Shown here piece after piece: positions 1-64,000 of a stretch of 64,000 nt of DNA (its first letter is position 1; every line of letters starts with the position of its first letter). The DNA is from Marsupella aquatica (lineage: Eukaryota; Plantae; Marchantiophyta). A program made the position numbers and the translations under genes. The notes beneath the pieces were generated by a model, which saw nothing but the letters and a program-made list of their open reading frames with translations, ran no database searches and was not told the DNA's origin. The stretch spans positions 2,130,420 through 2,194,419 of the forward strand of contig OZ316893.1 in NCBI GenBank assembly GCA_973895155.1, given 5' to 3'.

Positions 1-3000
1 AATGTGGAAAGGGACCCTGTTTGTTAGATCTGGTAGTTATATTTGCCACATATGTTAAACCACGACTGGCCATATCTAAGGAGTAATTGTACAAGATCTC
101 CCCTTTTTTCTCATTTTATTCACTGTTTTCTCTACAGTGCCAGTCTGTTTATAATTTCAAGAAAAATTAATTGTAATTGTAGCTACAGGTAACCCATAGC
201 TTTTACATGGCAAGTGTGGTTTAAGGAATAACCTCACATGCAAATCAGGTTGGTACAAAATAATTATTTATTTATTAGAATCTTGGAAAAACTGTAACAT
301 ATATTTGAGGAATCTTCTAGGCATGCTTTTATGGAGAGAACTTCTAAGCATATGTTCTCGAAAAGTGAAAAATTGAAATCTACGGAAATTGCTTGTGCCA
401 TTGCGCATCTGAAAGGAGAAAATTTTACCTTTCCGTGCAGGACATGCACAGCCTAATTGTCCTAGGGTATGCTATGTCTTGTGGGATTTGTCCCTATGGG
501 CAGACAAACAAACAAACAGAAGAAAGGGAAGGAACTAATATTTGTCGAGGACCCTCACTAGCTTGAGAGTTTTTGGATGGTGAGGCCCAGATGGACCTCT
601 AGTGTTGCCACAATGCTCCCATGCATTTTTGCGACCCCAGTGGACCTCATTATACTCCCACTGTCGCAAAGAATGTTCTTAATCATTCTATCCTATTCCA
701 TGGGTTCCAGATACAGTCCATGAAATTGGAAGAATATATAGTTCAAGAAAAACGGAAAGAAGATTCACAAATTGTATTGCTATGGGGACCAATAGCATCA
801 TGACTCTAGGCACATTTCACCTGAAAAATATTTCACAGATGGATTTCAATTTCACATTCCTTGAAACACAACTTTCTCACATGTGCGCTCGTGGCTTGAG
901 TCGACAGGGCGCAAAAACGAAGGAAAAAAACTAACGCAACGAACTAAAACTGGAACGGCTCATTTTTTTTAATTTTAAATTGAAAAAGGTTTTATTTAAA
1001 ATTGAGATCTTACATTGAATGCCGTTCGATCTCGCTCGATCCGAAGCGCTTGTCATAAGTTCGTCCGCCCTGCAGTCACCCAATCAGGTGACCGTGCTAG
1101 CAGCAGAATGATGTCATTCTTGCCGACGCCCCTTTAGTCCTTTACCCACTTCAGAATAGTTTACAACTTTACATTCTTGGGATAGAATACCTACATCTAG
1201 GGATATTAAAAGTATATCCGAAAAACGGAAAGTGCGGGACATCGGAGGCCAATCATTTTGGCAGTCAGCCCTTCGTTCACAAAATTCCCGCAGGCGTTTG
1301 CACAAGCGTCACGACGGTGCTCCGTCACTCAAGACTGTACTGGCCACAGACGTTTCAGACGCAGTCGCCGTCTGGGTGTCCAGGAGTTTCGATCCTTGGA
1401 GGATCAAAAAAGCATCACTTAGTAAGGATCACTCTGCCTATTCTTCAGAAGGGAATTCTCTGAAGGTTACCTACAGTCGGCCCCTGAGTGCAAACCCTGC
1501 CTAGCTGCAAGTTTGTCCGGTTCTTTCCTTTTTCCCCACAGCCGTTTGCATTTAATATGCAGGTTTTATAGAGCGAAGAGGGCTTTTGTAAACATTTTGC
1601 ACTTACATTTCACAAATGTGTAAGTGCAAAATGCTGCATACCATTTTATGTAAAGTTAATGTTGCAATCATTAGAGATAGCTGACTGGATCTCATTAGAA
1701 ATTTGAGATTTTAGAATCTCTATCTCTACTGTATCATATCTATAAGTGCAAGTCCGAGAATGTGCACTTATCATTTAGTGCAAACCACATATAAGTGCAA
1801 GGGCCCAGGAGTGTGTACTTAGAAGGAGTTTCCTGTAAATTGAAAAAATGAAACAGCACTTCATCCTGAAATGCGAGCGAATTAAAGTGTGAGCACATTG
1901 AGTGGCCGAGAATAGTTGTTGCAAGTACATGAGTGGGAGAGCAAGGTCCCCGAAACTTTGGATAAAATTTTGTAAAAATACTTCTAGGTGGGGTTTGCTG
2001 GTCCCCCCTTCGCGCCACCCCCCCCCCCCCCCCCCCCCCCCCACACACACACAAATAAATTATTCCATTCCATATTCTCTTGGATCAGAAATGAATTACT
2101 CCTCCGACTGTTTATGGTGGTCTATGTATTTGTTCTTAAGTTTAATTAGCCAGGTTCGTGTAAGGAAGTAAGAAATGAAAAAGGACCAAAAAGGGCAAAA
2201 TCTCCCGGATTTCATTGGTATACCTACTGTAAGATGGAACATTTGATGGTGTACAGAATTTTGAGAATAAATATGAGATGTGGGCCCACCAATTTCCCCT
2301 CATTGGTAGTCAGGGCAGTTCCTAATTTGGATCCTCACAAGATACCCAAGAGAAAAGTCATTGTTGGGGGAGTGCTTTTCCGTTTCCTTGGCTTTTCTTC
2401 ACGTCACTAGAAAACAAGAGAGGCGTGTTTGGGGGATATTGGGTTTGTGACGTGTATTTCATGGCCTCTGGCCTCCGACGGCGGAGCCTCCGCAGTGGGG
2501 CTCAAGGACCACGCCAAATATTCAGTTACTACACGTCCCCAAGGGCAGATGAGCAAAATGTTAGCAATCAAATGAACCTACATGTAGCGCTGTTTCTACT
2601 TCTTGTACTGTCCTAAGAAAAGAAACAATCTATTAAAACCTTTAAAGAAGATTCCAGAATCGACGGTTCAAGAGCTTTTTCCTTGAGTAAAGAGGTTGGA
2701 AAACATCATTTTCTTCACCTCAAATACTGTCTGATGGTATGGATCTCTGTTCTCATGTTCAATCTCTCCTCATTAAGATGCCATGCAAAGAAAACTGTCA
2801 ATGTGGGATTCTCTAGGAAACCGAGTACAGTAATGCTAGATAATATTAATATTTTAAACATGATTTGACAAAATATTTTAGTACCTCATAAGGGTGAAAG
2901 GAGTTTTCCAATATATATGTTAAGAATATTCTCAAGTATCTTGATGTCAATAATGACTTTTTTAGTGTATACATTGGTTTTAAAATTAGAAAACCAAATC

Positions 3001-3709
3001 TGGAGACTAATATTTGTGCATTATTTCCTTGAACAAAACACGATTAATGTTTTGCGCTGAATTGTGGGGTTGGTACTACTATAGGAGTATCCAGGTGCAT
3101 TACATTGTTCACCGCCGTAAGTGTTCCTCACATCAATTCTGGTGAAGCAAATTTTGGCTGCACTCCTGAATTAGTTACCCAAAGAAACGCTACAGGCATT
3201 TTAAACCAAAATTGCCAAAATCAAAGAAGGTGCATGCCCCAGATTCAGCATGAAAATCCTTGGCCCTACAATGCATGGATGATTGTTGAAAAACCCTGTT
3301 CCGCTCTTATTGGAAGTAACAATAATTTCCCCCTCCATCTATTTAGATGCTAACACTAATAGCAGTGGACGTGTAGGTGTATATTTCAGTGTGGCAGTCA
3401 AGCCTTCTAGAAGGGTATGTAGAGACGTCCTTGTTGACCGGTACTCTCACCAATTTTTATTTGACAGATAGAGGGAAAACAAACCCAACAACCAACCCTC
3501 GCAAACCAGGGTCAAGCATTAGGTTCTGGGAAAAGTCTCATGGTAATCTTAACGTTTATGTGAGGATAATTTAAATTAAGAAATGCTATTTTCATGTTTT
3601 TTGGAATGGAACATTAAATTAAATGACACATAAATTGCAATAACAAAATATATAATAGTCTTAGAAGAAGGGAGTTTTCTGGCACACCTGGGATGCATAA
3701 TTATGATTA

Positions 3710-3937
3710 TGTCTCATTAAACCACACCTGCCACTATAAAAGCCTCATTCCATGGCTCACTACTCACCATAAAAGGTGTAACACTAGCACCTTTTGTGGA
3801 GTACTTGCCAAAAAAAGCTTTTGCACTCAGCACCTTTTGTGGAGCTCAAAGCCCATTTCTGAACTTGTACTCTACAAAATGAGAGCTATGGGTTACCCAT
3901 AGCCCTTTATAGGGGCAGGTGTGGTTTAAGGGAAACC
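3710..3937. mobile_element. Small non-autonomous MITE (Tourist/Stowaway-like)
   Basis: TTAAACCACACCTGCCACTATAAA (3717-3740) is inverted relative to TTTATAGGGGCAGGTGTGGTTTAA (3906-3929). TA flanks both sides. A related partial end lies at ~189-234. Confidence 0.6.
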
Positions 3938-5480
3938 TAAGATTTCATCGTGCTTCCCAGCTTGGCTTAGCCCATGCATGCTAGATCTCCGGCAACATTA
4001 GTGTAATGTGTATCATTGATAGGTCCCTTGTTTGAAAGTCACTTGTCTTGAACTGGGAATCTCTAAACAAGAGTGTCATTTCAAGATGCCCAATTTGAAC
4101 ATTTCCCTGTGCTGAATTTGGGTTTCTTCAACAGGATCAAGAGTATTATAAGAGTTATTATGTTTTACTTGTCAGTACAAGTTTCATCCAAGACAAAAGA
4201 AAGATACACTTACTATCCTGAATACAATTATATTTGAGTAAAGGAAGGGCTTCCCTTACTCAGCCCGCAAATCCCTACTCACAAGTATAGTTTACATATC
4301 AAAATTTGTTATTACTAGAGAAATTATCATCTTTGATTGCAGTCCATGGAGTAGGTCATGAATAGTAGAGTGACGTTGGTTGTGATTGTAGTGTAGATGT
4401 GTCAAGACTTCCAGATTGGTCCTGTAAACAAGGGTCCACATGGTTGAACTTTGGTTGTTAAAAATATCATTCTTTTTTACACTCGACCAACATAAACTTC
4501 TAGAAATGGCTGATAAAGGAGAAACACTATGTGCCTATGTTTACGTGGGTAGTTTCAGCTTATGAAACACTAGGGGCTTGAAGTGGTTTATCCCCTAGTC
4601 TCAATTTTTTTGGAAACTCTAAGTCCTAATTCATTGGGGAATGTCATTAAGATGACCGCCTGCCACAAGTTGACTAAGACTGATTTGAAGACTCTTGCAT
4701 GTAATGAATTGAAAAGTGTTGAATGTGAGGAAGAGAGAGTTTCCAATAATTTGATGTACCTAGAGCATGCAATCTTTGAACAAGCTTGAAGGCTGGTAGT
4801 TACACTTTTTCTTCTGACTTTAGAGCTACATACATGCCTCCATCAGCTCCAATGTATCTACATTTTTAAAAGGCATAGGTGATAAGAAAATAGTATTTTT
4901 AAATTCAAATTCATATAATATTTTCTAATATAAACCTTTTATTTTAGCAGTGACAGTGAAAAAGGCCCTCGTTGTGGACTATTTTATAGTAAATAAGTAT
5001 TTTGAGTTAAACCCAATGTTTTTCTATGTTTTGTTGTCAATTGCAATGGTGCTACCACTTTCAACAATACCATCGGACAAATTAGATGGAATGGTCATCA
5101 AAGGCAAGAATGCTATCAAGCAACAAGGGAGAATGGGGTAGCAAGGGGCAAAATTGGGCAGCAAAAAAGGATAAGGAAAAGACACAAGGCAAAATGGAGG
5201 CAGCATTGGGGAAATTTGGACATCAAATAGAATTGAAATTAAAGGAACAAAAGGATATATGTATTAGACATGGCATCTCTAAGGCACCTCATTGACAAGT
5301 GTGAGAATAACCTGGGTTGGAGAGAAAATGTTAACTTTGTTTCAAAAGTTATTATGCATCATTGAAAAGCATAGTTGCTAGTTGCCAATTGATTTTTAGT
5401 ACTACACACCAGGACTAATCAACTTGTCAATACCTAGTGCACGCTCTGGGTGCATGTTACATCCAACATACAGTTTCATT

Positions 5481-5510
5481 CACTAGTAGAAACCGGGGGG
5501 TATTTAGACC
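5481..5510 (+). repeat. Left TIR of CACTA element
   Basis: CACTAGTAGAAACCGGGGGGTATTTAGACC. Confidence 0.95.
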
Positions 5511-6306
5511 CCATTAAACGACTATTCAGTACCGTATAGGACTTGGAAACGACTGGGAAGGACTCTAGTCCTTTATAGGACTGCGAGTCGTATGTTTTGT
5601 TACTATAATCAACTGAATCCTTTATAGAACTGGTTTATAAGTCGTTTAATAGACTGGATTTTCAGTCTATTTTAGTCTTTGTGTGGGTAGCTTTGGTGAG
5701 TCGTTTTCAGTCTTTTATGGGCTGCGATGATGAGTCGTTGGGAACGACTAAAAAGGTTATGGAGGGTAGTCTTTAAATATACTTTGTGGGGTATGTATAA
5801 GTCTTTCATGTCAACTGGATATGAGTGATGAAGACCCCACTATACTACTTGGAATGAACCCACTCTTGTGCACAAATAACATATTGCATTCATATTTTAT
5901 TGTGTACTTGGAATGAACTCACTCTATAAGTTCACCATTCATCATGTTAACATTAGAATACATAGTTTCAGAAAGCCATCTTCTATACCATGTACACTAA
6001 TATGAATTCACAGATTCAAACTTCATAGACTACAAAGAAGGTCACAAAGTATTCCTCTATACTATACACACTAATACTGAAATGATAAAATAGATTCAAG
6101 TATCATAGACAATCACCATAGAGCCATAGTTTGACATCAATCACTTGTTTCATACATACAGAATTCAAAAATATCAATGTCACACACAATGTCTCCTTCA
6201 TCCTCTTTACCAAATGGAAAAATTGGTACAGATATTTCTTGGATCTTTCCAAGGCAATGTCAAAATGTGACACAATTCACATGATTCTATCTACACTTGC
6301 ATTCAG

Positions 6307-9300
6307 TCATTGCAGACTAACACACTCTGATGGCCAGAGCACAAGAGATCCTACTGCATTTGCAATTATTTCCTAAGGTGGATCATCGTCTCTATTCGGA
6401 AATGGCAAATTACAATCAGATACAATCACTGTAGTCAACAACACTACTACATGGTCATCCGGGATCACTTTGCCATGGAATTTTGCATGATCCGGTCGCA
6501 AAATGCCTGTACCCACACATACCTGCGAGTCATCCTCCCATGATAGAAGATTATGGACTGGCTCTGCTGTGGCTATCACCTCCACCTTACCCTGGTTGTT
6601 TTTCTTGGCTTTCCTGGGTGGCTTATACATGACATTATTCATACCTTGGTTGCGAGTCATGACTTTGGCACGAGTGTTTTGTGCTGGTGATCGAGAATTG
6701 GCTACACTCTTCTTCAAAGAATCTGCATCCATATTTGACACTTTTGATTGTGTAGCAGGATTTCCCTGCGACATCATCTCAATATCTGCCAACATTGTAC
6801 TTGCTTCAATTGAAGCATCTACAATCTTACTTGCATCCAATGTTGCTCCCAAGTTTTGACGTCGCTTCACCCTATTCCCACTTGGTTGAGAGTCTGTCAA
6901 CTCTGCATCAACTACAATTCAGTGTCATGTCCAACATAAGTCAATCACTCATCACATGTGCTAAATGTACATGTCACCAACCACAAAGTTGTCACTATCT
7001 CCTTACCATTATGAACAGCCTTCTTCCCCTTCTTTGCCATTGCCATATGCTCCATGTCTGCTTCTGTTGATCAATAAACACACCACAATATTCAGGTTGA
7101 ATCTATTAACCACTGAATTGTTGCTCAACATTCATATAGAGGAATTTAAAGCATCAGCTTACCTGATACCTCCTTGGCTATGGTCACTGAGGCACTGGGC
7201 ACATCTTCTTCATTATTGCTCTTTGAATCACCTGATACATCAATCATGATGTCACTTCAGATCCCAGTTCATCCAACCAGTTCTTACAGAAAAGATTACC
7301 TCCAACCGGCTTAAGCTTCACAAAACTCCATGCACTTTTCAAATGTAATGTACTGGATCATAGCAGGTTACCTGTCTCAGCAACCTTCTTGCCCTTCTGC
7401 TTACTGATTACAGGGTCCTTCTCTGCCTCCACTCTTCCTGCATTCAAACCATTCACTCAATTCATGAAAACTTACTTCTAACATTTGAACATAGGACACA
7501 ATGAACAATGGGCTGGTGTCATTTCCATACCTGTGTCAGATTTGCCAATTCCCTTTTTTGTTAACAAGGGCACACTTTGTACAATGTTGCCCTCATTGTT
7601 TGGTTGGGAACCACCCAATTTTTCAATCACAAGCTTGAAATTAGATTCCACTGATGCAAGAAGGTTCGCTACAGATGCCTCCACAATATCCAAACGATCA
7701 GCCAATTTACTTTCCACTCGAGGGAGTCCACACTCTAATGACTTCAACCGTTCACACATCTCTGTGAGAGTTGTAACAGTTCCCTGTCATAACACAGCTT
7801 ACATATCTCAGATAACTGTCCCCAAGAACTGGTTGCTTACTTCCTACTACATTTCTTTCTGATGCTCAAGGCCAAATAGTCATAGAACATACATAATTAC
7901 AACATAATCACCTGTTTGGAAGTCACACTTGTCACCTCACTCCTTTGTTTCATGAACTCCTCTCTCACTTCTTGTGCTGATGGTTCTTCACCTGTCAATT
8001 TCTTCTGCAGTCCACATCAACATACATATGAATGAAACCAAGTGTTGATTGTCAATGAAAATGTAATAATGGTAGCAAGATGATAAGTTTGAGGCTTACT
8101 ATCAGGCATGTCACTGCCTTACCAATTGTTCTTTCACTGGAGCATAACTTCCTCTCCCAGCCTGTGAAAGGTGTTTCACTTTGCCTCGAGCATTTGACAT
8201 CAGTTCACTCTTGCTCTGTCCAGCCTCCGACATGAACCCTTTGATTAACCGTGTCCATTGATCCAGTTCCAATGATGGGGGTGGTGGCATTCTCCTGTTA
8301 GAACCATTGTCTATCCACATCCTTTTCAACCTATGCCTCTCTTGTTTCAAAATCCTCATTGCATAATCTGATATGCAATCTTCAACTGGGCCCTTACCAT
8401 CATTACCAACATAGTCCCACCGTTCAAGAATGTCCTTGCAGATAGCAGCCCAATCAGCTTTGTTCTAACTCCTAAACTCTGTAATGCTCAAATCTAACCA
8501 ACGCAATACTTCTCCTCTTAGGTTAGAATGCCAACGGTTCTTACCATCACATGTGGGAGTTATCCAACCTTCGGAATTCACTTCTACTTTACCAAATTTG
8601 TTACTGTCTCCTGCCTTGGTACTCCTTGAAGCGCTACTAGGTGTCCCTCCACGGCCTGGTGTCCCCCCACGGCCTGGGGTCCCTCCACGGCCTGATCTCC
8701 CCCCACGGCCTGGATTGCATTGTCCAAACCTCCCTGGAGTCCCTGCACATTTACAGGATCCATTTACAGTCACTTACATTAGGTAAGTATGAATCATAAA
8801 TCCCGCTGCCAAATATATAGTGGACTTCAGAGCAATTCTGCAATGACCAAGTTACCTCTCCCTTGGCGCATAGATGGTTCTGGACCACCTGTCCTATTGC
8901 TTTGTCTTGATGAATTAGGGGCGTTTCTCCCGCCTGTGAATGATTGCCTCCTATCTGAACGTGGATGGCCTTTGTTGTTTTCGTGATTGTCCCAATCAGA
9001 GTCTGCATACCAACAGGTACATGCCACACTCATGGACCTGTAAGATAAACTCTTTGCCCTAGCTACACATCAGATAAGTGCATATTGAGCTAAATCTCTA
9101 CTACCATCACAAAATCACTAGCACAAGGCACTTACTTGTCCAATCATCCTCCTCACCTTTCCATTGCCCTCTGTACCCGTCTCTACCACGCTCTGGGTGT
9201 TCATATTCATCCCATCCATCTTCTGCTCCATCATAGTCATCATCATAATTATCAGGCGTCCCTTGCCAATAACTCTGGCTCCTTCTAGGGTATGGATTAT

Positions 9301-9478
9301 GTGATTTCTCTCTAGCTGCCCACCTACCTGGGACTTGATGAGGGCCCTGTGCATCTTGCACAGGTGCATTTTTCTGTGAGCCCCCTGCATCTGGGTCTCC
9401 ATCCATATCCAATCTTTCCTCTTCACCCCACTCTCCAAGCCCCATGTCTGTCTCCATGTCATCACCCTCTTCCCCCAT
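6307..9478 (-). pseudogene. TnpA-like second gene of the CACTA element (Ptta/En/Spm-like region plus C-terminal TNP1/DUF8039-like domain), 9 predicted exons, 2 premature stops
   Basis: Phase-consistent GT-AG exons: 9478-9136, 9002-8856, 8742-8123, 8004-7912, 7783-7531, 7437-7372, 7231-7163, 7063-7007, 6902-6307. Motifs are QWTRLIKGFMSEAGQSKSELMSNARGKVKHLSQAGRGSY and FHGKVIPDDHVVV...LPFPNRDDDPP*EIIANAVGSLVLWP. In-frame TAGs lie at 8465-8467 and 6373-6375. Confidence 0.75.
8640..8712 (-). repeat. 18-bp coding tandem repeat encoding (PGRGGT)n, an RGG-rich segment
   Basis: CC(T/C)CCACGGCCTG units x4 on the + strand, translated as PGRGGRSGRGGTPGRGGTPGRGGTP. Confidence 0.8.
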
Positions 9479-9655
9479 AGCTTCTGCACAGCACCCACAA
9501 CCAAATAGGGAGAATCAGCACACTAAATTCAAAATATCAATCAATTTCATGCATATCCAACTATCCTAAACATCATTCCAGGCAGCAATTCCCGTTCTGT
9601 GACTCTATGCAGGTAGTCATCCTCAACCTCATACTTGCCAATCGCCAGCTGTTGC

Positions 9656-12600
9656 CTATTGCAAATCATCAACCTCATCATATTCCATTTTCCCAGGTTC
9701 ATCATATGTCTCTCTCAATGTTAAGGGGATGTAGTCAGTCCTTGCCCGAGTTGGAAGTACAGTCTCATGACTAGGATGCTCGAATGCAGCATGGTCATCC
9801 AAACTAAACTCTACTTTACTTCCATCCATCCGCCTGTTCCGTGCTTGGCTATGGCATACCACCCTCCAGCCATGTGACTCCTCCACATCTGCAAAGAAAG
9901 CCTGTTCAACTTGGCTAGGGAAAACAAAAGGCTCAGACCATTCTGGTACTCTGGACCTAAAATTGGCCAACAAGAACCCATCATGATCACGCTTCATGGT
10001 GGCCCTTGGTCTCTACCACTCTGATTTCACCCATGATCCCTTCATCAATATCACTGGGACACTTGTGTTACCATAATTCAACACCCAAATGTCGGTCAAC
10101 TCCCCCACGTAACCCATCTTCATCCACCCCCTCTGTTCTTCAGAGGTTCTGTGCTCAAACACAGAAATCAACCCACAATCATATGATACACAATGGTCAC
10201 CCTGCTCATCCCTCACTCGATAATGATTTCCATAAGCTCTCATCCGTTTGTAGGTCAGAATAGACAATCACGACGGCACAGATAGAAGATACAAATCCTT
10301 CTCCATATCTGGGTGATGTCTACTATGCTCTCGAATTGTCACCCGAATCCACTGCTCGAACTGTGGGAAGGGATCCTGCTGCCCAGAGTGTGCAGCTTTT
10401 TGCATATCATATTCCCTGCAATATGAGGTACAAGCATAGTTAGGTCTAAACAACACATGACAACCCAAGATCACCCTTGGAACAGACAAGAAGCATCACA
10501 ACAAAGGCAAGTCAATTCAATCACTCACCTCCACCATGGTTGCATAGGCTCTGTGTTTGCCAGCACATATGAATGAGCCTTGTCTCGAATCGCAACAGGC
10601 AGCTAAACAGCACGTCCCACACCTTCAACAACCTCACCACTCACTCCATCATCTTCACCAGATTTCCAAACTCTTGTCATAGCTTCACCAGACCCAGCCA
10701 TGTACTCTGTTAGGAATCCCAACGTCTCATCCTTAATGTACCCCAATGCCATGGAAGCCTCTGGCTTGTAGTATGTTCTCACATGACCTTTCAACAACTT
10801 CATGTATCGCTCCATAGGGTACATCCATCTGGTACTGACTGGCCCATACTGCCCTAGCTCTTCTACCACATGGATTAGGAGATGAGTCATAACATCAAAG
10901 AAAGCAGGGGGGAAGTATATCTCCAAGTCACAGAGGACATAAGCAGCATCCTGCTTCAACTGCTCCAATCCTTGGGGATCCCACACTTTCACACATATAC
11001 GGCGAAATACATTGCACAGTCAAAGAATGACATTACGGACTGGTTTCTGCATGAGACCTCTGAGGCATAGGGGCAGAATGTGCTGCATCAACACATGGTA
11101 GTCATGTGTTTTCATACTGCCAAGTTTATTCTTTGTAATATGCTTCTTGAAGGCACCAGCATAGCCAGAGGGCACTTTCAGACAGCTCAATCTATACAAG
11201 AATGTCTTCCATTCATCCTGTGTGCACACATAGGGAGCTTGGAACTTGAGAAGTACATTGGGATTGCTTGCATGGGGCTTCAACCAAAGGTGAGGGCGAA
11301 TCCCCTTCTGTTGCATATCAGCTCGAACTGCTCCTGTATCTTTCTCACCCGACAAGAACTTCAGCAAGCTCTCACAAATATTTTTCTCAATGTGCATGAC
11401 GTCCACATTGTGTTTGCTGGGCTCGAATTCCTGCACTCCACAAAGCAAAGAATTCAACAACAGAAACACTAATTAACCACAGAGGAGGATTGTAACCAAC
11501 ATCAATCCACCATTGCTCCAATCTAAAATTGCAATCATACAGGGGCTGGAGGCTAAGTACATTACCCTCCAGTACTCCAACTCCAAGTCCATCAAGGTCT
11601 GTCTTTTCACACCGTGTTTCACCACTGGATCCTCAGGTTCTCGATCAGTGGCACTTCTCTTGTCCCAATCAGCCTTCCTGGCTGCCCACCTCAGGACTTG
11701 CTCTCTGGTGACCCTCTGTGGTGGGCCACGAAACTCTGTTTTGTTGTTGAAGTGTGCAATTTGAGACCGTGTGTGCCTGTAAGGATGATCAACAGGCAGA
11801 TACCTTCTATGCCCCTGAAATTTCATACTGTGCAGGGCATGCGACCACTCACTTGTCACATTTTTCCCACATGGTGTGCACCCCACATAGCCCTTTGTCA
11901 CTCGTCCAGATATGATGCCATGGCCTGGGTAATCTGCTATATCCAGCAAACAAATTGCATGCAGTCTAAAGGGGCTGGGTCGAAGAAGCCCCTTCAGAAC
12001 ATCATGGGTTAACACCCCTTCTATCCACAAAGTCTTCCACTCTTCCACTGCTGGAGCCAACATGATATCTATGAATTGCTCGGTCACAGAAGCTGGTCCA
12101 GGGATTAACAGCACCATCATGACAAAAAACCTGTTTGTAGTCATCCATGGGGGAAGGTTGTAATTTAGCAGCGTAACCGGCCAACATGAATAACGGTTGT
12201 TTTTGTCTCCAAATGGGTTTACTCCATCCAGTGATAGACCAAATTGAAAGTTCCGCTTCTCTGCAGCAAACTGTGGCCACCTCTCATCAACAAATTTCCA
12301 ATGGTTGGAATCTCCAATGTGACGCTGCAGGCCATCACTGCTCTTGTTATCAAGAGTCCATGTCATCAGCTTGGAAATGGCAGGGCATCTAAACAGACGT
12401 TGTAGTCTAGGAATGAGAGGAAAATGACGAAGAACCTTGGCAGGGTGTGTACATTTCCCTACATTCTTGTACCTGTGCTTACCACAATGAGGGCATGTCA
12501 ATTTATCTGCATGCTCTTTGCGAAAGAGAACACACCCATCAGGGCATGCGTCAATAGACACATAGTTCAGCCCAAGGTTAGACATCAATTTCCTAGCCTC

Positions 12601-13356
12601 GTACATATTTTTTGGAATTGAATTACCATCTGGTAACACATTTCGGCGCAGGAAGGTCAACAACTCTGTCACAAATATATTGGGAACATTGTGATTGCCA
12701 CAGATGTTCAACAACAACACGACAAAACCCAGCTTGGAGTAGTTCGACCCCTCGTAGATAGGAATGCAAGCTTCTTTGATGTGTTTTGGGCCCCCAAACA
12801 CCCACTCCCTCTCTGCTGCACCTTCCCCAATGTCAAAGTCAGGTTCAGCTTGGCCGTCGCCAATGTGTGGCTGCGGTTCATTGTCCTCTTCTGATTCCAC
12901 TGTGTCGTAAAAAGCATCAAGGTCTTCAAAAATCTCTTGAACCATTCTTGGGACATCCATCCCACCGTCCTCAGTGACTGCCTCTGCCTCTCCATCTTGG
13001 TCATCCACGTTCTCATGTTGGACCCCAGGACCATCCTCTGCACAGTCTATGTCCTGCTCTACGTAGTCTCTACGCCTAGCTGTATTAGAATCCACAAAGT
13101 CAGCTCTCCACTCTTCATCAGAGGAGTCTTCTTCTGCTGGTACATTCCAAACCCTCCACTGAGGGTGCCTTTCATGCCGCAGCAGGTGAAGGTGCACAGT
13201 GTTCAAACTCAACGACTTGAATCCTTGGCACTGTGTGCATGGGCATCTCATCCTCCTACTCCTACCTTGGGCGGCCCGGGCTTGTTCACGCATCCACAAT
13301 TTAGAATCATGATGCCTAATCCTAAATGGGTTGTGAAGAGGCAACCTTGGAGCCAT
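9656..13356 (-). pseudogene. CACTA TnpD/TNP2 transposase (transposase-associated, Transposase_21, DUF4218 and DUF4216-type regions), 3 exons, 4 premature stops
   Basis: Exons 13356-11566, 11430-10529 and 10415-9656, with GT-AG introns of 135 and 113 bp. Hallmark motifs: CPCTQC, IDACPDGCVLFR, LRHFPLIPRLQRLF, GLSLDGVNPF, YSCWPV..LNYNLPPW, DYPG, HNVDVMHIEKNI, MKTHDYHVLMQ, FPPAFFDVMTHL, RWMYPMERYM, EPFVFPSQVEQAFF. In-frame stops lie at 11020-11022, 10603-10605, 10268-10270 and 10013-10015. Confidence 0.93.
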
Positions 13357-13710
13357 CACTATACACGCACTCAGCACCCTGTCATTTTATTATGCAAGTG
13401 AAAAATACACTTCCTATTAAGGATTTCACCCCCGACTGTACTTGCCAAAATACGTAACGTTCCAAAAAAACAAAAAAACAAAAAATATAGGTGCCTGAGT
13501 CATGTACCTATTCTCAAGTGAATGAGACAAAATTCCTAAATGTTTGAGGGTGTCAACTCCTCCGCTGTCCTCACATGTACTGCCTCTGCACGTACATCCA
13601 TGACCATATCAGAGTCCAATCATGTATAGTCATAGACACAGGTGCCAGGTGCGAGACCGGTGTGAGATGTCCTCATCTTACTACCACATCAAATACGGAT
13701 ACCAATCCTG

Positions 13711-14154
13711 TTATCGATGCCACTCAGCCCTGAGGTACTCAGGCATGTACATTAAGTCATCAAGGTCTAAACCCTGCTCATGCCATGGTGGTCTTCGATC
13801 CGTGCCTACAAGCAGTGGCAGCAGTGCCCTCCATGGTGCACATGTTGCTACCAAGTCCCTCCATTGGGTACTAATTAGTCTATATTTGCAGATATCTTGT
13901 GCGCCAGACACCACAAGAACCCTCGGCCAGACATGTGTAAGAACTATATCATCTGCCAAATCAGGCAACAAGGAACCACCTACAGCATCGTGCTTGTCTA
14001 ACTCATCTGCTGAAAAGTAAATGTCCTCTTCCGACTGTGCATCCTCATTCACCACAACATTCACAACACATCCAAGGTCTGCAGGCATTATCTCGGATGG
14101 AGCTACACTCTGTCTGGTTACCAATCCACACAAGTAAGCCCAAGCAGTAGCCAT
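13711..14154 (-). CDS. F-box-like protein carried inside the CACTA element (possibly truncated at the C-terminus)
   Basis: SLLPDLADDIVLTHVWPRVL...QDICKYRLISTQWRDLV fits the F-box pattern LPxLPDDI...R.V(C/S)xxW. First ATG at 14154. Confidence 0.6.
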   Translation of the reverse strand: MATAWAYLCGLVTRQSVAPSEIMPADLGCVVNVVVNEDAQSEEDIYFSADELDKHDAVGGSLLPDLADDIVLTHVWPRVLVVSGAQDICKYRLISTQWRDLVATCAPWRALLPLLVGTDRRPPWHEQGLDLDDLMYMPEYLRAEWHR

Positions 14155-14390
14155 GCACGATGCAACCCGTAGGAGGACCCTACATAGGGCCTGACGGTCT
14201 GGAAGAGGCAGCATACCCACCAAAGTTTTCAGCCAAACAGAGCCCAGCAAGTAGATTCACAGTCACACCCCACGCAGCAGGAAACAACAATCACTTCAAC
14301 TGCGACCAACCATGACAAGATGAGTTAGTTCAAGGATCACATTTATTACAAAATTGTGATTTATACAAAAATATGAGGGACTCCTACTCC

Positions 14391-15239
14391 TCACTCTCTC
14401 CCACCTTTGCTAAGCATACATCTCCGCTGAATCTTGGAGGGCCAGGCCTCAAAAATATCAAAGTCCCAAGCATTCTGTCGCTTCCCTCTAGCTGCTGATT
14501 CCAGAAGCCAATCAGGGGAAAGCACCCAAAGATTGTTGTTCATGATAAAATCACGCACTGTTGTCTTAAAGAATTTTCTGCATATTTTCATGTATGACAG
14601 ACCTACAACATGAGTGGAGGTTTCTGTTAGACTCTCCTCCACTGTCCCACCTAGCTCAACAACTATAGACTTGTACAGTCTGCACTTAGTCTCCCCAATT
14701 CCTTCTTCTGCAAATACCACACTGAACCCCTTCATAATGGTATTTCTCTCCTTGCCATGCTCATTCAATATAGCATCTGCACGCATAGGATGGTGTCCTA
14801 TGTTGACAACAGGTCCATATTGGACAGAAGCAAAGTTGGGTTTCTCTGCCGCTGCTTCATAGGCTTCCTTTTCAGCCAAAGCCTCTGCAGTGGCCTCCTC
14901 ACTCTCCCACAACTCATATTGCTCAGTACTCTGTACACACCTATGTTTAACAGAATTGGTCAGCCAAGAGACTTCAACTACTTTTAGACCTTGGTTGGTA
15001 ATGGCAGAATCAATGAAGGACCATGACCACTTGTTCATCACATCCAGCCATGTCCCCGCAACAACATGTGTAGTCTGTGGAGTGATGTCCTTGACTTCAG
15101 TTCCATGGAACTCTGAGAATCGTTTTTGTACGATTGGCCAACTCACTTGGGTGAACCCATAGTGGCCAGGAATCAAAATGGCTTTGATTCCAGCCAACAG
15201 AGGCGGGTGGTCAACCTTTGTACGTTTCCTAGAGGCCAT
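14391..15239 (-). CDS. Tandem-BRCT protein carried inside the CACTA element (BRCTs resemble plant DNA polymerase lambda BRCT)
   Basis: Uninterrupted 282-codon ORF. It has two BRCT signatures: ...FHGTEVKDITPQTTHVVAG...LKVVEVSWLTNSV...EQYEL and ...ELGGTVEESLTETSTHVVG...WVLSPDWLLESAARGKRQNAWDFDI. It starts with basic RKRTK, and AATAAA lies downstream on the minus strand at 14342-14347. Confidence 0.8.
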   Translation of the reverse strand: MASRKRTKVDHPPLLAGIKAILIPGHYGFTQVSWPIVQKRFSEFHGTEVKDITPQTTHVVAGTWLDVMNKWSWSFIDSAITNQGLKVVEVSWLTNSVKHRCVQSTEQYELWESEEATAEALAEKEAYEAAAEKPNFASVQYGPVVNIGHHPMRADAILNEHGKERNTIMKGFSVVFAEEGIGETKCRLYKSIVVELGGTVEESLTETSTHVVGLSYMKICRKFFKTTVRDFIMNNNLWVLSPDWLLESAARGKRQNAWDFDIFEAWPSKIQRRCMLSKGGRE

Positions 15240-15837
15240 GTACACACGGGCCACCTAATCACTGCAGACCGGAAGATAATGCGTTCACCTGATAATCGGA
15301 GGGCCCTTAAAATGCTGCGTTTATAACTTGGTCCAGTCCAGTCGTCTGGTGAGTCTCTGCTCCGATTCCAAACGGGAGAAATATTGGGACAAACGTACTA
15401 GACACCTGCAAGCATGCACCTCATAGTTTGAATATGTGCCTTCACAATATTGAAGGTGACAAGTGCAATTGTTTTGTGATGCCACATACAGATGTTGTAA
15501 ATGGGCAGACATTCAATGAGAATACAAAATGTTGGTACACTTTAAGGGAATTCTCGCAAATTAAATAGCCTTGTAACTTATATGCTCATAATGAGAAGTC
15601 CTGATTTAATTTAAGCAGTGTCATGTAAGTCGTGATCAAAATGATTGCAGAGTTAAAAAAGTTCCTAGAAGGCTTAAGGGGAGTTTTTGAAGGCATGTAC
15701 CCAGGAACAAGTAATGAACTTAGGGTACTTGTTGCCTAAGCATCCTCTCCTACAGAGGTCCTTCTTCTCAAAATTGGAATGTCTGCAATCTCCAAGGTAT
15801 CCACATCAGGTGCACTATGCATGTACATTATTCAGGT

Positions 15838-16517
15838 TCAAAGCCAAGAAATGTGATCTCTCATGGGAGTGTGCAAAGTAGGATCTATGGCATGGCGATG
15901 ACAATAGAAGATCCATCGATCAACACCATGTGCAGAGTGATCATAGATGTGTCTGTCACAAGCATACCTTCTGCTTGACGCTCCTTCAAACAATGAAAGT
16001 GCCACATGGTGGGACACCTAACACAGTGGACTATGTCCACCCAGAAATCTTCATCGTGCTGACCACATGCCTTGCACTTATGAAGTGGGCAAGCTGTGGC
16101 AAGATCGGGCAAACATGAAAAACAAAAGAACCTCACACAATATCTGCCAGGGCATTTCCTAACAAGTGGTGGAGCATCAACAAAGCCCTCATAAGACCCC
16201 AACTTCCCACACTGTGCACACTTAGCCTGCTTCTCCAAACAATCAGTGCACATCCAGCCTCCCTGGTGTGCTGACGGGAGGCCCACCCCTGGACAGTTGT
16301 TTTCTGCAGCAAGGTCAGACTCCGGGTTGAGGTGGAAATGCCTCATGCAAGGGCCCTCACATATGGCTAAGCCACCACCATCGTCACAAATGGCACAACA
16401 ATGAGCTGCCTTTTGGAAAATCTGACTTGCGGAGAAGTTACTACCATCTGGCCCAACTACACCTGTGTTGCTCACCTCTGTCCCCCGCTTCTTGGCTCGG
16501 ATTTTAGGGCGTGCCAT
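15838..16517 (-). pseudogene. EDM2/NSD-type composite PHD-finger protein carried inside the CACTA element (one frameshift near 15955-15990)
   Basis: CAICDDGGGLAICEGPCMRHFH...WMCTDC...CAQCGKLGS...C...C..CPLHKCKACG...CVRCPTMWHFHCL. In the shifted frame it continues RHIYD...DRWIFYCHRHAIDPTLHTPMRDHISWL*, which parallels the EDM2 segment after the PHDs (recalled as RVLIYCQEHEIDEELLTPVRDHVKF). Confidence 0.85.
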
Positions 16518-17186
16518 GCCTACGCATGAGACAGATAGTACAATTTAGCAGAGTGCACAGACAATACAATTTAGTGTAGTGTACAAAAAGTACAGTGTAG
16601 CATATAGACTAGAGTGGCAATTGCTACTGCAATGAAATGTTCACACACATGTGCAGAGTAGACATACTTTTTGGTTTGTTGAGCCCACACTAAAAACTGA
16701 TCCCCTCGTACAATAGCTCCACCTACACCTCAATTTTGTGGCTATGATTCACCAAAGGAGATCTGCAACAAGATTTAATGCATTTGAATCACATATAACA
16801 GTCGTGACATGTAAAACAGGCATTTTTTGAACAGGATTGGTATCAAGCACTGTGATCAGGGTTGTAATTTATACATCCTAAATAGGCTATGATAGTGAAT
16901 GAGACAAATAAGTTAGGCAGAAATCACTTTTTCCAGGTTATCACATGGCCCATTAATTCCAGTCTTTGAAAGGAGACTTTTAAGTGAGCTTGCTAGCCTC
17001 TTAAATTAGGATATTGTACTTAGTGCAACCATAATAGGATAAGTTATGTACTGTTGACCCTAAACCCTGGACCCAAAATTGGTCATAATTCAAAATCTTA
17101 AGTAAATATCCTCTCTGTTCAAGTCAAAGTGTTAAGTTATAGGTCAATGGTCTCTGGTTTGTGCATGCGGTGTGACAAGTGGTCCT

Positions 17187-17636
17187 CTAGAGCGTGTGAT
17201 CCAAACATGTGTAGACACCAAAGTGACCGGTGGTGGGGTCTGGGAGGGCAGGACAAGTGACATCGCCAAGCACACTGCAGGATGGCGAGTGGTTCCAGAT
17301 GATACATTGTGCTCTGTGAAAAAACCGACATCCAAGAGAACGGTCATCCAACTCTAGGCCAGAAGCCCTACAGGCAGGACAGTCATATTGGCAACTGTGC
17401 ACACACCCTTGGGCCCTAATTTGTGGCGGGTCATGTACTAGAGACATAAATACCAAGGATGTTGGGAAGGGTGGAGAAGCAGGTACAGGCCGGCTGTAGT
17501 TGTTCCTGGCAACAACTGGGTACTCAAAGTACCATGCAGACTGGGTTGGAAGGATCCCAAGTCTGACATACTCAAGGCGCAACATCTCTGCCTTGCGTGC
17601 AAGCCGCACATGTTCAGCGTTGCGGGTCCTCACCAT
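17187..17636 (-). CDS. Orphan Cys/His-rich 149-aa ORF inside the CACTA element
   Basis: ATG-initiated and co-oriented with the other element genes. Basic N-terminus and a CxxxCxxxCxxC...C..H...C...H...C cluster. No family recognised. Confidence 0.35.
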   Translation of the reverse strand: MVRTRNAEHVRLARKAEMLRLEYVRLGILPTQSAWYFEYPVVARNNYSRPVPASPPFPTSLVFMSLVHDPPQIRAQGCVHSCQYDCPACRASGLELDDRSLGCRFFHRAQCIIWNHSPSCSVLGDVTCPALPDPTTGHFGVYTCLDHTL

Positions 17637-17899
17637 AAGTGTTGCTTTTGTGGAGATGTCGTGTGTTCACGTCCTCTGATAAGCACCTTCGATCAGCAAG
17701 GTGAGCAGGAGCTGTACTTGCCTCACCAACAACAACCAACCTTAAATTATCAGTTCCCACTCACTGTGTCATTCCATTGGTTCCAGCTAGGGGTCACAGT
17801 GTAAACATAGCATGAAACACTCCTAACCAACTTGCTTACAAACTACAATATCCAGAAAGAGTGAAAGTCTCACCCTCCAGTGAGCAGCAGAGAGGTAGT

Positions 17900-18286
17900 T
17901 CAGTAGATGTGTTGATGTGCAGTTAAACCTCCACTATTGCTTACTTCTGGTGTATGCTGCTCAGAAGAAGACATATTAGTAGCAGCAAATTGCAAATAAT
18001 GGCCATAAGCAAACCGTGAGAGTTTGCAGAATGCTACGACAAATCCATCACAGCAGTGCTCCACAGGAATGAAACCAAGCAAAATTTGGTGACCTCGGCC
18101 AATGACAAGGCCAATGTAGTGAACAATCCTTGACCGATCAGGATATGGATTGGAATTACAATTAGTCAGCTCTTCTTCTTTGTTTTCTAACTCTGGGGGA
18201 AATGAGCATGACCAGGGAATTCTCTGAGAAATAGAAGTGCACAGGGAAAATGAAATTGGCTCATTCAGCTGCGCAAGACCGGCCAT
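17900..18286 (-). CDS. Hypothetical ORF inside the CACTA element
   Basis: Open frame 17900-18433 with an internal ATG at 18286, on the same strand as the cassette. No recognisable domain. Confidence 0.2.
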   Translation of the reverse strand: MAGLAQLNEPISFSLCTSISQRIPWSCSFPPELENKEEELTNCNSNPYPDRSRIVHYIGLVIGRGHQILLGFIPVEHCCDGFVVAFCKLSRFAYGHYLQFAATNMSSSEQHTPEVSNSGGLTAHQHIY

Positions 18287-20812
18287 TGCAGCATACTTGG
18301 ACAGTTGTTCCGCAATACATAAAATACCCTGACTTACATGCAATCGATACAATCTGCTTCTGTTGGCTGTCCTACAGCTCACGGCAGTGTCGTTGGGATA
18401 GGGTAAGTGAATATTGCCATAGCTAAAGCACATTGAGCTTGCAGCAAGAAGTGAAGGAGGATGGCCAAAAGCAGAAAAGACAGACAGGTTTTACAAGAAG
18501 AAACTAACAACCGCCAATCTGCTCAAATCCGCTGCATAGATCAAACCCTCCAAACTACACAGCCCTCCTTTGAAAACAATCCAATGTGCTTTGGCTGGTG
18601 GATGACAAGGACTGGGAGAAGAGGAAACGTCTACACAATCAATCCAAATGACGGGACACAGAGACCAGGCACAGAGAGGATTTGTGCTTAGACAAAAACC
18701 ACAAATTGTAGCATGGGCGCCATAGCATTGGGCGGCAATGGGAAGAATTACATCAAATGAGTGGACAGAGAATGAACAATCCGGTTATAGGCAAACAGCG
18801 ACTGATGCCCTGATGCAATGAAACACGCATTGACATAGCGGAGGGACATAAAAACTACATAAGCCAACTTACTGACCTTTTAAAGCCCACAATTTCAAGG
18901 GGAGGGACAAAGATAGCAGTAACAGACGCAGAGACAAAGCTGTACTCTGTCAATTGAATAGGCAAGTGGGTGGGTGAAGATCAACAACCAATGTAGCAGC
19001 GCAACCAGAGTAGCAACAAAGAAGCAGGTTGCCCTCAGTCTCCTATTTTTCAAGCAGCTTGTGCTCGTGGTCAATCTCCTATTCTGCAAGCAGCTCACGC
19101 TCGTCCCTCTTGTTCTGCAAGCAGGTCATTCTTGTCGGCGATGGTGCAAGCTGTCCTCCTAAACTCTAACACTCAAAATGAAAAGACCAAGCACCTCCAA
19201 TCTGTTTGATCCCTTCCGCAAGCAGCCGAGCGGCAGACGATAATGTAGGGATCAAGAACCAAGTGCCAGGCGGACATTGCACAAAATGAGGACCGGGGGC
19301 AGAGACAAAATCTACCAAAATCTACCAAAATCTACTTCTTGGGGTCCAGCCCACGGATGGACATCATGCAAGGTGGTCAAAAATGGTAAGTGCAATTGTT
19401 GGAGAGCTGTACTCGCGATTACTAACGGTGCATCCACAAAACGCGTCATCAAGTTGTCAGTGCGGCCACAACAATTTTGATAGTCTCAGGATCACAGGTC
19501 CACAAACAAGTTGCAAATGAAGACACACAACATCCAGGAGGGAAAGTCCGCAACACTAACCCTTTGTAAAGCCCCCGAGCTTACCTTCTAGCTGCCGACG
19601 CAAAGAGAAAACCTACTCGGACACTCAAGCAACCCTAAACTCAAAGTCTCACCTTAGCGCAACAACTCCTGGATTGGATTCAGCTAGCTCAGGCTGAATC
19701 CCACAAAAGGACAGAGGACAACATCGAAAAGCAATGTAGCCATGATGTCTTACCAGCAACGGGATCTTTAAACTTAAGGCGGTGCACTCGGCTTAAATGG
19801 CAGCAGGTAAAGGTATTTTCTTCAACAACTATAGTGGTAATGTTACCCGTGCTTTCGTTCTCTGCCGTGGTGCTGCAACAACTCCCTCCGTAGCCCAAGC
19901 CTAAGGTGCAAATCACCAGCTCGCTGCTCTTGCTACTTGCTAGTGCCCTTCACTGAAACGCAAAACAACACAAAGACGTAAGATGACTGACCGGAAGACA
20001 ATCCCGACAACCTCATATGACAGACTGCTTTTCTAGTGTGAAGAAATACATGATTACAAGCAACACCACGCCTCATCCAAGCAGGGATGTACATGAATAC
20101 AACAACAAAAATTTGCATACAACGATGGCCCGGTCACTTGAGGCTTTCGAGCCCTCACAATGTCAGATGGTACTAGGATCTACAAGGGATGCTAAATGGC
20201 TTCTCTCAAATCATGGAGTCTTGAATAACTCATATCCAGCGACAAACAAACTCAACAAATTCTGAATTCCTACCGAATCCAATCAGAATCGGCAATTTCA
20301 GCAGCTTCGACTGCCAAGACAAATCATAATGAATTTCATTGTGTTGGGGTTTTCCATAACTCTTCAGCCATAGGGAGAATGTGCTGAACCTAATGTACCA
20401 TTCAATCAGGCAAGCTGTATGCTATGGAGGTATGACATTGCTCAAAATAGGATGGACCAGAGGAGATGTAGCTACTACGCAGTCAACTGAGAACAGAGCG
20501 GAGCGGATCTGCTTGAGCTCTGCTACTTGTTGTTTGGTTTTTGGGCATGAGTGTAAGGAGTGGGTGCGCAAGCTAGGGCCTATAGTAACCTTCAGCCTGT
20601 AGAGGCAATGAAAGTATTCAACAGACAACCCAACAAAACAATGTGGAACTAAAGTTGCTGGAAAAGGGATGAAAGAAGCACACTTTCAGCTGCATGGCCG
20701 GGACTAACCTTTGGTTGATGACACTGATAACCAATGGCAGCACTGTCAACTGCTTCCTCCTAACAAACAACCGGCTCCCGATTTTGCAACTGCTCTTTAA
20801 GCTCCACGACCT

Positions 20813-21060
20813 CCTTCACAACTCCAATGTCCACCTTCCGCAGCAGCAATGATTGCCTCCCTGCTCAGCCTCCTTTCAATGCCTCCGCAAGCTTTAAGGA
20901 CCCACTACAGTCCACCTTCCGCAGTGGTCGCCTTCCACAGCGCCTTCACAACTCCAATGTCCACCTTCCACAGCAACAAACGATTGCCGCCCTGCTCACG
21001 CCTCCTTTGAATGCCTCCGCGACCTTAAGGACCCACTACAGTTAAACTTCCGCAACAATC
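20813..21060. repeat. ~130-bp tandem duplication within the CACTA element
   Basis: CCTTCACAACTCCAATGTCCACCTTCC...TAAGGACCCACTACAGT occurs at ~20813 and ~20942. Confidence 0.8.
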
Positions 21061-21849
21061 ACCTCACCTTACAATAGACCTTGGCACCGCAACACCTTCC
21101 CAGATCACAGCTCCTCCCCTCAGCTAAACCCTCAGCGCCTCAGTCCCCAGATCATAGCTCCTCCCGAACTGCAACTCACTGAAAACCTAAGCACTAAGGA
21201 GTGCCCTCGACATTGTTGCCGTTGCGCTGCACATTGCCCTGCCGCACGACATTTCTCATAAGGAATGGAATGACCTAAGCACTTAGGACTACCCTGGACA
21301 TTGCCATTGCGCTCCACATTGCCTTGTTGCACGTCGTTTCTTGGTAGAAATGGAGAAATCTAGACCTCCGACACAATCTACAAATCCTTTTGCAAGCAAC
21401 TGGCCCTCTCCTCAACAGCTCGCGATGGTAGCACAACCTTCTTGAAACAAATGGCAACACAAAGTCGCTCTGGGTGCAGCCACAACACATCGGCAGTGCG
21501 GGTCAGGAGAATTGTGCAACAATGAGAGGCCCTTCTCTCAAAAATCCCCGAAGAATGAAGCCCTCACAACTAGCTCCGATCGAAGGTTGCAGCAGCCACA
21601 ACCTTCTTAGCCCTACAGCCAAAACCTAAATCCAACGTAAAACCCCGAACCTTGGACCCCTCACGTTTTGCGTCCAAATGACAATGGCCCAAACACTCCA
21701 AAGTCACTCCCAAAGACCAGTTTAGTGCCTCTTTACTAGATTAGAGGACTTAAGTCATTAAGGGGAGCCACTCAACCTTACCGTTTGAGTGAGCCGTTGA
21801 GTGTCACCCAAAGTGAGACACCACTACATTGAAGTGTTATTGCATGGCC

Positions 21850-22150
21850 ATCTTGGGTATTTCAGCAAATTTTTCTTGGCTTGGAAAAGTTCAATAAAGC
21901 CGGATGTTGGTGAAGTAGAGCCGGCTGTGAATTGAAAATCATGCTAGCCCAAAAATCTTGGGTATGCGTGCACCCGGTTCTTGGCTTGGCAAACTTGAAT
22001 AGAATGGGATGTTGGTGACCCCCACCCCCTTGAGACCTAACCGGCCCACCCTTGACATATAAACCCTACTAAACCCCCTTTAGTGGTGACCACCCACACC
22101 CTTCACATATAACCGGCCCACCCTTGACACGTAAACCCCCCCTAAACCCA
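21850..22150. repeat. Subterminal direct repeats of the CACTA element
   Basis: TCTTGGGTAT...TTCTTGGCTTGG...GGATGTTGGTGA twice, and AACCGGCCCACCCTTGACA...AAACCC twice. Confidence 0.7.
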
Positions 22151-22453
22151 CTATGGAGTATATGAGACATTAGGGCATTTAGACATGTAGTGAGTTTGTA
22201 CGTGTTCAATATAGCGGACGTAAACCCCCCATATGCCCATTATCAAATTGAGGCCCACAACTAAACCCTACAACACTCATGTGCGAGAGTGTTCACCCTT
22301 TCACAAAGTAGGGTACGTGGAAACTTTTCATAGTCTTATCCTAAACCAAAAAGCACTCACAGTCTTTTGTAGTGTTCATGTGAACCGGTGCAATGGTTCC
22401 GAGTCATTTGAAGTTGTAAAAAAGGACTTAGTGGCCTTAGTCCTATAAGGTTT

Positions 22454-22482
22454 GGTCTAAATTGCCCCGGTTTCTACTAGTG
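22454..22482 (-). repeat. Right TIR of CACTA element
   Basis: Reverse complement reads CACTAGTAGAAACCGGGGCAATTTAGACC. Confidence 0.95.
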
Positions 22483-22552
22483 ATTGCTCTGTCTCACAAA
22501 CTAACTAAGAGCATTGTTAGAAGCACTTTCAATGCATTCGCAATTTTGTAAG

Positions 22553-22897
22553 TGTTAGGATTTACTTTTAGGTCTGGAGTTACGAATGTACCGCAGTTAG
22601 GACTAACCTTAATAACATATTAGGTTAGGTTAGTCATGTTGTGCACACACTATACCCAAGCGGTGTTTTCTTGGATAGTAGGAACATGGGCTCATTGTTA
22701 CAAAGCCAGTTGAGAGATAGGGGGAGTTTGTGTTGTGAATGCTTGGTATGGCCGGTCGGCCTAGAGTGCAGAAAGCTCTTGTGTGTTCCCGTGGACATAG
22801 TCTCATGTGGAGGTGAACCACATATCTCTCTGTGTCAACTTTTGTGCATTGGATGGTTCATGGGCTTGTCATTTGTGATTATCGTCTATGCTCAACA
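22553..22897. mobile_element. Probable solo LTR (345 bp)
   Basis: TGTTAGG...CTCAACA termini. Flanks GTAAG/ATAAG are a 5-bp TSD with 1 mismatch. Homologous sequence occurs inverted at ~53633-54248 and ~40920-41150. Confidence 0.6.
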
Positions 22898-23844
22898 ATA
22901 AGGGCTTTATCCCTGGTTGAGGCTTGTAGAAGATTGCAACCTAGTTAATTGATCCTATCATGTCATCTTCAGTAGTGAGCAGGCCACCCACCAAGCGCTC
23001 CTCTAGTTATAGTTGGTGCAGGATCGGGAAGCCCTATAGCCTCAACAATCGCATTATAGGCCTTAGCGCCATTGATATAGTAGCATTTCACCCATGTCAA
23101 TGACTACATGGAATTTATGTTATTGAGACTTGAAGCTACTGGTTGGAGAAGACTAATAAAGGTTGTATTCCATCGGCGTCAAGCAAGTCGATGGGTTTTG
23201 CCTGTTCCCTCCAAAAGCTTTGGTAGCTCGTGGCCATTGTCAGGGTAACCCTTGACTTTGACTCAGGAGTCAATGGGCCGCATGGCCTTCCACTCTACTT
23301 TCCTTGCCCTCAGCAAGCTAATCGCGAACAGCCTGTTGCTAGTCACTGCACCCCTTGTGAATTGAATGCTATGTGTGCATTCAACTGGTCTTACTCCACT
23401 TGAAGCTTGTAGCGGTAGCACCAGATTCGTGCAAAATATTACATGTAGCCAGACAGTGGATCGTCTGCTGAAAAGTAGGGGGCACAACATGACTTCCTGG
23501 GATGAAGGTCTCATCTCTACCACAACTTCCACAACTGAGTCCAAGCCAGCTTTCGAGGACACAGAACTCCTCCCGCTTCCCACATTCATGACTCGTATCA
23601 AATCCACCGACAGCACTGCTAGCATCTAGTGGTGTATATAGAGCACAAATGTTTCAAATAAAGGAAAGACGAGTGTGGATGAACTCATCCAAGTGAACCA
23701 ATTTGTTAAAAGTAGTGAATACACTTCCAATCTTGAAAGCTCCCAATAAATTGTGGATGTGTTGCCCTGGAATGCACCACTTACAACATCTTTTAGGCAC
23801 AAATTCAATCCCCGTGTGTTGCAAAGGACTGTGTAGACATGTCG

Positions 23845-24200
23845 CTAAGTAAAAAATGTCATTGTGCAAAACATGTTGTGATGTTGTTGCATAAACATGT
23901 CATTGCATAAAAGATATCATTAAGTAATAAATGTTGTTGCACAAAAGTTGTCATCCAGTAAAATATATTGGTGCTCAAAAGATGTTGTTAAGTAAATGAA
24001 ATTGTTGCTCAAAACATGTAGTCTACTAAAAGATATTGTTCGGCAAAAGATGTCAGTGCATAAGAGATGACAATGTGCTAAAGATATGGTTGAGAAAAGT
24101 ATTATGGTGCAAAAGATATAGTTGAGTAAAATATTTCTTTTGTTAACAAGATCTCGTTCATAAAACATGTTGTCAAGTCAAAAAAGTCATGGCACAAACG
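23845..24200. repeat. Degenerate ~20-bp minisatellite (AAAAGATGTTGT/ATGTCATTG-like)
   Basis: Many imperfect copies. The same family occurs inverted at ~51750-51895. Confidence 0.55.
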
Positions 24201-25289
24201 AGAGGCAATGAGACTACCAAAGGATGGCAGAGTGAGAATGGTTTTTTTTTGCTTTGTCTTTATCATTTTCTTTGTTTTCCTTTTAAGCCCTAACACCCCT
24301 CTACTCGCCCACTTCTTTTTCACTAATTTTTTGTCTCCTCTCTTTCTCTCATTGATTATGTTGTGCACTACATTATAGACTATGTAATATCTTCACTTAA
24401 ACTCCTGTCATTATTCCATAGGACTATCGTACAATACAGTATAGAGTATGTAGCATTTCCTATGCATAGATGGTATTGCATGGATGGGCACTTCCTATGT
24501 ATGGATGATACAGGGGAGGGCTTGATACTCGTGCCCTAGGGGCTCCATTTCTCTTCTTGATTTGAAAACCATGCATTAACTCTTTCATTCCCATTCCCAC
24601 TAAATATAATTCTCGTTTTGGTTTGTTCCTTTCATTTTTCCCCATTTTGTATTTGTCACCCAAAATACCCCACCAAATTAGAGAGATGACCACAGAATTA
24701 AAAAGGCATCTTAACCTTGTATAATATTTTTTGATTATGTATGTCCAGGGCCTAATTTGTAATTGTACAGAACTTGAAGATGGAGAACCCTCAAGTGCCT
24801 TTTCTTGTATAGGGGATGCCTAATGTAGGTTCAAACGGTAGATGACTTTGATGGGGGTGCCTAGCTAGTGTTGGGTTCACACCCTGGATGGTTTGGATGT
24901 GCTTAGAACCACGGTGTTGACAAGGGTTAGAGCACTCTTTTCAGTGCACACCAAACAACCTCCCGTCTTGCCTTTCACACTCACTAACAACTGCCAGATG
25001 TGAGTGTGGTAACTGCACTTGCCAGAGCACTCGGTCAATCAGATGTGGGAGGGCTGATTGCATTTGTCAATTGATCTTGGTGGGATGTGCAGAGGGCTGT
25101 GTCTCTCTAGCTTGTGGAGTACAAGACTTGCAGCCTCACAAGCAAACAATGCAGGGCCCACAACATTGGGGTGATTGTGGAGACTGGGGCAGAGTGGGAT
25201 TTCACCAACTGGGCTCAACATCTAATCCAGCCTCAATAGTGGGACCATTGGAAGTGCTCTTACCCTTCTCTCATGTTGGGCACCCACCT

Positions 25290-25542
25290 TCGGGGGGGGT
25301 CACTTCCATGGAAGTGACATATCACGTGCGACGAAGTATAGGGCCATTTAAATGGTTTTGGTGGAAGACTTATTAAGTCTTCAATGGAACATAGGGTTGT
25401 TTAATTACAAAATACATATGTGTCATCACATGATTGGTGTCGTACAACTTTATAGAAAGTGACTTAAGGGGGTCATAAATGACCCAAACCGTCGCATGTG
25501 ATGTATGACCCTTCATATAGTGACCCTCCCCCCCCCCCCCGA
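25290..25542. mobile_element. 253-bp MITE with G-rich TIRs and 10-bp TSD (Mutator-like by TSD length)
   Basis: TCGGGGGGGGTCAC...GTGACCCTCCCCCCCCCCCCCGA. TSD GCACCCACCT is at 25280-25289 and 25543-25552. Inner inverted repeat CATATCACGTGCGACG / CGTCGCATGTGATGTATG. Confidence 0.8.
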
Positions 25543-28500
25543 GCACCCACCTCCTTGCTAGTGAAAAGGAGAAAAGTAGTTGACATAGAAATCACCACCA
25601 TCTATCTATACTATGATTTGCAGTTAAAATCTAAACTTCATGACCTTCTCTCTAGAGTGAAGCCATAGGCCATAATTTCTCTTGTAATAGAAAATTGTAA
25701 TATTTAGACTATGCTTAGTAGGGACGGGCATGGGAATACAAAGAGCTTGTCTTGTGCATACGCAGGGGTATTTGAGCTATTAGGTAAGCCAATGGCCCTC
25801 TGCAGTGGATACTTAGATATCTATACTATAAAGCAACATAGTTTATTAATCAATTGGGGAAGGTTGTATGTTAATTGAATGGTTAAGATTGAGTGAAGAC
25901 CTAACATTGACTGAATTGACTTATTAGGCCCAAAGGTGGACTTAATGAAGGTGTTTTCTAGGTTCAAATCCTACATGATTTTGGTGTACGTTGAATTGTC
26001 GTGCCAGCAAGTGTAACCCTTCCAACATCTTGGGCACCCACACCCTTGCCCATAGATAAAGAAGGATAGGATACCAAATCAGGTTGTCATGTAGAAATCA
26101 CTATTGGATGAATTCAAGTTCGGTGCACTAGTGTGGATCTAGTTAGAGTGGCCTGACTAACAAGATTTTTATTTTCTTTAATGTTGTTGGTGAAGAAACC
26201 GTCAATAAAGAAGAGCTTGGTGACAGTAGGCTTTTAGGGACTTTAAGAAACTCATTTCAACTCTGTCAGCAGGCGGAACAAAACTTTCAAGTATTTAGAG
26301 ATTGTATATTGGATTTGAAAAACTAGGTTTCCAGAACTAAGTTACAACTTCCAATTGGATGACTTTTCTATAATCTCATTTAACTTGTTCTAACTTGTAC
26401 GTGTGTTACCCCTAAACTCATTTTGAAAGAGACTCCAACTCATCTTGTAACATGTTGTCATCCATTGTGATAGTCTTTTCACCATGAACTTATTCCGTGA
26501 CATGTTAATCATTACTAGTGATGGAATAAGACAAGAGAAAACTACAAGAAGAGTGAGGGCAGGCCAGTAAGATAAGGGGGTCGGATACATACAACTTGAA
26601 GGAGGAAGGAAACTGTTTCCAGATCACTAAGCACAATGAGAGGAGGGATGTGTATATAAGTGCCCTGGTAACAGAGCATGCATTGTGGGCCACAACATGC
26701 CAAAACAATGAGGGCTGTAGCTGAAGTTTGAGGCCGGGACTATTATTGCCCATAATGTCTTGGTAACAGATAAGCCCCCATCCAAATCTGGACTGAATAG
26801 TCTTCTCTACAAACCACCAAAGAAAGAAAAATCACAAAGGGTATTAAGATTTATTGTAAGCCCCCAAAATGTCTTTCTAAAACTAGTTCCCCTTTGTTGC
26901 TCCAACCTTGAGGGGGGGTGATTATATGGTTGATAAGAACACAAGAAGTAGCTAAGGAATGGGGGTATTAAGTGGAACCCAATTGTAACAACATAGACGT
27001 TGAGAGCAAGGGAAGATGTATCAATAGACTGATTATTGGGTGGAAGAGAGAAGGGGATGGTCAGATGCTTGTGACTTTTTTCTAAGTTTGGTCACCCACT
27101 TATTATACTGTCCACCTTAAGTGGTTTTGGTAACTTACACTATTTGTGTAGCCCTACATTTTTTATGTTAAGCTTCTATTATACTAAGTTGCCAATTATA
27201 AATTCTTGACTAACACTAATGGTATGGACATTAAGTAACATGAGGGTGATAGTAATTTTGTTTGGGCATAACACTATTTGGAGGGTAATGTGGCTGAAAA
27301 TCAATTGATGACCCAACACATTGTGCTCATTTGCATCATGAGCAAGGTCTTGAGCAAGTCAGAGAGAACAGGAGCAAAGATTGTGATAGTGTAGCAATTG
27401 TAGGACTTGTCATATGGGAATTACATTTCGTCATCAGATTGCAACAAAAAATAGTATCAATAAGAAATCCCACCCTAATCATACTGTCTGCTGAAGCTGA
27501 CCCACTCTCAAACTAGGGTTACCAAGGTAATCTATGGACCAATACTAATTTAGAGATAAGATCAATTACAGTCAAAGGTGCAAAATCCAGCCCCTTTCAA
27601 AAAGAGTGGGCTTTGATGTGAAGAATGACAAAGCAATTCATAAAACGTAAATGAAGCCTGTAGCTTCTTTTTGTTCTCACCAATTATTGATGTACAAAGG
27701 ATTACTATTTCCATGTAAGTGGCACCATCCCTGGGATTTTGGGCCCTTACAAGTTTGTGTCCTTCTAGCCGGCCTTAGCATATAACTGGGAGTGTATCAT
27801 GACAGATTAGAGGCTGAAGGCCAATTGGAGAAATGGCCAAGTCCTAGCAAAGCAACAAATGCTCAAGGATGCTTTGATGCACCAATGGTGGTTTTCATGT
27901 GGAGAACATAGGCTCTACAGCTCTGCATTCTTTGAACTTGGATGTCACCATTGGTGCATCAAAGCATTGCAGGCTGGATAGACTATATTCTCCACATGAA
28001 ACACCCTCAAAGAAAGGGCAAGGGGAGGAGAGCACTCTAGAGTAGCCAGGTGCGGGCCATTTTTAGAGTAGGGAGAAGTATAGTGTAATGTAGAAGGTGT
28101 GAGCAAGAGTGAGGCCAACAGAACAGGGAGGCAAAGGTATTGAGGGCTATGACACATTAGATCAACCTCTAATGAAACCTGTCTCTTAGGGCAGAAGGAG
28201 AGGAGACTGAGGCCATGCAAATGGTGAAGGCCAAATGTTTATTTTTCTTTGTGAGCAAGTGAAAATGGTGACAACTGCAATTGCACAAATTAACAGGGAA
28301 GATGGGCTGGACTGGACCCTTTTCTTCCAAATTTCATCGCACCACTTTTATGTAAATATGCATTTCATCTGGGATGACATAGATTGAGAGTAAACTCCAA
28401 GCTTGACATTTATACAACTCGCATTTTGGGATCCCATCCGAGTTCAAGGTTTGGATGGACTCACATCCAAGTTCAAATGTTGGACAGATATCCCTTCAGT

Positions 28501-28680
28501 TGCAAGGTTTTAGAGTAACATTTTCTCCCACTTTAGCAAGAAAGAAAGTGATAGGTGAGGGCAGGTGAAGAGGGAGGCAGTGGGAGTGAGTGACGACACA
28601 GCACTTGCACACCAACCAAACCAAACCAAACCTCTCATAATGGAACCCACCAACATTTCCAAGGGGAGAGGCAGAGGCAC

Positions 28681-28683
<3 letters not shown>

Positions 28684-28715
<32 letters not shown>
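28684..28715 (+). repeat. (AG)16 microsatellite in a purine-rich region upstream of the Yippee-like gene
   Basis: Direct read of the sequence. Confidence 0.9.
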
Positions 28716-28716
<1 letters not shown>

Positions 28717-29983
28717 CAAAAAGGGGGATGGAGGAATGGACAACACGGAAGAGAGCTATGGCAACAGGCACACGACAGCATAATTGCGTGAACGAAAGAA
28801 ACGAGGAGGAAGAAGAAAGAAAGAAGAAAGAAAGCGAAAGCAAAAGCTGCAACTGGCAGAGAAGAAAAGAGACTGAAGAAAAGGTTGTGGAATTGGTCGT
28901 TGCGTCCAGACCATCAGCTTATTGTTTTCCTCTCCTCTCGTCTGCAAGGTGCCATCCATGCCAGGCAATTTGTGGCAGAGGTCATCATTTGATCGACAGG
29001 GTGCTATTGCTGGACAGGGTGCTATTGCTGCACCGTAATCACATCTCTCTGGGTTCCCTTCCTTCTTCCCTCTTGCTTTGCCGTGTTTTACTGGTAGCTT
29101 CGTCGTTCCTGTGTGTCCTGGCTGTAATAAGAAAGAAAGAGGAAGGAGAGAAAGAAAGAGAGACAGATTGCGGTGGTGGACCGCGAGGTGAGCGAGTGAG
29201 TGCGTTGGTGGCAAAGAAATTGGAGGTTCACCCATCGAGAGAAAGCCTCATTTGATTATCATTGGCTTGGGCTCTGTTTTGGGACGCACAGGTGGTCTTG
29301 TGTGCGGTTGCTTGATTGTGAAGCTTCTGGTGTAGAGCAGAGAAAGCAGGAGAAGGGGAAGACGATTGAAGAGGATTGAAGAGGAGAAGAGGGAGGAAGC
29401 ACTAGAAAGGGGTAGTTGGAGGAGGAGAGGCCGGAGAAGGAAGTAAGGGGGTCTCGATGGAGGGGGGTAGACTGGGAGGTTTGTGATTTCTTTTGGTAAC
29501 GGATCGGAAGACCGTGCCCTGCCCTGCTGTGCCGCGATTTGGCATGTCTTTGGCAGACGATTCATGTATGCTTCATTACTACATTTACTGATGTGGCAAC
29601 TTGTCGTTTGGCGAATCACCATTGGTAGCTAACCCATTTCAGCGACTATCGTGAAATACGAGGCAGTGTTAACGGATTGCCTTGTGTTTTGATTGAAGAA
29701 AATTGATTGCCTTGTGTTTTGATTGAAGAAAATTGTGCTGCTCTGTTTGATAGATAGATCGTGACGTTTTCAGCTCACCAATTCCTGGATCATTACCATT
29801 TCCTGGCTTCTGGGGCAAATTGTGTAGTGTTCCTCAGTCCCAATCCACTGGCCCATTCCTTTTTCGTCGACTCACACAGTTTTTTGCGGAATTCAGGGTT
29901 ACAGTGTTGTTGAATCAGTGAAGGGCAAAGTTGATGGCTCAGCGCAAATTCTGAAGATTGGTATCGTCTCCAAGTCAAAGACT

Positions 29984-30213
29984 TTGTCACGGGTTGCGCA
30001 GAGGAAGGAGAAGGTTCAGAATGTTGCAGACGATGCGACAGATAAGGTGAAGGGTGCTGCAGGCACAGTGAAGGCGAAAGCTAGTGAGGTTGGATCTCAA
30101 GCCGAGGAGAAAGAAGGTCGGATCTCACGCCGAAAGATTTAAGGAGAAAGCACTTGAGGTTGGATCTCAAGCCGAAAGACCCTCCAAGGATTTGAAGGGA
30201 GAATATGAAAACT
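29984..30213 (+). pseudogene. LEA (group 3)-like hydrophilic repeat fragment
   Basis: KEKVQNVADDATDKVKGAAGTVKAKASEVGSQAEEKE, then in a shifted frame KEKALEVGSQAERPSKDLKGEYEN*. GAGGTTGGATCTCAAGCCGA is repeated. No ATG start. Confidence 0.45.
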
Positions 30214-30671
30214 GAATTTTATTGGTCGGCATTTGCATGAAGCGCAAAAGACATTCACAAGAAGAGCAAAGAGCCATATACCAGTAATATAGATGACAAA
30301 GCATATGGCTCACATTGACTGAAAGATACTAATCAAGGTGTACAAACAAAATCTCGTTCTCTTCCCACTGTCAAATAGAGGAGTTTAGCACTTAGAGAGT
30401 GACCACTGTTTCTCGTTCTTTCCTTCACTCTCAGGACAATGCTGTCGGTGAAGCTCAACAGACAGGACATGATCTAGACGGAAGAGGCCACCGATGACGC
30501 CCAGTCGAACTTCGAAGATTCTTTCCCTCTGTGAAGTCTGGTAGTGGAAACTGTAGATACAGTTGGTGATTTGTGAAGTTCGCTATCTTGTATCTATAAC
30601 AGGGGCGTGCGAACAGGGAGAAAAAAGCAGAGGAAGGCTGGGGAAATTGTTGGTTGTTGCAGAGCAGCAGT

Positions 30672-33600
30672 ATGGGACAAATGTTTAAGGAGTACTTGAC
30701 AGGAACACGGATTTACAGTTGCAACAATTGCGGGGCACATTCCGCAGACCATGATCAAATTTTTTCCAAATCTTTCAAAGGAAAATACGGACGGGCCTAT
30801 CTTTTCAACGAAGTGTGAGTACCTGTTCCAACAAGGCCTTTGTTGTCGAGTGACTGCACCCGTCCTTAGCTTTCAGTGAAGACAATTTTGCGAGAGTTCA
30901 GCGCAAATCTTTCATTCAATTATAGCTCGAATGGGTTCTCGTTTTCCAGCGTCAGGGAGTTATGGCTTAGTTGGAGTCCACGACTTTGTGCTGAATTAAG
31001 AGAACTGCCTGTTTGTGTAGATATCTGTCTGATTCTCTTGAAATCTCGCGTCTTGGAAATGTTGCAAATCTTCGGTCAATTGGACTGTCGGTACCGTGTT
31101 GTTTGCTGTGACTTGGCAACCCATGAAAGTCTTCTTGGTAGAAACTACGCATCATACAACACATGCTTACCGCGCCCTCGTTTTAGTTACAGCTCTGATG
31201 CCCAAGAATTAACTGAGATTGCTTCCGTCGAGCTAGCTACAGTAGCAAATCATGTTGCCAGCACCATTACCTAACTGTCACCAAGCGGGATAGCTTTCGG
31301 ATGAATCTCGACATCGAGTGCCCGGTCTCTGAATATATCAGCTAATGCGATTGAATGCCCTCAGACCACAATTTCTAGTAGAGAATCCTGGAATTGCTGC
31401 CCGTAAATCGTGACCCTTTAAAAAATCGGAGTGCGTGTGCAGCAAGGCCTGTTCACTTCACTTGAATCCCTGGTAAATAGAGTCTTGAGCTGGACTTCTG
31501 TGTTGCACGCAAAGCCTGCAAAATATGGAATCCATTGGCTCGCTTACAGGCGACCTGCCACTTAATGATGTGCTAGTAAGACGAGGGAAGGAATTGACGC
31601 CTTTCGTCCAATCGTTTTCCTGGATCGTCCAGATCCCTACAGTCAGGGTTGGGTCAGAGATCCATAGACTTGTCAGGATAGCACCTTTTTTCCAATTAGA
31701 CTGACTCTGATTGATCAAGTCAAGGGCTTTTCAGAGGACGCTGGTCAGCTATTTCCTCAGAGTTGTTGTTTCACTACAAAGTAAGACCTAACTGTAACTG
31801 GAGCGGTGTAGTACGATGACTAACCTTCTGAGCAGTCAATTCACGATAGCATTATCTCAACTCCTGTCTAAGGTTTGAACTGAAGGAGTACATCTCTTCC
31901 CTGTGCAGTAGAGAACTTGTTTTGTGGAAACTAATAATTCATCACAAGCCTAGCTAGAGAGGGCTTTCGGGACACAGGCTCTCAGAAGGTATGTTTGAGT
32001 GCTGGCTAGCTTCCGGCATATTTTTTGAACGGAATTGAATGCCTCCAGTTGATGAGTGATGTGGTAGACTTTGAAATTCATTTTAGTGACCTTGCGAAGA
32101 GTTTTCAGATGATACGATCCCAAGTTAATCACTATCTTTAAAAACTACATCAGTTGAATAGTTGGAGACATTTTCTTCATCGAAAATGGGCCTGGGATTT
32201 GTTTAGGATAAGTGTCTGAGTTCAGCCACCTGGATTGAATAAATTCCATGCGTTTACATCTGCGCCAATGAGTAAGAAGGTAGTTTTTTAAGCTGTCAAC
32301 AAGTTCTTATGGAGTGGTCCGGTTAGGACTGAAAGAAGCGAAAATAAGAATCTCAGAGATTAGGTATTACAGGCACAAACCATAAGATTGAACAGGATGT
32401 TCACACTGACTAGTCTGGATTAATTGAAGTTGTTGGAGTAGTTAAGCTGGGCTTACACTGCCAGTACGTTAAATGAAATCCAAAGCCTGGCTGCGCGATG
32501 CGTTCTTATAATGGCAAAGGCGGGTATAGGATATCTTTCAAATCTTGTATTTTTCATGTATGCCTTCAACCTCACTCATCCCTGACCCGCCTTCGATTGT
32601 CTTGCAACTTGGACCTTCCTCCTAGTAGCGTCCCTTTCTCTTTCAGCATGTTTTTGTCGCTGAAAGGCCATATCAACGTTTTGTTGGAATTGGTTTGTGG
32701 ATCGTTGCTCATCTGGCAATATGGCCAGAAAATTGTTGCTGTTATCTTGACATGGATGTAGGTGATGTTGGAGTTGTTGTGTAGGGTGGCCGCTGAAGTT
32801 TTGAAGTCTGCCACTCATTTAGAGTATTAACCACCGGTTCTCGCTTGGTTATTCTTTCTCAAGCTGTACATATGGTGTTGACGAAAGTGATATGCTTCAG
32901 ATTTTCTCAATCAGTCTCAACTCTTTTCCTATCCTTCCTTCTTTGTAAGGGAGTGCTGATCTTTGGACTTTCTATCGTTGACAGTGTAAATGTGTGTCTC
33001 GGGCCAAAAGAAGACCGGATGCTGATAACTGGCATGCACACTGTCGCTGACATTTACTGCAACTGCTGCCATCAAGTTTTGGGCTGGAAATATGTATGTT
33101 CCCTTTTGTTTTTCCAAGCTTCCCACGAGGATGTTATGTTAATTATAATACATCATTGTCTGTTCATAGAATTTGTCTCATCCAGTAACTTCCCTCAACT
33201 CTTCTCAGCCTTCTGCACAATACAAGGGGCGTGCAGGATCAATGTACGGTCGCTACTAGTAGTCTACCTGCATTGGCTTCCATTTTTAAGAGCTGAGCCG
33301 CTGGCTTAAAAGTATTGAGTGACGCCCCCAATTTATTATTGAGTTTAATATGAACTGTTCCAAGAGTCTCGACATCCTTCTGAACTTGGGGCATCCACCC
33401 TGAGGTTAATTCGGAGCTTGATTTCCCACAACTTGAAGGCTGAGTCGTTTCGTTTCAGTTCAGTGTAGGCTTCAGAGTCACATGCTGGTGATTGTTCAAT
33501 GACTCAAAAACATTCCTTTTATAATTGTCTTCTGTGGAGCTGGAGACAACATTTTCTTTGTATTCCTTATTGTCGTAAATGTTGATGGGTGAGATTTACT

Positions 33601-33695
33601 GTGTTCAGGAACAAGCGTTTGAGACAAAGCAGAAGTACAAGGAGGGAAAGTTCATAATTGAGAAGGCAAAAATGACCAAAGGAAATTGGAAGTAG
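30672..33695 (+). CDS. Yippee-like (YPEL, Yippee/Mis18 zinc-binding) protein, 112 aa, 3 coding exons
   Basis: Exons 30672-30814, 32985-33093 and 33609-33695 with GT-AG introns give [112 protein letters not shown]. Two CxxC pairs and the GRAYLF, GWKYE and KYKEGKF motifs are diagnostic. Confidence 0.95.
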
Positions 33696-35680
33696 CGAGT
33701 GAAAGAGAAGTGTTGGAAAAACACGTAAAAGATCGGGCTGTATTGTACAAGTATGTCACAGCCACCCGGGTGTACCGTTTCAACCCTCGTTGGTTCCGTT
33801 GATCTTGAGTCACTGACATGTCAAGAAGTGAATTCTGAGTGATCATATTGGGGTGCAGGGTTCTCTCTACAAAAAGGTAAAGGTCTGCATCATGGAAGTA
33901 GGATCTCACTTGGCATGGAGGTGACCCCAACTCGTTGTCACTCTTTTGTGAGACCGTTAACTGTTTCATGGATAGGCTAGAGCAGCAGTTGGCAATTTTG
34001 CAGAAGCTGCAAACTATCAAAAATAAATTGTGCAAGTTTGATCGTTTCACATCACTCAGAATTGAGGTGCCCTTAAGCCCGGGGTCACCGTGCACGAAGA
34101 GTCCAGATTTGCTTCGACTTCCAGGCACTTAAAACAGGTAGTGACTGCGCGCCACACAACTGAATTTTCATTCACATTTCTTAGCCATAGTTTGAAAGTT
34201 GAGGTGGGAGACATACCAGGAGACATGCCTGCCTTTGCTGACGTCGAGTAGGTCCGACCAATGAAACGGGTCATGGAAGAGTGTTGTGTAAATGGCAACG
34301 AATTTTTCATCTGCAGGAGGTTTTTAAGGCGCTTGGCCCAACCCAGACATTCACCAACCCTCCTTTCATAACCAGTGAGGGAGGGAGGGGTCATGGAAGA
34401 CTCGGCCCTTAGTGAGCCAAGTATCCTTCTCGACAGCCCTCGATCATTATAGCATCCAGTCTGCGACAATTCTTGGTTTTCCTTGACAATGAAGTATTTA
34501 TCACAGTTGGGGAACGAGTAAGCAAATGCTTCCTGTGTGTAAGTGCCTGAAATACTCTGACCATTTCCTGATGGTGATCACCTCTATAACTCGGGTGCCT
34601 AGAAACCGGTCAGGCTTATAGATAAAGTCGCTCCTATCATCTATAGGTGGGACTAGTTCTCGAATGTTGAATGGAGTACTTCAACTTAGTGGTGACAAAC
34701 TGTTGGAAACTTCAGAAGCCAAGAAGTGTCCACTCAATAGGGACATTTCTAGTTGAGGTATATGTGGCTAAAGGACCAACTTGCATGTGAAGGGTCTATC
34801 AAAAAACAGCCCTCAACTTGAGTGGATGTGAATGAGTGAGACTTTTATGGCAGCACCCCCTCTTGCGCCAGGCCTGACTGTGCAGAGTGTTGGGTCCAAA
34901 GGCAAGGGCCGGAAAGTTTCCAGCCCTTGCAGGTCCTGACCTCAAACTCTGCAATAAAACAAAAGCTTTGCCCATGCAGTGCAACGAAGTTGCAGGAAGA
35001 AGATAGTGTTGGACAAAGAGATCTGCTTTCATCCCAGCATTGAGGGAGTGCTTAGGACCGGAAAACACAGGGCCTCTCACATGCGAGTTGTGCCTAAGGG
35101 CCATCTTGTGTGTGAGGTCCTAAAACAATTGTCCCTTTGCACTTCCTAAATTGCAGGGATCTATATATTGTTGTCCTGCTACATGCAAGGTGCACAAGTA
35201 CTTTTCTTGGGTCTTTTTTTGGTTTTCGTTTTCATTTCTTGTCCCTGTTGTCTGTTCTATTCTGATTCAAAGGATGGGACCTCAAGGGCTGGAAAGTTTC
35301 CAGTCCTTGCCATTAGTTCTCCACTTTGTTCCCCATAAGCCCTGCCTGATGAGGAGGTTCCTCCATAAAATTCTCAGTCAATGTTGTCATGCCATCTGTG
35401 GAGTTGCTGGCCAGAACCTAAAGACCTCACACATGCAAGACAGCTCTGTGGTCAAGTAGGGCAGAATGGGAAGAATTACGGATCCCAGGTTCTGTTCATG
35501 ACTTTCAGATGTGAACAAACTTTAGAGGACACTGGTTCATGATTTTGTGACGTTAACATCCTTGAAAATGAGAAGTCTTCAGAGGAACAGGTAGAGAAAG
35601 AGCCTTGATCCATGCAATTTGACACTTCAGGATTTCCAGTGGAAGTGTCGTTCATTGGAAAGATAGCCGTTGGGCAATCC

Positions 35681-35782
35681 GAATGAATAATACCCTAGTG
35701 AAGCAAATGACCTGTATAAATCCATGAAATCCAACTGAATAACACCCTAGTGAAGCAAATGACCTGTATAAAATCCATGAAA
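35681..35782. repeat. ~52-bp tandem duplication
   Basis: ACCCTAGTGAAGCAAATGACCTGTATAAA(A)TCCATGAAA twice. Confidence 0.85.
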
Positions 35783-36773
35783 AATGGCTAGTGAAAACAA
35801 AGGAAATTTAACAGCAAGAGTATTAGACCAATCAAGGAATAGAACAAGAGCCTAATTCTTTCTAGTGTTCTGGAGTTGTGAAGTTCTTCAATTGTGGTCA
35901 AACAGATATTTGGGGATTTTACCCGCTCAGCACTCTAATTGGAGTCTTGCAATGCAAACAAGCTTAGAAACTTTCCTTCCATTTAGAATACAAAAGCCCA
36001 AAATGTATCTAGCTGCAAGGATAGTTTACAGAAGTAAAAGTGTTTGAAGTGGAGCTGCCCCTAGTGAGCCTAGCTCTTCATATGATATTTTAATCTTTAA
36101 ATGAATCTTGTTTTCTTAATAGTAAATGAATCTCTAAATTTATCTGCAGCAACCCCTGTACGGTATTGACCAATTCAAATGTTTGTACATCTTTTTAAAA
36201 CTGGAGGATTGAATCCACCAAGTCAAACGTCTAGTCTATCCCAAGGATTGAAGTAAATTTGTGGAACACAATCAGGGCCCTCCTGAATTGTGGTTGAAAT
36301 CATTTTGGACCAATACCACCCTCTTTAAGAACTTTTTTGGCAAGTTTGGCCGCTTCATGACATTCAACAAAAAGAAGTTTGGTCTCTCCACTTTAAAGAT
36401 CACTTGTGGCTGTAGCTCTTATAGCCAGCCTACATACCTTTGCACGGGCAGTTGCTCATCACTGGAATTAATGAGGCATAAATGGTACTCAAAGAAGGAT
36501 CTGGGCATGCGAAAGAGAGGCAGCGAATAGGTTGACTGGGGGTCCCACATGAAAATGCCATAATAATGCAATAATAATGCTCAGAGAAAGGTAAGGCGTG
36601 ATGTCTGTTGCTGTTGGGCATTATTTTTGCATGATTCCCCATGCACCTTGGAGAGTGCTTTTAAAACCCAACCCATTATATTGCTAGCAAGGTGAAACGA
36701 ACCGGACGAGCACCCTTGGTATTGCTGCATTGGGCCCCACCAGTCAATGCTGGCTGCAACGCAGAGAGGGTAC

Positions 36774-36842
36774 AAACATATTTGTCACATTTTCGGAATA
36801 GTACACTCAAACATATTTGTCACATTTTCAGAATAGTACACT
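36774..36842. repeat. 35-bp tandem duplication abutting a MITE end
   Basis: AAACATATTTGTCACATTTTC(G/A)GAATAGTACACT twice. Confidence 0.85.
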
Positions 36843-37469
36843 TTTCATCATAATTAGTGAATAACACTAATTTGAGAATATTTATTTTTGGGGTTTATTC
36901 GTGAATTAATGTTAGTCACATTAATTCTAAGCAAACATCAATTCATGTGATTTTTCTACTTGTATCGTGTGATGCTAGAATGAAGGGACTTCAAAGTGTT
37001 ATTGGCCACCAGGTCTCTTTCATCACATGCTCCTTGTTAAGGTATTAAGTTGTCACTCTGATCCAGACTAACATTGATTGATGAGCACAATGTGAACAGA
37101 AGTTCAATGTGAGCCGACGAAAAAGATCCTTAACACATACTTTAGCCTCCATGACTATAGAGCTCTCCACACCTCCAAATGCTCTACTGTTGGATGTGAA
37201 ATAAAACCTCCAAAAATGATTGCGTGCAAGAGTAAACGTTATGGAGCCCTCAAATCCCTAGAAGATGCTCTAGCCCTCCATGACTACAGAGCTTTCACCT
37301 CCAGATGCTCTACACTAGTATGTTGAACAAAACATTTAAATAAAAACCCCAATTTTATTTTTTTTGAAAACCGACACCAATTAGTGTTACTTTTGCTTCT
37401 GGATCAAATTCACATAAATTAGTGTGACTAACACTAATTTGGACATAACACTAATTACAGTGAATAGTG
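36839..37469. mobile_element. MITE with CACT(G/A)TTCAC-type termini and TA flanks (Tc1/mariner-like)
   Basis: TA|CACTTTTCATCATAATTAGTG ... CACTAATTACAGTGAATAGTG|TA, with AATTAGTG subterminal repeats. Related ends lie at ~3101, ~40340, 43022/43660, ~58277 and ~62487. Confidence 0.6.
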
Positions 37470-37896
37470 TAGGTATGGTGTACAGATACACATAAATTGA
37501 GCTTGCTCAACCTTAGTTATCTTAGCAAATGTAGCGTAGTGTTTCATTTTGCAAGCGAGGTTCCCAGATGAGGTTCTGAATTCAAGTTTCACAGGTTAGC
37601 TTGCTTTGGAACAAACCCAATCCCAAAGTGGAGTTTACCAAAGCCACAAAAGACTTGAAACTTCCTAACATTGAAGGTAGATCTCTTATCACCTACATGA
37701 AAACTGACAGGTGGGGTAATGGGACCCAATGGGTTGTAATAAATGAGTTTCCAAAAAACATCTTTTTGAATAAAATGCTAGTAGCATGGGAAAGCCCAGT
37801 TTAGACAGATTTTCCATGTGCATTTGGCTGCTGATTTTATTGGGACTACATGGCTCCAAACTACATTGGATATGTCCTAACCACTATTGCTAGAAG

Positions 37897-39055
37897 GAGA
37901 TATATGCTTGATGGCCCCCCGGTGAACCTTTCTTACCTGATGGGCCCCTAGGTAACTTTTTTTACCAAGTAGGACCCCTCTTAATGACCAGTACACCTGT
38001 TCTTGTGTGGTGCCCTACACCTGTCCTTGTGTGGTGCCTACTATGTACAGTGACTCCAGGCAAATTGCACGGTTGAACTATGCGGCCGACCCTGCATGGT
38101 CGACCGAGAAACCACGGAGATTATTCAGGAGAAACCGCGAAAAGCGACTACCGCTGTCGAAATTGTGATTTGAAGACAATATGCATTATGTCTTCAGATT
38201 CAATGGTTTAATGTCTGAAGACACAATGAATTATGTCTTCCCGTGTTTCAAGGTTTAGGGTGTACCCTGACATCTTCGGGTCTGTCTTCGTTTGAAATTG
38301 TTTGTATGCATTGCACAGGGGAGTATCACCATTTTTCGAGCGCATTTGTCAATCACTTGCGATTTTTGTTGTGGCAGCAATGGGCAAATTCCGAACATTG
38401 AACTTGAATATTCTTTGTGGACATTTGGAGGTACCCTGCACTGACGCTGATAGACGCATATGAAAACATTGTGAAAAACCCATGTGCACTGCGTGAAAAA
38501 TTTACCTAATGACTACCCCGTGATACAATAAAAATTTGAACCCAAAGACATAATCCATATTGTATTCAAGTCACTGTTTGGGCAGCGGCGGCAGCTTTTT
38601 GCAGTTCTCCCACATCATCTCTACGGTTTCACCTGTTTCTCTCACATGTTTCTTCGACCATGTAGGGGTGGCCTCCCGCACAGTCCAACAGTCACAAAAA
38701 AACCCATACAAGCAAACTTAATGACTACCCCGCGATTGGTCAAATTTTGAATCGGAAGACATAATGCATATTGTCTTCAAATCACAGTTTCGACAGCGAC
38801 AGTCGCTTTTCGCGGTTTCTCCTGAATAATCTCCATGGTTTCTCGGTCGACCATGCAGGGTCAACCGCACGGTTCAACTGTGCAATTTGCCTGGAGTCAC
38901 TGTACATAGTAGGCACCACACAAGGACAGGTGTAGGCACCACACAAGAACAGGTGTATTGGTCATTAAGAGGGGTCCTACTTGGTAAAAAAAAAGTTACC
39001 TAGGGGCCCATGTGGTAAGAAAGGTTCACCAAGGGGCCCATCAAGCATATATCTC
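37897..39055. mobile_element. Non-autonomous Mutator-like foldback element (1159 bp, ~305-bp TIRs)
   Basis: GAGATATATGCTTGATGG...CCATCAAGCATATATCTC. TIRs at ~37897-38203 and ~38748-39055 are highly similar. The perfect 10-bp TSD TTGCTAGAAG is at 37887-37896 and 39056-39065. Confidence 0.92.
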
Positions 39056-41344
39056 TTGCTAGAAGTAGAGCATAAACCTAAAAATTTAAATTAGAAATTA
39101 AGATGGAAACACATAAAATTGTTGTAATAACATAAAAATACATCACTCCTTGGCATTTCAGGATGGCATGACTCAGTGACGGTGTCCAAATCCATATTTG
39201 CTAACCCTTGGCGAGTCTTGTCCTTTCAGAACATGCAACTAAGTACCTCTGTTACAGTTAGACAAGAATAAACAATCTGATGCCTGGATGGACCACAGCA
39301 TTTGACCTTGGGACCTGAATAAAGAGGGCGCTGACACCCAAAACAGTGACCGTTTATGCAAAGGAAACGTACTAGCCTAGTAGAAAAGATTATATTGAAG
39401 TGGTCCATGCAAGTTGCATAGTACATCCACATCTTAGTAAACAGAGTGGCTTACGGGAGCTTCAGCTTCCAGAATAAACTATATAATATCACCTAAGTAA
39501 TCAAATTAATAATCAAATAAAGCAGTGGGTGGAAGTGGTTTTTGAATACTAAATAGTGGTTGGTAGTTACACAAAGTATTTTACTCACACGTTGAGGTCA
39601 CTCTAACAAGTCATGGTATGGTATGAGACTAATGAGAGAGTGGAATGATCACCGCTGCCCGAGGCTGCCTCCTTCAGGCCAGTCAACATAAACTGCTTGG
39701 AGGCTCATGACCAGTCAACAAACATCCTCCAAAAAAGAGAAGAAAAAAGGTGGAAAAAAACATCCTCAGCTGCTGCCGATTGCTGTTAATGTCAACGGTG
39801 TTAGAATGCAAAATATAATTATTTAGAGAACGGTGGGCTCAGCTTAAAAGCAAATAATATCTAGAGAATTTTACATGTTGAGGTAATCTTCTACAGTTCT
39901 CACTGCATTTAGTGTGAGCAAAGAATTAGTGTTACTTCCAAAGTAGGGTTGGTAACACTACACCAGGTGGGATAAAAAATAGATTGTAGGGAGTGTTAAC
40001 TTAAGTAAATTCCACAAAGTTTAAGATTTCAAAGATGCCGTCTAATGGATGTCCTTTGCCTTATTAAGTAACCTGGAGATGCTAACGCCACAACTCGATC
40101 ACCACCACCTTGCATCCAAGCATGCTCTGTCCCATGCTCTGTCCCATTGTTCCACTAATGTTACAAACCTCTACAAAAATTGATGCAAAACGTCTGCCAT
40201 TTAGTGGTCCAAAACACAATTTTCTGTCCATTTTATTAGTTTCAGCTTGGATTTAGTGTGCATACATAAATTAAGGTGCGAGCTCCCAAAAAAAGCTCCA
40301 CATAAATTAATGTGAGTACTAGGTATATGTAGTGAACAGTCTAGTACTAGGTAGGATCTTCAATAATTCAACTATGCCCAACACCGCTCTGCAACTAATA
40401 TTATCGGCACTCAAGGTCATTATCAAATCCTTTGGGCTGGACCCTTATACCTTGGGATTTTATTTTCATAATAAGACTACATGTCCAAGGCAAACAAGGT
40501 AATAAGATCCACTTAGTCATTAGCTGGGATGATGTTTCCATCCAACTTTTGAATTGGAATGAGATCTCAAGATGCTCTTTGTACAAAATTGAAACACTTT
40601 TTACTCAAATTCCTTACAATTGTCAACCTTCCAGCGATTCTTTGTTTGAGTTTTTAATTGAAGTTTATGAGCCATAACCCCTTGCCAGCTTGCCACAAGG
40701 ATTTCTTTATCTAAATCTGTGTTTAGTTGCATAGATCAGGGTTGCGGCTCCCTCCCAAGTATAATTTCTCAAATATCCTTTATCAGGTTTATGCTCGACA
40801 ACTGATCATCTCTACTGAGGCCATGGCTTGTACCCTTCCTTGGGGAATATAACCTACAAGTTCCTCAAGGGACTTTTTGAGCAATTGACTGTTCAGACAA
40901 CATGCACATTCACGTGAAACATCTAAACTAGCAAGTACTCACATAGAAAAATATGTGTTTCATTTCTCTAGAGGTTACAACCACGAGAACACACAAGAGA
41001 ACTTTGTTGCACTCTAGGGCTGCCCATTGTCCATACCAACTGTCTACAACAAAAGCTCTCCTTATATCTGAGACAACTCTATACTAATGAGCCTAAATTC
41101 CAATCACAAGGACATAGGGTTACACAAACCCCTAAGTTACACTCACAAGCTCACTAGTGCCTGTGCTTATACCAAGTAGCATATCCAACTTTGATCAAGT
41201 ACCAGATTGCTCTCTAGACCCAAGTATAATGCCTAATAGGATTCAGGGTCGTTAACCTTCCATGTAATCGCATATCCCATGTGAGTACTATCCAAGTAAA
41301 ATGCTTTTGGTGGGGATCCATCCAAACTTATAGATCAACATCCA

Positions 41345-42615
41345 TGTATTGCTCTCATTGAGAAGAAGGAACTTGAAGCTTGTTTTAGGATGAGCCGGCT
41401 ATAATGGTGAATCCGACTTTCACATTTTGTCTTATTCAGATTTTGTGTCAAGTATTTTGATTTTAACGTGCCTTAAGAAGGTGAATCATTTGTATTAATT
41501 TGATTTTGAATTAACTTTTGGACCCCTTTTAATTTAGTGAACTTATAGTATTTTGAATGTATTTGGCTCCCGTCTTAAATGTTTAATTTTTCATTCACTT
41601 CTTAGTGAATTCTCTTTTTTCTAATGAAAGTGACAGAAATGAGTTTGAACAATGTGCACATCTGGTGTATTAAGTTCCCCTAGTGATCTACTTTACAAAA
41701 TTTATGGTTTTAAATGAATTGATTATCGTTAATTAGAAGCAAGTGAAAATCTGTACTGTATGTGTACAATTCTTTAGTAACTTTGTACTTTCTTGATCAT
41801 AATGTCTTTTTTTTACATGTGTATTTATGGTTTTGTGTGTTATGGCACTCACTCTTAATTAAGAGATATTAATTTCTTGGCATATGCTTTGTATGTACCT
41901 AGTTACTTACTTCTTTTATTATAAAATTACATATCACTACAAGACAAAAAAAAGAGGCATGTTCCAAGATGAACATGCTATATTTCTCTCATTGAGAATG
42001 AAACTGCTGAATCCATCTTCTAGTATTTTGTCTTATTCAAACTTCTTTTCTTGTGTATTATAATTCAATGTGTCTTACCAAGGTGCATCCCTTGTATACT
42101 TTAGATTTTGAATTTAATCTGGCACCCCTCTAAATTTTTCAATCTTTGCTATACTTTTGATCATCCACCCTTTAACAAAGCTCAGGGAAATTCTAGCCCT
42201 TAGTGAAGAAGAAATGATCTAATTAAAGTGCAGTCTTCATGTCTTTAAGTTCTACTCATGATTTTGTGTCCTAAATTTATGGTTTTAATTCATTTGAGTG
42301 TCATTACCAAAGATAAGTTCATAAATATCTTTACTGGTATATAGTATGTGCAGAACCCAATACCATAGACTTAAATTTTTCTTGTTCATTATTACTTTTC
42401 CTTACATGTGTACTTTTATTCTTGTACCTGATGTGCACAACTTTTCAATGTCAGGCTTCCTAATCAATGTCCTATTTATATTTGCCACAAAAAAATTAGA
42501 TCACCTGTATTTCATTAAAAAACTTAAACTTTTTTCCAGAGGACAAAACAACTTTTCATGTTCCAGTATGAGTATGCTATATTGCTCTCATTGAGAAGAT
42601 GGAACTTGAAGCTTG
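41345..42615. repeat. Two diverged tandem ~630-bp AT-rich units
   Basis: CTCTCATTGAGAA recurs at ~41353, ~41986 and ~42585. TTTTGTCTTATTCA and AAATTTATGGTTTTAA are shared by both units. Confidence 0.65.
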
Positions 42616-43021
42616 GAGAAGCCCTACTCAGAAGCTTCAATGTTAAGGCTTGTCTTCAATGTAGTAGGTACTTAGTGTTGCCCCCCCTCAATTCTATGAG
42701 CATTGGACAAGTGTACAGTGAGTCTAGGTTGCTTTATTCAAGTTTCAGAAGTTGGGACCTCAAGGGCCCACTTTGACTGTTGTGAAGCCTTGCTACTAAG
42801 GGGTGGGAGGCATTTAATCCTGTGTGTATAATTTGATGTCACATATTCAGTTTGGGGTCTTAAAACTGAAGGCCAACTACATGCAAGCAACTCCAAGAGA
42901 ATCTCCAATCCTGCAAGGGTTAATAAGGAGATGTTGACTAAGCCCAGTAAAGAAAATGTGAAAAGTCAAGTCCAACCCAGTCACTACAATGCTTGCTTTC
43001 TGGGTTTTTTTGGCACTGCAT

Positions 43022-43660
43022 TGCTGTTCACCATAATTGGTCGTGTCTCTAAATTAGTGTTAGCCTCTAAGTAAATTGGTAATCATAATTTAAGAGTGGG
43101 GCAGGTTGAATAGAAAATCACACTAAATGTGGTGGGTTTTGGGGCTAACTGTTAAGGGTTGGAATTCCCTGAATCACAATAGAGCAATTGATTTTTTTCT
43201 GTCCCACTCCTTATTTGTGGGGACATTGTTTGACAAGTAGTGTAGCCTGTTCAGACTCCTTTCCCTCGAGGTGACTTTTCCTTTTCTAGTGATAGTGAAT
43301 GCATGAGCCACACTCTCTTCCCTAGGTGTTTGCGGGGGTGTTTGATATGAGAGAGCAACCAAAATAGTATAACGCTCATGTTATTTAATGGGTACACTAT
43401 TTTATTTTTTATAAATTTTTTTAAGGGAAATCTGTGAAACCCCACAGAAAGGGAAGAGTCAGCCCACAATAGTTAAACCCAAGACCTATCAGTCTCTACT
43501 CATTCAAGTGAGCTACCACAAAGTCATGCCTCTCTGGGCATTAATGGGTACACTATTAATATCAATCGGTAATTAAAATTAGAAATGTTCATTGAAGAGT
43601 AAGCCCCCAAAATTTAGGCTACAAAAATAGTATTATGACTACTAATTGTGGTGAACAATG
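43022..43660. mobile_element. MITE of the CACTGTTCAC family (degenerate)
   Basis: TGTTCACCATAATTGGT ... ACTAATTGTGGTGAACAATG|TA. Confidence 0.45.
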
Positions 43661-44759
43661 TATATATGGAAGAGATGATAAACTAAGAAGCTTTTTACTG
43701 GGTTTGTTTATGGGTTTCAAACTTGCAATCTATTGTTGTAAGATATACTTAGGGTTGGACCTACTTTTCAGTTGACCATGACAACTACTGACAATATACT
43801 AAACAGGACATTGTCAGACAGGGTATTTAATGTACCCAACAAGCTAACCTCATTGGGTTGGGAATGCTAAGTAACAAAAAAACTTTACACTTAAGAAATT
43901 GAAAACTCATCCTGTTTTACATGCTGCACTGACGTATCTTGCTGTGGGATCAAAACATGAAAAGAGCTCTTTAATGATATGATGCTATTTGGTGAGTCTT
44001 GTCGGGTAGCTGCAACGGATCTTCAAACTTGGTCCCATATTCTCAATCATGTGAAGCTTACCCAAACTCATTTTGGGGGGATAAACATTTTTTCTGAACA
44101 ATATCGATAGACCAGGTTAATCTTAAATGCTTTTTCCTTTTCTCCAAGGTGAGTGGCCTCGTTACCCACCTTCTGAAAAGAAGAAGATGCTACGGGTATG
44201 CCTTATGTGATATTCATAGATTAATTTATGATGTTTTAGATGTCCCTAGGTCTAAGGATAGTAGTTAGATTCTGGCTAATAAAACATGGAACTGGGGAAT
44301 TTTTGCCAAGAGGAGCGAAGACTTTTTGGGTGAGGTGGAATATGGCAAAGTTTTGCCATAAGAAAAACGTTGCCATAGACCTATTGTTTTGACAATGGAA
44401 TTGACAGACTATGCTAGTACCTACGTTAGAAGCTCGTGCTAAACAATTGACCAAGTTAGACAACCTACTAATTGTAGGTTTATTCGAAGCTGCTGTTTTT
44501 GGTTGAGATTCTTGAATGGTTGCTAGCTACTGGACACAAACTCCCTTTGCCCCCAAAATAGAAAAATAATAAGAAGAAAAAAGTCATAAGCTTACCACAC
44601 ATGCAAGAAAGTGCACTGAACAAAGGAGAAAGACAAAAGGAAAGTGCAAGTGAATGATTGTCATTTTTGTCTTCATCGAAGAACTGTTTGGCTAGCATTC
44701 CAGCAAGCATGGATGTAAAGATTCAGGTCCGTGGTTTTTGGGAAATTCATTTATTCAAA

Positions 44760-45165
44760 TCCCTTGGGTCCCACTCTTAGACGCTGCCTCTTTTCTATGA
44801 TGTGAAAAGATACTGACCTCCAATTTTTTTTAAAGTGTATTTTGTGTGCAAGGGACTGTGCTGTAACTCCCTTATGAACCGCTTGGGTCCCACTCTTAGA
44901 GGCTACCCCTTTTCTTTCCATTTAGGTGATAAGAGAAGGGTCACCAACTTTCCTCAACTGTCAAGTTTTTTTGGTGTGCAAAGGGCTTTGGTGAAAACTC
45001 ATTTACTAAAACCCCTTGGGTCCCACTTTACTTCTTAGACCCTTCCCCTTTCCCATAGGTGAAAGGAAAGTGATCTCCAATTTTTCCAAATGTCAAATCT
45101 TTTGTGTGCAAAAGGCATTGATGAACCCCACTTTTGGGAATGAGGTTTGTGTAAAAGTGCATCAA
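44760..45165. repeat. Three degenerate ~120-130-bp tandem units
   Basis: CTTGGGTCCCACT(C/T)T(T/A) at ~44763, ~44882 and ~45015, each followed by a degenerate T-rich GTGTGCAA motif. Confidence 0.65.
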
Positions 45166-45937
45166 TTGCTCAAGCTTGAACTGGCAGTGTCACCTGCAAC
45201 AATGAAGGTTGCTGGGGCTATGTTTGTTGGAATGATTGATGATAAGCAAACTCTAGTTATGTGGATCCGCACACCACAGGTAGCATTAGGAATTGTGAGA
45301 AAATACACCCTCATCTCATCACATGGCAATAGCGCGATATGGGCAGCATTGAATGGCAAGTGCCAATGGCTCCACTCTTCCTGGGCACTTGAAAATGAAT
45401 CTCATTCCCTATTGAAATAGTCAGGGATAAGTCAGATAGATACTTTCAACCTATGTTGTTGGCAATCTTTTCATTTTCTGTGAAGAAGAGATTTACAAGA
45501 ACATGTGGCACGTTAGTTTCAAGGTTAGCTTCTCACAATATGGCGGTGGTAGCTCTATTCTGTGTAGTTTCTTTTCCTCTTTCTGGGTTTTTGGGAGTTT
45601 TCCTTTTCTCATTACTTTTTGACTTTCCAGGGTTTTGGGTTTTCTTTTGCTCACTTCTTTTGAATTTGATGTTTATCTGCTTTGGAGCTTTTTTGTTTGT
45701 CCATTCTTGTACGTGTTTGGCCATTTTTGTAAGTATATTGTCTAATCTTTTCAGATTTACAAGAACCACCTAACACCAAATGACCCATAACTTCCACTAT
45801 TTTTGATTCTAGATTTTATGACAACCATTCCTATGAAGTACCTGCACATTTTGGTTTTCCATGAAATTAAGAGATCACTAGTACAAGTAATCTCCCAATC
45901 CTACAGTACATGGAATGGGCTAACCAGTAGCAGATTG

Positions 45938-46105
45938 CTCTGCTAATTTTAGTAGAGGATCTGTGCTCGATTGATTTTAGTTATCCGTGCCCTGCTAGTT
46001 TTAGTAGAGGATCTATGCTCTTATTATTCTAGTAGGGGGTATATTTTCCATTGATTTTAGCTGCTCTGCTAATTTCAGTAGAGGATCTATGCTCCATTGA
46101 TTTTA
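45938..46105. repeat. Three short degenerate direct repeats
   Basis: CTGCTA(A/G)TTT(T/C)AGTAGAGGATCT(G/A)TGCTC x3. Confidence 0.75.
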
Positions 46106-48579
46106 GCCGCGTGCATCAATGCATGGCCAATTTGAATAGCCACAAGTCCATGCTGTGTGCGCTGTCCTCTTCTGAAACTACGGGGTCTGGAAATCTTGAG
46201 ACCAAATTCAGGTCCGGCAACCGCGTTTTGAGACCACACAAAATCATGTTTCTCTAGAGTTTAGCCCCCTTTCCTTTTGGAGGGTTCGAGCCAGCAAAAC
46301 AACCCATTAGTCATAAATCGGACATTTATGACATTGCTTCGTCTGATATGACGGTCTCTCCCCGGGCACCTGTCCTGCCCTGCCCTCTGGCAGCCAAACC
46401 CAGAGAATGATAATATGTCTTTTTCTGTTGGGCAGGCCGGACAATCATGCTGGCGAGGCCGCTCGTGGAGTCGGTGGTGGGGGCCCGGGGACGGGCAGCA
46501 GGGCAGTGCAGGGATTCACGTTCAATATCCAGCCCGTACACTGCCCGAGCTCCCATTTTGAGTTCGGGCCAAAAATCACGTCGTCGAGCTCTCACCCGTT
46601 CGGGCATGCGTAGGTTGACAAATTCATTGGTCCGGGGCACAGGGAAAGCACACGAGTAATGGTTGGGGCAATCGGGAATCTTCAGCCCGTAGTCCCACTC
46701 CGTCGATTCTCCACATCGACAGCCTGTGTGACAAAAAATTGGGCCACGTAGCATGCAAAGCCGCGGTCCGCTGCAGACCGGGCAGGGCAGGGCGGGGCAG
46801 AGTGATGATAAGTCGGGCAGGGGGCAGAAAGGAGAAGTTAGTGTTCCGTCCATGATGAGGGGTCATGATGAGGTATGTGTCAGGAACGGGACATGCCCAC
46901 AGATTACACTAATGATGAGGTATGTGTCAGACGGACATTGCCACATCATGTTTGATGTGGACTGCGTAAGCAGAAAAAGTGAAATTTATTATTACTGCCC
47001 GGACCGCGGGCGTGGCATAAAACTTCACCGATCTATCAGATCTGGTCATCCCGATTTAGAAAGTGCCAGCGCAGTAAATCAATCGATTTACGTCTTTAGC
47101 GTATTATTATCGATATTTGGTAGCTCTATTTTGAACTCAGGGAAAAAGCCTGAACGTGGATCTTCAAGATCGACGCATATCTTTAAGGGAATGTTCTTCT
47201 TATTTTTACTTGTTTTGAATGTTTATTTTCTAGTAATGGTGTGTCTTCTTAGGTTCTAAAGCTTTGTCCTCTCCTTTCCCCTACGTGTACGGCAGGTCTA
47301 TTTAATATGATTGGAATGTTTTTAGTATTTATAAATTACTTTTGCTTGTAGGCCAGAATTTCCCTTGCTGTCAACAAAGAGACTACATGACTTAGACCAT
47401 CTCTAACCCAATGGGGTTTCTGCTTGCCTGGTACATTAAAACCTAGTCTGACAATGTCCTTTTTTAGTTCAATGTAGCATCTATCATGATTAATTGAAAA
47501 GTAGCCCCATCCCTGACTAACCACGTAACAGCACAAACTCTAGATTGAGAACTTGAAACTAGACGAACCCAGTAAAGGGCCCAATAATATATAGAATCCA
47601 TACCATGAAAAGAAAAACCAAAAAATCTTGCAGACCCATAGAGTTCCAAGGAGTGAGTTGGATACTACTTTTTATATTTTCTCTCTACTGGGCTCTGTCA
47701 ACATCCTAATATAGTAACAAACCCCCTTGGGTGGGAGATGCTCTTAAAGAAGTAACTTTTGGCCCTTAATGGTAGTGTTGGTAAGTGAGGTTCTCCCATC
47801 AGGATTATATTCACTAGAAGAACAAGTCAAGGTTGACAGTATAGCAGGTTTATACATGGTCACTTGTGATTCAAAGCGTGCACTTGCCAAATTCAGCTAT
47901 AGGGCGAGCTACATGGATTTCAAGAGGTGGGCAAGATTTAGCTACAAACTGAGCTTGGGTGTTTGGAAGATGCAAGCAAACATGAATTTTCAGCAGTGAG
48001 GAACAGTACTGTTAGTGATGACACTCAGATTGCCAGTGAGCCACAACCATCCCCAAATTCAGTGTGAATTTACGGAGTCTCTTGGGCACTTCATCAACAA
48101 GTGCACTCACCAAAAAAGGAGAGATAATCTGAGTTTCCAAAAACCCAAATGACACAAAATTGAAGTTATGCAAAACCAAGTTTTGGCGAGTGAAGAACAA
48201 ATTTGCTAGCCGAGTGGTGGATGTTTGGGATTTTTCCTCCTATGAAAAATATATATGTTATACTAGATCTATGGCCAAAGGCTGTGTCTGCTTTAGTGCA
48301 ATTTTTACAACAAATTTTCCAAAAAGAACCTAGTAAAGATTTCCATGAAAAACTTTCTGGCAACACATACAAACGTAATGGGTTTACAGGTAGGTCTATT
48401 GCAAGGAAAGTTGCAACAGGTAAAACATTCCTGTTTGCTTGCATTGTACTGGTATTAATTGACCTTAAGGGTGACCTCTCCAAGCTTCTTGACCTTCCAT
48501 GATAGACCTTGCACACATCACAAAACATGTTTTACATATACTTTCTATATCAGTGTCACTTGTTAGTATATATGATTCC

Positions 48580-49210
48580 AGAATGAAACTGCTATACGGT
48601 GAATCTATCGTCCAATATCTTGTCTTATTCAAACTTCTTTCTTGTCTATTTTAATTCAATGTGTCTTACCAAGGTGCATCCCTTGTATACTTTAGATTTT
48701 GAATTTAATCTGGCACCCCTCTAAATTTTTCAATCTTTGATATATTTTTGATCATCCACCCTTTAACAAAGTTCACTGAAGTTCTAGCCCTTAGTGAAGA
48801 AGAAATGATCTAATTAAAGTGCACTCCTCATGTTTTAAGTTCTAGTCATGGTTTTGTGTCCTAAATTTATGGTTTAAGTTCTAGTCATGGTTTTGTGTCC
48901 TAAATTTATGGTTTTAATTCATTTGAGTGTCATTATCTAACAAAAGTACATAAGTATCTTTACTGGTGTATAGTATGTGCAGAACCCAATACCATAGACC
49001 TAAATTTTTCCTGTTCATTATTACTTTTCTTTACATGTGTATTTTTACTCTTGTACTTTATGTGCACAACTTTTGAATGTCAGGCTTCCTAATCGATGTC
49101 CTATTTATATTTGCCACAAAAAAATTAGATCACCTGTATTTCACTAAAAAAACTTAAACTTTTTGCTAGAGGACAAAATAACTTTTCATGTTCCAGGATG
49201 AGTATGCTAT
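48580..49210 (+). repeat. Dispersed high-identity copy of 41995-42581
   Basis: TTGTCTTATTCAAACTTCTTT...CAAGGTGCATCCCTTGTATACTTTAGATTTTGAATTTAATCTGGCACCCCTC...ATGAGTATGCTAT is shared. This copy has an extra 39-bp internal tandem duplication at ~48833-48913. Confidence 0.9.
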
Positions 49211-50765
49211 ACTATATATAAATATATATCATATCGACAAGCTCTCTGGAATTGAAATCCATTTTACATTACATGTATGTATCTCAAATGTCACTATGAT
49301 TTAAAATCCAATATTTTAGGTGAGAACTATTGATGGTCACAGCAGAGAAATCATAATTATAGATGTAGAAATTTGCACTAATCTACTCTACATTAAAATA
49401 AACATTAAAATTACTCAAATATGTTTTTTTCATGCACATATCATTCTCCTACAAATGGCCACGCCCCCAAAGCCAATATCTAACATTCTTTCTGATGAAC
49501 CTAAGTAAGGAGTAAGGAGTAAGGCTAACAGTCACAAGAAGTATGGCCCACCTACATCCCAAATGTTTTACTTTAATCCTTCTGTGTATCATCAGCTTAT
49601 CTTGAGGTTTTGGTGGTTCTTCCTTAATATGCAATGTGGGTGTAATCTCTGTGTGCAACCCAGATCTGTAGAGTAAGTACAAGTGCCACTATATTGAGGG
49701 GCCTTGCCCCTAACTGGTGACTATTCACTTGAACAGGAGAATGGTAGACCTACCTAGCAGGCTCTCAAACTCGCCTTAAACAATATTATCAAGAGCAACA
49801 AACACTAATCATTAAAAATTGAATTTTGGCCCTTGAAATTAAAACTATTCTTGTCCTGATTGGTCCACTGAAAGGCTGAAACTTTTTCTCTCTCAAATTG
49901 TAATCCCGCATTCCATCCCACTTTGTAATCTCGACAACATTGGAAGCATACTTATTTTATTCAATTAAAAACTATAAAAAAAAATACTTTTCTCCTATTG
50001 CGTGACAATGGTTACATTTTGCGATGCAGTGGCCACCATCACTCATCTTGCCTCCATGTGCTCTAACCTTCCTCGTCCACAAAAACAACACTACAACAAC
50101 AACCGTGACCACAATGATAAATCGCCTGCAGCAACTCCATATGAAGCTCCACGTGCTCCTCAGCACGACCGTTGCTCAATGGCCCCTATTGTTTGCAAAG
50201 GAAACCAACCTCATCGGTAAATGTATTGTCTTCATCTTGGAACCCCAAGATTATTGCCTTGTCTCAAGCTCAATAGTCGTTAGTAAAAAGATCAGCGTGT
50301 AGAGACTCCCAAGCCGCGTGGCCTTGCCATAAGCTTAAGGTAAATTTTTGCACCACTGTTCGTCCAGAATGGCCTCTCTACCTGGTCTTGCCTCAACTTC
50401 TATGCTTTCTATATGCTGACTGTCTTGCCTCCAAGACATGCCCATGACCCAAATAGCTAGCTTGGCCTAAAGCTTGTCCCAAGCATTGGGACCAGTTCAG
50501 CCTCAACTCTAGCAACCATGTCTACGGATCCAACTCAAGTGGGAGTCCAAGGGCATGATGCACTTGGACCTCAATACCCACTTATACTCTAAGTTGCCTC
50601 TCCAATGCAAGTTGTCATGGGAAACTGAACGCGGCTTGGAGGATTGGCAAGAGGGTGAGATGGCCCTTGCAAACTGTGAGCACCCTAACCAAAGGAACAC
50701 CCAGACCCAACTCGGATCAAGGAAAAGTATTCCTCTTCAATAGCTTTCCAACACACTCAATAAGT

Positions 50766-50997
50766 CCCTGGATAATCACTTAGAGTAAAACCCCTAAAAC
50801 ACGTGAGAATAAACTAATGAAATTTGAAAAAATTAATTAAAAAAACATCAATGAAAAATACCCTAATAGTAATACTTTTACCAAAATTGGATTTTTAAAT
50901 GGCTTTAGTATAAGTTTTTTATTACCCCAACAAGATTAGAAATAACCTTCATTGGTTTGCACCCCGTTCTAATAATCCAACGAGTGATTCCTCAGGG
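50766..50997. mobile_element. Degenerate AT-rich MITE-like repeat, with a related copy ending at 61271
   Basis: Imperfect TIR CCCTGGATAATCACT / AGTGATTCCTCAGGG. TAAAACACGTGAGAA...GTTCTAATAATCCAA..AGTGATTCCTCAGGG also occurs at ~61008-61271. Confidence 0.5.
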
Positions 50998-53632
50998 CAA
51001 TACATCCTCCGACAAACTTCCTACTAAGGACATGTATCATTGTTTTTGTTTGGTGTGTCCCCTTGGTAGCATGACCGTCACCCTCAACGCCTTAGGCTTG
51101 CCCTTGGCCCCCTTGAGGCACCACTACCCTCATATATATATTTGGTGACCTGCCACCCTAGGACAACTTTGGTCCCCTAATTTTGGCCCCCCGCCAGGAC
51201 TCCAACCCAGTCGACTGGACATGCAACTAACTAGCTAGGCCCGTACCTGTCTACTTAGACGTCTGTAGGTGAAGTGTGTTAGCCCGTTGTGATTGGACTA
51301 ACATGGTGCTCATGTCAGGGCCCTCAAAAATCATTGTCAATCGAGGGTCCCGTTTGGCTCAGCCTGAGGAATGCCCATTCTCAAGTGTCAAGTGTCCATT
51401 CCGCATGAATTAAACTTCTATGTACTTAGGCTCAAGAGGAGTCAGCTTTCACTCAACCCCTAAGAACTCATAGTTTGTGGAGGGGTTCAAGCAATCCACT
51501 CCAAGCCTAGCCCATCCAATTTTCCGATGAGCTCTCAACAACCACGCTCAACACCTTGTCTTTGCTAGGGCAATGCTTCCTTGCTCTCAAGTCTCCTCAC
51601 GCTTAGTCCCTCTTTTGGATGGCCATCCCAGGCCTTGGCCATCAAGGAGCTTCGTGTTGGAGTCAGCAACCCCTAAACTAACTAGTAGAGTAGTCGAGTT
51701 ATGCAACTTCTTTTGTAAGGGCAACACCTCTTTTGTGGAACTACTTCCTTTACACAATGACATCTTTTACACAACAACCTGTCTTACACACCAACATCTT
51801 TTGCACAATGACATTAGTTTTGCAATGACTTGTGCCACACAATGTCATAGTTTATGAAATGACATCCTTTACGCAATGACATCTTTTGAGCAACTAATGG
51901 GTATTGAGATAGTACCAGAAAAAAACCCTTGTAATCTAAGAATATGGACTATTTTTTAAATGCTGTTTTTTTAAGATATAGCTTGATGAAATCTACATCA
52001 TGTTCCATCAATGATAAACTAATATGATGACACTGATAATGAGAAATTATTTTCAAAATGACAGTATATGTGACATTAATACCATGTGGTACCTGGAGTA
52101 CTTTTTAAGAAAACTTGTGGTTTGCGCAAATCATGGGTTGTGGTAACTGCACATAGAAAATAGCACCACCCAAATAGCTAGAAGAAATTACACTCAGCAA
52201 TATAAAAGAACAACTGGATTATTGTGATTGGAAAATCCATTAAACCTGTGAGCACTTGCCATGTAGCACATTACACCATATATTTCTCCTTTTCGTGTAC
52301 AAATAGACAACAATGGAATACCCTTAACTAGTCCCACCACCACTATTCTAGGCCTTTGCATCTTTCTGGTAACCTATTTCCACCAACCTCATGAAAGGTT
52401 CTTGTTGGGGTTCTTGCCACCTACAGGCCATTTGTGCGGCTTGCTCATGGACAGCTTCCTCTTTGTTGAATACACAACCTTGTGAACAAGAGAAGGGCTC
52501 CACCTTGTTTCCAGGCCTTTGTGGGTACTGCATAATTCCTGGTAATGCATGCCTGTATGTATATTAATTCACCAAAAGCGCCAAGTCAACAGGATGCTTG
52601 TTTCACATTATTATATACCAAGTCTCTACACTCTCCACATTCGAAGACATTCAACGATTGCTTGCATCTGACTTAAATGGAATCGTCATGATTGAGTGCA
52701 AAGATGCATTGACTGAGTGTTTTTGAAAAGAATTCTAGTTGTCGTTGGGATCCTAGCGCCTTCAAAACCCATCCCTTAGCATTGAGTATTGTTCCCCTAT
52801 CAGCTATCAGGTGCAGGTATCAGGTTTCAGTCACTCCATCAATCTCTTGAGAGTGGAATGTTCCCAACGAGCGAGGCCACCGAGATGACTTAGCCGGGCT
52901 GTTGAGTTTTAGAAAGTGACTCAGCAGGGTTAACTAAGTGGATTTTCCGTATGTTTGCTCAACCAGCCCTCATAGTAGAAAAGTAGTTGAGTGAGGTCAG
53001 GCAAGTGGGCAAAGCTGCCAAGGGAAAAAGTGGCTCAGCAAAGTCAGGAGGGAGGGAACTTGCCAGCTCAGCCCGCGAATAGAAAAGATCCGACACTCAA
53101 CCAAAGGTCAAATTGATGTTTGAGCTTGGCAAGACCCTCAAGGGTCTCACTTTGGCAAAAATGACACATCACGTGCGATGCAGCATGTGCTTGTTTTCTT
53201 GGTTCAAAGAAATATTTTGCACAATTAGTTGCTAAAGAACATTATGATCTTTTAAATCCATCATTCTGTAAAGACATACAAGACAAGATAGGGTATTGTA
53301 AACCCATATTCCAAATTAGTAGGGGTAACAGGAATTGTTTCCTTAATCTTAGGATGCCTGAGCCTTCAAGACATTGCATGTGCTGAGGGCTCCATATGGT
53401 GAGACATCCAAGGCCCAAACCAAGGCAAGACCGGTGAGCTTCAGTGATACATGTGACCGATACCTGATGGGGTTAACAACCTCCTTGGCATTGATGAATT
53501 AGGCCTCTAATTTTGCATGGTGATGTGTAGGTTATAACCAACACCTTGGTAGGACCAATTAGACAAAATGATATGAGTGATTGAGCTGGCTCAATGCTGG
53601 CCAGATTTTTATAAACAATATACAATGCGCGA

Positions 53633-54248
53633 TGTAAGGCGACATTCACAACGTTAAGCCCATGATCATCCAACGCACAAGTAATTGACAGAGAGAGATA
53701 CATGGTTCAACTCAACTGAGGCTACGTCCATGAGAGCACACAAGAACACTCGCGGCCCGTCGGCCAAACCGAGTCTCTACAATAGAAGTTCTCCCAATCT
53801 CTCAACAGGCTCCGTCACAATGAGCTTGAGTTCCTCCTATCATGGAAGCAAACAATACTTGGGCATTAACCTAACCAAGTCCGTAACCCAATTTACGAGG
53901 GGAACTTGAATTTTGTAGAGGGGATTCTAGAAAACAAAAGTCAGAAAAAGTTGATTGGACCCAGTGCCAAAGTGGACAGGGACCTACTAGGGAAGTCCCT
54001 GGTCATAAGAGAGTGTCCACAACTAAGGTTAGCCATAACTACGGTTATAGTTGTAAACCTAGACTTAAGAGTGAATTCTCCTATCTCTGAACTGGCTTCG
54101 TAACAACGAGCTTGAGTTCCTTCCATCCAAGCAAACACTATTTTGGGACATAGTTTGTAACATGACTAACCTAACCAAGTTTGCAATTAAAGTTAGCCCT
54201 AACTATGGTTATAATCATAACCCTAGACTTAAGAGTAAATGACTAACA
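53633..54248. mobile_element. LTR-like sequence related (inverted) to 22553-22897, with internal duplication
   Basis: TGTAAGG...CTAACA termini. Reverse-complement similarity to 22553-22870 (e.g. CCCATGATCATCCAACGCACAAG, CACACAAGAAC, CTAGACTTAAGAGT twice). No TSD found. Confidence 0.5.
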
Positions 54249-54535
54249 ATTTTAATGTGTAAATGACAGGGATGGAAACCTCTATTGCTTTATAGGTAAG
54301 AATTTAATTTATTGTCACGAAGAACAAGATGGGACAATACTTAATGAATGCCACCAGCACATACAAGCCATCAAACAAAACTTTGGGGAATGTCATCCAA
54401 TACTTTTGCCTATCATTCCTGTCTTAAGGATATCAGATCTTCTACAGTACTTGTTTTACCTTTAAAACCAGATTTCCAAATTTCTGGTATTCCTTTCAAA
54501 GCATGACACCTATCTTTAGAAAAAAATATACACAC

Positions 54536-57500
54536 TTTTTATATACAAAGGGACCAAACAGAGTACAAATGAACAAACAAAAGAGGGCCCAAGTGGACAA
54601 AACCAATCGAAAAAGAAGTGAGCAAAAGGGAACCACTAAACACCAAGAAAGAGGAACTAAAAGTAAGAAATGAACAATAGGGAACCCCTAAAAACCAAGA
54701 AAGAGAGAGAGACTAAAACTAACCCAAGCGGACCGAGGTCCTCATCATTCCTACCGATTGTGGCAAAAAGCTAATGGTCCACATCAAGAGTCAAAACTAG
54801 ATCGGCAAGTGGGATTGGAACATCCTCAAGGGGAGCTAGCCGCTGCGGAGGCACACTAGCACCCACTGTAAGAGATCGACGATAGATGGCCCGAGCTTGA
54901 GCACGCTGTAAGGTGACTGAAATGCGTTGGCGAAAGTGCGTGGTCAAAATAGAAAGCGGGGGTCCGGTGGGACCCATTCGGCCATGAACATCCCGGGCAG
55001 CTTGCCGAAGAAGCCCATCAAACTGAGGATGAAGACGCCCAAATAGCTCCACAGCAAGGGGGAGGAAGCTGTCGGATGAAGCTCGTGCAGCATATTTGGC
55101 CTCCTTCGTTGTTGCCGCACGTGACGCTGCTGCCCCTGCCGTAGTTGCCGCTGTCCCAATGATGTCTTGGCGCAATGGGTTTGCCACCACAACATCTGCC
55201 AAAGTACGTTGACCCTCACGGACCATGGTAAGATCCACCCGTAACCGCTGTGATGGAGGACCAGGTAACTCGAGTACCACCTCCCGCCGCACGCATACCA
55301 AAGAGCCAGAGAGAACCTGAGCAGTCGCATCTCGCACAGCGTCGTGAACAATAATGGTTTCACCTCCCAAACTGCACCGAAGAAGATGGACACCTGTGGC
55401 ATCACAAGGCTTCCCACAAGTGCAAGAAGGAGGTAAACCTGCAAGAAGTGGGTGGGGCAGCCCCAGACGAAGACGCATGGCTGTGGAGAACTCCGTTGAA
55501 GACATCCGCAAATGAGGAATGACTGGATTGGCCTGAAGCCATCCACCTGCGCCCTTCCCTCCGGAAGAAAGAATCCGAGCTCGGTCCGTGTCAGGTGCCT
55601 CGGAGAGGATGCTGGAAAGGGTGAAAGTGTGTGCATACGCCCAGCGAGGTCTGCCTGAAGACGAACGGGATCCAAGGATAAAAACTCCTGGAAAGAAGGT
55701 AACGCGGCGCGAACGGGATCTGGTAATGAGGACCGCGCTGCGCGCAAATGAACCTGAAACGGGAGGGAACCCTCCTCTACCTCCATGAGAGATGAAAGTA
55801 AAAAAGGGCGATCCTCAATAAGAAAACGATCGGCCAACAACGAGAAGGCGGCCGCCCATGCACCCAAAAAGGCCAAAGGTGCAAGGCTCTCAATGGAAGT
55901 AAGCCCAAAACCACCCTGCGAAATAGGAAGACTGAGTTGTCGATGAAGCCACGGAGATGAGAGCAACGTACCCGGACCTAAAAGAGAGGCCAGGGTCTGA
56001 CGAATGGAGACATCAAATGCTCGAAGGTGGAGACAAAGATCCTCGGTAGGGGGATGCGTCCTAGCCAGATAAGACGCACGAGGGTGGATGCACCTCAACA
56101 ACATCCCAAATGCTGCCTGAGAATCTGCTAACTTAGGGAGCATAGGAGTATGGGCTAAGGCAGCCTGTATAGAGTCAGCGATGAAAGATGAGCAAAAGGA
56201 GGCGGTACCGACTGGGGAGCCAAGGACCCGAAGACCATCGGCTGGACGTAAGAACCCTGGGGGAAGCACAAGATCAGAGGGTAACCCAGTTGGACTCCAT
56301 GCACGACTCTTCACAGGCTGAACTCGTAAACCGAGGCCCATCAAATGGGTGGAAAGAGTGGCGAGGGCAGAAGTAACCGCGGCAGGAGGACCAATGATGT
56401 GGGTGTCATCTGAAAGGGAGGGGAAGATACACTGGGGGTGGGCCATGGCAGCTTCCCGTAAAGCTGTAAAATGGGCAATGGCAAAAAGAGGCCCACCCAA
56501 AGGGTCACCCTGACGTGTACCTTCTGCAGAGGAAAGAGCGGTATACACACCTGTAGAGGAGTGATGACTATAGAAGAGTGGGGCCTCGAGTTCATAAAAA
56601 CAACGGACAAAGGGGATCAGGGACTGGATGTCTGGATCCGCCGCCCTCAAAGCACGAAAAATGGCTGCCCGAGAAACCGTATTAAAAGCGTTAGAGACAT
56701 CAACCTGGAGGACAACCCAATCAGGGTGGAGGTCCAATGTAGCTCGAATACCCGCAATAACCGTCTCACAACCGCCAGGAACGCCAACTGCAAACTGATG
56801 TGGAGAGAGATGATCCGATAGTGCAGAGCGAAACTGTGAGGAAAGTGTGCGAGACACAAGACGAAGAAAAACCTCCCCAATAGCAATTGGCCGAACACCC
56901 GGCGAAGACTTAGCCATGGCCAATAAACGAGAAGCACTCAAGAGCCGAGAGACGGGAGGAGGCAAACGACCGGCTGCAATACACTGGCAAAAGGAGAAGA
57001 AAACTGGAAAACCAAACTGAGGATCCTCAGGGGGGAATAAATCACGAAAATGCTCAAAGACATAGCCGGAGGGGCCACCAGCAGAACAACGCGGGGCATG
57101 GAGGAAGGCATAGGTGAAGTGGTCCCTACTAAACTGAAGATCCTCCTCAGGCTCAAAATCCTCGACAAACAAAGGGAGCTGATCATGGGGCTGCGGATGG
57201 AGATCCTGAAGGGCCAACGAGGTGACCTCGCCAGGGGGGGCTGGTGTGGTGGGAGAAAGGGCCTGGACAGCCCGACGATATTCACCAGCCTGGGCTAAAC
57301 GACAAGAGCGACAAAGACGTCTATGCTCAGGGGGATGAGAGTGGCGAGCTGGGTCAGACAAAGCACGGGCGGTAAAAGACCGGGCGCGAAGAAAGTACTC
57401 TTCCTGAAGCTGCTCCCAATCTCCCCGTAAAAAATGATGGATACGAGAGGCAGTCTCACGGTGACCCACACGACCACCATGACTAGGGAGGGTAAGAGTC

Positions 57501-57913
57501 CACTGTGGAAAAAGCATCAGTAAAGACCAATAGGAGACCTCCATAGGATGCGCCAAGATAAGCTGCATGAGTTGCAACAAGGAGGACCGAACTATAGGGC
57601 GCAGCGCCAGAGGAATGTGGTTATAAAGGCGAGGTCTAATGTACCCTGGATGGTAGGCTGGAAGGGGGTCTAGAGTGCGAACCCAACTCCATGCCTGCTC
57701 GGGAGCCTCCAAGGAGGGAGGGGCAGAGCTAACCGGGTCAATAGGGGGCTGAGGCTGGGATTGTGCTTGCTGGCGACGATGGCACCGGCCCCGCCCGCGA
57801 TGATGAGGGAGGGAGATGCCAACCCATCCACAGTCAGGACAAGTATGTTTCCTCTCATCGAGTCGATCACAAGTTACACCTGATGATGAGATGGATTGAT
57901 TTTCAGAAAACAT
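54536..57913 (-). mobile_element. CRE-like (restriction-like endonuclease, R2 group) non-LTR retrotransposon
   Basis: Single ORF with Zn finger, RT, Cys/His knuckle and RLE, followed by a T-rich 3' UTR ending in a short A tract (TTTTT at 54536-54540 on +). The 5' boundary and TSD are not resolved. Confidence 0.85.
54771..57913 (-). pseudogene. Retrotransposon ORF: zinc finger + reverse transcriptase + restriction-like endonuclease, one frameshift at ~55615-55640
   Basis: CPDCGW...HH...C; RPIAIGEVFLRLVSR, QFAVGVPGGCE, DVSNAFNTVSR, GTRQGDPLGG, LSDDTHI, LGSPVG, SQGGFGL. The shifted frame reads DRARILSSGGKGAGGWLQANP...MRLRLGL, CTCG..CDATGVHLLRC....HDAVRD, RVDL...LADVVV, KEAKY, FLPLAVELFGRL. Confidence 0.9.
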
Positions 57914-60388
57914 ACATGGCCAAACTGAAAAAGAGCAAGAAATGAAGTACAGCAGGATGAACAAATAACTTGATTGTGGGTCCACATATAAACCCTTTTG
58001 GGAGAGGAACCCCACGCTCAAACGCGTCATCTTTTCGGACACTAAATCCAAGAGGTGTGCAGCTGATGGGCCAAGGACCTCTTCCTACACCCTCACCTCT
58101 AATAGTGTTAGGTACTAATTAGTATATGTGGGAAATTAGAGGGGGGTAGTGAGTTTCCACTCTAATTTGCATGCTAGCACCTGGGCCACCCACTCTCTTT
58201 CCACTTGGCCAGAAACAATTGTTTTAACTGGATGTCTGTTTTTTAAATTCAGAAAGCACTCATTGTGGTGAACAGTGTAATAATGAGTTGTGTATGTCAT
58301 AGATCAGGGTATGCTCAAAGTTTATGACTGCAAAGGAGTCAGCCATTCTATATTCTGATCATTGTAGATTATCAAGTAGCAACCCCACTTTCAAACTGCA
58401 CCCTCAAATCCTTGGGCTATGGCAGTAGCCACACTCGAGTTGGGATTTCAATCAGTTGTGAAAAACGCTTGGGACAATTAAGATATACTGATTTCAAACA
58501 TACTTAATACCTGTAGATTCCCCCTCATTTTATATCTACACTATATCTATCTATACTATAGTATAGTATACTATAATATACTATACTATACTTGGTAATC
58601 TCAACCTACCATTTATGAACCGCTGTGTAAAGTGAATCCACATCTACCCTCTCCAACCCACGCAGATGGCTAGGAGAGAAAAGGGAAAATCAGGAGTAAT
58701 AAAATTCGAAAGTGAGGGGGAAGGTAAAAAAGAGGAAAGGGAAAAGGGAGGGAAGGAATTTACAGGTATTTAAATGGAGGTCATCAACTTATGTGTCATA
58801 TTTCAAAGTCTATTATAATCCAGAACCCTGGGGAGGATTTTTTAACCAGGCCAATAGGAGGGGGTAGCCAGAATGGGGTTGGTCAATTTTTTCTTCTCCC
58901 AACACCCTCTGTCCTGTACAAGGACTTGCCAAGTCTCAATTTCCTCGCCTGATTCTCACCTCACCTCACCTCACCTCATGCCTGGCTCTTGCATTATTTC
59001 TCGCTCCCTATTTTGCACATTCCATCCCCTACTTGTCCGTCTAGTTCTGCATCCTTCAAGTCTATGGAATTGTGCACAAGAACATTTTGAAAATGACACA
59101 TGCATGCTCTGCAATGCAAAAATGGCGCATGCTTCGCAATGCCAACTCTTTCACACTGACAACATGGCCGCAATGACAACTGTGCAACGCGCGGCATTGG
59201 GCTAGTTCAAACACGGAACACTGCAAATTAAGGTGCACTCCTTGTGGCAGATGTTGAAATGAAGTTAGAAACAGGCCCCCATCACAAAAACGTGCATAAC
59301 TGATTTCTAAGGAAGGTTGGACTAGGTAAGACATAGGGGAAGAAAAATGCGGTTCCCCAAACCGTGCTTCCTAAACTGGAAACTTTCCTTGGCCGCAGGG
59401 CCAAGGATGACAAAGCAACGATATCTTGGCTCTTGCAACAAGAGGCTATAGTTTAATCTTAGGTCATCATTTTGTACTTTGAAAAACCACTTTTGAGAAA
59501 AGTTTATTCATTTAGTTTGTTAAAGAATGGAAATAAGCCTGAGTAAGAGGGCCACACAACTGGCCCACACACTCATGCAAGGAAATTCAAAATTTTATAA
59601 CACCAACCGAAGCCCTTGGGCCAATTATAGAGAATTCTGGGCCTGGCTGGTGACCAAAAAGAACTTGACAAACAATGGACCACCGAAGACCTGTCTAATC
59701 ACCTGAAGGACAAGACCAACAGGAAGATAAACTCCACACAAACAGGAAGGAGAAAACCTTTTTCGAATAAATTGCCATATCCACCATCTAGGGGAGGACA
59801 AAATGTGCCTAATTTTGGTAACATGGATCCACCAGGTTTTCCATTGAGGAGGGTGGCGGTTAAAAGTGGCTTTACAAGACACCGGTGGCCCATTGTCTTC
59901 TGTCTAATCCATCTGGGAATAAATGTGGACCATATAATGAATGAAACGGCTGTAGTTGGCATTGCAAGAACTCATAGGCCCATTCATGTACATGGTGTCT
60001 ACTCCTCTACACGGCAACGAGTGGGCCCATGTAGATGCTGATGTGGAGTGAGTGTTCTGTCCAGAAGTTGCAAATTTTGGGTCCTCATGCAAAAGAATTG
60101 GATTTGTTGGAGATATTTCAAAATATTTTTGGTTTGGAGTCTATCTCTAGAACAAGAAGAGGCCCTGCTGTTTGCTTTGGTCTGAAAAAGTCACTTAGCC
60201 ACCCTATTGGTCTAGCCAGAGTGGCGAGGAGATTGGAGCCTATGACCACAAGGTCTATAGTTGAATTTGCAATGGTGTGTTTCAGGTGCAATCCCAACAT
60301 ATATTAACATTGTTATTTGTCCTAGCTAGGACAGACTTATCTTGTATAATTTTCATGCTACTGTAAGTCAGGCAAGAAGGTCAATCTT

Positions 60389-60710
60389 TTTTTTTCCTTG
60401 AAAACCAAAAGCAGGCCCATCCAACAGAGGATAGACGTCCTGCTCAGGAGTATGCATTTCTACATAGGGCAACCACAAGGGGACAATACACGGGGATCCG
60501 ACAGGGACCCAGACCAGGAGGGAGAGAGGATTAAACTACAACCCCAAAGCGGCCAGCTAGGGGCTGAGGGGATAATCAATATTCCCACCACTACACCCCA
60601 CCCACACACACATATACCCTCCACACCCCTTGCGTGTGGAGGGAGGATTGAACCTGGGACCTCTTGGTTCTAGGCTCATCCTCTGGCCAACTAACCAAAG
60701 CCAGTTGGAT
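60389..60710 (-). mobile_element. tRNA-derived SINE (~320 bp)
   Basis: The minus-strand head has an A-box-like TGGTTAGTTGG and a B-box GGTTCAATCC. It ends in an A tract (T9 at 60387-60395 on +). It is flanked by a 15-bp direct repeat with 2 mismatches, AAGAAGGTCAATCTT (60374-60388) / AAGCATGTCAATCTT (60711-60725). Confidence 0.75.
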
Positions 60711-63700
60711 AAGCATGTCAATCTTGGCCCTGCCCATCTTAGCTTCAATTTCTATCTGGGTCATCCATAGTCTCTAGTAGTATCTTGGGTCTTGGGTGAC
60801 TTGCTTGCTAGGCCTGTCAAGACCCCATCTTTGACACTTCATTGCCAAGAAATGTGTTTGTTTTGAGAAAATGTTGACTTTTTCCTATACATTGTCATCT
60901 TGCAATAAAATTTCTTTAAAAAATAAGTTTAAATGTTAATAAGAATGATGAAGAAGAATAAGTTTTAAATGTTAACAAAAATGAAGAAGAATGATACTAA
61001 ACACTACTAAAACACGTGAGAACAAACCAATAAATTTGAAAAAAGAAAACTGAAAATAAATTTAATTAAAAAAAACCTTGCACCCTTTATTATACTATTT
61101 TGACAAATTTTTATATACCTTGTTGAATATAAAATCAATTTTGACAAAACTTGGATTTTGAAATGTCTTTAGTATAAGTATTTGATTATAATTATTAGTC
61201 CAATAAGATTATAAATAAATAAAATTGTGTTCACACTTTGTTCTAATAATCCAAAAAGTGATTCCTCAGGGATTGGCCCTCTATTGTATCTTGTGCTGTT
61301 TCACTCTGTGGAACGAAGTGCATGTTTTTCAAGGCAACAAAGCAATAAAGGTTTGGGGGTTCTGTGCTTAAAGAATGGTGGCAAGCTAGGGGATGGATGC
61401 TGTTTGTTTTGTCTCCAAATAACCCCACAACGCCCAACAATTTACTCAGGGTGGCTTTACAAGATCTGGGGCGACTGTTGCTTTTTATTCACTTTGAGCC
61501 CATTTAGGTGTGTTGACTTTCAATTTTAAATGCAAAGAAGTGTGCCCAAGAAAATGCCGATGTGACCTTCTATTACTTCACGAGTGTGTTGAGTGTTTAA
61601 TTTGTGTAGTACCTTCTTTTTAACCACCAGAGGAGGTAAACCTTTCCAAAGGGATTATAATTTATTGTGGTTCATCTCAAAATATTTTGGGTCTGGAGTC
61701 CATCTTTAGAACAAGAAATGGCCTTCCAGTTTGCGGGGTGGAAAAGGGGGGGGGGGGGGGGGGGAAGTCACAAGTACCACGTCTACATCTTATAAAGCCA
61801 CCCTCAACGAAAATCTCAGTATGTGGTCAATTGTGGGCCTTGCAACCTCATCTAGGCCACCATGGAAAAACGTAGGAGGATGTGGGAGGAGCTTTAATTT
61901 GGACCATGATCGTGTGTGAACAAGTCACTCATGAGACGGAGCCCCCAAAAGGGGTCACTTATGAGTAGGAGATAGAGTGGGAAACAAATGTGGACCAACA
62001 AGTCCATGTACACGGCCCACCCCAACTCAACTTTGCCCCTCATCCACCCACCCACTAGGGACCCTTTATTGCATGCAGTTTGATTTACCCTAAGAAATTG
62101 CACCTTGCAGTATTTTAATATCACCTCGTGCGACACGAATTGTTCAGTGGTGAGGCCATGATTGGAAGCCGCCAGGAGCCTTTCTAAATATTCCCACTGA
62201 AACCTCCGTGAGAGATAAACATATTTAACTTTTACGTTTGGGAACCATCACCTCTAAAACCATTATGACCGGATCGAGACGTCCAAAGGCTGCTGCCACT
62301 AAAATAATGTGAGGTTATAGTAACGCCAACGTCCTGCGCAGTATTCACTTCCGTTGGATAAAAACATTCCTTGTGCACGATAAAATTAGTCATTAATAGT
62401 TCCTCTATAATGTGCCTGACTTTGTTTGTCAACGAGGAACAAGATTGCATGATTTGCATGATTTGTGATAGCATGGCAAAAATATACAGTGTTCACCGAT
62501 ATCAGTGTTTGGGTTTGTCCATTACCGACTGGAAGTAGTGTTTGAAGCTCATTTTAAGTAACAATAATTGAGGCTTGTGGCATTTAGTGTTACAGCAGCA
62601 TTAGTGTTAGTCAGCCCAGTATAACCAATTAGGGAGAACAGTGTTAGTAGTTTTTTCTTAAGGTCACTACCACTAAACCCACATAAGCTTTACTGAGTTA
62701 CATCACGGACTAATAGTGCACATAACACTAGATACAATCCAGCCATAACTCGAGCCCAGCAGCATGAAACCCCATAAACCTCACACCAAAAAGGATAGGG
62801 TAAACGCAGAGTCACACATGAAATTGCTAATAATGATTGAAATCCAGTAGTTTAGCCTTCAACATAGTATCTAGAATACTGTATGGCATCAGCAAACCCT
62901 TACTATAACAAAGCAATCAGAGGTATTCTTCTTCCTGTGAATAGTCGGGCCTAGAGGAACCTAACTCCACAGGTGCTAAAATTGAATTGTAGCGAGTTTT
63001 ATTGTTCCCTCTCCATTGTAGCTAGCTAGTAGCTTTTTGCAATTGTGCTTGACCTGTGCTTTAAATAAAGATCATATCATTTGAAAGAGAAATAGCAGGC
63101 AATAGAGATTGAGCACAAAAAGGAGGAAAGGAACTCAGACAGACCAAAGAAAACCTTGAGTACAATTAAAACACTCCTCAGCAAGCTATTTCCCTTGTGA
63201 GTTGTCTGCCATTTCACGCACCCTTGCAATAGTATTATTTATGGGATTAGGTCTACGTCAAGGGTTGTCACTAGATTTGCAAGATAGACATGGATATCTC
63301 AAATGGATCAACCCTCTGATGACGTTGGGGCAGTAATGCCTACTAACTAGCTAGTAGAGATCTAGGCTAGATAGCTCCTAAAGTTTGTTAGTACCAGAGT
63401 AGGGTAAGGCGGGTTCATCCATAAGGATCATCGGCACATATAATGCCTCTCCCATCAGAGATATATATGACACTCCCAAAGAAGAAAAGTACCAATGGGA
63501 GACCAAATCAAAGGGAAAAAGCAAGGGAGAACCAAGGACCAAAGAGCAAAAAACACCTTGAGAGGCTCACACAATGGCCAAGGAACTAAAGCCCAGGTCT
63601 ACTCAGCAGTAAACTAAAATACCTGCTATTGTTCCCCAGCAAACCAATTGGACCCCTGAATCAATGTTACCTGTCAAACTAAGCAGACACACTGTCAGAT

Positions 63701-63750
63701 GTGCTTCTTGTCCAACAAGGGGTCCAACATTTAATAACTTCTCAAATTTT

Positions 63751-64000
63751 TGTCATACCATTGTTAGGAATTGACTGAACTTCCCGAACATAGTTAGTTG
63801 GGCCTAGTATGGTTAGTTAACCCTTGATTAACTTGAGGATTAGGTTAGCGTAAGATCCGCTTACTTTTAGGCCCACACATCTTAGCTCCCCTTGGGGGGT
63901 ATAGGTTGGAGGGAGAACATTCTCTTCCTCATTTTTTACATGTACTCTCATATGCTATGGAACTTTCAAGAGTTTCTCCACTTTGATGTCTCATTGGTGT
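63751..64000 (-). mobile_element. Possible LTR end with an adjacent degenerate PBS
   Basis: TACCA-T-TGTTAGGAATTGAC reads on the minus strand as ...CCTAACA followed by TGGTATGA. The start resembles the LTR at 22553 (TGTTAGGATTTAC). Confidence 0.3.

Follow-up and report, generated by a model that had tools for sequence, protein, structure and literature searches.

An EDM2-type PHD gene and a two-BRCT gene in a CACTA transposon from the liverwort Marsupella aquatica

Accessory genes carried by DNA transposons

To our knowledge, few plant transposon factors that counter silencing are understood in mechanism. VANC of the VANDAL MULEs, whose function has been shown, binds DNA repeats and is encoded by a separate accessory gene in elements with fast-diverging non-coding DNA (PMC10398659). 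Accessory cassettes are also already known in the EnSpm superfamily. Red-algal Plavaka elements carry a conserved multi-gene cassette, PAG1-3, beside an EnSpm-type transposase, in which chromatin-related genes are combined with an orphan; the PAG genes encode enzymes (an N6-adenine methylase plus SET, and ParB plus a 2OG oxygenase) (bioRxiv 10.1101/2025.02.11.637652). TET/JBP genes of fungal EnSpm, Plavaka and other DNA transposons are host-type chromatin genes within complete elements, each a single eraser enzyme for which silencing evasion was proposed (PMC12730594). No EDM2-type reader was found among these cassettes. Among the 775 active CACTA clusters in PMC12973397 Table S6, BRCT occurs in one accessory protein, and PHD and F-box are found in MULE rows only.

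Arabidopsis EDM2 is a protein of 1297 aa in the ASI1-AIPP1-EDM2 complex, with 2.5 atypical PHD fingers that end in a C4HC2H finger (PMC3776765, PMC7529245). H3K9me2 is the mark to which the PHDs of EDM2 bind, and read-through of transposon sequence in heterochromatin is promoted by the EDM2 complex (PMC7472560, PMC10241880).

The CACTA element and its genes

The window, a 64,000-nt stretch of M. aquatica DNA, contains a whole CACTA element (Table 1). Its two TIRs are identical over all 18 nt and have ATT on either side, bearing out the boundaries of the original prediction; the terminal 12-mer matches the 64 kb at these two places only, 5481 (+) and 22482 (-). Subterminal short repeats reach to about 5805 inside the left end. 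Like other CACTA/En-Spm elements, this one has CACTA ends, a 3-bp duplication and a Transposase_21 gene with DUF4218 and DUF4216 (Pfam E 6e-58, 5e-17 and weak, respectively), and a candidate tnpA-like gene lies head-to-tail with tnpD, an arrangement also seen in several EnSpm families of Arabidopsis (PMC13547354). The tnpA-like gene gave a Transposase_24 match below the cut-off (E 0.002, at 8114-8359), and an acceptor-like site lies 5 nt before its ATG at 9478. Unlike typical elements, it has four further predicted genes on the transposase strand. Along the direction of transcription they lie upstream (5') of tnpD, which corrects the original prediction. Unlike the PAG enzymes, they encode small binding modules without a catalytic domain and belong to a land plant, and instead of a single eraser the element carries a predicted reader and adaptors.

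Table 1. Features predicted within the CACTA element (positions in the window)
Feature	Position	Strand	Basis
Whole CACTA element	5481-22482		18-nt TIRs and ATT duplication
Left (3') TIR, 18 nt, begins CACTA	5481..5498	+	ATT target duplication 5478-5480
tnpA-like gene, multi-exon, approximate exon limits	6376..9478	-	weak Pfam Transposase_24
tnpD transposase, three inferred exons	9656..13356	-	Pfam Transposase_21, DUF4218, DUF4216
F-box-like ORF, 167 aa	13711..14214	-	weak Pfam F-box, motif 13849-13971
Two-BRCT gene of 282 aa with a basic N-terminus, read without an intron	14391..15239	-	Pfam BRCT
Stand-alone EDM2-type PHD gene	15838..16517	-	Pfam, profile search, tree, ligand alignment
Cys/His-rich orphan ORF of 149 aa with a basic helix at the N-terminus	17187..17636	-	codon score, family-depth cover
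177-aa ORF	17900..18433	-	no family match, background-like codon score
5' non-coding DNA, about 4 kb, variable between copies	18434..22464	-	contig depth
Right (5') TIR	22465..22482	-	ATT duplication 22483-22485

The copy in the window is dead: tnpD has four in-frame stops (11022, 10605, 10270 and 10015) and the PHD gene is frameshifted. The stop at 10015 is missing in other copies, from runs X1, X2 and X5.

Of the 4-5 compact same-strand ORFs originally proposed, all five were found as ATG ORFs (that of the PHD gene at 15885-16517), and the basic N-termini ascribed to most of them occur in three (PHD, BRCT and Cys/His) and not in the other two. The two BRCTs stood up well (Pfam E 3.7e-13, in two stretches that are 25% alike, E 4e-7), and the two-BRCT gene is real. 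Its best match, itself short, is an open whole-length relative at 61%, a distance at which only 0.2% of neutral simulations stayed open. The search, less sensitive than the PHD profile search, returned 1 cluster from 781 candidates. Against solved structures, the BRCT profile matched DNA ligase IV (E 0.007) and BRCA1 best, and TdT weakly (E 0.34). The domains may resemble those of plant DNA polymerase lambda. In tandem BRCTs of the BRCA1 type, a Ser-Gly and Lys pocket of BRCT1 binds the phosphopeptide; the BRCT1 of the element lacks this Ser and Lys, whose places are taken by Tyr and Ser in a weak alignment (E 0.12). At family depth (1799), X1 has within the BRCT linker a 91-nt joint, which would shift the frame if it were a plain deletion.

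The F-box-like ORF, which is 147 aa long from the better-context ATG at 14154, contains the predicted motif at a Pfam score under the cut-off (E 0.095 whole and 0.03 trimmed; 13-15 bits against 20.5), and no match to it was found in the PDB. Its codon score is coding-like, and the bin of its motif is deeply covered in run X6. Some copies in X2 and X5 have a 43-nt skip in this ORF, frame-shifting if it is a plain deletion. The Cys/His ORF is probably a gene: its codon score is above 93% of background and it is covered at family depth. Neither Pfam, the PDB nor the PHD profile gave a match to it, and its AlphaFold model (pLDDT 41) was too poor for a structure search. Reading this ORF as a degenerate PHD found no support (hhalign probability 0.2). 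The fifth ORF is probably not a gene, since its codon score is equalled by 44% of 81 open non-coding stretches, its start context is poor and it has no Pfam family match.

By an ad hoc acceptor score, the PHD, BRCT and tnpA starts ranked among the best 2-7% out of 447 ATGs, and those of Cys/His and tnpD did not. A single promoter spliced to each ORF is a weak lead only.

We examined the cassette in other copies through contig depth, which when summed is no copy number. Median summed depths of cassette, tnpA and 5' non-coding DNA were 3479, 3025 and 488 in X1, 135,523, 205,295 and 7,908 in X2, and 91, 145 and 10 in X5. The cassette was hence 7-17 times deeper than the 5' non-coding DNA, which presumably holds the promoter and whose variability recalls the non-coding DNA of VANC-bearing elements. 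Single X1 contigs in tnpD were 88-95 times as deep as a flank contig, and one of them (12749-13632) extends out of tnpD and ends 79 nt before the F-box stop. In organisms A, B and C, all four ORFs (PHD, BRCT, F-box and Cys/His) were covered at family depth. Since contig depth is about equal to that of the transposase in three organisms (and in one of them some 90 times that of the flank), the cassette is family-wide. Organism D has an abundant, diverged family with matches to PHD, to the F-box motif, to BRCT1 and to tnpD, and its depth is above 60 in 6 of 18 coding bins and in 1 of 12 spacer bins. Depths over PHD and the F-box motif were 763-3688, BRCT at most 63 and Cys/His at most 21, under an 80% likeness limit that hides more diverged genes. 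Runs X9, X10 and X11 covered 23, 16 and 6 of 30 bins, with listed pieces at depth 2-18, and were not counted as presence. Among the variants listed (40 of 180), 12 of 32 changes in the cassette ORFs were synonymous, against about 27% expected (p 0.13).

The PHD gene and its relatives

The PHD module of the original prediction is confirmed as EDM2-type (NSD/EDM2-type PHD models, best Pfam E 1e-6), although the 210-aa ORF on which it was based is frameshifted near 15966. The final 27 residues fall outside the frame matched by the relatives, which continues to a stop at 15838, giving about 226 aa in total. The window copy has lost its last Cys and His ligands through this frameshift. An intron at 15967 was rejected, as the relatives continue in frame there.

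A profile search of 1.84 billion proteins returned 380 matches, and the long ones that we looked up included Arabidopsis EDM2 and EDM2-like proteins of mango and mesquite. P0001 and Arabidopsis EDM2 are 30% identical over 211 aa (E 8e-27). The short relatives, known as protein sequences and selected as open ORFs, are 41-83% identical with their ligands kept and have their own start and stop; whole ones are 217-245 aa long. Identity to named host proteins is at most 39%. A search for longer homologues gave one unrelated long protein only. In a tree of 46 rows, the 16 short rows stand together on one side of a branch (support 96/97, stem 0.96) and are nested in no named host group.

The zinc ligands are conserved. 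Across 68 long EDM2-type proteins, 26 Cys/His columns are conserved, and at 24 of these the residue is the same in at least 8 of the 9 short members; one of the other two columns is lost, and in the other a His ligand is Cys in all nine. Cys was retained at 20/20 positions against 110/157 for other residues in one comparison (Fisher p 0.0014), and at 19/20 against 48/152 in another (p 4e-8). The whole relatives are collinear with EDM2 over the 2.5 atypical fingers and share the final C4HC2H. By contrast with EDM2, the gene lies inside a transposon, its middle finger is about 20 residues shorter, and there is no RFD and no room for a methyltransferase-like domain; the short stand-alone proteins likewise gave PHD matches only, with no RFD or methyltransferase-like (ELP) domain. 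Given the 30% identity to EDM2, the kept zinc ligands and the deep separate group of short PHD proteins, the gene is no recent host fragment. For the proteins compared, these features establish an old, separate origin, and the gene derives from EDM2 without being an EDM2 orthologue.

The peptide at the N-terminus of the PHD gene resembles histone H3 residues 1-9, and several members of the group likewise start H3-tail-like. Because liverwort host EDM2-like proteins also begin with an H3-like peptide, the tail may be inherited rather than a transposon invention. A predicted complex of this peptide with the PHD module scored 0.07, and the AlphaFold model of the PHD protein (pLDDT 37) was too poor for a structure search.

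DNA-context scans gave no confirmed relative among 113 metagenome pattern matches with the PHD alignment, 45 metagenome matches with TnpD, 95 and 90 matches in viral contigs or 34 in prokaryote genomes.

Possible roles of the accessory genes

On balance, we lean towards a family that carries an EDM2-derived PHD gene and a two-BRCT gene, joined by two small genes that are less certain; all of these, likely accessory, would sustain the expression and mobility of the element in silenced chromatin. As retained accessory genes, the PHD gene is supported well, the BRCT gene moderately and the F-box and Cys/His ORFs weakly; the fifth ORF is not. The original prediction of accessory genes is supported in part; it did not include the EDM2 identity, the frameshift or the H3-like N-terminus, nor the published EnSpm precedent for multi-gene accessory cassettes.

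The genes might instead serve transposition itself, with PHD tethering the transpososome to chosen chromatin and BRCT bringing end-joining repair to excision sites. The conservation of PHD and BRCT applies equally to this explanation, to which the structural matches of BRCT (DNA ligase IV, BRCA1 and, weakly, TdT) and the reported contacts between transposases and accessory proteins of MULE, Harbinger and CACTA elements (PMC12973397) would lend themselves. Nevertheless, no partner can be named from structural matches as weak as these and the donor family, EDM2, has a described role in heterochromatin transcript read-through, and we consider it rather unlikely. Another explanation holds that the genes are functional but move singly among transposon lineages, the order of the four being a recent local assembly. 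The far deeper cover of PHD and the F-box motif than of BRCT or Cys/His in organism D agrees with it, as do the many distant relatives of PHD beside the single BRCT cluster, and red-algal and fungal accessory genes do move between superfamilies (bioRxiv 10.1101/2025.02.11.637652, PMC12730594). Against it, all four ORFs are at family depth in A, B and C, and the likeness limit would conceal diverged genes in D; it seems quite improbable to us.

We give still less credence to Pack-type passengers, host fragments captured once and amplified without function or kept only as small-RNA camouflage, even though both capture and camouflage are documented for Pack-CACTA (PMC13317346), the synonymous share is not significantly raised, F-box and perhaps BRCT have frame-breaking skips and the window copy is broken in two genes. 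Pack-CACTA elements are non-autonomous structures without a transposase, whereas a full tnpD gene is present here, and their cargo is near-identical to its source, whereas identity is at most 39% for PHD and 61% for the best BRCT match. The PHD relatives, diverged with ligands kept, have their own start and stop and similar lengths, and BRCT has an open whole-length relative. Two of the three outcomes that would have counted against the original prediction, a cassette private to one copy or near-identical to a host gene, were checked and did not occur: other copies carry the cassette, and PHD is far from named host proteins.

Returning to genes that keep the element expressed in silenced chromatin, the miniature EDM2 would bind H3K9-methylated nucleosomes, as EDM2 does. 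Without the RFD and methyltransferase-like domains, it would act at element copies by competing with host readers or redirecting them. It would in this way favour full-length transcripts that reach tnpD, whose start lies 9 kb from the 5' end of the element. Taken on its own, we infer this mechanism at somewhat below an even chance. The BRCT and F-box-like proteins might be adaptors to repair proteins and SCF ligases, and the cassette genes might thereby manipulate break repair and SCF degradation, going by domain names only; the three-pathway "host manipulation" reading is a hypothesis. Doubtful, in our view, is the fuller proposal that a CACTA lineage has long carried a miniature EDM2 with an H3 tail mimic plus BRCT/F-box adaptors and hijacks the heterochromatin read-through machinery. 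Such anti-silencing by a stolen reader and decoy would differ from a DNA-binding protein or an eraser. It would differ, too, from VANC, which belongs to another superfamily and whose domain type gave no match in this element.

The H3-like N-terminus, which EDM2-like proteins of liverworts have too, suggests that the tail in this family regulates the protein itself or serves as a decoy, of which we found no description. As a minimal construct, the miniature EDM2 lends itself naturally to studying the binding of the EDM2 fingers. Since host EDM2 lets transcription cross silenced intronic transposon DNA, a stripped-down EDM2 reader borne by a transposon would be a specific, testable route of escape from silencing.

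Boundaries and gene layout of the element

The TIR-starting 12-mer occurs twice in the 64-kb window, at 5481 (+) and 22482 (–). The element ends match perfectly across 18 nt and ATT flanks both sides, which bears out the TIR/TSD-defined boundaries of the original prediction. Every gene of the element lies on the minus strand. The tnpD gene of the window copy has four in-frame stops; contigs from three sequencing runs (X1, X2 and X5) have a sense codon in place of the one at 10015. CpG is depleted throughout (observed/expected 0.23–0.53), as would be expected of methylated DNA.

Features of the CACTA element and its surroundings (window positions)
Feature	Position	Strand	Description
CACTA element	5481–22482		17,002 bp
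5' non-coding DNA	~4 kb, 5' end of element	–	Precedes the ORFs
177-aa ORF	17900–18433	–	177 aa
Cys/His ORF	17187–17636	–	149 aa
PHD ORF	15885–16517	–	210 aa
BRCT ORF	14391–15239	–	282 aa
Spacer	14209–14395		BRCT stop to F-box start; AATAAA at 14347
F-box-like ORF	13711–14214	–	167 aa; stop at 13711–13713
tnpD	3' of the five ORFs	–	Transposase_21 (E 6e-58), DUF4218, DUF4216 (Pfam)
tnpA-like gene	3' of tnpD	–	Transposase_24 (E 0.002, Pfam)
Abundant repeat	22590–22885		Just outside right TIR; very high contig depth in all four runs; partial inverse match to 54159–54209
Yippee-like host gene, exon	32797–33309	+	Yippee-Mis18 (E 0.013, Pfam)
1.2-kb element	37884–39068		~320-nt inverted ends, 86–98% complementarity; 8–10-bp target duplication not found
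AT-rich repeat, ~550 bp	42047–42581, 48638–49211		Two copies 92–94% identical, 6.6 kb apart; weaker third copy at 41456–41982
Non-LTR retrotransposon	54771–58084	–	Presumably CRE-like; two overlapping frames; RVT_1 (E 3e-10, Pfam) and downstream Cys/His, nuclease-like part

The PHD gene and its EDM2-type relatives

Among 114 candidates, three close relatives of the PHD protein (77, 73 and 38% identity; 217–226 aa) share a conserved C-terminal tail that is missing from the window ORF. This tail is encoded in the window in another frame, and at 15966 the X1 contigs of family depth have an additional base; the window copy therefore carries a frameshift. Searching 1.84 billion representatives with a profile returned 380 hits, the best being short proteins. 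All short hits checked by source (11, plus the first three) came from Logan, JGI or ENA contigs that bear no annotation; many short hits were truncated, as would be expected from dead transposon copies. The long hits looked up include the Arabidopsis EDM2 cluster, EDM2-like proteins of mango and mesquite, and unnamed proteins of Ceratopteris, Marchantia, Calypogeia and Riccia. Among named EDM2-like proteins, those of liverworts come closest, which would fit a land-plant, perhaps seed-free, host. P0001, a short member, is 30% identical to Arabidopsis EDM2 across 211 aa (E 8e-27) and at most 39% identical to named host proteins, so the PHD gene is not a near-identical, recent host fragment.

In a tree of 46 of 153 rows (16 chosen short, two unplaced short and 28 others, with five truncated short members omitted), the 16 short rows formed one side of a branch (support 96/97, stem 0.96) whose sister group had no clear placement. 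Across 68 long proteins, 26 Cys/His columns are conserved, and 24 of them retain their residue in at least 8/9 short members; of the other two, one has Cys instead of His in all short members and one was lost. Cysteines were kept in 20/20 cases versus 110/157 for other residues (p 0.0014), and in 19/20 versus 48/152 in a further comparison (p 4e-8). The final finger has the C4HC2H pattern that typifies EDM2 and NSD1 (PMC3776765). On these alignments, the PHD gene is an old, selected, stand-alone EDM2 module. We also noted a second set of short EDM2-type PHD proteins (P0026, P0028 and P0055; 320–386 aa) that start Met-Ala-Arg-x-Lys, two of which (P0026 and P0028) cluster with the EDM2 rows from seed plants; this set is possibly an independent trimming, and perhaps also transposon-borne.

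After its Met, the window protein reads ARPKIRAKK, agreeing at five places with histone H3 residues 1–9 (H3 sequence from the available text of PMC9677696). Of 21 short members, scored from the best Met within the first 25 residues, five agree at five places and three at four (shuffle p 0.0003–0.015, the members being kin and the trials hence not independent); the other 13, several of which lack their start, agree at three or fewer. Only 1/41 basic Met-starts in the window scores at least 4, and it is therefore the PHD ORF itself. Elsewhere, 9/160 other proteins reach at least four places, including Marchantia and Calypogeia EDM2-like proteins, so the transposon tail may have been inherited from its donor. 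An H3-like tail may be an as yet undescribed trait of the EDM2 family; the tail may also simply be a nuclear localisation signal, and we regard the H3 likeness as a lead. Eight Met-Ala-Arg starters (P0022, P0178, P0015, P0177, P0016, P0018, P0037 and P0054) agree at 3–5 places; they comprise EDM2-like host proteins of the liverworts Marchantia, Calypogeia and Riccia as well as some unnamed proteins.

The other cassette genes and their spread across the family

The BRCT ORF contains two Pfam domains, 25% alike, and among 781 candidates has one relative cluster over its whole length (61% identity). Under simulated neutral drift to that distance the frame stayed open in 0.2% of 2000 runs, the hits being preselected as open ORFs. 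Its structure matches were poor and pointed to different proteins (ligase IV, E 0.007; BRCA1; Rtt107; TdT), so "DNA repair" names the family and is no finding. The F-box motif fell under the Pfam cut-off; its ORF had a codon score exceeding 95% of 81 background stretches. The Cys/His ORF exceeded 93% of the same stretches and found no match in family, structure or PHD-profile comparisons; the 177-aa ORF scored like background. What the original prediction observed is partly confirmed: its boundaries, its same-strand ORFs and its BRCT and PHD domains hold, its F-box is less certain, and the 177-aa ORF is probably no gene. At the F-box stop, contigs from X6 and X9 have a sense codon, so the family protein may be ~10 residues longer.

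Part of 11500–18500 was present in 11/13 listed runs (9 studies, seven coded organisms; none on record as RNA), and contig cover was compared in seven of those 11, X9–X11 being too thin for use. Median summed contig depth, which is no copy number, was 3479 over the cassette, 3025 over tnpA and 488 over the 5' non-coding DNA in X1, 135,523, 205,295 and 7,908 in X2, and 91, 145 and 10 in X5; X1 or X2 may derive from the window's own source. Two near-identical X1 tnpD contigs had 88x and 95x the depth of a flank contig without differences, and X1 single-contig variant rows within BRCT and PHD lay at 1806–1851. Since cover is even over cassette and transposon genes, the cassette belongs to the family and is not private to one copy; the 5' 4 kb differs among copies.

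Run X6 (organism D) contains a diverged contig set of far greater abundance that matches parts of the element, at depths of 1085–3688 for the PHD ORF, 763 for the F-box motif bin, 149 for the tnpD start and 63 for BRCT1; bins above 60 numbered 6/18 coding versus 1/12 spacer. The spacer between BRCT and F-box reached 849 in this diverged family; it could be a missed exon or a non-coding signal that has been conserved.

Proposed role of the cassette

The CACTA family carries cassette genes, and its PHD gene has been retained under selection; these parts of the original interpretation stand, while its DNA-repair reading of BRCT does not go beyond the label. According to PMC7472560, PMC10241880, PMC7529245 and PMC10852260, EDM2 fingers bind H3K9me2, and the EDM2 complex allows polymerase to read through silenced transposon DNA as far as distal poly(A) sites. 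A transposon-borne reader that lacks the remaining domains of EDM2 would, at element copies, occupy this mark or redirect it, which would favour transcription of tnpD, beginning 9 kb from the 5' end. On balance, we lean towards an accessory cassette whose mini-EDM2 may keep the element expressed in silenced chromatin. A more elaborate scheme, in which a mini-EDM2 with an H3 mimic and BRCT/F-box adaptors hijacks host heterochromatin read-through, is tentative.

That the cassette genes serve targeting and repair is unlikely. That they move singly is distinctly improbable; the cassette is covered at family depth in X1, X2 and X5. Least probable, we think, is that they are passive passengers; the PHD gene shows the selection described. 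Two features speak against constraint: X2 and X5 skip 43 nt within the F-box ORF, and X1 has, at family depth, a 91-nt joint inside the BRCT linker (letters between not known). Variants listed for the cassette ORFs were 12 synonymous versus 20 non-synonymous, with synonymous change not significantly enriched (p 0.13; 40 of 180 rows).

No EDM2-type gene or H3 mimic within a CACTA element is described in the literature searched (subscription journals and Repbase outside its scope), nor did we find a publication on a CACTA with PHD finger and BRCT, or on DNA-transposon accessory BRCT and F-box in EnSpm. Table S6 of PMC12973397 lists a BRCT accessory hit in 1/775 CACTA clusters and PHD or F-box in none; such domains could occur among the 962 Spm structures in the figures and supplements of bioRxiv 10.64898/2026.08.24.746577. 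The Plavaka PAG1-3 cassette is a precedent for an accessory cassette, fungal TET/JBP elements for accessory genes, Pack-CACTA and KAONASHI for carried cargo and VANC for VANDAL anti-silencing; Arabidopsis EnSpm products are a further precedent. The cassette is a transposon accessory cassette, a known kind, and its EDM2 origin makes it specific.

What the first reader, a model, noticed from the sequence alone, without database searches (positions are those of the whole stretch)
15838..16517. Transposon-borne EDM2-like PHD module: possible anti-silencing or heterochromatin-targeting factor
Seen: CAICDDGG..ICEGPCMRHFH, C..CGKLGS, CPLHKC..C and C.RCP..WH..CL. Across a frameshift not visible in the ORF track it continues WIFYCHRHAIDPTLHTPMRDHI. 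Known: this spacing matches the composite PHD region of plant EDM2 (compared from memory) and is related to NSD PHDs. EDM2 reads H3K9me2-containing marks and, with ASI1/AIPP1, promotes full-length transcripts through intronic heterochromatin. Only the reader module plus a basic N-terminus (RPKIRAKKR) is retained here. Inference: the element could use it to keep its own long, intron-rich transcript processed when heterochromatic, to act as a decoy against host EDM2, or to steer insertion.
Basis: partly seen in the sequence, partly recalled or inferred. Interest (0 to 1): 0.85.

Follow-up and report, generated by a model that had tools for sequence, protein, structure and literature searches.

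The report
Transposon's own EDM2-type histone-reader gene
A multi-copy plant jumping gene carries its own deeply conserved gene for a zinc-finger module related to the chromatin protein EDM2, which likely reads histone marks to help the element escape silencing, although the copy in this window is broken by a one-base deletion.

Summary
The motifs lie in a 680-bp gene (16517-15838, minus strand) inside a complete 17-kb CACTA transposon (5481-22482; 18-bp TIRs, ATT target duplication, TnpD). The frameshift is a one-base loss at 15966/15967. Sibling copies in 4 of 4 runs laid (3 studies) carry the base, and intact 217-226-aa relatives exist. The gene is not a recently captured EDM2 fragment. It belongs to a family of about 20 short stand-alone proteins, mostly 38-53% identical, that keep their zinc ligands. 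They form their own clade (100/100) outside canonical EDM2, nearest to liverwort RFD-PHD paralogues (weak support), and lack EDM2's acidic, RFD and methyltransferase-like parts. A neighbouring tandem-BRCT gene sits in the same position in a CACTA whose TnpD is 41% identical. One divergent PHD probably shares a contig with a TnpD of the same clade. So this is an old accessory gene of one CACTA lineage, probably in bryophytes. Its function is untested. Most likely it is a reader-only factor that occupies repressively marked nucleosomes and counters silencing; insertion targeting is the main rival. No RNA or binding data were obtained.

The parts
5481..22482 (-). Complete CACTA (En/Spm) DNA transposon, 17,002 bp; all genes on the minus strand
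   Evidence: 18-bp perfect TIRs beginning CACTA and 3-bp duplication ATT; the only such TIR/TSD pair in the window
5481..5498 (+). Left TIR (preceded by ATT at 5478-5480)
22465..22482 (-). Right TIR (followed by ATT at 22483-22485)
15838..16517 (-). Stand-alone EDM2/NSD-type multi-PHD accessory gene, about 226 aa when intact; one base missing at 15966/15967 in this copy; a possible splice acceptor 2 nt before the ATG
   Evidence: acceptor is a weak hint (26 of 519 YAG sites score as high)
14391..15239 (-). Intact tandem-BRCT accessory gene (282 aa), conserved in position upstream of TnpD in a distant CACTA
   Evidence: Pfam BRCT E 3.9e-13, 2 stretches; L001:875-1681, tblastn E 2.6e-22, 28% identity
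13711..14256 (-). Open frame of 181 codons with a faint F-box-like stretch; status as a gene uncertain
   Evidence: Pfam F-box E 0.081, below cut-off; no match in L001
17187..17666 (-). Cys/His-rich open frame of 159 codons, unidentified
   Evidence: no Pfam match, no PDB match
9656..13356 (-). TnpD transposase gene, several exons
   Evidence: Transposase_21 E 6.5e-58, DUF4218 E 5.2e-28, DUF4216 E 0.0048; 581 relatives among 7,564 candidates
6373..9514 (-). TnpA-like exon region; an in-frame TAG at 8465-8467 in this copy is read as CAG in runs X1, X7 and X9
   Evidence: Transposase_24 E 0.0042, below cut-off

Best explanation
This is an old accessory gene of one CACTA transposon lineage, encoding a stand-alone EDM2/NSD-type multi-PHD zinc-finger protein that likely binds histone H3 tails on repressively marked nucleosomes and so likely helps the element counter host silencing. 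Shown: location inside a TIR/TSD-bounded CACTA; an intact frame in sibling copies; a deep family with conserved zinc ligands; loss of all other EDM2 domains. Predicted: a compact folded cassette (residues 30-226) behind a disordered basic tail. Inferred: TnpA, or a low basal activity, opens the 5' end. The PHD protein then enters the nucleus through its basic tail and sits on H3K9-methylated (or similarly marked) nucleosomes along the 17-kb body. There it acts as a reader without effector, masking the mark from, or competing with, the host's EDM2-family and other silencing readers. Transcripts can then reach the TnpD/TnpA exons 9-16 kb downstream. I put the accessory-gene status at about 0.9, and this particular mechanism at about 0.45.
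For: Intact siblings: the missing base is present in contigs of 4 of 4 runs laid (3 studies, 3 organism labels), and P0002-P0004 are intact. In run X1, near-identical contigs over TnpA, TnpD and the intact PHD have similar depth (1,817-2,073), against 20.6 for a flank contig. Depth is no copy number, so I read this only as 'multi-copy, with the PHD travelling with the transposase'. Constraint: 8 complete members, mostly 38-53% identical, share 45 invariant positions, 24 of them Cys/His. P0002 and P0004 agree at 26 of 27 ligand columns but only 61 of 182 others. Own clade, 100/100. The family hallmark occurs in 11 of 25 short and 0 of 139 long proteins. AlphaFold pLDDT 86.8, pTM 0.81. Closest solved relatives are the PHD cassettes of NSD2/NSD3 (E 2.8e-26), and the fold hits are H3-binding PHD tandems. 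Age of the association: the BRCT neighbour is conserved at 41% TnpD identity. PHD P0147 and TnpD P0055 both lie on an ENA contig of exactly 13,432 bp (chance about 0.0007 for this one, 0.106 over all 16 lengths), and P0055 falls in the same 11-of-121 TnpD clade as the window and L001. Literature (passages): EDM2's PHDs bind H3K9me2 and other marks (PMC7472560). H3K9 methylation persists on Spm elements activated by TnpA (bioRxiv 10.64898/2026.08.24.746577). EnSpm elements elsewhere carry chromatin-modifying accessory genes (PMC12730594).
Against: No binding, expression or genetic data. The position two residues before the first Cys, acidic in AIRE (its role in reading unmodified H3K4 is recalled), is His or Gln in P0002-P0004, and EDM2's acidic linker (net -14 to -18 in the Solanaceae rows; -3 in the truncated P0007) is replaced by a basic tail (+2 to +9), so the binding preference may have changed. 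A reader with no DNA-binding domain cannot by itself tell its own element from others. DNA context was seen only for the window's own family; P0147 is an inference from contig length. 12 of 20 family members are partial or run out of frame. The missing base accounts for only 7-30% of summed depth at that place; other contigs break there, some with loose ends that carry an extra base, so some copies may share the deletion. The substitution test is weak: 15 non-synonymous against 9 synonymous, pN/pS 0.44, p 0.045, from the 24 in-frame rows among 40 shown of 181. A hornwort showed no H3K9me2 peaks (PMC10952607), so the mark may differ in the host.
Confidence: 0.45

Rival explanations
1. The PHD protein, perhaps with the tandem-BRCT protein, is a targeting adaptor that tethers the TnpA/TnpD transpososome to nucleosomes of a chosen state and steers insertion, as chromodomains do for some Gypsy elements.
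For: A reader with no effector suits a tether. PHD and Chromo domains are the commonest chromatin domains fused to transposon proteins (bioRxiv 10.1101/2021.11.30.470311, passages). Residues 97-209 resemble the NSD PHD-C5HCH tandem (Z 5.6, rmsd 2.6, 75 aligned), which also serves as a protein-binding surface (recalled).
Against: The ORF has its own stop and a conserved C-terminus, so it is not fused to the transposase. No interaction was tested. This copy lies about 10 kb from a Yippee-like gene, which says nothing about preference.
Confidence: 0.25
2. The protein works like full EDM2 in cis: it recruits the host ASI1-AIPP1 complex and suppresses premature polyadenylation in the element's long transcript.
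For: Homology to EDM2's PHD region over its whole length. The transposase exons lie 9-16 kb from the 5' end, behind several ORFs. The AAE complex does this job for genes with intronic heterochromatin (PMC7472560).
Against: The RFD, acidic and methyltransferase-like regions are absent from the protein and from the window. The clade lies outside canonical EDM2. Which part of EDM2 binds AIPP1 could not be checked, because the primary papers were not held.
Confidence: 0.12
3. The module no longer reads histones and serves as a zinc-finger scaffold or decoy for a non-histone host protein, or acts with the BRCT protein in repair of the excision site.
For: Charge reversal of the N-terminal region. 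The second finger is shortened by about 24 residues and has a His-to-Cys ligand change. The BRCT neighbour resembles BRCA1 (E 4.9e-8) and, weakly, DNA polymerase lambda (E 0.005).
Against: The first finger keeps the CAICDDGGEL strand and a G.W.C motif like AIRE PHD1, and the cassette is kept whole.
Confidence: 0.12
4. It is a neutral captured host fragment (Pack-CACTA-like cargo) or sequence camouflage, with no protein function.
For: The window's copy is broken, and 12 of 20 family members are partial or out of frame.
Against: Only 25-33% identity to the host proteins compared. No introns, fixed termini, and selective retention of zinc ligands across about 60% divergence. None of 15 listed amino-acid changes hits a Cys/His or makes a stop. 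The element has its own TnpD.
Confidence: 0.06

Closest known systems
EDM2 (ENHANCED DOWNY MILDEW 2) and EDM2-like proteins of land plants
   Same: Collinear PHD region, including the EDM2-type C-terminal YC..H...RDHI stretch; 25 of 28 EDM2-invariant Cys/His columns hold Cys or His. All 12 longer hits carry the PHD_NSD domain, and 5 of 12 are named EDM2 or EDM2-like.
   Different: About 30% identity; no RFD, acidic or methyltransferase-like region; basic N-terminus; shortened second finger; separate clade; intronless and encoded inside a transposon.
Liverwort RFD+PHD paralogues (Marchantia Mp1g03210 = P0154, Riccia P0153, Calypogeia P0152/P0199, Marchantia paleacea P0169)
   Same: They end shortly after the PHD cassette and lack the methyltransferase-like domain; several share the CDGPC spacing; nearest host group in the 28-row tree.
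   Different: They keep an RFD domain and 619-768 aa. The branch joining them with the transposon clade has only 91/78 support, so the donor is not established.
NSD1/2/3 PHD cassettes (PHD1-3; PHD5-C5HCH)
   Same: Profile hit to NSD2 residues 644-799, E 2.8e-26; fold match to 9gbf, 2naa and 4gng.
   Different: No SET or PWWP domain; the C-terminal part follows EDM2, not NSD.
Transposon-encoded anti-silencing or chromatin accessory genes: VANC of VANDAL, TnpA of Spm, TET/JBP of fungal EnSpm, SET of HarbingerS
   Same: A separate accessory ORF in an autonomous DNA transposon, aimed at chromatin (listing, 100 and 113 passages).
   Different: Those are sequence-specific DNA binders or enzymes; this one is a host-derived reader module with neither activity apparent.
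PHD and Chromo domains fused to transposon proteins (Grau-Bove et al., bioRxiv 10.1101/2021.11.30.470311)
   Same: Transposons co-opt histone readers (passages).
   Different: Those are fusions, mostly in retrotransposons; CACTA, EnSpm and tnp2 do not occur in the main text. Its Supplementary Table 6 could not be seen.

Membership tests
CACTA/En-Spm transposon | Short TIRs beginning CACTA | tested here: met
   18-bp perfect TIRs
CACTA/En-Spm transposon | 3-bp target-site duplication | tested here: met
   ATT on both sides
CACTA/En-Spm transposon | TnpD (tnp2) transposase | tested here: met
   Transposase_21 E 6.5e-58, DUF4218 E 5.2e-28
CACTA/En-Spm transposon | TnpA-like gene and subterminal repeats | tested here: inconclusive
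   Transposase_24 E 0.0042, below cut-off; one 7-mer six times in the left 420 bp, no control run
EDM2 (canonical) | Two-and-a-half atypical PHD fingers | tested here: met
EDM2 (canonical) | N-terminal RFD domain and acidic regions | tested here: not met
   No RFD match in 4 family members tested or in the window at meaningful E; basic rather than acidic linker
EDM2 (canonical) | C-terminal methyltransferase-like (ELP) domain | tested here: not met
   Proteins end at the cassette; no tblastn hit in the window
EDM2 (canonical) | Placement inside the EDM2 clade | tested here: not met
   Separate clade, 100/100, outside the methyltransferase-bearing group; trees are unrooted and the stem is long
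EDM2 (canonical) | Binds H3K9me2-containing tails; joins ASI1-AIPP1 | not testable with these tools
   No assay or histone reference available
NSD-type PHD cassette | Homologous PHD1-PHD2-variant PHD arrangement | tested here: met
   Pfam PF23011, PF22908, PF23004 in order; NSD2 E 2.8e-26
Pack-CACTA captured fragment | Non-autonomous element carrying a recent, decaying host fragment (definition recalled) | tested here: not met
   TnpD present; 25-33% identity to host proteins; ligands selectively kept
VANC-type anti-silencing factor | Sequence-specific binding and demethylation of related copies in trans | not testable with these tools
   No homology to VANC was sought; no methylation data

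The most novel reading that the evidence does not exclude
A CACTA lineage of early land plants long ago took a PHD cassette from the EDM2 family and stripped it to a reader-only mimic. It is expressed with a tandem-BRCT protein as a small chromatin toolkit. The mimic neutralises heterochromatin by occupying the mark and out-competing the host's own EDM2-family readers: an anti-silencing strategy based on mimicry of a host reader, not on sequence-specific DNA binding or an enzyme.
Probability: 0.3. Interest if true: 0.85.

Novelty: new variant of a known kind. Interest (0 to 1): 0.7.

Why it matters
Known transposon counter-silencing factors in plants (VANC, TnpA) bind their own DNA motifs. A host-derived histone-reader module kept as a separate gene across a deep CACTA clade would add a different route. 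The family is multi-copy with intact members, so it is directly testable. It also offers a natural, minimal and probably soluble version of the EDM2 cassette, for which the PDB search returned no solved plant structure, and it points to unstudied liverwort RFD-PHD paralogues.

Tried and rejected
No genome is held for this window, so copies could not be counted or aligned as DNA. A metagenome scan with the PHD alignment found 0 loci among 97 candidate stretches. A scan with TnpD gave 6 loci among 185 stretches. None shows a PHD, but L001 ends 875 bp upstream of its BRCT gene, and L002-L006 hold more distant, mostly broken TnpD with little upstream element sequence. No RNA holder was listed. Runs X8 and X9 cover parts of TnpD but barely cover the PHD at 80% likeness; a part without cover is no evidence. 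Six small-share runs were listed; three were laid (X7, X8, X9) and three were not (X6, X10, X11). The first fold, on 3 sequences, failed (pLDDT 33.5). The Atlas gave no result. One search used a wrong frame after the break; one search replaces it. The idea that the BRCT pair derives from polymerase lambda got only weak support (E 0.005, behind BRCA1). Splice-acceptor scoring was inconclusive. No complex prediction was run, since no histone chain was available and neighbourhood alone is no reason. An intron at the break was rejected: intact relatives are collinear. A sequencing error at the break cannot be excluded. Literature searches found no description of this gene: CACTA + PHD finger + transposon (20 papers, 19 listed), EnSpm + BRCT + transposase (0), anti-silencing terms (32, 20 listed), DNA transposon + PHD domain terms (47, 20 listed), EnSpm/PHD/liverwort/moss (129, 15 listed). 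These were judged from listings. Repbase and subscription journals were not searched. A recalled link between NSD1 PHDs and H3K18ac was not found and is not used.

Full report
Observation. The frame from the ATG at 16517 matches three NSD-type PHD Pfam families in order: PHD-1st_NSD, PHD_NSD and PHDvar_NSD, only the last above its cut-off. The C-terminal part continues in another frame to a stop at 15838.

The element. An 18-bp perfect inverted repeat beginning CACTA bounds 5481-22482, with ATT on both sides; it is the only such pair in the window. On the minus strand, from the right end, lie a long 5' region, an unidentified Cys/His-rich frame (17666-17187), the PHD gene, a tandem-BRCT gene (15239-14391), a faint F-box-like frame, TnpD (from 13356) and a TnpA-like region. 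The host is not given. The only named protein among the 120 listed TnpD relatives is from Riccia sorocarpa (41%), and it is sister to the window's TnpD clade with support 87. A bryophyte host is therefore likely but not shown.

The frameshift is copy-specific. The first search found 3 relatives among 114 candidates (77, 73 and 38% identity). All three are intact, 217-226 aa, and end in the same residues. Against them the window lacks one base in a Gly codon at 15966/15967. Contigs of 4 of 4 runs laid carry an extra base there (3 studies, 3 organism labels). These make up 7-30% of the summed depth at that place. Other contigs break there, several with loose ends holding an extra base, so I cannot say that no other copy shares the deletion. 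In the second lay, X1 showed the base and X7, X8 and X9 did not list it. The window copy also has an in-frame TAG in the TnpA region that X1, X7 and X9 read as CAG. This copy is slightly decayed.

The family is multi-copy and the PHD travels with it. In X1, contigs 98-99% like the window cover TnpA (depth 2,073), TnpD (1,817-1,949) and the PHD (1,978; base-restored form 1,851), while a flank contig identical over 22902-23700 has depth 20.6. The tool warns that depth is no copy number, and the runs were found with the PHD region, so I take this only as 'many copies, with PHD and transposase at a similar level'. A contig of the same depth joins 5472 to 22899 with 34 other letters between. That is an allele or paralogue without the element and without about 420 bp of flank: suggestive of recent insertion, but not a clean empty site.

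What the protein is. A search for longer relatives gave 12 hits among 3,842 candidates. All carry PHD_NSD, and 5 are named EDM2 or EDM2-like (E 4e-21 to 2e-13). They are collinear over the whole cassette, including the EDM2-type C-terminal stretch. A profile search of 1.84 billion representatives gave 376 hits, 150 listed; the best six are unnamed proteins of 166-245 aa. About 20 such short proteins were seen, 8 complete and 12 partial or running out of frame, as expected of transposon copies or contig ends. A hallmark in the second finger occurs in 11 of 25 short and 0 of 139 long proteins. In an 82-row quick tree (18 family rows, 64 of 146 other regions) and a 28-row full tree, they form one clade (SH-aLRT 96-98; 100/100) outside the canonical, methyltransferase-bearing EDM2 proteins. 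I assigned rows to the family before building the trees, and the trees are unrooted. The nearest host group is a set of liverwort RFD+PHD proteins without the methyltransferase-like domain (Marchantia, Riccia, Calypogeia; names), with only 91/78 support. No RFD or methyltransferase-like sequence is found in the four family members tested or in the window.

Constraint and structure. Eight complete members, mostly 38-53% identical, share 45 invariant positions, 24 of them Cys/His. P0002 and P0004 agree at 26 of 27 ligand columns and at 61 of 182 others. Among the 24 in-frame substitutions listed (from 40 rows shown of 181), 9 are synonymous and 15 are not; none hits Cys/His or makes a stop; pN/pS is 0.44 (p 0.045, a biased subset). 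With 34 sequences AlphaFold gives pLDDT 86.8 and pTM 0.81, with residues 1-25 unresolved. The closest solved sequences are NSD2/NSD3 PHD cassettes (7 hits, best E 2.8e-26). Fold searches give PZP domains and NSD PHD-C5HCH tandems; the best VIA match is 9gbf, Z 5.6, rmsd 2.6, 75 aligned, which is below the tool's range for a firm call. The 35 residues before the first finger carry net +2 to +9, against -14 to -18 in the Solanaceae EDM2 rows.

The cargo is old. Locus L001, whose TnpD is 41% identical, has an intact tandem-BRCT gene directly upstream of TnpD (E 2.6e-22, 28% identity). It ends too early to show a PHD. The divergent PHD P0147 (44% to P0002) and the TnpD P0055 each lie on one ENA contig of 13,432 bp. 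The chance expectation is 0.0007 for that length and 0.106 over all 16 lengths tested. P0055 is close to L001's TnpD and inside the 11-of-121 clade (support 99) that holds the window's TnpD. I infer that both accessory genes go back to the ancestor of this clade; the PHD half of that rests on one indirect match. An earlier unchecked note of this scan (e1-7364156) describes a SET exon upstream of the transposase in peat-moss CACTAs, which is a parallel lead and not support.

How it most likely works. EDM2's PHD fingers bind H3K9me2 and other marks, and the ASI1-AIPP1-EDM2 complex favours read-through of intronic heterochromatin (PMC7472560, PMC7529245; passages). In Arabidopsis, H3K9 methylation stays on Spm elements that TnpA has activated (bioRxiv 10.64898/2026.08.24.746577; passages). 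An element whose transposase exons lie 9-16 kb downstream of its 5' end therefore has a use for a factor that handles marked nucleosomes. Rivals are tethering of the transpososome (0.25), full EDM2-like recruitment of ASI1-AIPP1 (0.12), a non-histone scaffold or repair role (0.12) and neutral cargo (0.06). Every step from histone binding onward is inference. Against it: the acidic position seen before the first Cys of AIRE is not kept, the protein has no evident way to recognise its own element, and bryophyte heterochromatin differs from that of Arabidopsis (no H3K9me2 peaks in a hornwort; PMC10952607, passages).

Comparison and novelty. It is a member of the CACTA superfamily and a homologue, but not a member, of canonical EDM2. 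Transposon-borne chromatin factors are a known kind: VANC and TnpA, TET/JBP in fungal EnSpm and SET in HarbingerS (PMC12730594, passages), and PHD/Chromo fusions (bioRxiv 10.1101/2021.11.30.470311, passages). I found no description of a stand-alone EDM2-type PHD gene or a BRCT gene in CACTA elements in five searches judged from listings. Passages of a review of gene capture (PMC13317346) and of an atlas of Arabidopsis transposon products (PMC13547354) showed no occurrence of PHD or BRCT in the main text. Repbase, subscription journals, the primary EDM2 papers and the bioRxiv supplement listing fusions were not seen and could hold a precedent. Passages of PMC3632883 and PMC10241880 gave background only.

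Verdict. Real feature; new variant of a known kind; interest 0.7. The anatomy and the evolutionary case are strong; the mechanism is open.

Noticed in passing
window 14391-15239 (-) and L001:875-1681 (+): A tandem-BRCT gene conserved directly upstream of TnpD in CACTA elements 41% identical in TnpD; best solved matches are BRCA1 and, weakly, polymerase lambda. It may deserve its own study.
   Followed up: partly
window 17187-17666 (-): Cys/His-rich open frame inside the element with no Pfam or PDB match; well covered by contigs in run X1.
   Followed up: partly
window 13711-14256 (-): 181-codon frame with a faint F-box-like stretch (E 0.081) between the BRCT gene and TnpD.
   Followed up: partly
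window 16051-16224: Run X1 holds a second, about 14% divergent PHD subfamily at similar contig depth (1,813).
   Followed up: no
window 54771-58084 (-): Non-LTR retrotransposon with RT (E 3.1e-10) and a C-terminal Cys/His and endonuclease-like region in a second frame; it looks CRE/R2-like (label recalled).
   Followed up: no
window 37884-39068: Element with about 300-bp inverted arms (92-98% complementary), MITE- or foldback-like.
   Followed up: no
window 22483-22900: Very high-copy repeat next to the right TIR, with an inverted relative at 54159-54209.
   Followed up: no
window 32797-33309 (+) and 29828-30175 (+): Host gene fragments: a Yippee-like exon (E 0.013) and a Lys/Ala/Glu-rich repeat frame that looks LEA-like (label recalled).
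   Followed up: no
window 42047-42581 and 48638-49211; 23839-24137 and 51732-51894: A 0.5-kb direct repeat pair (92-94%) 6.6 kb apart, and a 17-bp tandem array present twice in inverted orientation.
   Followed up: no
P0152, P0153, P0154, P0169, P0199: Liverworts have a clade of RFD+PHD proteins without the methyltransferase-like domain (97/97 to 100/100); I did not search the literature for them specifically.
   Followed up: partly
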